Positions 1 to 64,000 of a stretch of 64,000 nucleotides of DNA are shown here, in pieces (position 1 is the first letter of the stretch; every line of letters begins with the position of its first letter). Position numbers and translations under genes: made by a program. This DNA is from Mytilus californianus (taxonomy: Eukaryota). The notes beneath the pieces were generated by a model that saw only the letters and a list, made by a program, of their open reading frames with translations, was not told where the DNA came from and made no database searches. The stretch covers positions 53,568,001 to 53,632,000 of the forward strand of contig NW_026262712.1 of assembly GCF_021869535.1 (NCBI RefSeq), given 5' to 3'.

Positions 1-917
1 TATTTCCTGGCCCATAGGGATAATGATAGCCTTTTTAGAATTTTCACCACTTTCTAACACTGCCCAAAATTATACATACACAGTTAGTACTTTCATTATA
101 ATATTCAAAAATGAATTTGAATATGTATGATGACCGTTTACTTTTTTGCTATCTTTATAAACCGAAGGCCACTAGTGCCATTAGGTCTTTTATCATGCAG
201 TGAATACAAAATTTTTAAAAAATCTCCAAAAAATCATTTTCACCTGTATGTAAAATTGTTTCATATTTTCTACACCTGATCAATCCCTCAGTTTGGGAAA
301 GTAATGTTAAGTATATACTGTATTTTTTGTCCAATCATACTGTTCAGATACATTGAGTAGGTTACACAAAAGAGCAACTTAAATTCCGGAATGTAAATAC
401 TACCGTGCCACCTCAAATAACTTATATTTAAAGAGCGGTTGATACTGGGGGGGGGGGGGGGGGGGAAATCACTGTTTTTCACCTAGCACGTGCAATAAAT
501 GTGTATTTTAAAGGTGTTTGTTGAATTTAACCGTGAAATTGACAATCATTGTAGGGTGTGTTTGGTTTTCATGCATGCGTATTCGATCTGTTGGATATTC
601 AAGTAAAAGGTCAATTACACTAGTTCGTTAAAACTGGCACCGTCCGATGCCAAGAAAAGGTGCTCTGAAGTTGGAGAAGACAAATACATTACCTGCAATT
701 TTGTTTTTGCTGAAATTTTAAGAATAGCAACAGAATCTAAAAACAAGTCTCCTAAATGCTGCAGCAGTGAGACGTGATGATTTATTCATCTATTTCAACT
801 ATGTAATGATACGTAAACTGATTCAACCATATTTAGGTATAAAAGGTCTTGTTTTAAAAGCTACATAAGTAAACAGAATTTGAAATCAGTATAACACGAC
901 TGGGAAGGAAGCACCAG

Positions 918-2883
918 GGCTCGCCCCGCTATACCGATACCCCATTAGTCCAACACCCTATTAGTCCGACACCCCATTGGTCCAACACCCCATTAGTCCG
1001 ACACCCCATTGGTCCGACACCCCAATAGTCTGACACAAGCTGTAATTGAAAATCTACTTCAAACAAAGAAATGGAAAAGACAGCACTTCTCAACTGGCAC
1101 ATGTATGTAAGACATACCATTATCCTATAAATATAAGGCAATCGACAACCTTTGAATTTGATTGATTGAATGGTGTTTTCTTTACGTCCAGTGCCAAATA
1201 GTTTAAGCATGTTCAGGACGAAAACAATTAATAATTAATACAAAAGTGATGACCTGTAATAAGGAATCGACCGGGATGGAGGGCGGAAAATTTGGGCTGC
1301 CACGAGGGTATATTGGATAGGCATAGAAATTTGGCCTGGCAAAAGACTGTCATGGAATAGAAGTTCCTTTATAATATATGTTCTAAATATGGAATATTAT
1401 TTCCACTGGAAAAAATATTACGTTATTTGTGCTTACGGAATAAAGGGTATATATAATATTTGTTCGAAAGGAACAAAATATTATAGCATTGTTTATAACA
1501 AAGTTTCCAGAGGAACTTCTGTTAGGAGGAGCAAATATAGGTAAACAAGTGTGGAAACCATCTACGGACCTATCAAAGAGTTGCTGCAAGGTTTCTTAAA
1601 GTGCAGAGAGCGTGCCACTCTCTTAACACGAGGCATTGGATTTAACGTCCTTATCCAGATCGAACATGGCTACGTATTTATGCATCCAGCATAACCAAAG
1701 GACGCCCCACTTTGGCAAGGGGTTTACTTTATCGATAAAAAAAACCCCCATATTTCTATACCCAGTCACCGTTTATGTGAAGAGAATTTGTAATTCGAAG
1801 AACAGTCTATCGTCGTAAACAAAATGTCCAGACTGCAATATACTCTAACTGAAAAGATTTCAATATAACAAACAAACAAAAACTTATTATATCCAAGCAT
1901 GTTGGTTTCCATTTACACCGAACTTGAATTTAAAAATCGAAACTATCCATAGTAAGATTAAACAGTCGATATATTTGGTTCTTTATTGAATACATTTTGC
2001 ACTTTATTACGGTTGTTAAACTCAACGGATGGCATTTGCCGTTGGAATTGACTTACAGTGAATATTACTACTTCCAAGTTACCGCTCTTCATTCTGGTCG
2101 ACCCCTATTACTGGACTTACCTATTGTATTTATTGATAATTAGTTCTTATCCTAAACATGCATGAAATATTTGCCACTGGATGTAATGACAGATGTATCG
2201 CCCATTGCGTCTATGTTGTTGAAAAACGACATGTTTACCAGTTACGATGCTTTCGCCGGGAAAATTCAAATGTTCTGCCCTAATTTCACTCTTTCTTAAA
2301 TATCGGTGTCCATATATACAAACTAAACTGATGTTCTTTTTCAATGACATTAACCTGTTACATTTCAAATCCCCTTTTCAAAAAATTAATTTAATTAGAC
2401 GGTTTAGTTGAATTACAGCACCGTTATTACTTTTTATCGCTAGAGTTTTACCAGAAAAACGTGACTGTCTTAATTATTCACTCAAGCCATATTCACACAT
2501 TATCGCGTACGAAGCAAAGCTTCATTGGTTCCTTTATTTCTTTCTGCGTCATTTTTAACCTGTATCTCTGAGATACGGTATCCAGAGATATTTAAGCAAT
2601 TCGCCAAGACTTTAATAACAAAGTATTTTGTGCTTTTAGCTAGTGGTGATAAAATTCTGATACTTTTAGTACTATTACATTGACTTAGCTTGCAGCACCT
2701 GTTCCCACGACGGACAGCGTCATTCCTTTATTTTGAACGAATCTTTTATTTGGCTTTCTAATATAAAAATAAATACATTTTTTGGTTAAATATTTCGATG
2801 TCAGACTAATGGAATGTCAAACTATTGGGTGTCGAACCTATAGGGTGTCGGACTAATGGGGTGTCGGAATATCGGGTTGCCCA
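918..2883. mobile_element. Non-autonomous Mutator (MULE)/foldback-like DNA element with 9-bp TSD
   Basis: AAGCACCAG directly flanks both ends (909-917, 2884-2892). The ends are imperfect inverted repeats (CCCG-TAT-CCGA in register), followed by inverted arrays of a ~17-bp unit ACCCCATTAGTCCGAC (930-1036 vs 2800-2880). A 9-bp TSD is typical of MULEs. No transposase seen. Confidence 0.75.
1530..1780 (-). mobile_element. SINE fragment (Deu/Nin-domain-like) nested in the MULE-like element
   Basis: Minus strand reads GGATAAGGACGTTAAATCC...GTGGCACGCTC..., which resembles the central domain of Deu/Nin SINEs as recalled. The tRNA head was not recovered. Confidence 0.3.
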
Positions 2884-2939
2884 AAGCACCAGATATGAGG
2901 CCAGATTTATCCAATTTTATGTTGTTGAAAGTAATGTTA

Positions 2940-4290
2940 AAGTGTATAATTTGCAAGAAAATAAATGTCTCATAGAAAGTGAAAACATTTCATACCATGC
3001 TGGAAGATTAGCAAATCTAAATGGTGGTGCTGTTAGAGCAGGCGAAGCTGATATAATATACCGAAAAAAGCATGAGAATTTGATCAATAACTGAGTTTAT
3101 CATGCTGCATGTTTGATCACATGTTTGGCATAAAGACCAAATTACACCAAGAGTAGTTAAAATTATTGACAACGACCTTATTCGTGACTAAAAACTCTTG
3201 TTATTTGATCAATGTTATTAATGTATACAAGTCTTTCATACCAAATAAAATTATTGAGACCTACTGCAATTTCTATAAACTCAAGGCTAAACTTAAGAAG
3301 CACTACACGGATGCCATAGTGTTCTTTTCTAAACAAGGACATGGTATATCAAACATTTAATTTGAAAACGTCATTTATATTGGCGACGCCTTTAAAGCAT
3401 CAATTAATAACATCAAAGCAAAATCAAAAATTGTTTAAAAGCCGACAGACGGTATTGTTATCAGCTGTCCGACTTCACGTTGTAAGCACGAAGAGGTAGA
3501 TACCACAATGGTTCTCCATGCTTTTCATGCTGATGCTATGTTTAGTGGAAAAGACGGTAAAGATAGAATTTTTATCAAATCAGATGATACTCGCGTTCTT
3601 GTTCCGGCTGTCCATTTCTACTTGATGCTTAAAATTACAAAATTAAGAAGTATGTGTTCATACTGGTCCAATTAACAACTTGAAGGATAACAAACAATTT
3701 ATCTCAGTTTACGCCCCTGTTTCGTCTATAGACCCAGTTGTCGCCGAAATTCTGCCGATCATTCGTGCCTTGAGTGGATTTTTTTTCACTTCAAGATTTA
3801 TGTAATCGGTACAAAGTCGTTATGCAACCTCCTTCGGACGAAAGCAAGCCACTTCAGTAATCTTGTAGCATTAGCACATGGTGCTGTTAATAGTGCTATA
3901 GATGATGCTAGGGTGTTTGTAACTGCGTTATACGAATTAAAATATATCAGTTCAATAAATCGCACAACAAATTAAATTTGCTATGACAGTTGGCTATATA
4001 AAAAGATAAAAGTGTAATAAAACTTCTGCCATGTGAGTTAGTAATTAAGCAACACGTACTACATTTGTACGTTCACCATGCAAAGCAAAGTTTGGGTGTA
4101 GGCAAATGTTGCCAACCCAAAAAATGGCACACCATGCAAGAGGCAGTTTTCTTTGAAGGACAAATGACATCAGACTCTCTACAAGACCTTGTTTGTTCGT
4201 GTAAGGTGGAAAGCATGTGCAGACAGCATGCGTTAACAAGGAGCTGTGACTCATTTCTAAAACAATATTACGAGAAAAAATACTCGTAAG
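2940..4290 (+). mobile_element. Degraded Academ (AcademX-type) transposon coding remnant with XPG/PIN-like nuclease and Cys-rich tail
   Basis: Broken frames give KHEEVDTTMVLHAFHA...IFIKSDDTRVLV (the HEEAD/DTDV motifs of the XPG-like domain), an N-terminal YHAAC-like segment, and a C-terminal FEGQMTSDSLQDLVCSCK Cys-rich segment. Many stops and frameshifts; termini not found. Confidence 0.55.
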
Positions 4291-5216
4291 TCATGAACAT
4301 TTCAGTATAACTTACTTTCAATTTTAGTCGTAAGATTTCTTGATAAAAGTTTCGTTGGTGGCCTGTTGCAAGGCACAATTTTTGTTCCTATCCAATATAT
4401 CCTCATATTCCAGTGGCAGTCCAATTTTACCCCATGTTCTTCACGAAAGTCCTCTGTTACAAAACATACCTATTGTATTAATTGTTAATGTGTTCTCGTC
4501 CTGAACACGCATGAAATATTTGCCTCTGGACGTTAAGCAACCAACAATCAATCAGTCTATGTTGCACGAATTTGTGTTTTTTTTTTCAAAATGTAGGCAA
4601 TTGTAACAATGTCCAGGCCGTACTATACGACATAGCTGATGACACAGATGACATATCATGAACATTATTTATTGGAAATATTTTCTAACTAAATTGGGGT
4701 GTTCCACGTTCATGGTGTATGTGAATTTTAAATTTATATAATTATTCGACGTTTCATTTTGTACATAAAAACAGTCATGTCTTACTTTTTGAATTTGTCT
4801 TACCACCCGCTTGCATTCATTACAGTACCGTCGAATGAAAGTTAATTGTAGTTGTCACTTCATTAACTCATGCTTCTTGTATCATCTGAAAAATTATCGT
4901 GTATTGAGACTAAAAGTGGGAATTGTTTTCAGTGACATGTCGAATCATAGAAAACTGAGACGAAATCTAACCTGCAAATGTTGTTGGGTTTTATCAACAA
5001 TATGTTTCGGATACTCTATTAATACATATTGTTCTCAAATGTATGTATATCTTGTCCATGCTATTTATCGAGGTAGAAGATCAAGGTCATTCTGTTGCAG
5101 TTATGTATTAGGCGTTGAAATATCCACCAAACGTGTTACATTCAAAAAAGTTAAAACAATACGTTATTCTGACGTCATGTGCAAATATGAAACTACAGAA
5201 TAACTTAGATCTGTCT

Positions 5217-5598
5217 TCATTTGTGATGTTCTTTTCGCCGTTTGATAATGATAAAAACCATTCCATTCAGAACTCCTCCGATATTTGTGAAGGAAATAGC
5301 CAGGTACATAATTACTTCCGGTATTTCTCCAAGTAGGGCAGTTATAGAGTACACGGCCAATGGAAACCATTGTATCAAAAATACAGCGACGAACAGTGAC
5401 ATATTCCTTGCAGATTTGTGGACACATTTAATAGACTGAGCGGCACTTCCTAGTGTGTTTGCTATTTCCGTACTTTCCTTGTAAATTCTAATCCACGTGG
5501 CAATATAAAGTATGCTGTTTACGACGATTACAACGAATGTAAGCATCGTGGAGTAAAAAAACAATAAATCCGCACCTTTAATGGCATCAAAATGGCAT
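5217..5598 (-). CDS. 7TM receptor coding exon 2 (TM5-TM7, stop TGA 5219-5217)
   Basis: Acceptor TTTTGTTTATAG ends at 5599. Splicing gives GPTGIS|CHFD in frame, placing the extracellular-loop Cys. Total CDS is 966 nt = 321 aa; intron 5599-9429. Confidence 0.9.
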
Positions 5599-5664
5599 CT
5601 ATAAACAAAATTAATAAAAGTTAAGTCTAAATGTTTTCTTGCATACAGTAAAATTCTTGCTATA

Positions 5665-6356
5665 TAGATATAGGAAGATGTGGTATGAGTGCCAATGAGA
5701 CAACTCTCCATCCAAGTAACAATTTATAAAAGTAAACCATTATAGGTCAAGGTACGACCTTCAACACGGAGCCTTGGCTCACACCGAACAGCAAGCTATA
5801 AAGGGCCCCAAAAATTACTAGTGTAAAACCATTCAAACGGGAAAACCAGCAGTCTAATCTATATAAAAACGAGAAACGAGAAACTCGTATGAACTACATA
5901 AACAGACGACAACTACTGTACATCAGATTCCTGACTTAGGACAGGCGCAAACATATGCAGCGGGATTAAATGTTTTAATGGTACAAAACCTTCTCTCTTT
6001 TCTGAAACAATAGTATAACATCACAACATAGAAAGACATACTATAAAATATCAATTGGAAGGCTTAACTCAATCAAAAAACGCACAATTAATGAACGAAT
6101 AAATTTGATCTGTGATGCCTGAATGCAAATACATAGTTAATAAAAATTATAAGGGATAAATAATTTATGTCAAAAGTAATTAACAGGTTTAAACAAAGTA
6201 TGATACCACGGTGAAATGTTAAACAATATTTAGAAAATCGTCACTTTTGAAAAAATATGCGTCAAATTATACACAGGTAAATGAAAATAATTTTGTTGTT
6301 AAGTATACTTCTTCTGTGTGTATAAAATCTTCCGTTTAGGAATACCAAGAAATTTC
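5665..6356 (+). repeat. Dispersed repeat (GATGTGGTATGAGTGCCAATGAGACAAC family), long copy 1
   Basis: Aligns end to end with 10925-11626. Shorter copies lie at 12460-12760 and 18993-19408 (minus), with fragments near 20570, 40380, 50570, 51400 and 58200. Confidence 0.85.
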
Positions 6357-8019
6357 TTTAATATCAATAAAACTTATCTAACACTTGCTACATATGGGGT
6401 GAATATCAACAATAAAACTATACAATTAGTGCTAGATAAAACGTCCTGTACAGGTGCAAAAACAGCATTTAAGGAGAAATGAAATAATTTTGATGTTCAT
6501 AGTACGAAGAAGTGAAAATTTGTAGTAATTCCAAATAATCAAAGCTGGTATATAGACAAGATCCATATTAACATCAAATAACAAAAAAGCATTACAAATA
6601 GTATCAACAGGTCAAACCAACAAGAAAGTACGATTTGAGAGTACTACATATGTAGCAGTTACTGACAGCTAGTTAAAAGCCAAAACAATTAATAATAAAA
6701 AATCATGCATCAGAGACTAAAATCAACTAAAAAACATCCCAGGGATTTAGTATTTTAACGTCATGAACAGTCAAAGAAGACATGACTTGTGCAATGCCAA
6801 AAATAAATGTATCGACAGGTAGTAGGATAGTTAGGAGTGACTTCTTTATAGATAAAAATGAACGTGTGTGTGTCTCCATACATCCTGTTTGTTAACATTC
6901 ATTTCTAAAAGCTCTTATTTATTCAAGTTGCTGAATATTCAGTGGCAAATCTAACATGCAGAGTCAGTTGGATGAAAATTCAATTAAGTGTCATTGGCTG
7001 ATTTAGAGTCATCTTATTCTACTACTTCGTACAATATTACGTCAATAATCGTTAAGAAAATCTTTCCAACTCGTATATTTAATGCATTTAATAGCTTTGT
7101 ACAATCACAAAGGTTCATACGATTTGCAACTAAATTTTTATGATCTCTAGTGAAATACGCTAAAAACTAACCAGCGGTGTTGAAAAAAAATATGGGGAAG
7201 TTGCATTTTACATAATTATCATTAATTCATTATCAATATGGAGACTGTTGCTTGGTGCATATAGTTGAGTGCGTACATAATAAAGTTCAAACATTTTGAA
7301 GTTCAAAGGTCCAAGAAAAACAAACGAATGTATTATTGTTTATTCATGACAGTCTCGTGAGCTTGAGATTTTCCCAACACTTTTATTTCTAAAAATTGAT
7401 TCCAAACATGCAGACGAGAGAAATCATACACAAAAAAAACCAGCCGAACAGACGCCATTTGTACGAACAATGAGTCTTATCACATACTGCCATCGTAGCT
7501 GATAGTATGAGGCACCGTTTTACGATTTATGAAAAGATGATATCAAAAAATTGATATCAGATAAAAAAAAATTGTATTAGAAATTTGAATTTTTCATATC
7601 AGAATTTTTTTTTTATATGTATCAAGAAATTGATTTCCTGATAACAAAAATTCGAATTCCTGACATCAAAAAATCATTTTGTTATATTAAGAGATGTACT
7701 TCTTTTTTTATATCAGAAATTAAGGGAAAAAAATAATAATGGCAGCTGTATGTTAATTAACGATCTCTAGCTCACAATATTCCAAACATCAGGAAATATA
7801 TGCAAATAATGTTCCCGGTAGACTAATTGTGTCATAATTTGGAATACCTCTAGACGATATTGGTCATTATATTGGTTACCCCGGTTCCTTTGGTGCAAAA
7901 ACAAAATAATTATATCACTGATACTTTAAGTTTTATGAACATGATTGAGACTACAAAACCTCAAGAAAACTGCTATCTAATAACTTTTGATGCCAAAAAC
8001 ATTGTACACTAATCTTAAG

Positions 8020-8680
8020 TTTAGAGAAATTTTACAAACAACAGAACGAACACTGAATTACCTCGATCCTACTTATTACGAAATTCGAGTACCACCAAAA
8101 GACAAAATAATGAAACTGTAAGACATTATTCTAAAAAATAACATATTTACTCATAATAGTAGTTTTTTCTATCAAACGCTTGTAGTTCCAATAGGCAGAA
8201 GGGCGCCAGCGGAATTAGTCGACCTACGAATGTACGAAATACTGGAAAGTGTTTAACAAAGATTGACACATCGAAGCATAATACTAATGTGTTCAAGATT
8301 TAGAGACGTTGGCTGGATGATATATTCAGGTTTAACGGGCGGAATACAAGAACTTGCCGCCTGACCTAATACAATATATACCAATCTAAAGTTACATTCT
8401 AATTTTTCAAAAAATGAAGTTAACTTTCTTGACAAAGTCGTTTGCAAAGACGAACGTTTCAAAAACGAAGATATTTTTCAAATATGAAAACGTACATTAA
8501 ATCTACTGAAACTTTTCAACTCCTTCACAGAAAAACCTCACATCTAAGAAATGTATTTAAAGGATTTATTAATGCGAGGTATTACGACAAATAAAAAAAA
8601 AATAGCAGAGTATCAAAAACGTCTTTTAAAGAGCGGTTGGAAAAAAGACGAAGTACTTTAATATACTAAACATGCACACA
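8020..8680 (+). mobile_element. Degraded Penelope-type reverse transcriptase fragment in the receptor intron
   Basis: Broken frames give ILKNNIFTHN..FYQT..VPIG, NFSKNEVNFLD, ETFQLLHR and KRLLK, matching RT and thumb motifs of Penelope-like elements. Confidence 0.65.
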
Positions 8681-9429
8681 GAACTAGCCTACTACATTCA
8701 TAACATAAACAACAGAAAATAAATTAAAAAAAATAGATAAAAAAAAAACACTGGGGCTTAAGTTCACAAAACCCTGGCTGAACATATATATTTCAGAGGA
8801 AATCAATAACTACTTTTAAAAAGACGGGAATTTACAAGATTTTTTTACGAAAGCAACGAATAATTGATATATGAAACACAAAAATGCAAACTGAAATTTA
8901 CAACTCACAACCGATGTTCAGTTCAATAATACAATTCAATTAAAATGGTATTTATGTAAATAAAACTTTAACACAAAAATACTTATTAGTTAACTACTAA
9001 TGAAGCTGAGTTCTGAGATATTCGTTCCCTGAACACGAACGAAACACCAAACCTGATGTTTTGGCTAATGGCTGAGCTAGGACGCTTTTATTGACACATT
9101 CTTGATATAAAAAAAAATCGATATCAGGAATTCTATTTTTTTATATAATATAAAAATCGATTAATGTAGATGATATAAAAACAAAAGGATTTTTTTTATA
9201 GAAAAGAAATTGAATTACTGATATCAAAAACAATTTATCTTAATGTGATGTTATTCTTCAGATAAAACAAGGACCAACACTTAAAACAATAAAATCTAGT
9301 TTGTGTTTCACTTACTATTATTGAAGATCAATGAGTTTTAGACGTGGAATAGAGTGTCATAAATTCTTCAAAACGTTCTGATGCTTATCAACATGACTAT
9401 TAAATATCACTGAAGTATTTTATACTTAC

Positions 9430-10013
9430 GAAATCCCTGTTGGACCAAGCTTTCCAAGAAAAGCTGACACCAGATGAACAACAAATGGTATACCAAAAGT
9501 GTACAACAACAGCTTCCAGTCATATTTTCCCAAATGTATATCTTTTCTCAGGTATATCATACTAAAGGCATTAATAGAAACCGCATTGACCATGAACATT
9601 TGTGCGGATATGAACTCCCCAATGACGAAGGAGTAAAACATACAAAGTTCTCGTGGCTGTACATGGTTCTTTGTAATGTATATCTGCAAATGTTCCAATG
9701 AATGAGTCAGATTAAAAAGACCATCGCATATGGCCATGTAAACTACAAGACGCTCGCTTTTGGTCCTGCTGAAAAATCGGTGATTTGAAGTTCGGAAAGA
9801 TAAAGCAAGAACAATCACTGAAAACGTTAGACTGATGCTTATGCATGAAAGTGCAGTCAAATGTAAAGATACAAAGTGATTGTTTTCCAGACCAAATAGA
9901 GGCAGGTCGTACCCATCTCGTGGCGTATGGATTGTTGTTGTCTTGTTCGAAATGTGAACATCAGAATTTGATGTAAATTCAGAAATGTTAGACATTGAAG
10001 CGTTTGCCTTCAT
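9430..10013 (-). CDS. 7TM receptor, cAMP-receptor-like (CAR/GPR157/Git3-like) family, coding exon 1 (TM1-TM4)
   Basis: ORF from ATG 10013 with an N-glycosylation-rich N-terminus and hydrophobic helices (SERLVVYMAICD, ELCMFY, KYDWKLLLY). It ends at a GTAAGT donor (9429-9424) after TC, phase 2. Confidence 0.9.
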
Positions 10014-10924
10014 TACGTTTACCAGAAATGAATATCTAATAAAGGAAGTTTGATTAATATAACAACTAAGAGCAAATCTACAATCAGAAGATCTTGACCT
10101 TTGATAAACTTTAAATTATTGAATTATTTATTCACAAACTAATAGCTGCCAGATTTCCCAACCAGAAATGCATTGTTTTAGATCTGAAGTTAATAATTAG
10201 CAAATGGAAAACGGTTGGTACTTCCTGGTTGATTATCTTACCAGCGCAGAGGGTCGACTCGGAGCGGATAAAACAAAGTGGTATTTGATAAAAAAAAAAA
10301 CAATTCCAATGTTTGTGCTAAAACAATGTTTAGCTTTGTACTAAAAAAATATTTCTATGGCGCCATTTTAATATAAACTGAAAAAATATGTTAATCCGAA
10401 TACAGTAGAGACCAGTGGGTTTCAATGAGTTTAGATGCACGTCACATTAGATTTACGACATAGATGAAATTTCATGATCACAGTGCATTATAAATGGCTA
10501 CTAACAACTATCCAGCCAGGACAGCCAATAAGTTTATGTACATATAACATCAATATTTTTTTTACCTATCTATCGTCAACAAAAGTTATAGTGACGTTTT
10601 CCCTAATGTTGTTAATAGTTTTATAAGTTCATGAAATTACTCATCCTTCTGGGAATCCAAAATGTACCTTGGCGAGCATTTTAGCGATGGCAGACAGAGA
10701 GGTGTTAGTTGTTTTAACTTTGTCAACAAGGTATATCAAACTAATGTTTCTCACGTGTTTACTTGTAACTTAATTCTTGCAAACGATTTTTTTTTTAATT
10801 TGGGCAAATGAAAAAAAAAATAGGGCGAATGAAATGCCGATTGACACGAATGCATAACTCAGGTTTTGGTTGAATGCAATATGGTTTTGTAGTGTTCAAC
10901 GTTTTAAATTTGTTTGGCTTTAGA

Positions 10925-11626
10925 TAGATATAGGAAGATGTGGTATGAGTGCCAATGAGACAACTCTCCATCCAAGTTACAATTTATAAAAGTAAACCAT
11001 TATAGGTCAAGGTACGGCCTTCAACACGGAGCATTGGCTCACACCGAACAGCAAGCTATAAAGGGCTCCAAAAAATTACTAGTGTAAAACCATTCAAACG
11101 GAAAAACCAACGGTCTAATCTATATAAAAACGAGAAACACGTATGAACTACATTAACAGACGACAACTACTGTAATCAGATTCCTGACTTAGGACAGGTG
11201 CAAACATTTGCAGCGGAATTAAACGTTTTAATGGTACCAAACCTTCTCCCTTTTCTGAAACAATAGTATAATATCACAACATAGAAAAACACACTATAAA
11301 ATATCAATTGGAAGGCTTAACTCAATCAAAAAACGTAAATTAACACACAATGAACGAATAAATTTGACCTGTGACACCTGAATGCAAATACACAGTTAAT
11401 AACAAATTACAAGGGATAAATAATTAAAGTCAAAAGTAAATAAACAGGTTTAAACAAAGTTAAAGTATGATATCACTGTGAAATTTCAAACAATTTATAG
11501 AAAATATACACTTCTGAAGAAACCTGCGTCATATTATACACAGGTAAATGAAAATAATTTTGTTGTTAAGTATACTTCTTCTACTGTGTGTATAAAATCT
11601 TCCGTTTAGGAATACCAAGAAATTTC
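10925..11626 (+). repeat. Dispersed repeat, long copy 2 (direct repeat of 5665-6356)
   Basis: High similarity by eye to 5665-6356 over about 690 bp. Confidence 0.85.
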
Positions 11627-12459
11627 CATACTTTTGGTCTCAGTCGTTACTGAAAAATATATTCAAGAAGCACGTGCTGTACCCTGACACAAAACAATTT
11701 AACAAATGTTTTCCATAGCAAGAAAAATGTTCAGAGTATTTAGTAATTCATATCAACAAATCATGCAAAATATACAGAAACGATTATATTTATAAAGAAT
11801 ATTTTTATATATGTAATTGAAATTTCAAAGAGACAGCAACACAACAAAAATAAACAACCTTACAAAAGACAGTGGTCAATCCATGGATCTAAAAAAAATA
11901 GACAGACATTATACTACATATTGTCTCGACCTTAAGCAAGTTGAGAAGTCCACAGATATTCAATCAGTATTGAAATTCTCTAAACGATGTAATTTATGCT
12001 GCACAAATTCTTGTTATTCTTAATCAAATCTAAGATAAATTTATTAAGTTTTAAAAAAGAAAATGTTAAGAATGGTTAATGCGGCTAAATAATCCTAATG
12101 GATTAACGAGATTTGGTCATCGGTAATCCACTGTTGCTTCATGTTTACCAGTTTTCTATTTACCACCTAGAGGTACGTGTGGACCTGATTAACTTTGTGT
12201 TGATAGTCATCGAACGTGTGGTCTGATTGGTACCATGTAACAATGGTGTTATAAAAGACACTTGCTTTCATGTATATTATTTATAGATTATTAATGGTTC
12301 TGAAAACGTTTAATCTCATCAAAGGCAAATAGCCTTGAGATTAGATGTAGCCATAGGTTATCTGTTAATCACTATTTTCCAGACATGTTAATCACTATTT
12401 TCCAGACAAGATCAAGGACGTTTCACTTATGACTTCTTTACTTGGCTGATACAAAACAA

Positions 12460-12760
12460 CCCGCTGCATTTGTTTGCACCTGTCATAAGTCAGGAATCTG
12501 ATGTCCAGTAGTTGTCGTTTGTTGATGTGGTTCATAAGTGTTTCTCGTTTCTCGTTTTTTATATAGATTAGACCGTTGGTTTTCCCGTTTGAATGGTTTT
12601 ACACTAGTAATTTTTGGGGCCCTTAATAGCTTACTGTTCGGTGTGAGCCAAGGCTCCGTGTTGAATACCGTACAGTGACCTATAATAGTTTACTTTTATA
12701 AATTTTGACTTGGATGGAGAGTTGTCTTATTGGCACTCATACCACATCTTCTTATATCTA
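12460..12760 (-). repeat. Dispersed repeat, short copy of the same family
   Basis: Reverse complement of the first ~300 bp of 5665-6356. Confidence 0.8.
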
Positions 12761-13467
12761 TTGAGATGAAAAATTGTCATACAAAAAGACAAAAAGGAAA
12801 ATTAAGAAAAAAGGACTACAATTTTCATACTGTGGAGGTTAGAGAAAGTGTATCATTTCGTTTCTGAGTTGATCATCCTTTCATAATTCATGTATACCGT
12901 TAGGATCATGTTCTTGATTTTATGTTATTTCTATAGTTATAATAAAAAAAAACAAAGACAGAGCATAGGTCATTTTACATTTGGATGCATACTTGGATAA
13001 GTTTATTAATTTCCTGTTTCAGAGTGAGTCGATCATTGAACATCAGAAAAAGAAATTAAGTACATTCTCATTTCAAAATTGAATAACTTTTTCGAACTTT
13101 GTGGTAACAATGATTGATAAGACCGGCTTACTGTGTGGAATCTACGCCCGTCTGATTTATCTACCAATATGTAAAAAGATAGAACAAAGGGATTATCTTT
13201 GCTATCGGGACATTGTACTCGTTTTAAGATTTTCGCAACATTCTTACAAGTACCAAGAATACAAATTCAAAGATAACTAGTAATACTCATAATGATAGCT
13301 GTCTGTTTTCGCTAACTTTCTAAAACTAAAGTTACTTATGCTTTGTGACCCTATAACTTGAATATTTGATTCCCATTTTTGTTAAATCATTTCATCCTTT
13401 TCACCTAATTAATAATATGGCTTGAAAACATATGTTCTGTATGGACCTTGATATTCATTTCTTCTCT

Positions 13468-14976
13468 TTACTCCTGTTTGTGTTTTCTTTTAACTCGGCA
13501 ACAAATCCATTGTAGACACATTACTGATAAAAACCCTATTGTTATAAAAGTGATAATTACATCTATAAGGTAGAACGAATACCAAGGCATATCTATAGAA
13601 GAATGTCGGAAGTGTTCGTTGCCATATTTGGTAACTAAATTAATCAAGTATGCAGCTCGTTCAGGTGGAGTTTGTGGACGGCTATGAAAAATCGCAGAAG
13701 CTTTCATTATGTTAGATTTAAAATGGCCCTTGAAGGCAATATTTCTTATATTTTCTACTAAGTTTTGAACTGTAAAATGGTAAAAATCCATAGTTATTCC
13801 ATAATGTTTGGATGTAATTACGGCAGCATTTGCTGGTTGGTCTACGCCAATGGGGAAAACTATCATTGGGATGCCGTGGTGTAGAGCCTCAAAAACACTA
13901 CTTTTACCTCCATGAGTAATGAATAACTTAGTCTTCGAATGTCCTAATAAGTCATTTTGTGGTATCCATGGCAACATCAAAACATTTTTCATATATTTTA
14001 CCTCTTTTCCTGTGGCAACTACGAAAATTAAGTTCGTCACCATATTAAAAGCTTCGAGCATTTTGCCTAATGTGTTCGTTGGAAGAGTTTTAATAATGCT
14101 TCCGAATGAAACAACTACGATGCCATCTTGGGAACTTTGAACAAAATCATCTAGTTTGTAAGGTAACTGAATCGCAGGTGTTGCAGCAAGTCCACCACAC
14201 ATAATGACATTTGACGGGACTGGATGTGGAAATTCCAATAACATATCATTATCAGCAATATACATTAAGGACTTTTGTTTTATTTTTTCATTAGAAATAC
14301 TTTGTTTTTCCGGTACATATCGTTCTGATAAATTCTCAAAAGAAGGTACTGAAGGACGTAATGATAGCATTAGATATCTAACAGTATTTATAATTCTTTC
14401 AAGGAAAGTCATTTTATCACTAAAACTAGAAAACAGTGTTGGCATGAATGATGGGTTAAATGGCACTCTGTTCACTGAAGGGTCAATAAAGGCCCCTAAA
14501 GAAATAAACGGCAGATTTAATTTGTACGCCATGACAGAGAAGCAGAGAGTAGGTGCATAGTCTACGATGGCATAATCAAAATGCTGGGCGGCTAATTCTT
14601 GCACATGCGCCGTGTCATTTAAATATCCATGACAGAGTGCGTTGGTCCCTTTCAACCACTCGGTCAATGCTGTTATTTTAGCTCCTGACATCATCGTTTC
14701 TACCATCTCTCTTATAATGTCTTCGAAATAAAATTGATCAAGACTCTTTGCTATAATGGTTGAAATATTAAATCCATCATTTATCAAGTCAGTGTTCATC
14801 CTTGATGCCACAGCAAATGTTACTGAATGATTTAACTTATTTAACTCCTTTGAAATTGCAATCATTGGTAACATGTGACTTTTTGACTGTGCCATAATCG
14901 CAATAAACTTTTCTGCGTGTACGTGTAAACTTATTTGGTTACTTAAGGACATCAAAAGTAAAAGTATTTTAATCAT
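13468..14976 (-). CDS. UGT: UDP-glucuronosyl/glycosyltransferase (GT1 family, ER type), 502 aa, single coding exon
   Basis: N-terminal signal peptide; catalytic His region (QSKSHM); UGT signature WIPQNDLLGHSKTKLFITHGGKSSVFEALHHGIPMIVFPIGVDQ; C-terminal TM helix; dilysine-type ER tail KRKHKQE. Confidence 0.97.
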   Translation of the reverse strand: MIKILLLLMSLSNQISLHVHAEKFIAIMAQSKSHMLPMIAISKELNKLNHSVTFAVASRMNTDLINDGFNISTIIAKSLDQFYFEDIIREMVETMMSGAKITALTEWLKGTNALCHGYLNDTAHVQELAAQHFDYAIVDYAPTLCFSVMAYKLNLPFISLGAFIDPSVNRVPFNPSFMPTLFSSFSDKMTFLERIINTVRYLMLSLRPSVPSFENLSERYVPEKQSISNEKIKQKSLMYIADNDMLLEFPHPVPSNVIMCGGLAATPAIQLPYKLDDFVQSSQDGIVVVSFGSIIKTLPTNTLGKMLEAFNMVTNLIFVVATGKEVKYMKNVLMLPWIPQNDLLGHSKTKLFITHGGKSSVFEALHHGIPMIVFPIGVDQPANAAVITSKHYGITMDFYHFTVQNLVENIRNIAFKGHFKSNIMKASAIFHSRPQTPPERAAYLINLVTKYGNEHFRHSSIDMPWYSFYLIDVIITFITIGFLSVMCLQWICCRVKRKHKQE

Positions 14977-15636
14977 TTTTGTTTACCAAATAAAGACAGT
15001 TGTAGAATACGTAATGAGAATATTTTTCTTATCCTTCATGTATCAACTTATTATTATCATTTGGTTACTTTCATCCTTTTGCGACACCTTTTATAATGTT
15101 AAACTCGTGTTGTGTAGATCTATTTTCCAGCAACTTAGTGCATGACCTCTTTGTTGCAAAGGAAATACACTGAAACGAAATAAAAATACAAATATATTAA
15201 TGTGAAATCCTCTTTGGTGGTTACAATGATTTTAATGTTAATTTGTGTTACTGTTTATGTGTGCATCTTTGTATGTGTGTTTGTGTGTTTGGATTATTGA
15301 CTCATTCACGTTTTCCCAACATTTCCATTTATTCAACAAATCTATAAATAATAAAACCTTGCAATAACATTATCGAAATGTTTCCTTTGAACGTTTCGGA
15401 TAAAGGTATTAAAAACGCGTCGGGTGCACTAAATCTATAAAGTTTTACATCATTCGATGTTGTTCTGGTTGACTGTCATTCTATGATGATAAAACTATCA
15501 ACTTTATGACCACTAATGTTTAGTAATAATATAACTCGATTGATGCATTATAACTAAGTTCTTAGTATATAAATTGTGTAATGATACGAAAACGGGGGTT
15601 TCAACTCTCTCATGGAAAGTATTGGACGGTTTCATG

Positions 15637-16745
15637 CATGGGGCGAATTACATAGCAATGTAATGCATTGTATTCCAATTACTTTGACAAAACCAGCATT
15701 ATAATACAATCACAATTACTTGTATTTTGGAAAGTAATGCATTACATTAAAATTACTTTACCAAAGTAATGCATTATATTACACATTACATTTTATAAAT
15801 CTTATAATCAAAAGAAACATTATATATACAATATTTTGTATTGAAATCCTGGTAACCCTTAAATAGGTTTTTTTTAAGTCTACACAAGGTGGTTGTTATA
15901 TTTAATCATCATTAAAGTTTCAAATGTTTCATCTTTCATACACATTCTGTCTGGTCTGAAAACTTTTCCAGCTTTACTGAATAATCGTTCAACTGGTGCA
16001 GATAAAGCAGGAACAGACATATATTTTGATGCTAATTTTGCCATTATTGGAAATTTATTTTCTTGTACTTTCCAATACAAAAGAGGATTGGCATCAGATG
16101 TGTCACACTCTTCTCCAATGCAAGTGGCAATACACTGAGTTGATCCTGACATGTGACGTTTTCGCTTAGGAGTACCTCTAGGAAGAAAACTGAACAAATC
16201 ATCAGTTTTTAATTTTTTTAGCAGAAGAGGAAATGCTGTCAGCATCATCATCCTCTGATTTGAGAGAATTAATCAAAGAAAACTTCTTTTTCAAATCAAC
16301 CATAAGATCATCAACATCTTCTGTCTTGCTCCATAAAAGTTTAAATCTAGTGTCAAGAATTGATGAGGTTGTGTATACATTATCCTCCTCATATTTACAT
16401 AGCCTTTTTGAGAGTGATGCCAATAGAGCAGGCACACATTTAGTGCTGTAATCACTTAACAGCTTGCAAATGTTTTGTTCAAGTGTAATGTAACTGGGGT
16501 CACCATACTACCACTGACATTTTTCTCTCTTTGACCAAGAAGTGTAGCATCCTCAAAGTGTTTGAGAATCTTACAAATTTTACATAACACCTTTCTGTCA
16601 TATGCAGTATTGCTTTCACAATCATTTTTTTCCAATTTACATCTAGAATGTTCAAAATTAAACGGATCATGTGCATTTTGCTATTCCACCTAGTAGCATT
16701 CATTGCATGCAGTCTTTTTTCATCCTTGAAATTACCCCATGCCTG
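15637..16745 (-). mobile_element. Truncated hAT transposon (3' part of transposase plus one end)
   Basis: Frameshifted segments NATRWNS, TSSILDTRFK and LLYWK...PALSAPVERLFSKAG...RPDR (hAT C-terminal dimerisation domain). The terminal region 15637-15800 has repeated GTAATGCATTAC motifs. Confidence 0.8.
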
Positions 16746-17404
16746 GACGGTATTGATAGTTTTCGATTGTTGTAATTTGAGTTATACTAAGTACTTGTTT
16801 TGCTTCGTCGCCATCTTAAAAGGCAACCTGCAAGCAATCCTTCATCAATCGACCAATACAAATTGTTATCTAGACTGCTCAACTTTAAAAGATATAAAGT
16901 TTTTCGAACAATTTTCTTTTGTTAAAGTCTTGTCTTATATATTTTTTACATTGTATATGCCTATAAGTGGATTCTTTTGGAAATAAAATATTATTATTCA
17001 TATTCGTCACTACGATCTAGTAAAGGTCTTTTATCACATTTGATTGTTCTACCATACCTTTTAGTTTTGTTTAATTACAAAATCAACAAGTTTGATCTTT
17101 AACATTGCAGCCAAGGACGATATCTCCAACTCAAATTATGTCAATGGAAATAAACTCATCATAGATATCAGGTTTTAAATATTGTATTTGCGACAAACTA
17201 TCTATTTAATTGAATGTACTACTCAAAAGTTTTAATGCTCTCCTTTTAATTATTTTGCGTCTAAAACTTTTGATCCTGAGCGTTTCTGATGATGGTCATT
17301 GAAGTTGATATCAATATTGAAGACCTACTATTAGCCTACAGATGTCTTATGGTATCTGTTTCGTTGGATTAATGTCTAACTGACATACACCAACGTATCC
17401 GTTT

Positions 17405-17740
17405 TATAGCCTTGGTGGTTTCGATGAAGCTTACTCTCCTCGAGTACGGAAGGTCGTTGGTTCGAACCCCAGCCAGGTCAAACCAGGCACTTGAAAATTG
17501 GAATTGTTTGCATCTCCGCCTAGCACACGCCATTTAGAAGAAAGAGCAAATACTGTTCGGCTCGAAGTCAGAACAATGTGTTCGAGTAAGGTGATATGTC
17601 TTCCTACGGACTGTTACATTACAAAATATCTAAATAAATATCCGGCTCAGTATGTCAGTCTAGTACAAAGCATGTTTTATATTCATATCTCATGATGCAT
17701 TAAATTGGCTACTGGACATTAAAAGCCATTCATCATCATC
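17405..17740 (+). mobile_element. tRNA-derived SINE (Meta/MESC-like mollusc SINE)
   Basis: A-box-like TGGTGG at the 5' end, B box GGTTCGAACC (17459-17468), a body resembling mollusc SINE cores (CAAACC...TCTCCGC.TAGCAC...GAGCAAA), and a short CAT-repeat tail. Confidence 0.7.
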
Positions 17741-18397
17741 GTTATCACAAATTAATCGTTTTTGTTTCAAAATTACAGATGAAAAATGTTTTCGAAATAT
17801 CATGCAAATTGTAAAGATCTTTCGCATAATAAAAATTTTATATTTTATTAATTTTACTTCAGCAAAAAGTAATAATTTAGAATTAAACGAGATCCAAAGT
17901 TCCTATCAGTAATGAAAACAGCATTGCTCAAATGAGCCCAGAGCCAATGTTGTGGATCCTGGAGATCAACGATAACATTTAGATTGAACTCGGAGCAAAG
18001 AGCCATTGTTATCCCCAAATGATATATTATTACACAGTTCGCCTTGTTCCAATACTTTATTTACATGTATAACGTGAAAATTGGTACGCTCTGAAATCGG
18101 TATAGTACGTTTATATTACGTTCAGATGGTTTTAATATTAAAAAGGCTTCCATTTACATAGCAACATAACTGTATATAATGAACTGTAGTTTCGACTGTG
18201 TGTAATTTCGATAGAGCATTATGCAAATGTTTTAATTTAGATAGCAACACGTCAATTACCGATGCTAAAGTTAAATTCAATGGATAAGTGGTTGACGCCG
18301 TCTCAATCGGAAACAGTACGTCTAAAAAAAATGTATTCGAGAAGTTATCTAATAGAAGTCACCGGAGAACGAAACATAGGTTTTTTATATTTTTATG

Positions 18398-18940
18398 TTA
18401 TTGTATTTATACGTCTAAATATGTAACAACTTTACGACATATGTTTTCAATCAGATAACCTGCTGTTAAACAGGGCTAACACTATATTTTATACATACTT
18501 CGTCACAAATTTAACCCAACAATCTTAGATATGTAAATTGGAACCCCTGCATGTGAGACATCGTGACAACACCGCCTGCACTGTGTCTAACATCCTAGAC
18601 CACTCGACCAACTAGACTATATAAAATATAGCGTTCGTCGGTCAAGTAATGCCTTTTCTTCGTCGGATTTATCCAGGGTTGTAACACAGAACATGATGTA
18701 TAGTGGCAAGTAGATGGTTTACCTTGCACATCAGCTGTTATTTTTTCTGTCGTAAAGGATGATAATTTTACTTACTATGCCGTCACATCAAATTTTAGTT
18801 ATATTATATACGTCTAAATATGGGACAACTTTACGACAGACGTTCTCCATCGGATAACCTGTGGTCATGCAGGGCTAACAGCATATTTTAAACATACTTC
18901 GTCACAAATTTAGCCCAACAATGTTAGATATGCAAATTTG
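18398..18940. repeat. ~140-bp direct repeat pair enclosing a tRNA-like segment
   Basis: 18398-18540 and 18798-18940 align, sharing TATACGTCTAAATATG, CAGGGCTAACA and CATACTTCGTCACAAATTT. Confidence 0.75.
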
Positions 18941-18992
18941 AGTTGGAAAATTTTTGTTCCATCCTCAGCCGGAAGATATATATATATATGTC

Positions 18993-19408
18993 TTTTGATT
19001 GAGTTAAGCCATTTTAATTGATATTTTATAGTGTGTCTTTCTATGTTGATATGTTACACTATTGTTTCAGATAAGGGTGAAGGTTTGGTACCATTAAAAC
19101 GTTAAAATCCGCTGCAATTGTTTGCAGCTGTTTTAAGTCAGGAATCTGATGTTCAGTAGTTGTCGTATGTTGATGCTGTTCAGAAGTGTTTCTCGTTTCT
19201 CGTTTTTTATATAGATTAGACCGTTGGTTTTCCCGTTTGAATGGTTTTACACTAGTAATTTTTGGGGCCCTTTATAGCTTGTTGTTCGTTGTGAGCCAAG
19301 GCTCCGTGTTGAAGACCGTACTTTGACGTATATTGGTTTACCTTTATAAATTTTGACTTGGATGGAGAGTTGTCTCATTGGCACTCATACCACATCTTCT
19401 TATATCTA
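18993..19408 (-). repeat. Dispersed repeat, same family as 5665-6356
   Basis: Reverse complement of the first ~410 bp of 5665-6356; abuts the Ginger2 left end. Confidence 0.8.
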
Positions 19409-22204
19409 TATACATATGTAGGACTCTAAAGTGCGATGGTAATCCAAAGTGCGATGGTCACGCTAAAGTGCGATGGTCTACGCTAAAGTGCGATGATGTC
19501 AGACGCTAAAGTGGTTGTTTGTTTTTTAAATGCGATCAGATGACACTCTAAAGCGCGATTATATGACACGCTAAAGTGCATTGGTATAACACGCTAAAGT
19601 GCGATGGTGTAACGGGAATTGTGTTCAGGCTATGGTTTTTGTTTTTTGCTGTGTTCGAGTACCCATCTCTTAAACAAACATGACAAACCATATTGTGAAA
19701 AATTGTTTATAAAATAATTCAATTTAAATGTAAAAAGTAGACTTTATTTCACGCAAGTAAATGACATGGGATTACAAACATAGAAGGAGTTTCTAAATCA
19801 AATTTGGACGAATTAAATACTTTGACACTTGATGTATTTTGCCGTTTTCACTCTCTTTTACAGTATACACCTTCCCTTTATTATCGTCAGTTTCTCTGTC
19901 TATAAGAAGTCCTTTTTTTCCAGAACCCTGACAGAAACACGTTTGTTCCCGCTGACAAAGCTGAATTTGGTTTAAAGTCTATAGTGTCATTAACAACGGG
20001 ATCAAAGGTTTGCATTTATGTTACTGTGGATGATTTTTTGGGAAATAACTCCTCCGGATACATACCACTGTCCCATTCTTCACGATTCTGAAAATCGTAA
20101 AAATAAAGTTACAATGAAATATAACATTGAATCAAAACATGAAAATAACAAATGTAACAAATTGAAACAATTTAAAGAAAAATGTTGAAGTGATTTCGAA
20201 TTAAACAAAGTCCTCACGTAAAAGAAAATTTTCACTATGAATGCAAATATTATTTTTTTTTGTTTGGTAATTTCAGAATACTTTTATATAGCATTCAATA
20301 GTACATAACCAACATATACAAGCATACACTTTTTCGGTCACCTTAAATATAATTTATGTTTTGTCAAAATAAATAAGTTGCTTACTTCAGACACATAAAT
20401 ATCGGTTTCCAAATGACGGCGTTTAAAGCCTGTAATACCGGAATCAGTATGTTGTATGAATCTCCTTGCATATAGGTCCTTATAATATGGGCTAACTTCT
20501 GACTGTAAGCAAATACGAAAAGGTTTGAAAATATTCCATAATGTTTAAGCGTGCATAATATTTTGTACATAAATCAGGTCGTTAGTGTTTTCGTTTGAAT
20601 TGTTTTACATTTGTTATTGCGAAGCCTTTTATATCTGTCTATGCGGTATGTGTTTTTCTCATTGTTGAAGGCCGTACGATTACCTATATTTGTAAACTTT
20701 TATGTCATTTGGTCTCTCGTAGAGAGTTGTCTCATTGGCTATCATACTACATCTTATTATTTGTATATTTTAACTTTTTAAAACAAAATTAATAATTGAA
20801 TAAGTATAGTTTAGACTGCATTGTAACATATGCAATATACAAATGGCATTTAAAAGTAAATCCAGTAAATGACATATCTTTAATGATATTATATTTTATT
20901 TAATTTTTATCAAAAATATACATGATGTTGGACAAACGAACAGAGGTAAATTTATTAAAACACTTAGTACGCAAAAATAAATATTAATTTACATTTGTAT
21001 AAAGTGTTTGAATAATAACTCATAATACTTTAACACACGCCCTGCTGTAAAATCGAAATACATTTCTATACATTTCTTTTAAAAATACCATTGAAGTTGA
21101 TATTGTTTAGGCTATATTTTTAAGAGCTACTTTTCTCTAAGTTATTAAATTAACGTACTTGATGTAAAGTTGTATTGCGCTTCATTTGTGAATTTGAAAT
21201 ATCTCGAAGTGGCTAAGACATTTGAAGCTGCTGTTGTGACGGAATCATTTCATTCGATCTGTCATAAGTCTGTTAGGTATTGTTTACCTAAAAAAATAAA
21301 ATTATTTTTTTTTATTAGGGTGTTAATTTTGAAAGTATACTAAGATTCACAAAAGTTAGGTAACCAATTGTACTTTTTTTTTCAAGAGTAAAAAATCAAA
21401 TGTTATTCCAATACCCAAATTGTCCATATCTATTCTAAACGTTCAATAGTGATCAAACATGTAAGCAACACTTACCTCATAGTTTTCTACGCCATTAGCG
21501 GGCTGCATAGAATGCACATTGCTAGTTGTAGTTTCATTTTCCGTTATTACCTAAAATGTAAAGAAAACAATTATAATCATTCATATACAGGTATAATGTA
21601 CACAAATTCAAAGTACTTTATCTGCTATTATCTATCCCCCCCCAAAGAAACAAATCGATTGTAAATATTAAAGCATTGAAAATTTTAAATAATTATATGA
21701 AATGACTTAATTTAAAAACAGTTGGAATAAACAGTTATGTATCATACCGATTCACGTTCATTGATCATGTTGGTAATTCTTGTGTTCCACAACGACTCAA
21801 CAAATTCCTGATAATCATTTTGAGCATCCACACTGGCAATATCTTGAGCTTTTTTATGCATACTATCACAGTTAATCTATAAAAAGGCAATCAAAATGTG
21901 ATATAAAGCAAGTTTTATAACAAGAAGGGTGATTTAACCTATTTTAAAAATAGAAAATTATATTATGCAATGTTTTACTTTGTTGTTTTAAAAACATTTT
22001 ATTGAAATTTGAACAATCAAAATATCTATATCACCAATGCGCTATTACGTAGAACAAGGTTGTAGCACTCACCTCAGTATTTGTATCTGATGCACCAGCT
22101 GTCACAGAATTATTGGTTAAGATATTATGTATAATCACAGACTGCTGGTTTTCATTATTTTTCTATGAGAAATCTTTATAATACACTGGTACTTTGTTAG
22201 CTAA

Positions 22205-22535
22205 CTCTGCAGGTGGACTATCAGTCCCCGAGGGTATCATCAGCTCAGTAGTCAGTACTTCGGTACTGACATGATTTATAACAAACCTTTCTAAAATTGT
22301 CCGTTTATAAATTTTGAAATTATAAAGAAACTAAGGTTTCAACTCCCTCAGGCAAAGTTGGCCTTAGATGAATTTGGTTATTTTTTTAGGTATTTTTGTC
22401 ATATAGCTCTTCTACTGTTTCGGTACTTATACATCCTCGGATTTTAAATGTTTGGCTTTGAGTGTTCCTGATGAAGGTAAATCCAGAAAAGCGATTCGGA
22501 CGCATGAAATTATAAAACGTGTTGTTTTCAGTTTT
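22205..22535 (+). mobile_element. ~330-bp retrozyme-like insertion in transposase intron 3
   Basis: A discrete, more GC-rich block inside the AT-rich intron 22142-22692, ending in a hammerhead-like motif. Boundaries are approximate. Confidence 0.55.
22462..22503 (+). ncRNA. Minimal type I hammerhead-ribozyme-like motif
   Basis: GUGUUC-CUGAUGA-AGGUAAAUCCA-GAAA-AGCGAUU-C-GGACGC. Stem I GUGUUC/GGACGC pairs; core boxes at 22468-22474 and 22486-22489; UUC cleavage triplet at 22495-22497. Stem II is only 2 bp with a flanking A/A mismatch, which is atypical. Confidence 0.55.
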
Positions 22536-25500
22536 TTAACAAGTAATAGATGTATATAAAATATTGTAATTTCATTACATTTTTTTATTACGACAAATGT
22601 GCAATTGACAACTCACATAAATCAAATATTTTGTTTCCCAAAATCCATTATTTTTTTATTTATTTTATTTGAACAAACAACTATTTTCATACCTGTGTAA
22701 CAATCCCTAGTTCTGCATCAGTAATTCCATTAATTTTGACAGATTTCAAGTTTTCCTCAGATGTCAAGTTATCGTTGTCGTCATCATTTTCCTTAACATC
22801 CAAGTGAGCCATCTCCAGAAATTCTTTTTCCTCTTTAGTTAAATTACACTTTGCAACCTTAACATAAATAGTAGAAAAAAATTGTTTAAGTAAAAATGAA
22901 CAAACGGTGATGCGTGTGATCGTCCTGTATATGCATGTTATATTTGTCACTGTACGTTCAACATGCAAACATTAATTTACATTGTGTGTTATTAAAACTT
23001 GAAGAAATTACATGAAATAATAAAACCTTCTACTAATATTCTACATTAACACAATCTTTCAACTTTTTTACTTAAATCTAACTGTTGAATTTGTGTATAC
23101 AATTGTAGAAATAAGAAGATGTGGTATGATTGCCGTTGCATTGTTTATATGATGATCTTTTAAACTGTACTTTTCAGAGTGGGGTTTGATCAATAAACAA
23201 ACATCGTATAGTAACCTTTATTTGTTTTTATATACGTGATTTGTATTATAATGGATAGTTGTCCTATTGGCAATCATACCACGTTTTCTTATTTTCATTT
23301 TAGATAATATAACTTTTAACCATAACTGTGCGTGGAATGAACAACTCATTATTATTTACTTGTTCTAATGCCATTGAAAAGTTTGGCCACTTGAAAAATC
23401 TTTGATGGGGTGTCATTGGTCTAGTAGATTAGTTAACTCTGTTGTTATATTTGTAATAAAATTCTCCAAGTAAACTTGGCCAATCTCGTGTGTCAACAAA
23501 TTGGGCTCTAAAGAATGTAACAACTGTCATATTAAATCTTTCTACACGTCCTGAAATTACCGTGTAAAAATGTTTTATGATACTTTTTAAAATTCTATAT
23601 TTAATGAATATAGCATCTTGAAGATAATTGTTCAGTATAGTAATGTAAAGTTATACCGTTTGTCTACAATGAAGGTAATCAAAAATAAGGAATATTCATA
23701 AAATAAGTTAAAAAAGGGGGAATAAGTCAGGGTTAAAAAAAGCCTAATTAAAGATGTAAACCTGGACCTAATGTAAAGACAATATATATTTCTCTTTCTA
23801 TTTCTATTGTAATGATTACGTGATACTAAATTATTATTTAATATTATAGTACAATTAAGTTTATTAACTAACCTTGTGATTGGGGATGGTACGGGCGACC
23901 ATTATTTTTCTTGTTTTAAACTCATCCATCATTGCACAAAGATCTGCATTGTTAAATTCTTCCCCGTTATCCGTCTGGAGAATCCGAGGTAGACCAAATA
24001 TGTACATAAATCTTAGGAGCAATTCGGAAACTTCTTTTGCCGTCTTTTGCTTTCAATGTCCACCAAAGGCAAGCCGGCTGTAGCAGTCGACAATATTACA
24101 TATGTTATTATATCATTTACATGGAGGCATCTTCTTTAAATCCATTTTCCACCGACTATTGGAATAGGTAGCTGGTATTAGTTTTCTAGTTCTCTGTGTC
24201 TTCGGTAAATCAACAGCTGCAAGGCATATGGAACATGTTACATGTTGTTTAAAAAGTAATCTAGTATTTTCACTAATTACGGGAAAATATGATTTCCTTA
24301 GTGTTTCACTTTTACGGTGATCCACTTTATGATTTTTGTTGGTTTCCACTATCATATCTTCTTTAGATAAGACTCTTCTGTGAGATTCTCCTACCTTTTT
24401 ACTTCTGTGGTACATTGAACAAGTATCGTCATCATACATACAGATGGCTAAATACTTTCTAATATTTGTTTCTCCCATTTGTAAATTTAGTTCCTCCTTT
24501 ATTTTTTTGGCACCCCAGCTGTTTTGATCAAATTTCTTTTTACATATCAAGTTAACCTCTTCCAGCACCGACCAAAAATGTTCCGGATTGGGATCATTTG
24601 TTTCTCTCTTCTTTCTTTTTTTTTTGTCTAGTAAAAACCCTTCATCGAGACACACACTCTCGTTTACTGGCATTTTTTGTTCGTACAAACTGCTTGTAAC
24701 GTCATAATGATACTTAACGTTTCAAACGTCCATACTTTCGCGAACAAACGCACTTTCGCGGAAAAACGCACTTTACCGTATTGAGGCATCGGACTTAAGC
24801 GTGGTTCATTTAATAGCACAGACCATCCCACTAATGCGTATCAAACCATCGCACGTTAGCGTATGCCATCGCACCTAAGCGTGACCATCGCGTTTTAACG
24901 TCCCCATCGCACTTTAGAGTCCTACATATATATGCCTTTGAAAGGGATGCTTTTATCGGTCCCATGTTGCATCATTACGATATTATATATTCGTTACAAA
25001 AATACGTCACTGTTTGTGATGTCCTGTGCATTCGTTAATGGAAGATGATCGTTGTTATTCTGCGGTTTACATGTTGTAACGACTATTATATTATTTATTT
25101 TTGCGTTTCTCTGTGCTGAGTGTTCTTTCGTTCGTTTGTGCTGTATATCTGTCACATAGTGTTGTCATTTTAGCTATATTTTTTAACATTGCCATATAAA
25201 CGAGAGGTTTGGCTAGCCATGAAACCAGGTTCAACCCACCATTTGTTATTAAAATGTCCTGTACCAAGTCAGGGATATGGCAGTTGTTATCAAATAGTTC
25301 GTTTCTATGTATGTTGGCGTTTGTTTTTGTTGCACTTCAGTGTTTCTGTTGTTCCGTTGTTTTCCTCTTATAGTTGATGTGTTTCCCTCGGTTTTAGTTT
25401 GTAACCCGGATATGTTTTCTCTCAATCGATTTATGACTTTTGAACAGCGGTATACTACTGTTGCTTTTATTTATCTTGTACTAAGATATCTAACGTGGAT

Positions 25501-25917
25501 GTTAGAAGTATTCCGATTTTAGAGACCACAAAACGTTTTTCTGCAACTTTTAAACCTCACTGGTGAAGTCAGTTAAGCGTGAGGTGAAGATCAGCTTGAC
25601 CTTCTTTGGACACCACGAGGCTATTATTAGTACACTTCCCCAGATATATCCAAGTCCCTCTAATAACATATCCTACCCCTCCCCTTTTTCCCTTTTCAGA
25701 TGCTCCCTTACTTTAGGTCAAAGTACCATTGATTTTTTTCTTTGTTTCTTAGAACGAATTTCATACAATGAACATGCAGAATTCAAATATATGCAGCATG
25801 AAATATAGATCAGATTGACCTACGTTTGATGAGAGCTGTTATTTTCGTCCAGGTGAACGTTAAAGCCAGTGGTATACTATCTTAGTAATGCAACAGGATA
25901 TAAACGACCTAAGCTTA

Positions 25918-26218
25918 TAGTTATGCCCCGCCCATGCTGTAGGTGTCATCATGTATTCGGTTTTTTCGTCCGTCCGTCAGTCATTCGGTCTGTCTGTTCA
26001 ACCGTCATTCTATAAGAACGTCCCGAAGTTTTTGATAAAAGGTAGTTTGCCATGAAGTAATTTGTCGCATCAACTTGAAATTTAGTACACATTTTCTTTA
26101 TGATATGAACTTATATAAAAATGTATGCCAAATTAGGATATTGACCCATATTTCATTGAAAATTTAAATGTGATAGTGTAAGCTGGCCATGGTGTCCAGT
26201 GGACACATATTCTTGTTT
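25918..26218 (-). mobile_element. HINE/pearl (CvA/MgE-like) non-autonomous element
   Basis: On the minus strand it begins AAACAAGA, has a GACG/GACA microsatellite near the end, and a GC-rich terminal segment ending GGGGCATAA. Confidence 0.6.
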
Positions 26219-27838
26219 CTCCTCTTAATGTATATGCATAGTTTCATAGAGATGTGTGATTGTATGTAAGATAGTTTCTGTGAAATGAACTTAATTAAGT
26301 TACCCAAACAAAAACCAATGAGCCGTGAAATTTAAGTCATGATCTCGTTGCTTAGGATAAATGGTCATACTTTCTAAAATAATGATCGTTTTTTTTTATT
26401 GAGTGAGCTCATTATGTTTCTAGTATAATTCATATCAATATTGGAAACACATTCTTTTGGGTCCTCCTTCTGTTGACGAAATAAGCATAGATGAAGAGGT
26501 GATGAGGGGTTCGAATGGAAATTTTCCCTCAACATTCTGATTTTTAGATAATTGATCAATTAAATCAAACCGTTTTACTTTTGTTAATTTTTAAGGCGTT
26601 TTTTGACTTTAAAAAGTAATTGTTCTGATAAATAAACCTTACCTGTAATTGATGTCGGTTATTCAATTTACATGAAGGACTGATAAAGACACTTCATTAT
26701 CAGTATCTTAGTACTTAGTACACATCTGGGTCATCGTTCGAATAATAAGTTATCAGTATATTTAACTTTGAAATAATCACAATTTCGTTGTTTATTGTTT
26801 TATAAAGGCAAAAATACTCCTTAGGTTTCGTAGCAATATATGCATACGTTTAATATGTTTAACGATTGAAGACTTTCCAACCTAAATCTAAAATGATAAA
26901 TACTTTGCTTAAGTATCTGACTTATCTCATATAAATGTGATGCATTTGTAATGATTTTCATTTTAGTTAATTTTTAATGAAGATAGTTTTTTTTGTTTGC
27001 TTGAGGGGGGTTAACGGGATTTAAACCATATTGCATCACTCATTTTAAATGCATTATTCGCCCGATACCTACTTAAGTCGCAAGTTTGGACGGCTCTTTA
27101 ATGAACAAATATTATAAGGATATTGCACATGCAATGCAGTGTTCCAATTACGGCCTGTACTATTAACATTTGATGCGGTTACCCTAATATGGGTAAGTTA
27201 TTACTAATAAAAAATAATCGCCCAACCGTAACGACACTCTTACTTCACCTGTAACGTCTTATGTTATAGCTGTATACCAAATATATAATCAATTGCCTCG
27301 CGTATCACAGAACACGTATGGACACCTAAAATGTCCAAGCAATTTATCAATTTCTATAATCACCAACCATCCCTCAATTGAAACGTAACTTCAACTATGT
27401 CTATAACTTTTTATGATACAGCTTCAAATCAAATATCAAACCAATAGATAAGGGCATTACAGAAAAAAGTGGGAAAAAAAACAGATTTTCAAGTTTCTAA
27501 GGGTGAATCGAAACTCAAACTCGATATCTAACTTCTTCTTATATATATAAGATTATACCAAATATCAAACCAAAAGCAAGTTTCTAAGGGTCACAACTTT
27601 TGCAGAATATGCTCAACCTGAAGAAATCTCAAACTCGATCTGGAATATCTTATGGTATGAATAGCTGCCAAATATGAAACCAATTGATATAAACAGTACA
27701 AAACGTGCAAAAAACTTACCTAAAGGACATATGAATGGACTGACGGCCAGAGGGAATGCTCATCTGCAGTCCCTTTTAGCTTCGCCAGTAAGGAATAATA
27801 CAATGGGATGTGGAGTATACGTCAAAGAGAAAACAATT

Positions 27839-28260
27839 ATAGCAATATTCTAGCAGCGCCTGCATACGGAGTATATATCTCCCAGTTGATACGATATTCA
27901 AGGGCTTGTTTTTCTTATCATGATTTCCTTGATAGAGGGTTCTGCTCACAAGGAAGCTATTAAACCATGAGTTCCCAGTGGTGAAGTTGAAATCATCTTT
28001 TTCACGAGTTGGTTGGCCGTTATGGAATATCTGTTGCACAGATGACAACGTATATGTTCCAACTGTCATAACTACAATCCCATTCCCTTTTCCCCGAATG
28101 TGAACTACCGAATTAGACTTTAAATAAATCACCAGATTTGTACTTAACACGAGCAACATGACGGATGCCACTTGGAAAGCTGGATCTGCTTACCCATCCG
28201 AAGCACCTGAGATCATCCCTTGTTTTGTTTTAGAGGGGTTCGTGTTGCTCTTGCATTAGT
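27839..28260 (+). mobile_element. Penelope-like element 3' RT/thumb fragment
   Basis: Translates SNILAAPAYGVYISQLIRYSRAC..YHDFLDRG, with a frameshifted continuation. Confidence 0.8.
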
Positions 28261-28962
28261 TATAAGTGTTGCTCTTCGTGCTTTTTGATTTTCCAATGTT
28301 TGTGTTGTTTATAACGGTAACAATCTCGTCTATCCTTTATCATGAAAAAACATGTTTCAATACCAAAATTTCCCATTCGGTCACGTTTCAGGGTTAGAAC
28401 ATTTTACATGACCGATGGTCTGGAATTTGGTGATGTCTTAGGGTTAGATAAGAGTCAATTACCAATCCGCTATTGCGTGATGTCTAATCACTTGATATAA
28501 CTTATCAACGTATTTTATAGGAGTAACATAACGGGTGTCGCATGTGGGGGGGGAAATGCTTACCCTTCCGGATCATCTGGGATCATCCCCAGTTTTTGTT
28601 GTGGTGGTGTTACTCAGTCTTGAGTTTTCTATGTTGTGTTTTGTGTACTGTTGTTTGTCTGGTTTTTTTTTTCTTTTTTAGCCGTGGCGTTGTCAGTTTA
28701 TTTTCGACTTATGAGTTTGCATGTCCCTTTGATATCTTTAGCCTCTCTGTTATAGACACAAACATCAAAAAAACATTCGACTCTTTACATATAAAACATC
28801 ACAAATAATAATACCGTAATACCTACAAAACTTAAAATGAAATGAATTCTGTTGTTCCATCAAACATAATGATTTACTTAACCATCAACATAATGATGTA
28901 GTACAGATTATGCAATGTATTGACACATACAAAAACTATTGTTCACAACTCATTCAAAATGA

Positions 28963-30606
28963 CTAGTTTGTCTTGAATACGGATATTGTTTTACCGTCAT
29001 TATTTGCAATGTAAACCTTAGATAGTTTCTTACTGTAACAGAATGCAAGAGGTTTGAACAAATTGTCTTTCAAAAAGATGTCTTCAAGGGTTCCAGAAGA
29101 TGTGAGTTTATGAATGTTTTGTGAATCGCGTCCAAGGACGTATATGTTGTCGGCATCATCTATTTGAATATCCCGTGATTGACGAAGATTGGGAGAAGTA
29201 TAAGTAAAAACAGTATTTCCATCTGACGTTATGCAGTAAATTTCATGATTGAATGAATAACAAATGTTTCCATTTGAGCAAACGGATATGAAGCCAGGAT
29301 AATGCTCAACTGTTTGCGCATTTATTGTTCTTTCGAAATTTCCGCATAAGTCTAGGACATGTATGTTTCCTTTAGCTCCTACAAATATCTTATCTTTTGT
29401 TGCAGTAACACCATCGGTTCCTTTTTGTTTCAATTCTATTTGTTTTAATATTTTTCGTCCATCTATATCGACGAACAGTATGTACGAATTATATGCACAA
29501 GACACAACAGCAGTGGTTGTTTGTTGTATTGCTGATATATCCCATGGTGCATATGGATAGCCGATAGATAATAAGAAGGTGTCGTTTTCATCACAAAAAT
29601 AAACTTTTTTCGTATTTACATCACAGAAAATCAATGTGTTATTGTCTGATATCGTGATGCCTGTTACTCCTTCCAATTTTTCTCCTTGCATGTCAATGTC
29701 GTAGAGATAGGTGATGGAGGTAACCTGACGCTTCAGAACGACTGGAACCTGTGACTGCCGCTGCGTGTATGGGTCAATTGAAACGGAACAAGGCGTGTAT
29801 TTCCATTCTATTGAACCGAGATCCGTTAAATTTTCTTTCGGGACTCTTTCGACGAACCAAAGACTGGTGTCTACAAACGATTCGGTTAGCTCTTTAACTT
29901 GATTTTCAATGATATCTAAGATTGGTTTCGATGAATAAATTGAAATAAACGCTTGTTTTTCAGAACCATGATCTCTTATAAATTCAAACACTTCTTTTTG
30001 TGTTTTTGTAGATGTTACCAAGTCACCTATATCTTTCTCCTGTCGTTTAATACCAGTGACATCTTTGTTTTTTAGTTCGGATAGTTGTTTAAGAAGTGAC
30101 TCTTCTAAAGATTCCAAACGCTTGATAATATTTTCTTTTGTTTTCGCTATTTGTTTTCGAATTTGTGTTTCTTCTTGTTCTATTCGACTACAATTTTCCT
30201 TTCGATTGGTGTTCAGTCTCTCTAATGCTTCTAAAATAAAGCACAACTGTTCTTTAAAATCCATGAACGTCTCTGATTGTTTAGAACTCTTTGATGCAAT
30301 ATCAATTGATGTAACGTTCTTGCATACTCTGTGATTTTTTGGCAAACATTCCTTACAACATACAATATCATGATCAACACAAAAATAGTCTAAAGGCAAA
30401 TGTTGATGCATCGAACAATTATTGGATAGATGAATGTTCTTCGGTAGTTTACCTATCTCAACCAAATGGTGACTTCGTGACATTTTTTGGACTTTATGAG
30501 CTTCTGTACATTCGGAACACAATGCCTCTTCACATTCGGTACACCATTGGAAGGCTGTTTGGGTCATACCACGTGCAGTGCATGGTTCACAATATTTTGC
30601 TATCAT
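28963..30606 (-). CDS. RING-less TRIM-like protein A: B-box1, B-box2, coiled coil, NHL-type beta-propeller (547 aa)
   Basis: B-box1 CEPC...CTECEEALCSECTEAH...HH; B-box2 CSMH...FCVDHDIVCCKEC...H; heptad-rich middle; propeller repeats (GITISDNNTLIFCD, PWDISA, DIQIDDADNIYV). An AG acceptor sits 4 nt before the ATG. Confidence 0.95.
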   Translation of the reverse strand: MIAKYCEPCTARGMTQTAFQWCTECEEALCSECTEAHKVQKMSRSHHLVEIGKLPKNIHLSNNCSMHQHLPLDYFCVDHDIVCCKECLPKNHRVCKNVTSIDIASKSSKQSETFMDFKEQLCFILEALERLNTNRKENCSRIEQEETQIRKQIAKTKENIIKRLESLEESLLKQLSELKNKDVTGIKRQEKDIGDLVTSTKTQKEVFEFIRDHGSEKQAFISIYSSKPILDIIENQVKELTESFVDTSLWFVERVPKENLTDLGSIEWKYTPCSVSIDPYTQRQSQVPVVLKRQVTSITYLYDIDMQGEKLEGVTGITISDNNTLIFCDVNTKKVYFCDENDTFLLSIGYPYAPWDISAIQQTTTAVVSCAYNSYILFVDIDGRKILKQIELKQKGTDGVTATKDKIFVGAKGNIHVLDLCGNFERTINAQTVEHYPGFISVCSNGNICYSFNHEIYCITSDGNTVFTYTSPNLRQSRDIQIDDADNIYVLGRDSQNIHKLTSSGTLEDIFLKDNLFKPLAFCYSKKLSKVYIANNDGKTISVFKTN

Positions 30607-31614
30607 ATTCCTAGATCTACAATATTATGAAAATATTGTGCATATCATTTTCTGAAGGGAATCTTTTCTTAAATACACTACATGATGTCGAAAGTATTTA
30701 GTTTTTGAAATATTCTCATACTAATAAAAATTTTAAAAGTAGGCAGGAAGGATGCAAGAGAGGAAATGTGTGTTATTATATTATCGACAGCACATAAAGG
30801 AGAGATACTGTAACGAATAAAACACCGAATATGTGTAATTCTTGAATAAGAAATCATTTTGATTTAAATCAATGTTGAAGTCTTCTTTTCAAAGGTCGAA
30901 AAGAGGGAGGAGGTCTTTCTCCTAATTGAACTAAACTGTACAATCTAAATTAATTTATAACGATTACGTAATATAATTATCGTTTTCATTGGGTTAATTT
31001 TGAATGATGATTTTAAAAGTATTTGTTCTGAAAATAAAACATACCTGTGAACTGTGTCAGTTGGTAAAATTACATGAAGGACTGATAAAGACATTACATT
31101 ATCAGTAGTTAAGTACACAAGTTTTTATAAACTGGTCGTGTTAAGTGTACCTGCGAGAATTATTTCCATGACAACATGATCTTTTAATTAATTTTGAATG
31201 AAAAAGAGGCGAAAAAAGCATACACTACTGAACGAAAAAATATTGTGTTATATGTTTCTTGTGATAACCAATGGTGAATCAGTAAATTCTGTAAAATATT
31301 ATAAAATCAAAGATGGAAATAATACAGAATAAATAGAGAAAAAATCTTCCAAACCAACAAATAAAAAAAAAATATGGAAAATTGTCTTTGATTATATCTT
31401 AAACCATTGTCGTGACGTCAGCCTATTCATTTACCGTGGATTCATTTTCTAGAATCAACGCTTTCTAAATCTGTCGCTGAAATGGATTAACCAAATTATA
31501 TTCAATTGTTTCCTTTGTGTGCCTAATTTCATTAGGTTTGAATAGCTAATTTACTGATTTCTATTCACTAATGGAATTAATTAAAAAACTGACCTTTAAT
31601 TTTTGTAATTTTTA

Positions 31615-31910
31615 CATGCCTTCACTGGGGATCGAACCCGTTCTTGAAATCTGTTATGTGTGACTGACATCAACATATCGACGAAACCTCTCGGCTACCA
31701 ATTGGTTACAATTTAAATGTCTATTTTATATATATAAATGAACCTATGATATACATCGGTACAACGGACACACAGGGCTTGTACCTTTATATATACATAT
31801 TAGGCAATCGTATAGTATAAGTTGGAAGCCGCGAGATTAGCATGGTTAAGATCAAAAAGTAAAAGAGTCAAGTTAAAGGTAGTGAATTGTCGGTTTAGGT
31901 TCGAATCCCT
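31615..31910. repeat. Back-to-back pair of tRNA-like A/B-box units
   Basis: Minus unit: TAGCCGAGAGG (~31698-31688) and GGTTCGATCC (31638-31629). Plus unit: TAGCATGGTTAAG (31838-31850) and GGTTCGAATCC (31898-31908). No cloverleaf. Confidence 0.5.
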
Positions 31911-32927
31911 GTATTCTCTTTGTTGTCCCTATTCTTTAGTTTTCCTGATTTTTTTCTTATTTTGTATGTTATTGTGGATATTTTTGTAATAATAGTGAGT
32001 TTTACCGTTTAATTTTGGATTATCATTGGCTATTTCACATATTTGAAACGAAAATGATTACATTCAATTTGTCCATTTTTGTTTTATAGATATATAGTAA
32101 GATTTCATCTGTTTTACTTCATAATTTTACAAATGTTTATTCGCAAATTCCTATGCGAGTAAATCGTGATGTGCCTAGAATTAGGCTTCTTGCTAGAAAT
32201 TTCGGTAACATACTTATTATGTAGACTTTATATATGCTCTTTGGTCAGGTTGTTGTCTCTTTGACACATTCCCCATTTCCATTCTCAATTTTATTAGAAA
32301 TAAGTTCGAATATATCTTAATTGGTAAACACAGATAATATTCAGATGCCTGATAATTTAGAGACAGACGTGTAATGTTATATTTGTATTTTTCTAACCAA
32401 TTAGTTGTGATCTTATATTTAGTAATGCATCGTTGAACATAATACCATGGTTAAACTCATTAACAATACCTTCTAATTAAGAAAAGGCTTTAATTTTGAA
32501 AAGATATCAACACAATAGTTTAAGTTATAGATACAATGGATAAGCGTTGATTCATGAAAAACAAACCATTCGCCCTCCGGGCTCATGGTTTCTTTTTTCA
32601 AGAATCAACGCTTTTTTAGTGTATATATTACATAACACAAAAAACTGTAATAAAATTGTCTTTGATTATATCATAACACAGAAAACTGCATAAAAAATCC
32701 CGACGAACTCTTTTCAGAGTAAACCAAAGTGCTTCGGAAGAAAACAGAATTGTTACTTAATATGTTGTACTTCTTGGAATTATACATTCTGAATATATAT
32801 CTAAATTTCACACACATAACTCTAATAAGCCTGTAATGTCACAGTACCCAAATACTGTTCTATAATTGCAACAATTTGTATTTTAATGATTCGACATTAT
32901 ACACGTCTTTCAACATAGGTAAATATT

Positions 32928-33011
32928 ATTAGTTACATGGTGTGTTAGTGATCTAATACGATATATATGGGGTATATATCGTATTAGGTCACTAGCACAC
33001 CGTGTAACGAA
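32928..33011. repeat. Near-perfect hairpin (collapsed MITE)
   Basis: GTTACATGGTGTGTTAGTGATCTAATACGATATATA pairs with TATATATCGTATTAGGTCACTAGCACACCGTGTAAC around a 5-nt loop. Confidence 0.75.
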
Positions 33012-35974
33012 TTTATCTTACCGACTATCATCACATGTGGTATTTTGACTAGCGGCCTATCAAAGTGATCAAGTCTTCAATACTTAGTATTAAAATCCTA
33101 CTTCCATTTGTCTATATAGAAAACAAATACCAACAATAACAACTTTTTAGCTTTAAATTTGTTTTATGAATTTATTTCAATCGTTCATTACATGTATCAA
33201 TTTCTTCGTCTGTTGAATCCTTTCTTCTTTTTTTTTTTGAAAGGAAAGTAACTCCGTTAGGCCAACAATATCAACTTGTTAGCTTAAATTATATTTTATG
33301 AACTTATTTCAACCTTTCATCATCAATTTCTTCGTCTGTTGAATCCTTTCAGATTTTTCCTCAACACCGTGTTGTTTTTATAAAGGGTTGTGACTTCTTT
33401 TTTGTTTTGAAAGGGAATTAACTCCTTACTAACCCCATATGGTAACTAACCATGTATGGTAACTAACCCTATATTTTTTAGGACACCCTATATCAAATAT
33501 ACATAGTCACCACGTGTAGTCCTTTATCCAATCATATCTCTATAAATCTATAGGGGGTAAGATAAATGTAAATATACACAAAACGCTCACAGTATGTATC
33601 AACAGAAGAAACATTAACTGGAAAAGTAAAATCTACGGAAACGTCGCCGTGCAAAGTTCACAAAAAGTCTTCTTTTAAAAATGAGCAAATAAAATATTTT
33701 CCAAGCTTCAATTTCGTGAATGAATAGTAAGCATGGACTAATGTCAAATTGTTCTTAATATTTGAAGAAATAATACAAAACATCTGTTATTCGATTTTTA
33801 AGAATGTGAATTTAAGCATGGATGTATTTAGGGTACTCCTCGTCACAGACTCATTGATCTTTTAGGTCGGCTCAAACCTTTTTTCTATGATTCAATATGG
33901 ATTCAAAATTAAATAAGTATAGCTATAAAGTAAATAAGGATAGGTTTACAAAATAAACACCAAACGGAAACTTTTGTATGAACCATAAAAAAATGGAGGT
34001 GAACAAAACTGTCAAATAGGTGCAATTTGGGTTCCCTCACGTTATGTGGCTTGTTATATGACACGTTGTCTGTCCCTATACATCATACCCTCTTTTTATA
34101 TTGACAGTCTATTCTTTTCACATTATGCTCGATCGGTTCAATCCACCATTTTCTACATTTGAAAATGCCTGTACCAAGTCAGGAATATGACAGTTGCTGT
34201 CCATTCGTTTGATGTGTTTTATCATTTGATTTTGTCATTTGATTAGGGACTTTCCGTTTTGAACTTTCCTCGGAGTTCAGTATTTTTGTGATATTACTTT
34301 TTTAACCTCCTTGCTGGTTCTACCTATTGTATAGATTGTTAATTCGCTACTGTCGATAATGTGCTACTTTCGTTTATAATACAAATATTTTGTTCTAAAA
34401 CTAACATTGGTGTTTCTAAAGGAAAGCATATGATGGTTTTGATAGTTTTCGATTGTCGTTATTTCAGTTACACTTATTTCGCTCTGTGCCAAAAATCCAT
34501 TAAAAATCCATCATATTCAACCTGTTCTCCTTACTGCAAAAAATTTAAGCAAATAAAACATGATCATTTTTTTTTACGTATATGTCTGTTCTAATTCGTC
34601 ACTATGATCTAGTAAAACAAGTTAAAAAAACTTAAATTTTTAAGCAATTCATTTAATTTCTATGTTCACAAAAAATATCATTACAATAGTTAAAGGCATT
34701 ACAAGACCTCTTACATGTAAATAAAATGCGACAAAAGTAGATTTCAAAGTCTTTATTAAGGTCACAACTTCTGTTAACATTACCAAGCCCGAACGAAACT
34801 CGAATCTGATCTGTCATTTTTTATCACGTGTCTATTTTATTTTTAGAAATTTACCTGTGATAATATAAATACAAAAAAATCACTTGTTGTGACGTTGGTC
34901 CATTTATGTGACGCGCAGTGTATACTTTGTTTGTGGTGTCCTAGTGTGCTGTCGTAAATTCGTGGGAAGTGTCCGTTGTCATTCTGCGGTTTACATGTTG
35001 TGATGTACTATAATATTATTTATTTATGTATTTATCTGTGCTGAGTCTTCTTGCGTTTGTTTGTACTGTATTCCTGTCACGTAGTGTTATCATTGTAGTG
35101 GTATAACATTGCCATATAAGCGGGAGTTTGGGCTAGCCATAAAACCAGGGTTAACACACCATTTTGTCTTCAAATGTCCTGTAAAAAGTCAGGAATATGG
35201 CAGTTGTTATCTACGGTCCGTTTCTATGTATGTTGGCGCTTGCTTTTATTGCAGTGAAGTGTTTATGTTGTTCCGTTGTTTTCCTCATATAGCTGATGTG
35301 TTTCTCGCTGTTTAAGATTTGTTTTTGCTTAATCAAATTATGATTATTGAAACAGTGGTATACCACTGTTGCCTTCATTTTTCATATACCTGTATGTATA
35401 ACTGTATACCAATATCAAAAAAATGGATAGACGCTTTACAGAAAAAAAGTATAGTAAGCTAAGATTTTAGGGCAAAAATGTGCTCAACATGAACATAATA
35501 TCACTTGATTTGGAATTTGTATAATATTATGGATATGAATATGAGCCAAATATTATACCGATATATATAAACATTAACAACATGTACGGAAAGTTAACTG
35601 ACTATTAGCCCCTTCATGGTTTCTTGGAGAATTCTTCAAGGATCATGACCGGCATTTAAGAGAGCCATACATTTCTGAGTAATAATAGGGTAATTTTATT
35701 AACTTCCTGGTTAAAATCGAAAACAAAATTTGGACCATTGTCTCGTACAATTGTCCACCCTTTACATTTCAGAATCACTTAAAATTTCACAGATCGATTT
35801 GAAAATTTAATGAATACCCTTTGGTAATAAAAAATTACCTACAAAACTTGAAATGAAATAAATTGTCTCATCAAACAAACTTTTAACCAACAACTTAATG
35901 TTGTTAACATTTTATGAAGTGTTTAGCTATGTTTTGACATGTACAAAAACTTGTGTTCAAATTCATTTATAATG

Positions 35975-37621
35975 TTACTTTTTTGCCTTGAAAACTGAAA
36001 TTGTTTTTCCGCGATTATTTGCGATGTAGACTTTAGATAGTTCCTTGTTGTAACAGAATGAAAGAGGTTCTGACAAATTATCAATAGATAAAATGTCTAC
36101 TAAGATTCCAGAAGATGTGAAAATGTCAATGGTTCGTGGATCGCGTCCAAGGACATATATGTTATCGGCATCATCTATTTGAATATCTCGGGATTGAAGA
36201 AGATCAGGAGAGGTATAAGAGAAAACAGGATCTCCCTCTGCCGTTATGCAGCAGACTTCATTGGTGATTGAATAACAAATGTTTCCATTTGAGCAAACAG
36301 CAATGTAGTCAATGTAATGCTCTATATTTTTCATACTTATTGTTCTTTTGAAATTTCCACGTAAATCTAGGACATGTATATTTCCTTTAGATCCGACATA
36401 GATGTTATGTTTTGTTGCATCAACACCACAACCCTGGCTTTGGTTCACTTTTACCTGCTTTGATATTTTGCGCATATCTATATCGATGAACTGTATGCAC
36501 GCTTCCAATCTACAAGACAGAACAGCAGTGGTTGTTCCTGGTATTGCTGCTATATCCCATGGTTGGTGTGGAGAGCTGATAGATGATAGATAGGTATTGT
36601 TTTCATTGAAAAAATAAATCTTTCTCGTAGTTACATCGCAGATAATCAATTTGTTATTGTCCGTTATCGTCATGCCAGATACTGTCTTCAACCTTTCTCC
36701 TTTCATGTCGATGTCATTTAGGTAGGTTAAGGATCTAAGCTTCCCACTCGAAACAACTGGCACCTGTGACTGCAGCTGCTTGTAAGGGACCATTGAAACT
36801 AAACATGGCGTTTCCTTCAATTCGATTGAACCAAGATCTGTTAAAATGTCTTCTGATACACTTCCGACGAACATAAGACTGGTGTCTACAAACGAATCTG
36901 TCAGCTGTTTAACTTTGTTTTCAATGTCATCTAAGATTGGTTTGGATGAATGAATTGAAATAAATGCTTGTTTCTCAGAACCATGATCTCTTATAAATTC
37001 TAACGCCTCTTTTTGGGCTTTTGTAGATGTTAATAAGTCACCTATATCTTTCTCCTGATGTTTTATACCAGTTATATCTTTGTTTTTAAGTTCTGTTAGT
37101 TGTTTTAGAAGCGACTCTTCGAAATATTCTATACGTTTGATGAGAATTTCTTTTGTTTGGGCTACTTGTTTTCGAATTTGTGTGTCTTCTTGTTCTATTC
37201 GACTACTATTTTCATTTCGATTTATGTTCAATTTTCCTAATGCTTCTAAAATAAAGCGCAACTGTTCTTCGTAATCCAGGAATGACTGTGATTGCTTAGA
37301 ACTCTTTGAAGCTATATCAATTGATGTGACGTTCTTGCATGCTCGGTGATCTTTTGACAAACATTCCTTACAACAAATAACATCATGATCAACACAAAAA
37401 TAATCAAAAGTTAAAGGTTGATGCTTTGAACAATTATAGGATAGGTCAATTTTGTTTGGTATTTTACCTATCTCAACCAAATGGTGACTTCGAGACATTT
37501 TTTGAACTTTATGGGCTTCAGTACATTCGGAACACAGTGCTTCTTCACATTCGGTACACCATTTCAGTGCTATTGGATTCATACCACGTGCAGTGCACGG
37601 TTCGCAATATTTGGCTGCCAT
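35975..37621 (-). CDS. RING-less TRIM-like protein B: B-box1, B-box2, coiled coil, NHL-type beta-propeller (548 aa)
   Basis: Colinear paralogue of 28963-30606. The start MAAKYCEPC at 37621 has an AG acceptor 4 nt upstream, as in paralogue A. The ORF-track start at 37645 is probably intronic. Confidence 0.95.
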   Translation of the reverse strand: MAAKYCEPCTARGMNPIALKWCTECEEALCSECTEAHKVQKMSRSHHLVEIGKIPNKIDLSYNCSKHQPLTFDYFCVDHDVICCKECLSKDHRACKNVTSIDIASKSSKQSQSFLDYEEQLRFILEALGKLNINRNENSSRIEQEDTQIRKQVAQTKEILIKRIEYFEESLLKQLTELKNKDITGIKHQEKDIGDLLTSTKAQKEALEFIRDHGSEKQAFISIHSSKPILDDIENKVKQLTDSFVDTSLMFVGSVSEDILTDLGSIELKETPCLVSMVPYKQLQSQVPVVSSGKLRSLTYLNDIDMKGERLKTVSGMTITDNNKLIICDVTTRKIYFFNENNTYLSSISSPHQPWDIAAIPGTTTAVLSCRLEACIQFIDIDMRKISKQVKVNQSQGCGVDATKHNIYVGSKGNIHVLDLRGNFKRTISMKNIEHYIDYIAVCSNGNICYSITNEVCCITAEGDPVFSYTSPDLLQSRDIQIDDADNIYVLGRDPRTIDIFTSSGILVDILSIDNLSEPLSFCYNKELSKVYIANNRGKTISVFKAKK

Positions 37622-40600
37622 ATTTCTACAAGAAAAAAATCCCATCTGAAATTTGTATTAATAACACTTACTATTTTCTAAACGATATTTTCTTTAAAAA
37701 TAAAGAGTGTGTCATCTGCAGAAAAAGTGAAATTGCAATTTAAGATTGAGTTACATACTTTGTATGGAATTAACGAGCTCTTACGTAAATCTTTTGAATT
37801 CAAAATACTACTACGAAAAGCAAACAATGATGAAGTCAATGTGGTAATTCCCCTGTCGAAGTTATTGAGTTCAGATACATTCAACTGCCTGGAAAAACGC
37901 AGAGTGAGTAAACGTATTTTTCTTTGGCTAGAGGTATAGGGGGAGGGTTTAGATCTCACAATATATGTTTAATCCTGTCGCATTTTTGCGCCTGTACCAA
38001 GTCAGGAGCCTCTGGCCTTTTTAGTCTTGTATGTTTTTTAAATTTTAGTTCAATATATATCATTGAGTTTGGTTTGACGTCCATTTTTCACTAAACTTGT
38101 CCACATTTTTATTTCGGGGGCCAGTTTAGGGCCACTTCAGGGTGAGGGATTTTCTCGCTGCATTGAAAACCAATTGGTTGCCATCGGCTGTTATCTGCTC
38201 TTTGGTCGGGATATTGTCTCTTTGACATATTCCCCATTTCTATTCTGTATTTTATTTTTAAATGAATACAATAGTAGGTGGAATTTATTTTAAGTAATTA
38301 CATCGTTTGCGTGGTATTCGTTGGTTTCTCTCTGTCTTGTTTTCGTTTGTTGTTTTTATCGTAAATGAGTCCATTGGTTTTCTCTTTGTCATTCCGTTTC
38401 CTTTTATGGCTAACTATACTATATGAGTGTTTCATTGTTTAGGCTGTACGATGACATATGGCTGCTTACATGTTCGTCCTTTGGTATATTTGTCTCAATC
38501 ATATTACTTCGGCTTACTTTAACCCATGTTTTTTTTCTAAAAATGTGTTGTATCAAGTCAGGAATATGGCAGTTGTTATCAAATAGTCGGTTTCTATGTA
38601 TGTTGGCGTTTGTTTTTGTTACACTGCATTGTTTCTTTTTTTTTTCGTTGTTTTTCTCTTATAGTTGATGTGTTTCCCTCCGTTTGCTTTGTAACCCGGA
38701 TTTCTTTTCTCTCAATCGATTTATGACTTTTGAACAGGGTATACTACTGTTGCCTTTATCTTTATCGACAAAGATTACAACAAAACTACCGATATGGAGG
38801 AGGAACTAAGATGAACCGAAAAGAAGAGTTAGAAATCCAGATTACATAATGGTATTAAAAAGCTGGACCCAAGAAAAAAGAGAGGAGAAAAAGTGAGTGG
38901 GGTAGAAAAATGTTAAAAATGTATAACATGAAAGTGTGGGGACTTGGGATTACAAGATGGCGATTACTGAAAGGTATGTGACATTCAAAATTTCGAAATC
39001 ATACACATTACAGTGAAAATTAGTCACAATTATTAGTTTTTACGTTTCATTTTTTTTGTATGTAACAGTTATGTTGGTGTCAAATTACAGCACTCAAATT
39101 GCTACGATAGGGTATTGCAGAATTTTTTGGTCATTTAGCATGCACACAGTTAAGACTTTACCTGAAGTTTATTTTTGCATTATATAAAACCAATAACACA
39201 TGTATATTATGACTGGTTTATAGTATAAATATCGCTTTTGGTCAAATTCTCTAGTGAGTGTTCATGTTGTATTGGGTTTCTTATTGTATCATTTATTACA
39301 AAGGAAATTAGTGTATACTTATAGAGGAATTACAAAATCTCACTTAAAATGCAATTTATGACCAGTTTAGCAAGTTGTCTAGATGGGATATACATAAATT
39401 GCTCTTGTTGAAACATAAAATTATGTTTTTACCAAATCAATCTCCTTTTTCATCATGTAGAAAAAAGGGTGAAAAAAATTATCAATTATATTTCATGTTT
39501 GGACCACGTTATTTATATTCAAGGAAGATTTCTAAGATAACATAGATAAGAACATTGTTATTTCAGTAGATAGTAACAAATAAGAACTAGTAAAAATTTA
39601 GAAAGTCTCATCTGCCATTATTAGAATCCATATGGAGTTTTCTTTGTATAACGCATATGTTATTATTAGTCTAAATTGAGCTTGAATTCAGTGAAATAAT
39701 GTTTTCACAAAAGCATTTTGTGTTTTCATATGCTAGAAACAGATCTTTGAGGAGATAAAGTAAGGCAGAGGTCAATATAACACATTTGATGATGTTGTAG
39801 GTATAAAGCCACTAGTTTAGGCCCGGTCGGAAAGAACATACAAAAAAATAGTACATATTTTAAACAAAATAGTTCTTAACCATATTTGTATCTTTGTCAA
39901 AAGGTGAAATATTTGGGTAGTTTTTGGTATAAAATGAAAGATTGGTGACTTTGGATCAATGTAGAACACTTGTTGAAAATTTCTTTTGATCGTGAACACT
40001 ACACTGAATATCCAAATTGTTTTGTCTGCTACAAGTAAACGAGAAAGGAGAAGCGAAACGGAGAAAGATTTGCCTTGTCCGACTCTTCGTAGATTTTTTG
40101 AACAGAATAATAAGAACTATATCATTCATGGTCGTTCCAATGAAAAAAAAATATATTCCTTTCCCACTCTTGGCATAATGTGCATGTAATGTGATTTTCT
40201 GATGTCAACTTAAATAGAATTCGCTTATTTGTATTAATTTGAAAAGGTCATTTTCTAGCTTGCCTTCTCCAAAAGAAAAAAAGCTGGGTTACTTCCCATA
40301 ACAAATCATTAGATTCTTTTTTTTTTTATTCAGTAATGAACATTATTGATATTCGTATCAAACATTTTAAATATAAAAATGAAGATGTGTCATGACTGCC
40401 AATGAGACAACTCTCCACAAGAGAAGAAATGACAAAGAAATTAACAACAATAGGTCACCGTACGGCCTTCAACAATGAGCAAAGCCCATACCGCATAGTC
40501 AGCTATAAAAGGCTCCAAAATGACAAATGTAAAAAAAATTCAAACGAGAAAACTAACGGCTTAATTTATGTACAAATAAAAAAATGAACAAAAAACAAAT

Positions 40601-41179
40601 ATGTAACATGTCAACAGACTACAATCACTGAATGACAGGCTCCTGACTTAGGACATGCGCATACATACAGAATCAGGCGGGGTTAAACATGTTAGCGGGA
40701 TCCCAACTCTCCCCCTAACCTGCGACAGTGGTGTAACAGTACAACATAAGAACGAACTATAAAAATAATTAAAAATAATAAAGAGCATGTTATTCCTAAC
40801 AACAACCATAATGGCCCTGTTTCTGGAATCGAAATCATAAGCTAAAAGGGTTCGCTAAGGAATTTGGTTTTGTCCCAGCTTATAAGGCTGCCAATAATAC
40901 CATTATTGTTTGACATAATTGTTACATTGCGGTTCTGCAAAAGGAAATCACGAATTCGCCAAAATTCCAACTGACACCATTTTTGGAAAATGACATCTTT
41001 AACAAATATTAACTTTTAGCTTCCTCTGTATTAGCAGCACCAAACCAAGTACAATGAGAGTAACTATGTACTGGCTTCCGAGGCTGTACAACACAACTTA
41101 CAAATAGATATTTATTTCGTCTTCAAGCCAATGTTCCATTACCAAACTTTCTATTTTTACTAACTAGTGCACTTGGTAC

Positions 41180-42140
41180 AATAAAACACTTGATAATAAA
41201 TTGTTCAAAATAAGGACTGTAAAAATAGTGGATTTCATTACAGTGAGTGTCAAATTTCGTTTGAAGTGCTTGATAAATTGAATGCTCATGTTGCTGATTT
41301 CGAATCTGTTTTAAGTTTTGAATTTTCTACCCTATATACCACTTTATTTCATATTCTCATTAATAAAAAAAATCCACACTCCGAATTAAATGGGCAAGTA
41401 AAAGTTAGAATGCGAATAGATATATATATATATATATATATATGTTCAAACTCTTTTATGTCATTTTTTGGTAACAACAAACAAAAGAACTATATGTCAG
41501 TTGGACCTGCTTTGATACGACAAATGCACATGACGTTTTATGAGATGTTCAGATTTTGAGCTATAGAGATTCCGTATATCGTAGAGTTATCAGCATTCCA
41601 ATTGGAACTAACTGTGCAGCACTTATTATGGATATGTTTCTGTACTCAAAAGAAATATATCCTCCTGAACTGAAATAAAGCTAATACTAACAATGAACAC
41701 TATCCTTTCCTGTATCTTGAAATCTATATCGCTAACGTGGAGCTTAATACCCAAATTTACAATAAAAGAGATGATTTGTCATTTTCTATTGTTAAATATA
41801 CATTTTCAGATGGTGACGTTCCTTGTAACCATATCATGGTGTTCGTATAGCTCAACTTGTTCGATTCGCTCGTGTAAGTAATAACGTACTTGAGTTTAAC
41901 GAAAGAAATCTCTGTATTACTAAAAAATTATAACACCAGGGTTTTCGATATCACGAACTAGTCAAAACATTTACTAAACTTTATCATCGGTGCAAGAACA
42001 TCATTCGTAAATATAGGTCGACATACAGACCTCTTATACTTTAGGTTTTTCCCATAAACTCTTTAATGGTAAAATTCTATACAAATTAAAGCACAAACAT
42101 GTTCTCATTCACATCAAAAGTTAACCAAACCTTTTAACAG
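41180..42140 (+). mobile_element. Degraded Penelope-like RT fragment
   Basis: Broken frames give SFEFSTLYTTLFH, YRRVISIPIGTNCAALI, FLYLEI..., IYNKRDD and AQLVRFARV. Confidence 0.75.
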
Positions 42141-43302
42141 ACTAATATAGCGACTGAAAAGCTATATCGACAATAGAGGCCTCTACTTTATATTATATCA
42201 AATTGTGTGTGCATAGATGCTCATTTTTAAGACTTGGAAGGACATTGAAGTAGAAAAATTGTAAATAACTGTAACATAATTGTAAGAATAATACCTTAAA
42301 CAAAATGGCGGTCAGGAACTTTATCACTGGGTACCTGTGTTAGCAAAGTAAGATCGATACGTGTACTTGTGGGATAATTTATTTCGCTGATTTGATATCG
42401 CCTAATAAAACTAGTAAATATAGAACTTAATGTATACATTTTTAAATCTCCATTTCGTTATCACCAAAATAATAAAAACATAAAATACGCAGTGTTGTGT
42501 GTATAAATGTAAATGTTTAACTAAATGACAGTATGTATCGCATTCTATAATGCATTTACAGTAAGAGACACGATGTCTAATAAGTATGCGTATATGTTTT
42601 GGAGTTTAGTGCGACGTTCATTTGATTAGGGACTTTCCGTTTTGAATTTTCCTCGGAGTTCAGTATTTTTGTGATTTTACTTTTTGTCACTGAACTAGTA
42701 CAACAATTTTGTTGAGGGGCCAGCTGAAGCCAACCTCTGTGTGCTGAATTAAATCCTCGTTAATCGGGATTGTATGTTTGTATTTTGGAAGTCAAATTTA
42801 ACTTGAAATACCGAGTTAATAATTTATAGAAAAGTTAAACGTCAGTGGATGAAATTGCTATCGCCTAAATAGGAAGCAGCACGCCTAAGTCTTGCCTCGA
42901 GAAGTCATCTAATTGAGGTCACTTGAGAATGAAATGTAGGTTAATGGCACATGATGTCTCACCGTTTATCATTAAGTAATTATATTTGAACAAATTTTAT
43001 GACCTTTATATTTATTTAAGAGGGAGGCTATTATTGTCCTGTTGGTGCATCAAAACTACATTTTTTAGACAAAAAAAAATCTAAAGTCCTTATAATAACT
43101 TGCCCTATCCCTCCAGGTCCTCCCGTCAATGTATTTTTGATTTTTGCTCTGTTTTATTGAACCAAATTCAAAAGAGCATTGCATATGAATAACTGTGTCC
43201 ACATTACCGGCTGTAATGTTGAACATGTTTAAATTGCATGCGGTTACAATAACATGGGACAAGTAGTAAGTTGTAACTGAATATCAGTGTTGGTCTAAAT
43301 TT

Positions 43303-43906
43303 TCAAATGCTGTTACTTGTACTACTTTGCCCCAAGAAGAGCTATAGAAAAACAGTACATTAACATAATATAAGCTCCTATTTATTCTCGATTCCAAGAA
43401 CTTAAGGGATGTAATGTAAAGCTGTAATGACGTAGACCAAGTGACTAATACCTACTATTTAGTATATCTATTGTGCACGAGCTATTCACACGTGCACTAT
43501 TAGACGATACAAGGGATGTAGCAACACATTGCGATAAATGTATTATATTCTCCTGTGATACATGTATTATATTCTTCTGTGATACATGTATTATATTCTC
43601 CTATGATATACCAATCATGATTCGTGTGCCCTGTTATAGTTGATTCTTGTTTAGGTCGTCCTTATGATTTTTTAAACCATGTTGCTGCCGTTTATATATT
43701 CTGGTGTTCAAGGTGATTCCTTTTAAACCCTGTGTTTGTAGCTTTCTTGTTTTGTATTCTGGGTAGTTCTTTTAAAACCTTGTTTTTGTAGTTCTATTAT
43801 TTAAGTGTTGCTGGTGATATATTTTTTATAGATTTAAGACTTATGTTAATGTACTGTTTTTCTATAGCTCTGCTTGGGGCAAAGTCGTACAAGTAATAGC
43901 ATTTGA
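43303..43906. repeat. 66-bp inverted repeat pair enclosing a 24-bp x3 tandem repeat
   Basis: 43303-43368 matches the reverse complement of 43841-43906 with 3 mismatches. ATGTATTATATTCTCCTGTGATAC occurs three times at 43538-43608. Confidence 0.8.
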
Positions 43907-44119
43907 TATTATGACAAACTGTAAAAATGATAATGATATCATTAATACAAACAAATAAGAATTGATCTTAATATACATGTATCTATAAATGAATTTTAAC
44001 AAAGATATGTTAAATTAAACTAACTGTAACAGATCTGTTGCTGTGCATACTTAATAGAGAATTTTTCTGTTCTAACAGTAGTTATTCCGGTTGCATCTAC
44101 CCTGACTGAGTGAACTGCA

Positions 44120-46190
44120 ACCTCAGATAAACCTATAGGGTATTTTTTTCTTACATTATTCTTAGATTCAAGAATATTAATTATTGCTATTCAACATCAT
44201 CATTATCACCGAATTATTCTAGTTTCAAAAATGTATATTTAATATTTCGGACTTATCTAACAAACTTTATATATACAAGGTATTCCAACGTTGGAACAAA
44301 GGGAAAATCAAAATTGCATTAATAAAAATAATTTGGCATCAAATCACATAACTATTACAATTTTATCATTTTGCTCGTTTATACAAGTTTTGAATATCAT
44401 AGAGGTATCGAATCATTTTGAATATCATAAAAGTATTGAATTTTCATTTTTGTTTATTTTTTTTAATGGTTACCTGTAACAATGAAAACATCCTAGCAGT
44501 AACAAACACATACATTTTTTACCGCTTTGTTTGACGAATGAATAAAAGTATTTAGAGAATGTTCAGATGTTAGACGCCTAATAAAGATGACTATTGTACA
44601 ACGATTTTGGTTCTTGTCGTGCATGGAATAAAATGGACATGATCTATGAAAGATGACAAAATATGAAATGTAGTTTATTCCTATCTGAACATTCACATGT
44701 CATTGTAATATTTTATTTCAATGTAAAATAGTTTTTACAAAATCCTAGTGTATTGTATTCATGCTGCCCATTAGGAGCCCTTTATTGGCACAATAAATAT
44801 TCTTATTCTTGATATCACTCTTAACAACAAAAACTCACGCAAAATGGAAAATTACACAATTTTTCAATTTTCGTTGCTTCAATCCGCCTGAACATATCTT
44901 TAAGTTGAGACTGGCGATGAGGACACGATACAATATTTATCCTGGAAATGCTTCTTTTTACAAGTAGCAAAGGCAAACTCTCAAGCTTTACACCAAATCT
45001 ACGTTCATCAGCAAAAAATATCTATTGGAATGACCACGTATACCGAATTTGTAATGTTTTCTTTTATTTTTAAGTTATTTCTGTCTGGTAAACGGGTCTG
45101 AGATAACCAATTTAAATCATGTACATCGCCAATAACAAATAAATGATGGATGGAGTTTTCATAAGAGAGAATAATGGAGCTATACTACTGAAAATTGGCC
45201 CAAGAAATTACGAATAAGAACCAACTGGTGTTAAAGTATACAGAAAAGAGAATGATGGACAAAAACTATATAGGATAGAGAAAATGTACTTAACAATTAA
45301 AGAATACAGAAATTAAGCACCCCTTCCAGACGCTAATACATGATACATCCGAAACTTATATTAACAGTTATGTCCGCTATATAGATGATGTTCTCTTACT
45401 TCATAATTTAAAATCTGGTGACTATGTTGAACGCATCTATCCCATCGAATTAGAGATAAAGGATACAACAGATACAGTTAAGTCTGCCTCATATCTCTAC
45501 TAACATCTAGAAATTGACAATGAGGGTCGGTTAAAAACAAAACTTTACGACAAAAGAGATGATTTCAGCTTCTCAATTGTGAACTTTCCATTTCTATGTA
45601 GCAACATTCCAGTAGCGCCTACATACGGAGTATATATCTCTCAATTGATACGATATTCTCGATCTAGTATTTCCTATAAAGATTCCCTTGATAGAGGGTT
45701 GCTGCTAACAAGGAAGCTATTAAACCAAGAGTTCCAAATAGTGAAGTTGAAATAATCCCTTCGTAAATTTTACGGACGCCATCACGATTTGGTTAATCGT
45801 TATGAAATATCCGTTTTACAGCTGATATCAGACATGTTTCTTATGTCGTTTTCTTTTTAGCCATGGCGTTGTCAGTTTATTTTTCGATCTATGAGTTTGA
45901 CTGTTCCTCTAGTACATTTCGCCCCTCTTTAGACGTCTCTATTATAGTAAGCGTATGTATTACAATGCCCTCTCCCGTCTGTAATGTTTACTTTTCAATG
46001 TATACATGCGTTTACACTTATATGGAACAAGCATTAAATTTTATTGAGATATTTTACCAAATATCTAATCAATTGATTCAGGCATTATAGACGAAAGTGC
46101 TGGAAACTGTTTATTTTCTACTCCAAAGGCCATAGTTTCGGCAAAATCCCTCAACTGGAACGAAATCCGTATTCGATCTGTAACTTCATA
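44120..46190 (+). repeat. Segmental duplicate, copy 1 (interrupted by a Penelope-like insertion)
   Basis: Colinear with 56260-57780 over many anchors (TCAACATCATCATT.TCACCGAATTATTC, GCTGCCCAT, CACAATAAATATTCTTAT, CCTGAACATATCTT, TTTCCAGAC). Confidence 0.8.
45362..45929 (+). mobile_element. 5'-truncated Penelope-like RT fragment
   Basis: YVRYIDDVLL...IYPIELEIKDTTDTVKSASYL...KTKLYDKRDDFSFSIVNFPFLCSNIPVAPTYGVYISQLIRYSR. Absent from the paralogous segment near 57470. Confidence 0.88.
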
Positions 46191-46854
46191 TGACGTGATT
46201 ATTTTGCAGACCATATGGATATAGGTAGCACACCACAGTTAGGTGTGCAGTTTCGCATGTTGGCCCCTGTGGATTTTTCACATAGAAGGGCTAATGTGCA
46301 CTAAAATTCATTGTTGGATACCTGAAGATTAAAATAGACTTCAAAGTGGGTTTATATGAACATCAATATTGTGTAATGCATGTATTATGGGCTGTTTTCT
46401 GTATGACAGTCCGTATTTTCATATCCATACCAGACATTGGTCTGGCAATTACTGTAATGCTTCTCCGAGCTATTGTAACCTTGTAATTAAATTTTACGAA
46501 AAAAAATTGATTTGATCATTTGATATATTAATGACAACAGTTAAAGAAAATGTATCACTCAAAGGCATTGCAATTCTAGTTAGAAATAATATTAGGGAAT
46601 ATGTGACATCTTCATGCCCCTTTCTGCAATATGTTATTGTAAATAAAATGTAGAATGTTGTCATGGAAACACAAAAAAGGAATTATATTTCACCATTTTA
46701 ACTTTTGAAAATAAAATCTATAAAAGATGCTTAACACATACAAATGCACATGTATGACACAAACAGTTGGTCAAATGTATAAGAAAGACGGGAAAAGGAG
46801 ATGATTTCACATTTTGTGGTTCAATTTTAATTTTATTTTCTATCTGTGGAGTGC

Positions 46855-48326
46855 TACCATATATTCATATATATGGTCCAACCATCCGCGTATGGTCAGA
46901 TCGTACGCTTATGGTCGGAGTAATTAACACGTTTACTTTTAATACGTAACTCTTCATAAGGTATGAACCTTCTAGTTGTCACCTCATTAAAATGACGCTA
47001 GCAAAGATCTTTTTATTATATCATAATTATAAAAAGATTATTTAAATAAAAAAATTCACACAGTTAATTGTATTTACTAGTCAAAACTGTAATAAACACA
47101 TTTTATGCCTATGTTCATTACCGATTTGTAATTACGAGTGAATGACAATATGCCGACTTGAGAAGATAACTTCCAAAATTATCTTAACGAACCGTTACAC
47201 ATAAAGTAAACTATTTTACTATTTCTATTTTTACTGGATTTGACATTACGTTGACCACTTTATTTATTTAAATTTTGCCCCAGGAATACAAGTCTGCCCT
47301 TGAAGTCGCACATAACCTGAAGGAACACGTATTTTCTGTCATCGGCATTCCGTTATTTTTTCAACATGACAATGACCGTGAATTCTGCAATGATATTAAA
47401 AGAGAAACAATTAAGATTCGGCCAGTTGAAAATGTCAAGAATATAACAAGTAGGTCTAGACATCCTCGTACTCAATGTCTTTTTGAGCAAGGGACTAATT
47501 CATTAAAAAGATTACTTGCCGCAAAACGATCGGAAAAAACTTGGTTCTGGTTAAACAGGTGTACGACGTGCGATACTCTTTGAACACGCAACATCATTCA
47601 AGTATAAAGGTAACCCCGTATGAGGTGGTCTTTGGTCAAAAGGGAAATGATGAGGTCTTTGTATGAACTTACGCAACGGGCGAATTTATTAACTAAAAAT
47701 CAAATACAGAAAAGCTATGGTATCGTGTGGAAGTAAATGTCACCCTAAGCATGCATTCGAAAATATAATTAGCAAAGAAAACTAAATGATTTTTGATTTT
47801 TGATTTTTGGTGTTTTAACGCCCGATTTAAGGACCGCTTTTGGGCTATTTCGTAGCGGCCAGTTTTTATTGATGGAGGAAGCCGGAGTGCCCGGAGAAAA
47901 CCACCGACCTTCGATAGGAAAACTGACAATCCTAGTCAATTAAGATTGGAGTCGAGTGCACCCGCACGAGCGGGGTTCGAACTCACAACCTCAGTGTTGA
48001 CTGGCTAGTGATTACAGTAGTAACTACTTAGACCACTCGGCCACCGAGGCCCCAGAAAACTAACTGAGTCATTAATATGTTAATGTAGCCTTTAAATACA
48101 TTTTCATGTAACCATCATTGTTTTTTTTTAGATAAAATGTATGGTATAATATTGAAACGTTTTTAATGAATATTTGAAAAAATACCAATATAATCCATAT
48201 GCCCAGATGGTCCAGCCCGTTAATAACCAAATAAGTACATACTCAAGTGGTCTGACCATACGCATGTGGTCGGACCATACGCATGTGGTCGGACCATACG
48301 CGTATGGTCCAAATACTCATATGGTT
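46855..48326 (+). mobile_element. Second, heavily degraded integrase-type (Ginger2-like) element
   Basis: 47275-47660 encodes KSALEVAHNL...IGIP..FQHDNDREFCN...RSRHPRTQCLFEQG (decayed rve core). Both ends carry arrays of the palindrome ACCATACGCGTATGGT (46855-46920, 48250-48326). Confidence 0.6.
47790..48053 (-). mobile_element. tRNA-derived V-domain SINE with 14-bp TSD
   Basis: A box TGGCCGAGTGG, B box GTTCGAACC, V-domain-like TTCTCCGGGCACTCCGGCTTCCTCC, (CAAAAAT)n tail. TSD AGAAAACTAAATGA (47776-47789) vs AGAAAACTAACTGA (48054-48067). Confidence 0.88.
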
Positions 48327-48644
48327 AAGAACAATTATAAATCAAATAGTAAAGCAATAAATACATGACACAACAGTAGTGTAGAAACAGATTTTCAAGC
48401 AATGATTTATATCCAAGGGCCACAACTTTGGCACATATCGCTCATCCCGAACAAAACATCAAACTAATGATAGAAACAGTTCACAAAGTTCAAAAACACT
48501 ACCTAACGGACATACAAATGGGCAGAGAGACGGATAGAGTGCTCGTCTGCAGTTCCTTTTAGTTCGCTTCCTTCCTGAGCATCTTAGATAACCCACATAA
48601 ACTTCAAATGAAATTACTTCTGTTGTACCATCAAACATTATATA

Positions 48645-48780
48645 AATAACACATAGCTGAGTGGGTGATAGAGCAGATTGTTACCCCGAGAAAACATTGT
48701 CAACTGAGGTGATGTCAAGGTTGACAATGTTTTTCGAGGGGTAGCAATCTGCTCTATCATCCTCTCAGCTATGTGTTATT
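48645..48780. mobile_element. Hairpin MITE with TA TSD (Tc1/mariner-type)
   Basis: About 60-bp arms (AATAACACATAGCTGAG.../...CTCAGCTATGTGTTATT) flanked by TA on both sides. It interrupts the 3' flank shared with paralogue A. Confidence 0.8.
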
Positions 48781-49248
48781 TAATTTATCATACTTAAAGC
48801 TTTATCATTATTGTCTTTTATTGTTGAATTTTAGAATAAAAGTATTTTACCATAACGTCACGTACATAACAACTTTACAGATATTAGAAAAATCAACAGA
48901 AGTGAAGCAAGATACGTTTTTATTTTTTTACATTATGAAAAAGTTATGAGCCAAAACGTAAAACTTGAGCATTGTTATGAACTATTTGATGTAAATTCAA
49001 TTCATTGTCGTTTACATTATCGATTTTTGATTGGTCTTCACGAGCGGGTGACATTCAAAAAGATGTCTTCCACTCAGCCATGGGATAGTGTAAATTGTCT
49101 CCCTCGTATTAGCCAATCAAAATCTGGCATTTCAATGTGAAGAATAATAAAATGATTTACTTTTAACCAAAAACGTAATGTTGTAGTACAGATTATACAA
49201 TGTATTGACCCAAACAAAAATTCTGTTCAAAGCCCATTCGAAATGTTA

Positions 49249-50537
49249 CTAATCTGTCTTGAATACGGATATTGTTTTACCGCCACTATTTGCAATGTAA
49301 ACTTTAGATAGATCCTTACTGGAACAGAATGTAAGAGGTTCAGACAAATTGTCATTCAATAAAATGTCTTCTAAGATTCCAGCAGAAGTGAGTTTATGAA
49401 TGTTTCGTGATTCCCGTTCAAGAACTTATATGCTGCCGACAGCATCCATTTGAATATTTCTTACTTTACGAAGATCGGGAAAAGAATATGAAAAAAACAG
49501 AATCTCCATCTGACGTAATGCAGTAGACTTCATTATTGGATGAATAACAAATATTTCCATTAGAACAAACAGAAATGTATTTGACGTGGTACTCCATTGT
49601 TGTCACTTTTATAGTTCTTTCGAAATTTCCACATAAGTCTAGGACACATATCTATCCTTTATCTCCTACCAATATGTTATCTGTTGTTGCATGAATACCA
49701 AAAACTTCACTTTGTTTCACTTTTATTTTTTTTAATATTCTACGGCTATCTATATCAATGACTGTTATGTCCGAAAAATGTACATTCGTCAGCATAGCAG
49801 TTGCTGTTCCTGGTATTACTGATATATCCCATGGTTGATAAGGACATCTGATAGAAGATTGGAAGGTATTGTTTTCATCACAAAAATAAATCTTTTTTGT
49901 AGTCAAATCACAGAAAATCAATCTGTTATTTATGATATAGTGATGCCAGTTACGTCTTTTAAATCCTCTCCTTTCGTATCAATGTCATAGAGATGGGTAA
50001 AGGAGGTAATATGGCGCTTCAGAACAACTGGTACCTGTGATTGCCGCTGCTTGTAAGGGACGATTGAAACTGAACAAGGCGTTTCCTTCAATTCTATTAA
50101 ACCAAGATCCGTTTAATGGTCTTTTGGGACCCTTTCAACGAACTTCAAACTGGTGTCTACAAACGATTCTATCAGCTGTTTAATTTTGTTTTCACTGTCA
50201 TCTAAGATTGATTTAGATGAATGAATTGAAACAAGATAATTGAAAGAAATCTTGTTTCTCAGAACCATGATCTCTTATAAATTCTAACGCCTTCTTTTAA
50301 GCTTTTGTTGATGTTACCAATTCATCTATATCTTTCTCTTGACGTTTTATACCAGTGATGAATTTCTTTTTAAGTTCGGTTAGTTTTTTTAGAAGCAACT
50401 TTTCTAAAGATTCAAAACGTTTGATGACATTTTCTTTTGTTTCCGGCATCTGTTTTCGAATTTGCGTTTCTTCTTGTTCTATTCGGCTACAATTTTCCTT
50501 TCGATTTATGTTCAATTTGTCTAATGCTTTTAAAATA
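49249..50537 (-). pseudogene. TRIM-like paralogue C: coiled coil and NHL propeller only, frameshifted, B-boxes lost
   Basis: Colinear with paralogues A/B from LEALERL to the stop (KTD*, TAG 49251-49249). ORF pieces 50297-50515 and 49652-49921 match them. Homology breaks at ~50537 into repeats. Confidence 0.9.
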
Positions 50538-50639
50538 TTACATTTACTTCATTTGAACTTTTGGTGGATAGTTGTCTCATTGGCAATCATACCACAATAC
50601 CTTAATTATATTTATATTGATAATACCTTCATCCTTTAT

Positions 50640-50784
50640 TGTCATATTCATTATTGATATAATATCGTGTATGTAGGTAAAACATAGAGGTGTTGACAAT
50701 CTTATACTTCCATGATTAAAAAGGTATATGCATGAAAAAAGTCATTGAACAAGTTAACACCATAAATAATACAGAACTCTTTAA
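50640..50784 (+). mobile_element. CR1/L2-clade LINE ORF2 fragment, left part
   Basis: Joins in frame across the TTAA to 54693 onward (TELFN|DRGKDNGNKLRTY). Confidence 0.6.
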
Positions 50785-51946
50785 CCACGGGTAGTAACCT
50801 CGTCATATCGAGAAGCGTTTAGTACAGTGATTTTGTCATAGTTTGGTTAAGATGAACATGGTTGTGTTAAGTGTTTTTGATGACAAACAGTGTCAAAATA
50901 TAAACATTCGAATAGTTTGTTAATGGAACTAATGACAACAAATTCAAGCTGGTAAGCATCTTTGTTTATAGGTAATATGTTAGCACATCAAAATTTGTAT
51001 CATATAGTTATTAATTTGACACAGAATAATACTTGCGTATGTCAAAATTTAAAAGTTGTGATTTGTTTCTAATGCATAAAGAAAAGTGGTTTGCTAACTG
51101 TCTGCTACATCACATATTTTGTTATGATATAAAACTGCTGTCAATTATCCCGAAAAACTACCCCTAGTGCACACAATTTGAGATTACAGAATATTCGGTG
51201 TCATGGTTTGGTTTATTCGTGTCATGGTTTATTTCATGTTGAACATGGTTCAGTTATGTGATTCTATTCGTGAATAAAGGAAGAGTAACGATCAAAATAA
51301 ACAGACATTATATATTGAATTACTCTTTTTTAAATCGTTTTTATTGGAATACAAAAGGACATATATACGCACATTCAATGTAGTATTATATATATTAAGT
51401 ACATGCGGTCTGATTGCCAATGAGATAACTATCCACCCGAGACCGAAATGACGTAGATGTAAGCAACTATATGTCGTCGTACGGCCTTCAACAATGAACA
51501 AAATCCATACCTTTTAGCAAGCTATAAAAGGCTCCGACAAACTTATATGTAAAAAACAATTAAATGAGAAAACCAATGTATTATACAATATTACAAAAAC
51601 ATAATCATTTTTATTCGGTTCGTAAAAATAATTGATAAAAGTGGACATTTAATCGGCTTCATTCTGATTCGGAATTGTGATTTTTCATATATTTAAATTC
51701 TGAACTTGTGTGTATTTTTTTGTTATTTTAATTTTACTAATAGTTTATAAAACAAATAAGTTTTAACTGTTGTCCATGTCACGCGTTAACTCTTTGTTTC
51801 GTGGATGCTTGAAGACTTATCGTGTCCTCTTGATATCTTTTGGTTACTTAGTAGTTTTGTAGTTGGGATACTATAGCATGGGCGTATAACCCCACATCTC
51901 CATTAATTCATCATAGACTGGTTCAAAATAAAACAACAGATATATA

Positions 51947-52097
51947 GGCTGTGTTTGGATATACGCCAGAGGTGGCCTATGGTTATCCATAGGTACCTTT
52001 GGTTTGATATTCTATATATCAAAATATCAAACCATGGGTACCCAAAGATACCTATGGGTAACCATAGGCTGCCTTAGGCGTATATCCAAACACAGCC
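51947..52097. mobile_element. 151-bp palindromic MITE (PIF/Harbinger-like)
   Basis: Perfect 21-bp TIR GGCTGTGTTTGGATATACGCC, an almost fully self-complementary interior, and ATA on both flanks (3-bp TSD). Confidence 0.8.
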
Positions 52098-52499
52098 ATA
52101 GTTTGGTAGAAAAAAAAGTAGAACAAAAATTACTTTTTGACTAGCTGATACGTTTTGCAACTTTAAGTAGACGTTTTTACACATTTTACAAGTGATGCCG
52201 CTCACGATATCATCGACAGAGTCAATCATGGACATACGGAGAAAATAATCTATGTGAAACAGAAGCAGCGCTTTCTGTTTTTGTAATTATTATCTCAAAA
52301 GTTTAAAAGAGCAGTGGCTATCTAAATTATAAAAGCAAAATAACAAAAATACGGGACTTTGAGGAAAATTCTAAACGGAAAGTCACTAATCAAATGGCAA
52401 AATCAAATACTGAAACACATCAAACGAATGGATAACAACTGTCATATTCCTGACTTGGTACAGGAATTTTTGCTGTAGAAAATGGTGGATTAGACCTGG

Positions 52500-54260
52500 T
52501 TTTATAGCCAGCTTAACCTCTCACATGTATGACAGTCGCATAAAATTCCATTATATTGACGACGATGTGTGAACAAAACAAACAGACATAATAGGTAAAA
52601 ATGTCAAAACATAAGGGTACAGTAGTCAATATTGTGTTATAATCATAGTCACTATAAAAACAAAACAAATATTTCAACAAAGAAAAACAAAAAGGCAAAG
52701 CACATAAGCAAAAACGAAAGACAAGAATACAAAAATTTACCATAGCACAATAACACAATGACGGGATATATAAGTACCGAGCCACGTCAAATGGATTGGG
52801 CCAAAAATAGACTAAACAGTTAAAGTAATAATTTACAACAACAAATAAAAGAGTACCATAACACGTCATTAAGGTGACAAACAATGTCAGTACTTAGAAT
52901 CTATACTTAAAGACCATCTTTTATTATTTGTGAAGTTGAAAAGGAATATTTACCCACAAGGTCTTCCGATGAACTTTTTTGGAAAAGGGACGAGACGTTC
53001 TTTGACATACCCCTGGTTCATCAACTTTCTGCTCAGACACTGGTGACGGTTTACAAAGTCTGAGTAGCATCTGCAAGCTCTTGAATATCGAATGAGTTGG
53101 GAAATGTATATCCTATATCCAGGAGAATTGGTATATTGCTACTAAGGTTGGAGAAAGTGATAATTTTAAAATTAAAATCGTCTCGTTTGTCATAGATTCT
53201 GGTACAAAGATGACCGCTCATGTCAAATTCGAGGTATAAGTCTAAAAATGAGGCAGAGGAAGCCGTGTCTGTTGTTCCTTTAATATTTAGTTCTGGGGAT
53301 GTATTAATGGAATTCAATCAGAAAAGTCTGGATTGTTAATGGAAAGATCAATATATATGAATGTGAAATTAAATGACCTGGCTTCTTTGATCTTCTTGTT
53401 TTTTACAAATGTCTGAAGGAACTCCGACTAATATGGAGATAAGAAGAGGTCGCTGCCGCACAGTTCGCTCCCATAGAAATACCGACAATTTTGTGACAAA
53501 GTCTACCTCCAAATTCAACAAATATTTTGTCAATAAGAAACTCCAGCATACTGGTCACTTGTTCCTCTGTGTAGCATGTTTTATTTTTTTGTTCACTATT
53601 AACAAAATATGCCGTATGGTATCCAAAAGTAATAAATGTATAGCGTGCGCTACCATTTTTATGTTGAAAAGCATTGTAGATTTAAATTATTTCTTTTAGA
53701 CGATTTTTCAATTACACATAGGGAATGGTGGTACACAGGGTTGAAAAATTAAACGTTTTGATAGAACTAATTTCAGAGAAAGATCGAGATTTACATTTAT
53801 TCAGAAGTTCTTTAAGAGTTTTTTTAAAATCCATACATGGTTAATACCACTACGACAGTAAATTGTTTCACGGTATTTCTGAAAACCCTCTTTCATTGCG
53901 GAAAGAATCTTTGTCAATCTAATGAACAATTCTTTCGTCGAACATGCAGATGAGCTGGCAATGAACGACTGTTTGAATGGAATTTTGTGAAGCTATTTAG
54001 GTATCCAATACAAACAAGGTAAGTCATCCGAACTGCTGCTCAAAGTAATGATCATTGAAGCTATTAAGGACTTTGAATCACCAAAATCTCATCCTTGTCA
54101 AATGATGTTTTTGTATGTGGGATTACATGAGTGCTATTTTTTTCCTTATTCTTTTACAAGACACTCGTAGTAGTACGATTTGCATACAAAGACAAGTCAC
54201 GAACAGTTAAATTGTTTAATGTACGCTTTGCCAATTACAGCATCTAATTTTGGTTTAAAA
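52500..54260 (-). mobile_element. Degraded Penelope-like element (most of RT plus 3' region), nested in the piggyBac-type shell
   Basis: Minus-strand pieces YWIPK.LHKIP, FSTLCTTIP, MLEFLIDK.FVEFGGR...GISMGANCA and ELNIKGTTDTASSASFLDLYLEFD...IYDKRDDFNF. Confidence 0.85.
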
Positions 54261-54688
54261 GGCTTTTTTTCTACTTAGTCAGTTGGTAAATTGTGTAACT
54301 TCGTTTAATTACAAGCGTTTTTAAACAAACTATCAATATTGAGCTGAAACAGTTATATATTAATTTTGATCTAAACCATGACAAACTTGATCAAAACCAT
54401 GACGAATTTCTAGACACTTAACCGAACCATGTCATAACTTAACCAAACCATAGCAATTTCGATAGTTTGCTTATTTTGCGTTAGTTTCTAGAAAACAACA
54501 CTTCCAATGTAGATCGTTTGACTAACAATGCAAATTAAAACATCGTATTTGCTTTTTATTTGCTCGTATGAATAGAACTGAGGCAATCGTTCGGGGAAGT
54601 AACTTAACACAACCATGTTCATCTTAACCAAACTATGACAAAATCACTGTACTAAACACTTCTCGATATGACGAGGTTACTACCCGTG

Positions 54689-55572
54689 TTAACGATCGCG
54701 GAAAAGATAATGGAAATAAACTTAGAACATACAGGCAATACAAAAGTAACTGTTCCGTGGAACCGTATGTTTCCAAAATTATTTTACGGTCGTACCGACG
54801 TGTAATGGCCCTGTTTCGTGCAGGCTCACTCCCGTTAGCCATCGAGACTGGAAGATACACCAAGCCGCCAATACCTGTTGAAGATCGTTTATGTATTTAT
54901 TGTTCTGTCAATAGTGTTGAAACTGAGAAACATTTTTTATTGAACTGTTGTCTATAATGACTTAAGATTTGACCTTTACTCAGAATGTTCACAACATATT
55001 AATAGTTTCGAAAATTTGAATGATGATTTAAAATCTATACAAATCATGAATTGCTCCGAGATTCAGCCATTTTTATGTAAAAGTATTTATAAGTTTTTTA
55101 TGCGACTTAAATTGTTTACATAAATTTTTAACCGTTTTTATGCGACTTTAATATTGTTTACTTTTAAAAAAATATTTAACCTTGAATAATCATTTTAATT
55201 AATTCTGTTTATTTTCATTATGCATATTAGTTTTTTTTTCTAGATATCTTTACGTAAATATTTTCACATATGTATGAAGTTTTAGATAAATGTAAAGTAA
55301 ATATTTTTAACGAAAATGTTTTATATATTTTTCTTTCGAATTATTCATCATGTTGAAAATACTCTTAAATCATAGTTATTAGTTTTAAATATATATAGTA
55401 TTTCAAAGTATTGTTGGATTTTTATATTTGTATATATTTTGTGCAACGTGTCTTATAAGCCAAATTGATATGGCTGGGTATTGATTGTTCTATGTATGTT
55501 TTAATGTTATTGTATAATATGTATGTCAATCAATATGTGACACAATAATAAAATAGATTATTATTATTATTT
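54689..55572 (+). mobile_element. CR1/L2-clade LINE 3' end (ORF2 C-terminus, 3' UTR, TAT tail)
   Basis: KLRTYRQYK...ALFRAGSLPLAIETGRY...RLCIYC...ETEKHFLLNC is a typical CR1/L2 C-terminal Cys/His motif. AATAAA and a (TAT)n tail lie at ~55548-55572. Confidence 0.85.
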
Positions 55573-56259
55573 TATTCTATGCATTTAGCGGCTGATAAGC
55601 AATGCCACTAATGTCGACAAGAGAGGACTATGCTTTTTTAATTAATCTGAATTGTGACTGCCTCATTGGTCATTTTTAAGACTTTGATTGATGTTCAATT
55701 TGAAGAATTCTAAATTAACTAGTAGAAATAATATACCTTGAACAAAATGGCTACAAGGAAGATTAACACCTGTGTAATCAAGGTGTGATCGATATATGTA
55801 CAAGTATGATGTAGTATTTAAATGTACACAAGTATTAGATTTTTACAATATCTCTTACAAAGAATGAAGAACTTAATTAAGTAAACATAACTTCACATCT
55901 AAGACGGCAAGAGTCCAATTTCTTTCCTTTGAATACAGACACTGTAAGCATGGAATCCCTCCATTCGGATTAAAACTCAAATCTATCAAAACTCGCCCGC
56001 TCGTCATATGATCATAGCGAAATCAGAGATCTATGTTTTAATTAGATTGGGAATTACTGTCCCTTATTGCTAACTGCTTTTCTGGTCCCTGATTTGTTTT
56101 TTGTGATCTGATCAAACGGCTTAAAAATAGACCACTGCTAGTTACATCTCACGCATTTTTCCAATAAGTTTAATGAATACAATTGCATTGACAATCTTTG
56201 TTATTATAAACAGCTGTTATTCCGTTTGAATTAAATTTGACAGAGCGATCAGCTACCTC

Positions 56260-57780
56260 AAGCAAACCCTAGGGGAATGTGATATCTTGTTTAATTCTAA
56301 GAGTATCAATCATTGCTTTTCAACATCATCATTGTCACCGAATTATTCAAGTATCAAAAATGCATATGTAATACTAAGAACTTATCTCACATACATATAC
56401 AAGGTATTCCAAACTTTCAAAAAAAGGTAAGGTGTCAATTAATATGATTTTGCATCAAAACACATCATAACTATAACAAGCTTATCAGTTTGCTCTTTTA
56501 TACATATTTGATTATCATAAAGGTATATCATTTTCATTTTTGTTTAATTTTGGTCGATTTGTTACAAGCAACAAAGAGAATCGGACAACAATCCTAGCAG
56601 CAAAACTCACAAACTTTTACCAATAATGGATCTGAGTTACGCCGCTTTGTTTGACAAATAAATGAAAAGTATTTAGAGAATCTAGACGAAATTTGAATTT
56701 ATATACTTAATAAAGATGAATTTTGTACAACGATTTTGTGGTTCTGGTCCTGCCTTGAATTAAATATACATGGTTTATAATATATAAGATGAAGAAATAT
56801 ATGTAGGTGTATAACTATATGAACATTAGTATTTCTTTTTACTGTATTTTTTTTTATTTTAAGTTTTAAAAAATCATAATGTATTGTTTTGTGTGTTTTA
56901 ATGTCGTGCTGCCCATCGAGGGCCCTTTATTTGCACAATAAATATTCTTATCTTTAATATCGCTTTAAACAACTAAAACTGGGGCAAAATGGGAAATCAC
57001 ACAATTTTACAATTCTCGGTGCTTCAATCTGCCTGAACATATCTTAACTAATGAGACCGGCTGCGAGAATATGATACAATATTTATCCTGAAAAATGCAT
57101 CTGTTGCGAGTACAGGAGTAGCAATTTTAATTTGCTGCAAAGGAAAAATACTTACACCAAATTCACCTGCATCGGCAAAAACATTCTATTGTATTACCCA
57201 CGTATACCGAATGTGTAATGTTTTCTTTCGTTTTAGTTATTTCTGTCATGATAAATGCTTACCAATTTAAAAATTGGATGAACAAAAAAATAAAGAATAG
57301 AGAACAACTGGGTGTTAAAATATACAGAATAGAGATTAATGGGGGTCAATAACAGGCAAAAAGTTATACATAATAGAGAAAATGACCGTAACAATTTGAA
57401 AATACAAAATGAAGCACTATCCCCCTTTCCAGACCCTCAAACATGATGCATCCCAAACTTATGTCGCAGGTTTGGACGTCTCTTTTATAGCAAGCATTCT
57501 TTCTGTAATGGTTACTTTTCATGTATTCTTTTACACATATATGGGTCAATCATTAATTTCTGATGATATATCTGTATACCAAATATCAAATCAATTGTTT
57601 CGTGCGCTTTAAAGAAGAAAGTGTGGAACACTGGGTTTTTTTTTATTGTTATTTTGTTTTCCTATTCCAAGGGCCATATGTTCAGCAAAGTCCGTCTACC
57701 GGAACGAAACCCGTACACCATCCGTGACTTCTCATGACATAACTATAAACCAAATAGCTCTTATTTTCAAGCAATGTTCT
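56260..57780 (+). repeat. Segmental duplicate, copy 2 (uninterrupted allele of 44120-46190)
   Basis: Same anchors as copy 1; continuous across the point where copy 1 holds the Penelope-like insertion. Confidence 0.8.
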
Positions 57781-58951
57781 GTTTCCAAGGACCACAACTT
57801 TATTCGACACAAATCGCTCAACCCTCAAACTTAATCTTTAACTTTCTACGATATGACTTTATTTTCCATATATTAAACCAATGGATAGAAGCATTACATG
57901 AAAAAGTGCGACAAACTTACCGGACAAACAGAGTGCAAAACTTTATATAGTCCCCTTCGTCTCCGGCGGTAGGAAACTCATACATGAATGAGACAGCAAC
58001 CTAACAACACGAATAACCGAATGACAATCGCATCCTTAATGAGGTTGCAACTTGAAAAAAATGAAACCGTCTAGAATAATTTTGTCTGGTACATTTAAGT
58101 AAGAGTGAGTGCTTGTGTTTTGTGCTGTTACACCACTGTTGATGTTTAAGAAAAGGGTATGGCGCCATCTAACTAGTTAAACACGCATTCTGTATGTGCC
58201 TGTCCTAAGCAAGGAGCAGGTAATTCAGTGGTTGTCGTTTGTTGTTGTGTTACATACTTGTTTTTCGTTCATTATTTTGTACATAAATTTGGCCGTTAGT
58301 TTTCTCGTTTTTATTGTTTTACATTTGTCATTTCTTGACCTTTTATAGCTGGCTATGCGGTATGGGTTTTACTCATTGTTGAAGGCCGTACGGTGACCTA
58401 CAGTTGTTAAAGTCTGTGTCATTTGGTCTTTTTTGTCAATCATACCTCATATTTCTTATTTTTATACGTAATTATATATCCACTAGAATAATAGTCGAAC
58501 ATAAGCAATGTCTAACAAAATTACAACTATAAGTTGACCTTAGATGGTTAATTATTGGTCTCTTTATGTCCGTTAATTTTTTGTGCTCTTCAATATTTGA
58601 TTTATTTGATTTCCCAAATTTTCTGACTATAGTTTACCCGAATGATTGAGGAGACACGAGTTATGCACTTTCTCTAGGGTTTTTAAACAGGTATTGATGT
58701 AAGTTTTCGATGAAAAGGAAGCAAAAATTCTATAGTAACATAAATCACCGTAAACAAAGATATGGTGTCTCTTTTGACCAAAACTATACCCTTTTTATTA
58801 GCGAACATAAGCACACAGTAACCTAGAGTAGTTAACTTCTGTCATTTGGTCTCTGGTGGAGAGTTTTCGCATTGGCACATCTTATTTTTATACCCAGAAC
58901 AACGAAACTTATGAAAAAATACATAACTTTCTTGTTGAAATGCATTGAATA

Positions 58952-59160
58952 CTGTGGATTCATTATTTTTCGTCGGATACCAATTTTTGTGGATTTCATG
59001 GGTACAGGTGAACCACGAATTCAAATGTTCAACGTATAACGTATTTTCAATAGGCTTTGTACACAGAGATTGGTAAAACCACGAAATTAAATATCCACGA
59101 ATATGCAAGTTTTCAGCAATCCACGAAAATTGATACCCACGAAAATAAATGAATCCACGG
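58952..59160. mobile_element. 209-bp MITE with TA TSD
   Basis: TA|CTGTGGATTCATTATTTTTCGT...ACGAAAATAAATGAATCCACGG|TA, with repeated CCACGAA motifs inside. Confidence 0.8.
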
Positions 59161-59176
59161 TAGTACTTGCATGATA

Positions 59177-60415
59177 AACAAGAGACCCTCAAGAGCCTGA
59201 ATCGCTCACCTGTTATTTTTTTGCTTCAATCTTTCATCAATGATTATTTTTGCTTTTCAATATATATTAATGAGCGGCATAAAAATGCCATTTAAATGTA
59301 TCTGTCATATATACTTCAAAAGCAAATAAATGCATTTTACCCATATGTTCCATTTTAGCCATAGTGTCTATGTTTCTTGACGTACAAGAGAATAAAATAC
59401 AAAATTTATACTAGATTCATTTGAGAAGATTTTTTAAAGTTAAAAAACATAAACAACTTGTGTAAAATTGTGCTTAAAGGGCAATAACTCCTGAAGGGGT
59501 CAATTGACAATTTTAGTCATTTAACTTTTTGGTAGATCTTACTTTGTTGAACATTTTTGCTGTTTACAGTTTATCTGTATCTTCAAAATATTCGAGATAA
59601 TAATCAAAAACTGCAAAATTTCCTTAAAATAACCAATTTAGTGGCAGCAACCCAACAATGGATTGTTCCGTTTGTCTGAAAATTTCAGGGCTGATAGATC
59701 TTGACCTTTTGAACTTTTTTACTCAATGTCAGATTTTCTCTAAATGCTTTAGTTTCTGAGATATAAGCCAAAAACTGCATTTGACCCCTATGTTTTATTT
59801 TAGCCATGGCGGCCATGTTTGTCGATGGATCAAAACTTCGGATACAATTCATAAACTAGATACCCTAAGGAACATGCAGTTAAACTTTTGAAGGTATTTG
59901 GCCCAGTTAGTTTTAGAGTAGAAGATTTTTAAATGTTAGCAAACTTAATGAACAAATTGTGCAAAATTGTCTTTAAAGGGCAATTACTCATTAAGGGTTC
60001 AATTGACAATTTTGGTCGTATAAACTTTTTTGTAGATCTTACTTTGCTGAACATTATTGCTTATTTCAGATTATATCTATCTATAATAACATTCAAGATA
60101 ATAACAAAAAACTGCAAAATTTCCTTAAAACTACCAATTTAGTGGCAACAAACTGTATTTGACCCCTATGTTCTATTTTTAGCCATGGCGGCCATGTTTG
60201 TCGATGGATCAAAACTTCGGAAACAATTTATAAACTAGATACCCTTAGAAACATTTAGTTAAAGTTTGAAGGTATTTGGCCCAGTAGTTTCAGAGGAGAA
60301 GATTTTTTAAATAGTTTACGACAACAGACGACGACAGACGGACGACGACGGACGCCAAGTGATGGCATAAGCTCACATGGCCATGATGGGGCCCTTCGGG
60401 CCCCGGTGAGCTAAA
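59177..60415 (+). mobile_element. HINE/pearl (CvA/MgE-like) element with ~500-bp tandem core
   Basis: Starts AAACAAGAG. Core units at ~59460 and ~59959 (the second partly deleted), a GAC/GACG microsatellite at 60317-60353, and a terminal GGCCCTTCGGGCC hairpin followed by GGTGAGCTAAAA. Confidence 0.75.
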
Positions 60416-61198
60416 AAAAAACTTGCTAGTGAAGTGAAATAGCTGACCCTTCGGGAGCACTTGAGCGAATCTTGAGTTTTCTGGAAGGTCAATGTCGCTC
60501 AATTTGAAGTGTTTTGCGGAAAACGTTTTTTTCTTTTTCGACACTGTTTTGTGTGGTCCCGCCACCGTATCTCTTTTTAGTGACCGATAAATATGAAAAA
60601 ATATCAAGCTAATGAAAACAATTTGTCGTCAAAATTAACCAATGAGTGAGTATTATCGATGCAGTGGTATGATATTTTCTTGTTGTCCTGGGACTTCTTT
60701 TTATGATTGATAACAGTTTTTTTTGTAATGGAAATTATTGTACATTCTTTGTTTTTTCAATGGCAGAGATCTGAAAAGGAGAAGTAATGAGAAGCTTGTT
60801 CAAATGTTCATTATGGATTTGTCTGTCTAATTTCAAGAACCTGAACAATGCTTTTCTTGACATATTTTAGACACTGGTCTACTGTTGAAAGTGGTATGCC
60901 GAAAACAAGATGTCTCGTGAATTTATGTGCATTATCAGCTGTCTCAAACAAACTGAGAATTGTCAAATTTGAAATACATAGTTTTTATTTTCAAAACATT
61001 ATGAATTTACAATCATGATGGATGTTTTAAATGAAATGGCAGAATTAAAGAGTATTTCGGTACATTCATAAATTTTGATAAAATTTAACCCGTTTATATC
61101 CATATTACAGTACTTAAAATAGTACTTGATTAATTTTTTACATGAACTTACATATGTACAAATTTTACAACACACAAATTATATTTGAATAAAAAAAT

Positions 61199-62437
61199 TT
61201 ACATTATCAATCGTTCTTCGAATTCGAAGTCCTTGCTTAACACAAGTTCAAGATTTCTAGATGCTCGTTTCAGTTTGTTCTTCTGGTCTCGTCTTTGGCG
61301 ACGGATTTGCCATGATTTAAGGTGTACGCTGTTAATTCGACACACTTCCATCGATGAAACTGATTTGTCTTTAAATGTTTCTTCAATTCCTGAAAACCGA
61401 ACTTCTCTTTCAACGAAAGAGCCAACCCTGGTCAAGTCTCCTTCACTTTTACTTCCCGCTAAAATCTTAAAGTCGCACGAGCTGTAACACGAGTCGCAGT
61501 CAATTCCACGCCTTCGTTTCACATTTCTATGTCGTCTGCGCATTATCTGAAAGGAATTTTCTTGGATGCTCGAAGTTCTGAAGAGATTGTTCATTGAAGG
61601 AGAGCCACATTCAAAAGATTCATCACTGAACACCTCACATTTATCGTCACTGTGACGTAGACTGTCTAAAATGTCATCACATGATCTGCTTTGAAATTTG
61701 GAATGCGCCTGTATTGGATGAACCTCGCTGTCTTCCGAAAGGAGAGAGATTCCGGAATCTCTATATACAGACTTCCTAAAGTTATTTTCCTTATGCCCAC
61801 TTCCACACACAAGTGAAATCCATGATTTTCTATTTTCCTCTTTGTTAATTTGTTTTGGTGATGATTTATCGGGTTTCATTGAAAGGACATGCTGGTTTTC
61901 GAAATCCAAATTTTTTTGACTCCCGCACATTAAAGACATCCATGACAGTCTTTTATTTTGTGAAGAAATCGGCGATTCGGTTAGGTTTTCAATGTCATCT
62001 AACTCACTTTGACTCGGTGTTGTTGGTTTTGTTTTGATGTCTTCTTCTTCTTGTTCTTGTTGAAGTTGCTTTGTAATTTCTACATCACCTTCCTGTTTAT
62101 TTGACAATTTCTCTGGCCTTGGGGCTTCTTCATTTGGATCATCAAAGTCAAAATTATTCCTTCCACACATAAATGACATCCAAGATTTTCGATTTTCAGA
62201 TTTCCGTGATTTTTCGGTTTTGCGAGATTGTTTAGGAATTTCCGGAAGATTGGAAGGAATTTCGTACTGAAAATCAACATCAAAAGAATGGTAAGAAGAA
62301 TCTAGACCCTCGATGTTTCTGATTATATCTGTCACATCCAAGATACTACGTGGTCGGCTCTTTTTCTGTGTTTTCCTTTTTGACTTTCTCCATTTCGAAA
62401 CTTTTTGAAATATTGCTAGTGATTCTCCGATTGGCAT
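61199..62437 (-). CDS. Uncharacterised 412-aa Ser/Lys/Glu-rich, probably disordered protein
   Basis: A 1239-nt ORF in AT-rich DNA. Acceptor TTTGTCTTCAG ends 1 nt before the ATG, and the upstream donor exon has an in-frame stop, so this ATG is the start. No domain recognised. Confidence 0.8.
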   Translation of the reverse strand: MPIGESLAIFQKVSKWRKSKRKTQKKSRPRSILDVTDIIRNIEGLDSSYHSFDVDFQYEIPSNLPEIPKQSRKTEKSRKSENRKSWMSFMCGRNNFDFDDPNEEAPRPEKLSNKQEGDVEITKQLQQEQEEEDIKTKPTTPSQSELDDIENLTESPISSQNKRLSWMSLMCGSQKNLDFENQHVLSMKPDKSSPKQINKEENRKSWISLVCGSGHKENNFRKSVYRDSGISLLSEDSEVHPIQAHSKFQSRSCDDILDSLRHSDDKCEVFSDESFECGSPSMNNLFRTSSIQENSFQIMRRRHRNVKRRRGIDCDSCYSSCDFKILAGSKSEGDLTRVGSFVEREVRFSGIEETFKDKSVSSMEVCRINSVHLKSWQIRRQRRDQKNKLKRASRNLELVLSKDFEFEERLIM

Positions 62438-62920
62438 CCTGAAGACAAAATTATACGCAAATTAATAACATGAATAAGAAAAAAGAATATTTGATTGATT
62501 GATATCATAATTTTACAGCATTTTGAATATGAGGAAGTCAAATGCTGCACAGAAAACATGAATGTGAGCGTAGCGGAAACATTTGATACAAGTATATGTA
62601 TGTATGCTATATCAATATATAGTTATAATTATGATAAATATCTCAAACTAATACATGACAATGTTTAATTTGATATATGTATTATTCTCATTTTGCTTTA
62701 TTTTGCTTTTCCTTTTTTTCTTAAAGCTGCATAAACACGATAAAATCTCAAGAGTTGTCCGTGTATAGTTAAATCAAAATTAAAAAAAAAATACTTTAAA
62801 ATAAAAATTAATCTTGAATATCAATACCTAAAATTAAAATTCATATTAAAGTATAGAATACTTAAAAAAATGAAAAACCTTTCACTGTTAGTTTTGAAAT
62901 GTATAAATTGTATCTCTTAC

Positions 62921-63024
62921 CTGAAATGAAATAACGTTTACAACCGTTCGTAGTAATTTAATGTTACGCTGTCAACTTCTTGAACCAGAATAAACTGTAT
63001 GAATGAACTTCAAAGGTTTATATA
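62921..63024 (-). promoter_or_regulatory. Putative core promoter and non-coding first exon of the 412-aa gene
   Basis: TATATAAA at 63024-63017, an Inr-like CAGTT with A at 62996 (28 nt downstream), and a CAG|GTAAGA donor at 62921/62920. Confidence 0.45.
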
Positions 63025-64000
63025 TTTAGTTGTTGGGGTTTCCCGCTTAAATCTCAATTTACTCGATGTCAATATTTTCTCTCGTTTGTTATGATAATAC
63101 GATAGTTTATTTATGGCTATCCATCGCGTATACCCATTGACCCAAGTTCTGTTGTCACACGACCCCCTTGAGTCATCTGGATAATTAGGTTATTGTACGG
63201 GGTAGCCGTATTGTGGTCAGTGGAGTACTTGAGTTTAAGCAAATACTTACATAACCAAAATCTTTGATTAGATTAATTTTGACGTATTTTGGAGGTTTCT
63301 ATGACCTTTATTTATTTACATTGCTATGGACTTCTGGTAATTTTAAACCATGTAAAGAGACGCCCCATTTTTACCCCAGGGATGGTTGCTGACAAAGATT
63401 AAGTGCATGCATCTACCCGTGAAATTATACAAGTAAATATTTTTTAGTAATTGATTTACATCTGCCTGTCCTTTTACTTTCCGTATTTAAAAAAGTATGT
63501 TAACATGTTCCATTACTTTGCAGTTTTATCCGATTTTCCGAAAAGAAAAGGAAGATTTTTAATTGTATAAAAATAGAAATTTATCAGTGATTCACAATAT
63601 CATATCACAAAAAGATAAAATTACTTTTTAAGTCAAATATTGTTTCGGCATAGATATGTGTCAAATCTGAATGCAATTTAAATGTATTGTGATCGTATTT
63701 TAAATAGTGAACTAAACACCTGAAAGGGGCGTCATTTCCTAAATTTAACAAATTCAAAGAGTTAATTGAATCGGACAACAATTCGGTATGTAGAGCAGAA
63801 GATAATCGATGGTATTTCCTGATGAATTCCAATGCCTTTACTTTACTGACATTCGCACTAAGACTATTTTACGTAAAGGTCCATAGAAATTATACGTTTT
63901 GTTTTTAACCTTTTAACCTTAACTTTTTTTTATTTTTCATTGCAATTATTATTTACATTCATTTTCATTATAAAATTTATAGATGACAAAATGCATCGAC

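Follow-up and report, generated by a model that had tools for sequence, protein, structure and literature searches.

LTR retrotransposons owe their integrase to a DNA transposon for which Ginger-type elements serve as the leading model. In the Ginger2/TDD group, as described in the available text of PMC2836005, elements of 2.8-6.7 kb have TGTNR ends, target-site duplications (TSDs) of 4 bp (5 bp in TDD-4/5), RTATAY targets, an H2C2 finger with a DDE core and non-autonomous derivatives, lack the YPYY and GPY/F motifs, and carry terminal inverted repeats (TIRs) of about 50-180 bp, listed as 45-297 bp. The same text assigns a CCGG/CCGT target, YPYY, GPY/F and OTU/Ulp1 to Ginger1. An HHCC motif is absent from the IS481, IS3, IS481EU, IS3EU/GingerRoot and Polinton groups according to the accessible part of Kojima and Bao 2023 (PMC10045372).

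The window analysed here, i.e., the whole stretch of 64,000 nucleotides of Mytilus californianus DNA, contains a 5.5-kb element bounded by perfect 23-bp TIRs (TGT...ACA, opening TGTAG), which is a dead representative of a mussel DNA transposon that occurs in many copies and has recently been spreading. Its ends and repeats are:

19413..19416, no strand: left TSD, CATA, one mismatch against the right copy
19417..19439, plus strand: TIR at the 3' end of the element, 23 bp, perfect
19422..19611, plus strand: subterminal array on the 3' side, a ~22-bp unit built on the core GTGCGATGG, present in 7 copies at intervals of 18-23 bp with one gap of 65
22206..22540, no strand: 335-bp insertion in intron 3, missing in sister copy L031, part of it matching a repeat that flanks other loci
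24734..24920, minus strand: subterminal array at the 5' end, 5 GTGCGATGG units (24786-24920) and two 18-bp repeats
24904..24926, minus strand: TIR at the 5' end of the element, 23 bp, perfect
24927..24930, no strand: right TSD, TATA

Beyond the first 23 bp, the match between the two ends is imperfect (about 70-105 bp at ~80%) and passes through the subterminal repeats. The genome has 520 exact occurrences of the 23-mer itself (253 forward and 267 reverse, against 0 for the control), and the copies are dispersed, with different flanks and their own TSDs, as full-length and ~1-kb internally deleted forms; most copies are broken. The window copy has an imperfect TSD, in which three of four bases match; the length of 4 bp is shown by other copies: among 43 end pairs, 35 have a perfect 4-bp duplication, six have one mismatch and two are unmatched, and all ten perfect pairs at non-TATA sites fit 4 bp and not 2, 3, 5 or 6 bp. 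The target consensus of the perfect pairs is A-TATA-T, centred in TATATATA. A first-pass annotation of this DNA had proposed a DNA transposon that lies between TIRs and encodes an integrase of the LTR type, which is borne out, and had placed perfect 23-bp TIRs exactly where we find them; its 4-bp AT-rich TSD stands as to length, while the duplication in the window copy is not exact.

The gene lies on the minus strand and is divided into nine exons, with GT/AG at 16 of 16 splice sites:

23873..24673, minus strand: exon 1, predicted helix-turn-helix (HTH, ~24595-24443), beta-sheet extension, HHCC finger (24331-24224) and first two catalytic D (24142 and 23971); two stops, one frameshift
23551..23872, minus strand: intron 1, phase 1, directly before the catalytic E; shared by families A and D, lacking in B and C
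23360..23550, minus strand: exon 2, which carries the catalytic E (codon at 23542) and completes the catalytic core; one stop
22693..22857, minus strand: exon 3, a conserved LTxEE..FL..AHLDV helix followed by acidic linker
22073..22162, minus strand: exon 4, linker
21748..21876, minus strand: exon 5, linker
21476..21550, minus strand: exon 6, linker
21159..21287, minus strand: exon 7, linker; two stops
20386..20502, minus strand: exon 8, conserved SPYY helix
19793..20087, minus strand: exon 9, with a conserved YPxELF motif and a barrel predicted to be of the SH3/Tudor type; one stop, one frameshift

Intron 1 is in phase 1 and introns 2-8 are in phase 0. The stops fall at 24115, 24055, 23431, 21275, 21215 and 20018 and the frameshifts at ~23905 and ~19919, and exon 1 is the sole frame of at least 150 aa inside the element. 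The window exons total 663 codons plus a stop. When aligned over the gene, eight sister copies show 94-99% identity among themselves and 84-85% identity with the window copy, and two of them (L031 and L032) have an open spliced frame of 669 aa, i.e., no stop and no frameshift. The finger reads H-x3-H-x27-C-x2-C in the window copy, with x31 in intact copies, and the spacing D-x35-E is obtained when the base missing at the first frameshift is included. Splice joints, all GT..AG, were found in RNA contigs X7 (8/8), X4 (8/8), X3 (7/8) and X11 (6/8) and in raw reads of X21 (2/8); X16 covers the introns with 0/8 joints, and X1 and X22 gave none. These joints stem from close relatives ~97-98% identical to L031 and not from the window copy; X3, X7 and X11 belong to a single study, and that X4 is RNA is a guess.

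Most of what the first-pass annotation had read from this gene is thus confirmed: at least nine exons became nine real ones, with eight joints in single RNA contigs of two runs; the seven further GT-AG introns are in phase 0; the HHCC finger and, after frameshift repair and splicing, D-x35-E are both there; the count of six stops and two frameshifts in a dead copy is identical; and the RNA junctions it asked for were seen for all eight introns in close relatives. The open spliced frame that it predicted exists in two of eight sisters, at 669 aa rather than ~656. What it had called a ~300-aa non-integrase tail reads differently, as the last ~70 aa are predicted to form an SH3/Tudor barrel like the integrase C-terminal domain and dN/dS between the window copy and L031 is 0.19 in exon 8 and 0.14 in exon 9 (0.25 in exons 1-2 and 0.57 in linker exons 3-7), values which indicate that exons 8-9 are subject to purifying selection.

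The integrase is predicted to consist of four modules: an N-terminal HTH, a beta-sheet with the HHCC zinc finger, the catalytic core and the SH3/Tudor barrel, the last preceded by an acidic linker of ~200 aa that holds most introns. The core matches Pfam rve (E 3e-18). The HHCC residues are conserved in the clade alignment and a profile of this region matches other HHCC regions at 97%; Pfam Integrase_H2C2 gave no match to clade proteins. In structural comparisons, done on a model of relative P0008, the top Foldseek matches are foamy-virus integrase (~445 columns), and the part from residue 444 to 515 aligns with the integrase C-terminal domains of RSV, MVV and STLV as well as with Tudor domains (Z 8.6, rmsd 1.9, 57 aligned). 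Upstream of the finger, the model has three helices, whose best match in VIA is to the DNA-binding domain of the Tc3 transposase (Z 5.4, rmsd 2.8, 49 aligned), most matches being HTH proteins; the best Foldseek E is 0.11. A profile of this N-terminal HTH matches IS481 N-termini at 94.5% (E 8e-8, 45 columns; controls 0.3-1.1%) and none of 52 and none of 91 distant integrase-like proteins, the clade's own N-terminal fragments aside. Sub-threshold Pfam HTH matches occur in three of nine clade proteins (E 0.13-0.2), and ESM Atlas leads the N-terminus to integrase-H2C2-associated clusters rather than to the IS HTH (scores 0.79-0.83, leads only). An HTH resembling that of IS481/IS3 transposases is predicted, with a middling fold score. 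The best NCBIfam model for five of five clade proteins is IS481 (E 1e-22 to 1e-39), at 80-137 bits against a cut-off of 224.

The mussel genome contains four such families, all with TGT ends and TATA targets; the three sister families, like the subterminal arrays, the HTH and the non-autonomous copies, had not been noticed in the first-pass annotation. Elements are 4.4-6.7 kb long with one gene each, the perfect part of the TIR is 20-23 bp across families, and termini read TGTAG in A, B and D and TGTAA in C. Family B copies are 99.2-99.7% identical. The subterminal repeats are of three motif types: A and D have a common repeat core and a common GET(S)(I/V)RKY helix, and B and C differ in both, a pairing based on three motif types in families that are related to each other. 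Oyster, clam and a sponge have relatives as well. Some relatives bear the NCBI names 'SCAN domain-containing protein 3-like' or 'KRAB-A domain-containing protein 2-like', and several mussel proteins annotated as SCAND3- or KRBA2-like are mobile elements.

The product of the single nine-exon gene, which is spliced in close relatives, is very probably a DD35E integrase, and this enzyme likely cuts the element out and inserts it elsewhere. In such a mechanism, the HTH would bind the 19-23-bp subterminal repeats and confer family specificity, while finger, core and barrel would assemble an intasome-like complex on both ends. The DD35E site would nick following the terminal CA, and a further step would cut the second strand and free the element, after which the two 3'-OH ends would attack DNA of the ATATAT type at positions four bases apart; the 4-bp duplication would then result from repair by the host. 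Short internally deleted copies could be mobilised in trans. A flank search in one genome found no empty paralogous site.

With Ginger2/TDD the element has in common the TGTNR ends, the 4-bp TSD, the RTATAY-type target, the H2C2 finger with a DDE core, non-autonomous derivatives and its size; neither YPYY nor GPY/F is visible by eye in the clade alignment, and the barrel on which GPY/F sits in other integrases is predicted to be present. It differs in combining a perfect TIR of only 20-23 bp with family-specific subterminal arrays (PMC2836005, available text), and in its predicted extra N-terminal HTH, its eight introns (the text available gives no Ginger2 intron counts) and its own core clade (support 100/99). 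In five trees, built without named Repbase Ginger2 proteins, this core never groups with the cores of KRBA2-like Ginger2 elements, and the Gypsy cores, taken from proteins that include reverse transcriptase and RNase H, are separate in every one; AU tests reject neither as sister (p 0.07 and p 0.32, respectively). The phylogeny proposed in the first-pass annotation sets the core apart from both without rejecting either, and its label of Ginger2/TDD-like holds for ends and target, while the core is a separate clade. The KRBA2/SCAND3-like Ginger2 elements, also present in this genome (L173-L197), share the HPQSQG...E core motif and the HHCC region (profile match 86%; PMC3575427, as far as available) but form a separate clade (100/97) without an HTH profile match (1.1%), and one of them, L175, has a single open 455-aa frame from finger to C-terminus, unlike the fragmented gene here.

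Several other groups were compared with the element. Ginger1 resembles the element, as do Gin-1/Gin-2, in an integrase-type transposase with introns, TGT ends and a 4-bp TSD (PMC2836005, available text), but its CCGG/CCGT target is found in none of 43 pairs, its YPYY and GPY/F motifs were not seen, and nine clade proteins gave no Pfam match to OTU/Ulp1. IS3EU/GingerRoot has TA...TA ends, a 6-bp TSD and no HHCC; here, non-TATA insertions fix TGT...ACA and 4 bp, and HHCC is present. IS481/IS3 and IS481EU share TG...CA ends, an rve core and, upstream of this core, an HTH that contains an HP.WG..KI helix, whereas HHCC and HTH occur together here, with a C-terminal barrel and introns, and the IS481 score is below cut-off. 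Polinton/Maverick elements are large, with a DNA polymerase, AG...CT ends and a 6-bp TSD, in contrast to the one-gene 4.4-6.7-kb elements with a 4-bp TSD. Retroviral and Ty3/Gypsy integrases, such as the four-domain foamy-virus enzyme, have extension, HHCC, DD35E and SH3-type domain in equal order; here, the gene stands alone between inverted ends, with no other long frame, no Pfam match to reverse transcriptase in the element or clade proteins, an extra helix that would make the HTH, and a long acidic linker.

An undescribed branch of Ginger transposons is the likely placement, and the novelty claimed in the first-pass annotation agrees with the literature searched (a search separate from Repbase and Dfam), in which no earlier description was found. 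That this is a plain further Ginger2/TDD family, probably in Repbase, with the HTH likeness arising by convergence on a short P.WG..KI helix in the usual N-terminal extension, seems doubtful to us: the TGTNR ends, the 4-bp TSD, the RTATAY target, HHCC with DDE and the lack of a visible YPYY or GPY/F motif follow the Ginger2 definition, three Ginger2 elements have comparable lengths of 6.1-6.7 kb (PMC2836005, available text) and the AU test does not reject the grouping with KRBA2-like Ginger2, but the trees never recover it, the HTH profile matched none of 143 integrase-like proteins from outside the clade, and the clade motif DLKK(M/L)P...CNIVDC.SRFA was seen by eye in none of 24 Ginger2 cores (of 30 Repbase entries; supplement of PMC10045372, in part). 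That the gene is a host integrase gene domesticated in the manner of KRBA2/SCAND3 or Gin, or else what is left of an LTR retrotransposon or a Polinton, with the inverted repeats being incidental, would fit the NCBI names, the existence of multi-exon host genes such as Gin-1/Gin-2 (PMC2836005, available text) and the Gypsy AU result; it is hardly credible and already contradicted by the copy structure, i.e., hundreds of exact ends, dispersed copies with their own TSDs, near-identical family B copies and mostly broken copies, as well as by the lack of another long frame and the separate Gypsy cores.

IS3-family elements move by copy-out-paste-in. The same enzyme could act in this way, one end being joined beside the other and a replicated circle integrating while the donor stays, a reading we consider unlikely: it is favoured by the IS481 matches of HTH and full proteins, the latter all below cut-off, and by Bao et al. 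stating that how the integrase-like Ginger1 enzyme excises DNA is unknown (PMC2836005, available text). Against it, the genome has only two end-to-end junctions, one degenerate and the other linking an end of one family to an end of another, for which two adjacent insertions in a TA run are the best explanation; their rarity is weak counter-evidence because circles would be transient. Excision and re-insertion remains our preferred reading; the lineage offers young copies (family B), intact genes and an RNA-verified exon structure.

With IS481 outgroups picked by the clade's own motifs, the clade adjoins bacteria (89/88); motif-independent IS outgroups leave the base without resolution (basal position not rejected, p 0.42), and in the largest tree the clade lies among other eukaryotic cores. 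The HTH and HHCC together constitute a domain set that is split among different groups in PMC10045372 (available part). A separate superfamily-level lineage from sponge to bivalves, keeping an IS481/IS3-type end-binding HTH with a retroviral HHCC finger and SH3 domain, is improbable in our estimate; if true, it would be the closest living link from bacterial IS transposases to LTR/retroviral integrases, whose N-terminal extension domain would be a reduced form of the clade HTH, and its recently active, spliced families would open the excision step of Ginger-type elements to direct testing.

The introns are probably kept because the element moves as DNA. Three positions are common to the four mussel families, the one at the catalytic E is found in A and D only, family A has eight, and sponge members are apparently intronless (single gene calls on 287-581-kb contigs), so that intron number within the clade likely went from none to eight, a compact case of intron change within one transposase clade. 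CACTA transposases, an unrelated enzyme family of DNA transposons, likewise vary in exon number by family, from one to six exons, mostly by intron loss (PMC4158355, available text). The exon count is unusual without being the strongest feature of the element, given 0-4 spliceosomal introns in Ginger1 and 6-8 in Gin-1/Gin-2 (PMC2836005, available text).

The element carries its gene on the minus strand and is bounded by inverted repeats, next to which arrays of short repeats are found:

19417-24926: the element, with a perfect 23-bp inverted repeat at both ends, starting TGTAG
19422-19611: subterminal array, 7 units of 19-23 bp, core GTGCGATGG
24786-24920: subterminal array, 5 units of 19-23 bp, core GTGCGATGG

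The terminal 23-mer has 520 exact matches in the genome, as compared to none for its reversed control; the element belongs to a repeated family (family A), and coincidence is ruled out. Copies were gathered as 17 and 15 stretches at the best protein and DNA matches, together with 20 further stretches, mostly at closely spaced ends within the first 100 end matches listed. Where both ends of a pair were retrieved, a perfect 4-bp target-site duplication (TSD) is found in 35 of 43 pairs, one mismatch in six and no duplication in two. For the window copy itself, the 4-bp length given in the first-pass annotation stands, but the match is imperfect, i.e., the flanks are CATA and TATA, with one mismatch. 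Ten of the perfect pairs are not TATA (AATA in five, TATT in two, and TATG, GATA and TACA), and the duplication length fits 4 bp alone. From the window sequence alone, a Tc1-like boundary at a TA dinucleotide or an IS3EU-like 6-bp boundary (TAT…ATA) would be plausible; both are excluded by these ten insertions. The target consensus of the perfect pairs is A-TATA-T inside TATATATA. Many end pairs lie only 0.8-1.9 kb apart, and where these short copies can be aligned to the full element, they retain the end portions alone. A genome search with the right flank of the element did not find an empty site, the sole match being a common repeat that begins 47 bp off. Fragments of a host repeat that is very common are found at window positions 19350-19411, 20707-20768, 23239-23300 and 23106-23134, i.e., immediately to the left of the element and in introns 2 and 7; the piece in intron 7 is also present in family A copies.

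Alignment of the window copy with eight further family A copies defines nine exons. Identity is 84-85% between the window copy and these eight, and 94-99% among the eight; the alignment bears out the earlier count of six stops and two frameshifts in the window copy. The anticipated open spliced frame is found in two of the copies, L031 and L032, each of which encodes 669 aa without interruption and has canonical sequences at 16 of 16 splice sites. The remaining six copies bear stops or frameshifts, and in two of them splice sites are damaged. Between the window copy and L031 the identity is 88.5% in exons and 82.5% in introns, and the dN/dS ratios are 0.25 (exons 1-2), 0.57 (linker exons 3-7), 0.19 (exon 8) and 0.14 (exon 9). 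Intron 1 is in phase 1, immediately before the catalytic E, and the other seven are in phase 0.

Splice joints were sought in eight of the 24 sequencing runs listed, by alignment to L031. All eight introns are skipped at GT..AG in single contigs of X7 (2012 nt), which is an RNA run, and of X4 (1710 nt), for which RNA status is a guess. Seven joints are found in X3 and six in X11 (X3, X7 and X11 originate from a single study), and two are found in raw reads of X21 (2 and 4 reads). X1 and X22 display no splice joints when aligned to L031, and X16 reads through introns, also without a splice joint. The spliced transcripts are ~97-98% identical to L031, i.e., they are derived from relatives and not from the window copy. 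Splicing of the family A gene is thus real, as seen in transcripts of relatives. The tail of an annotated Mytilus edulis protein (P0057) keeps the same exon boundaries. In contigs of X11 and X16, L031:1131-1296 is joined to 5042-5224, skipping ~3.9 kb of the interior at points that are not GT/AG; such joints, two of which are from an RNA run, match what is expected for internally deleted copies of ~1 kb.

The protein architecture was addressed with a structure model of a relative, P0008 (52-row alignment, mean pLDDT 75.5), for which the best structural match is foamy-virus integrase. The catalytic core has the DD35E triad. Searched one at a time against Pfam, the window exons yield a weak match to the rve integrase core in one of five and nothing else. 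In the P0008 model, the region described in the first-pass annotation as a non-integrase tail begins with an acidic linker, modeled at low confidence, and ends in a barrel of five strands (pLDDT 79-94). Structural comparison by VIA places this barrel alongside the C-terminal domains of the RSV, MVV and STLV integrases, as well as Tudor domains (Z 8.6, rmsd 1.9, 57 aligned); matches in the ESM Atlas to DUF5641 and to the MLV and HIV integrase C-terminal families, at 0.78-0.82, are to be read as leads only. The linker comprises ~60 aa in sponge-type members as compared to ~200 aa in family A. In family D, one of three sister families in the same genome (L042, L058), the linker of L042 has about one copy of a 20-aa unit, as compared to many tandem copies in the family D proteins annotated in other Mytilus species (P0045, P0032); duplication of repeats or exons can thus lengthen the linker.

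Upstream of the HHCC zinc finger and its beta-sheet, a three-helix domain is predicted. Its top structural match is the DNA-binding domain of Tc3 transposase, at a middling Z of 5.4, and most of the other matches are also helix-turn-helix (HTH) proteins; the modeled domain likely folds as an HTH. No significant family was found for it in Pfam, Foldseek or the ESM Atlas. A profile of this domain matches 52 of 65 bacterial IS481-type proteins at E < 0.05, in every case at the HP.WG.RKI helix ahead of the core, and none of 52 distant integrase-like proteins; in a shuffle control, 7 bits were reached by 1 of 585. Among 131 new matches from a search of 1.84 billion proteins, the profile finds only fragments and members of the clade, i.e., the four Mytilus families and their relatives in oyster, clam and sponge. 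Comparison of profile with profile gives a probability of 94.5% for IS481 N-termini, as compared to 0.3-1.1% in three controls. For six IS proteins picked independently of the shared core motif, matches to the HTH profile are poor, with E values of 0.28 upward. On balance, homology of the N-terminal HTH to that of IS transposases is the favored reading.

Exon 1 of the sister families B, C and D is 46-67% identical. Family D has its end and repeat core in common with family A. Family B (L048-L054, L059, L060, L062; ~4.6 kb) has the same first ten bases as A, but its subterminal repeat is CAAATCTATGG. It is a very young family: identity among eight copies is 99.2-99.7%, and there are 459 exact matches to the 20-mer end. 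The last exon of family B is frameshifted in several copies. Family C (L055, L056, L061) has ends that start TGTAACACTC, repeats CCCAAACGTGTCC and flanks TATA. The four families have three introns at matching positions, namely intron 2, the last intron and the one ahead of the SPYY exon; for B, the position of the last intron is deduced from exon layout. Intron 1 is confined to A and D and is absent from B. Because gene calls related to A and D, including that of an oyster protein, end or diverge at the same glycine, a single gain of intron 1 in the A/D branch is suggested.

Among named proteins, the nearest are those of Mytilus species, and named relatives are found in Mercenaria, Magallana and the sponge Sycon. 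A 492-aa protein on a 287-kb contig, 97% identical end to end to a Sycon protein, is called as a single frame, which suggests, from the gene call alone, that the sponge-type gene is intronless. Scans of JGI metagenomes with one protein (P0027) yielded nothing; with the alignment of clade proteins they yielded 80 loci, mostly bacterial IS481-type, among which were no clade members.

Trees were calculated from a 152-column core (FastTree, 144 rows; a quick tree, 74 rows; careful trees, 37, 33 and 39 rows), with rows thinned by hand and near-copies, short fragments and a plasmid locus without a usable frame (L232) omitted; the L227 row is long and probably misaligned. In four of the five trees the clade is recovered as one group (support 1.0; 100; 90/93; 100/99), apart in each case from the KRBA2-like Ginger2, Polinton-like and RT-bearing Gypsy groups, where the first two labels are our own, based on one source name, motif likeness to a published supplement and Pfam chromodomain matches. 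In the fifth (39 rows, with IS outgroups chosen independently of motif) the clade is not one group (37% of bootstrap trees) and the base is poorly ordered. The clade is well supported when bacteria are left out, with no clear sister group. AU tests reject none of the placements, i.e., sister to Gypsy (p 0.32), sister to KRBA2-like elements (p 0.07) or basal (p 0.42). That the clade links IS481/IS3 transposases to retroviral integrases is improbable.

Ginger2/TDD elements are defined by TGTNR ends, a 4-bp TSD, an RTATAY target and H2C2 and DDE motifs, without YPYY and GPY/F (Bao et al. 2010, PMC2836005, accessible part). The element fits every one of these traits, with a borderline TIR length. 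IS481, IS3, IS481EU, IS3EU and Polinton lack the HHCC finger, according to the portion available of Kojima and Bao 2023 (PMC10045372), and inspection by eye found the motifs of the clade in none of 24 Ginger2 cores in the supplement, as far as accessible. The element behaves like Ginger2, of which it may be a member by descent. In the accessible text of PMC2836005, Ginger1 has 0-4 introns and the host genes Gin-1 and Gin-2 have 6-8, while counts for Ginger2 are not given; the nine exons found here exceed the Ginger transposon counts noted there. Introns are in themselves an ordinary trait of DNA transposases; of greater interest are the combination of HTH and HHCC in one protein, the repeats specific to families, and the existence of copies that are young, intact and spliced. 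A bivalve survey, in its accessible part, counts 98 Ginger elements (PMC10294476). The family is not described in the openly accessible literature searched and may be catalogued in Repbase, Dfam or subscription papers.

Families A and D have both the subterminal repeat and the third helix of the HTH in common, and B and C differ in both. In the proposed mechanism, the subterminal repeats would be the binding sites of the HTH; the pairing of repeat and helix is a pattern across three motif types. The finger, core and barrel would assemble into an intasome-like complex, which would nick after the terminal CA. Insertion would be at positions four bases apart in TA-rich DNA, and short copies would be mobilized in trans. 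Cut-and-paste is our first choice for how the second strand is freed, the main rival being copy-out of the IS3/IS481 type. End-to-end junctions, sought as relics of circles, were found twice in the genome (L224:1500-1523 and L225:1500-1527), with abutting element ends separated by 2 or 6 bases of TA; the L225 junction joins a short family B element to a short family D element. These junctions are uninformative between cut-and-paste and copy-out.

Elsewhere in the window, minus-strand frames of 420 aa (61202-62461) and 229 aa (9429-10115) match no Pfam family at E 0.001. Other frames are as follows:

28966-30624 and 35978-37657, minus strand: a pair of long, paralogous and TRIM-like frames (553 and 560 aa) with B-box zinc fingers at the N-terminus
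13471-14982, minus strand: frame of 504 aa that encodes a UDP-glycosyltransferase domain (UDPGT in Pfam, E 6e-74)

The same genome harbors separate KRBA2-like Ginger2 loci (L173-L197), one of which (L175) encodes a Znf_SCAND3 domain and a tail rich in cysteine. In another integrase-like protein (P0094, L063, L064) an N-terminal OTU domain precedes H2C2 and rve, i.e., the Ginger1 order is reversed.
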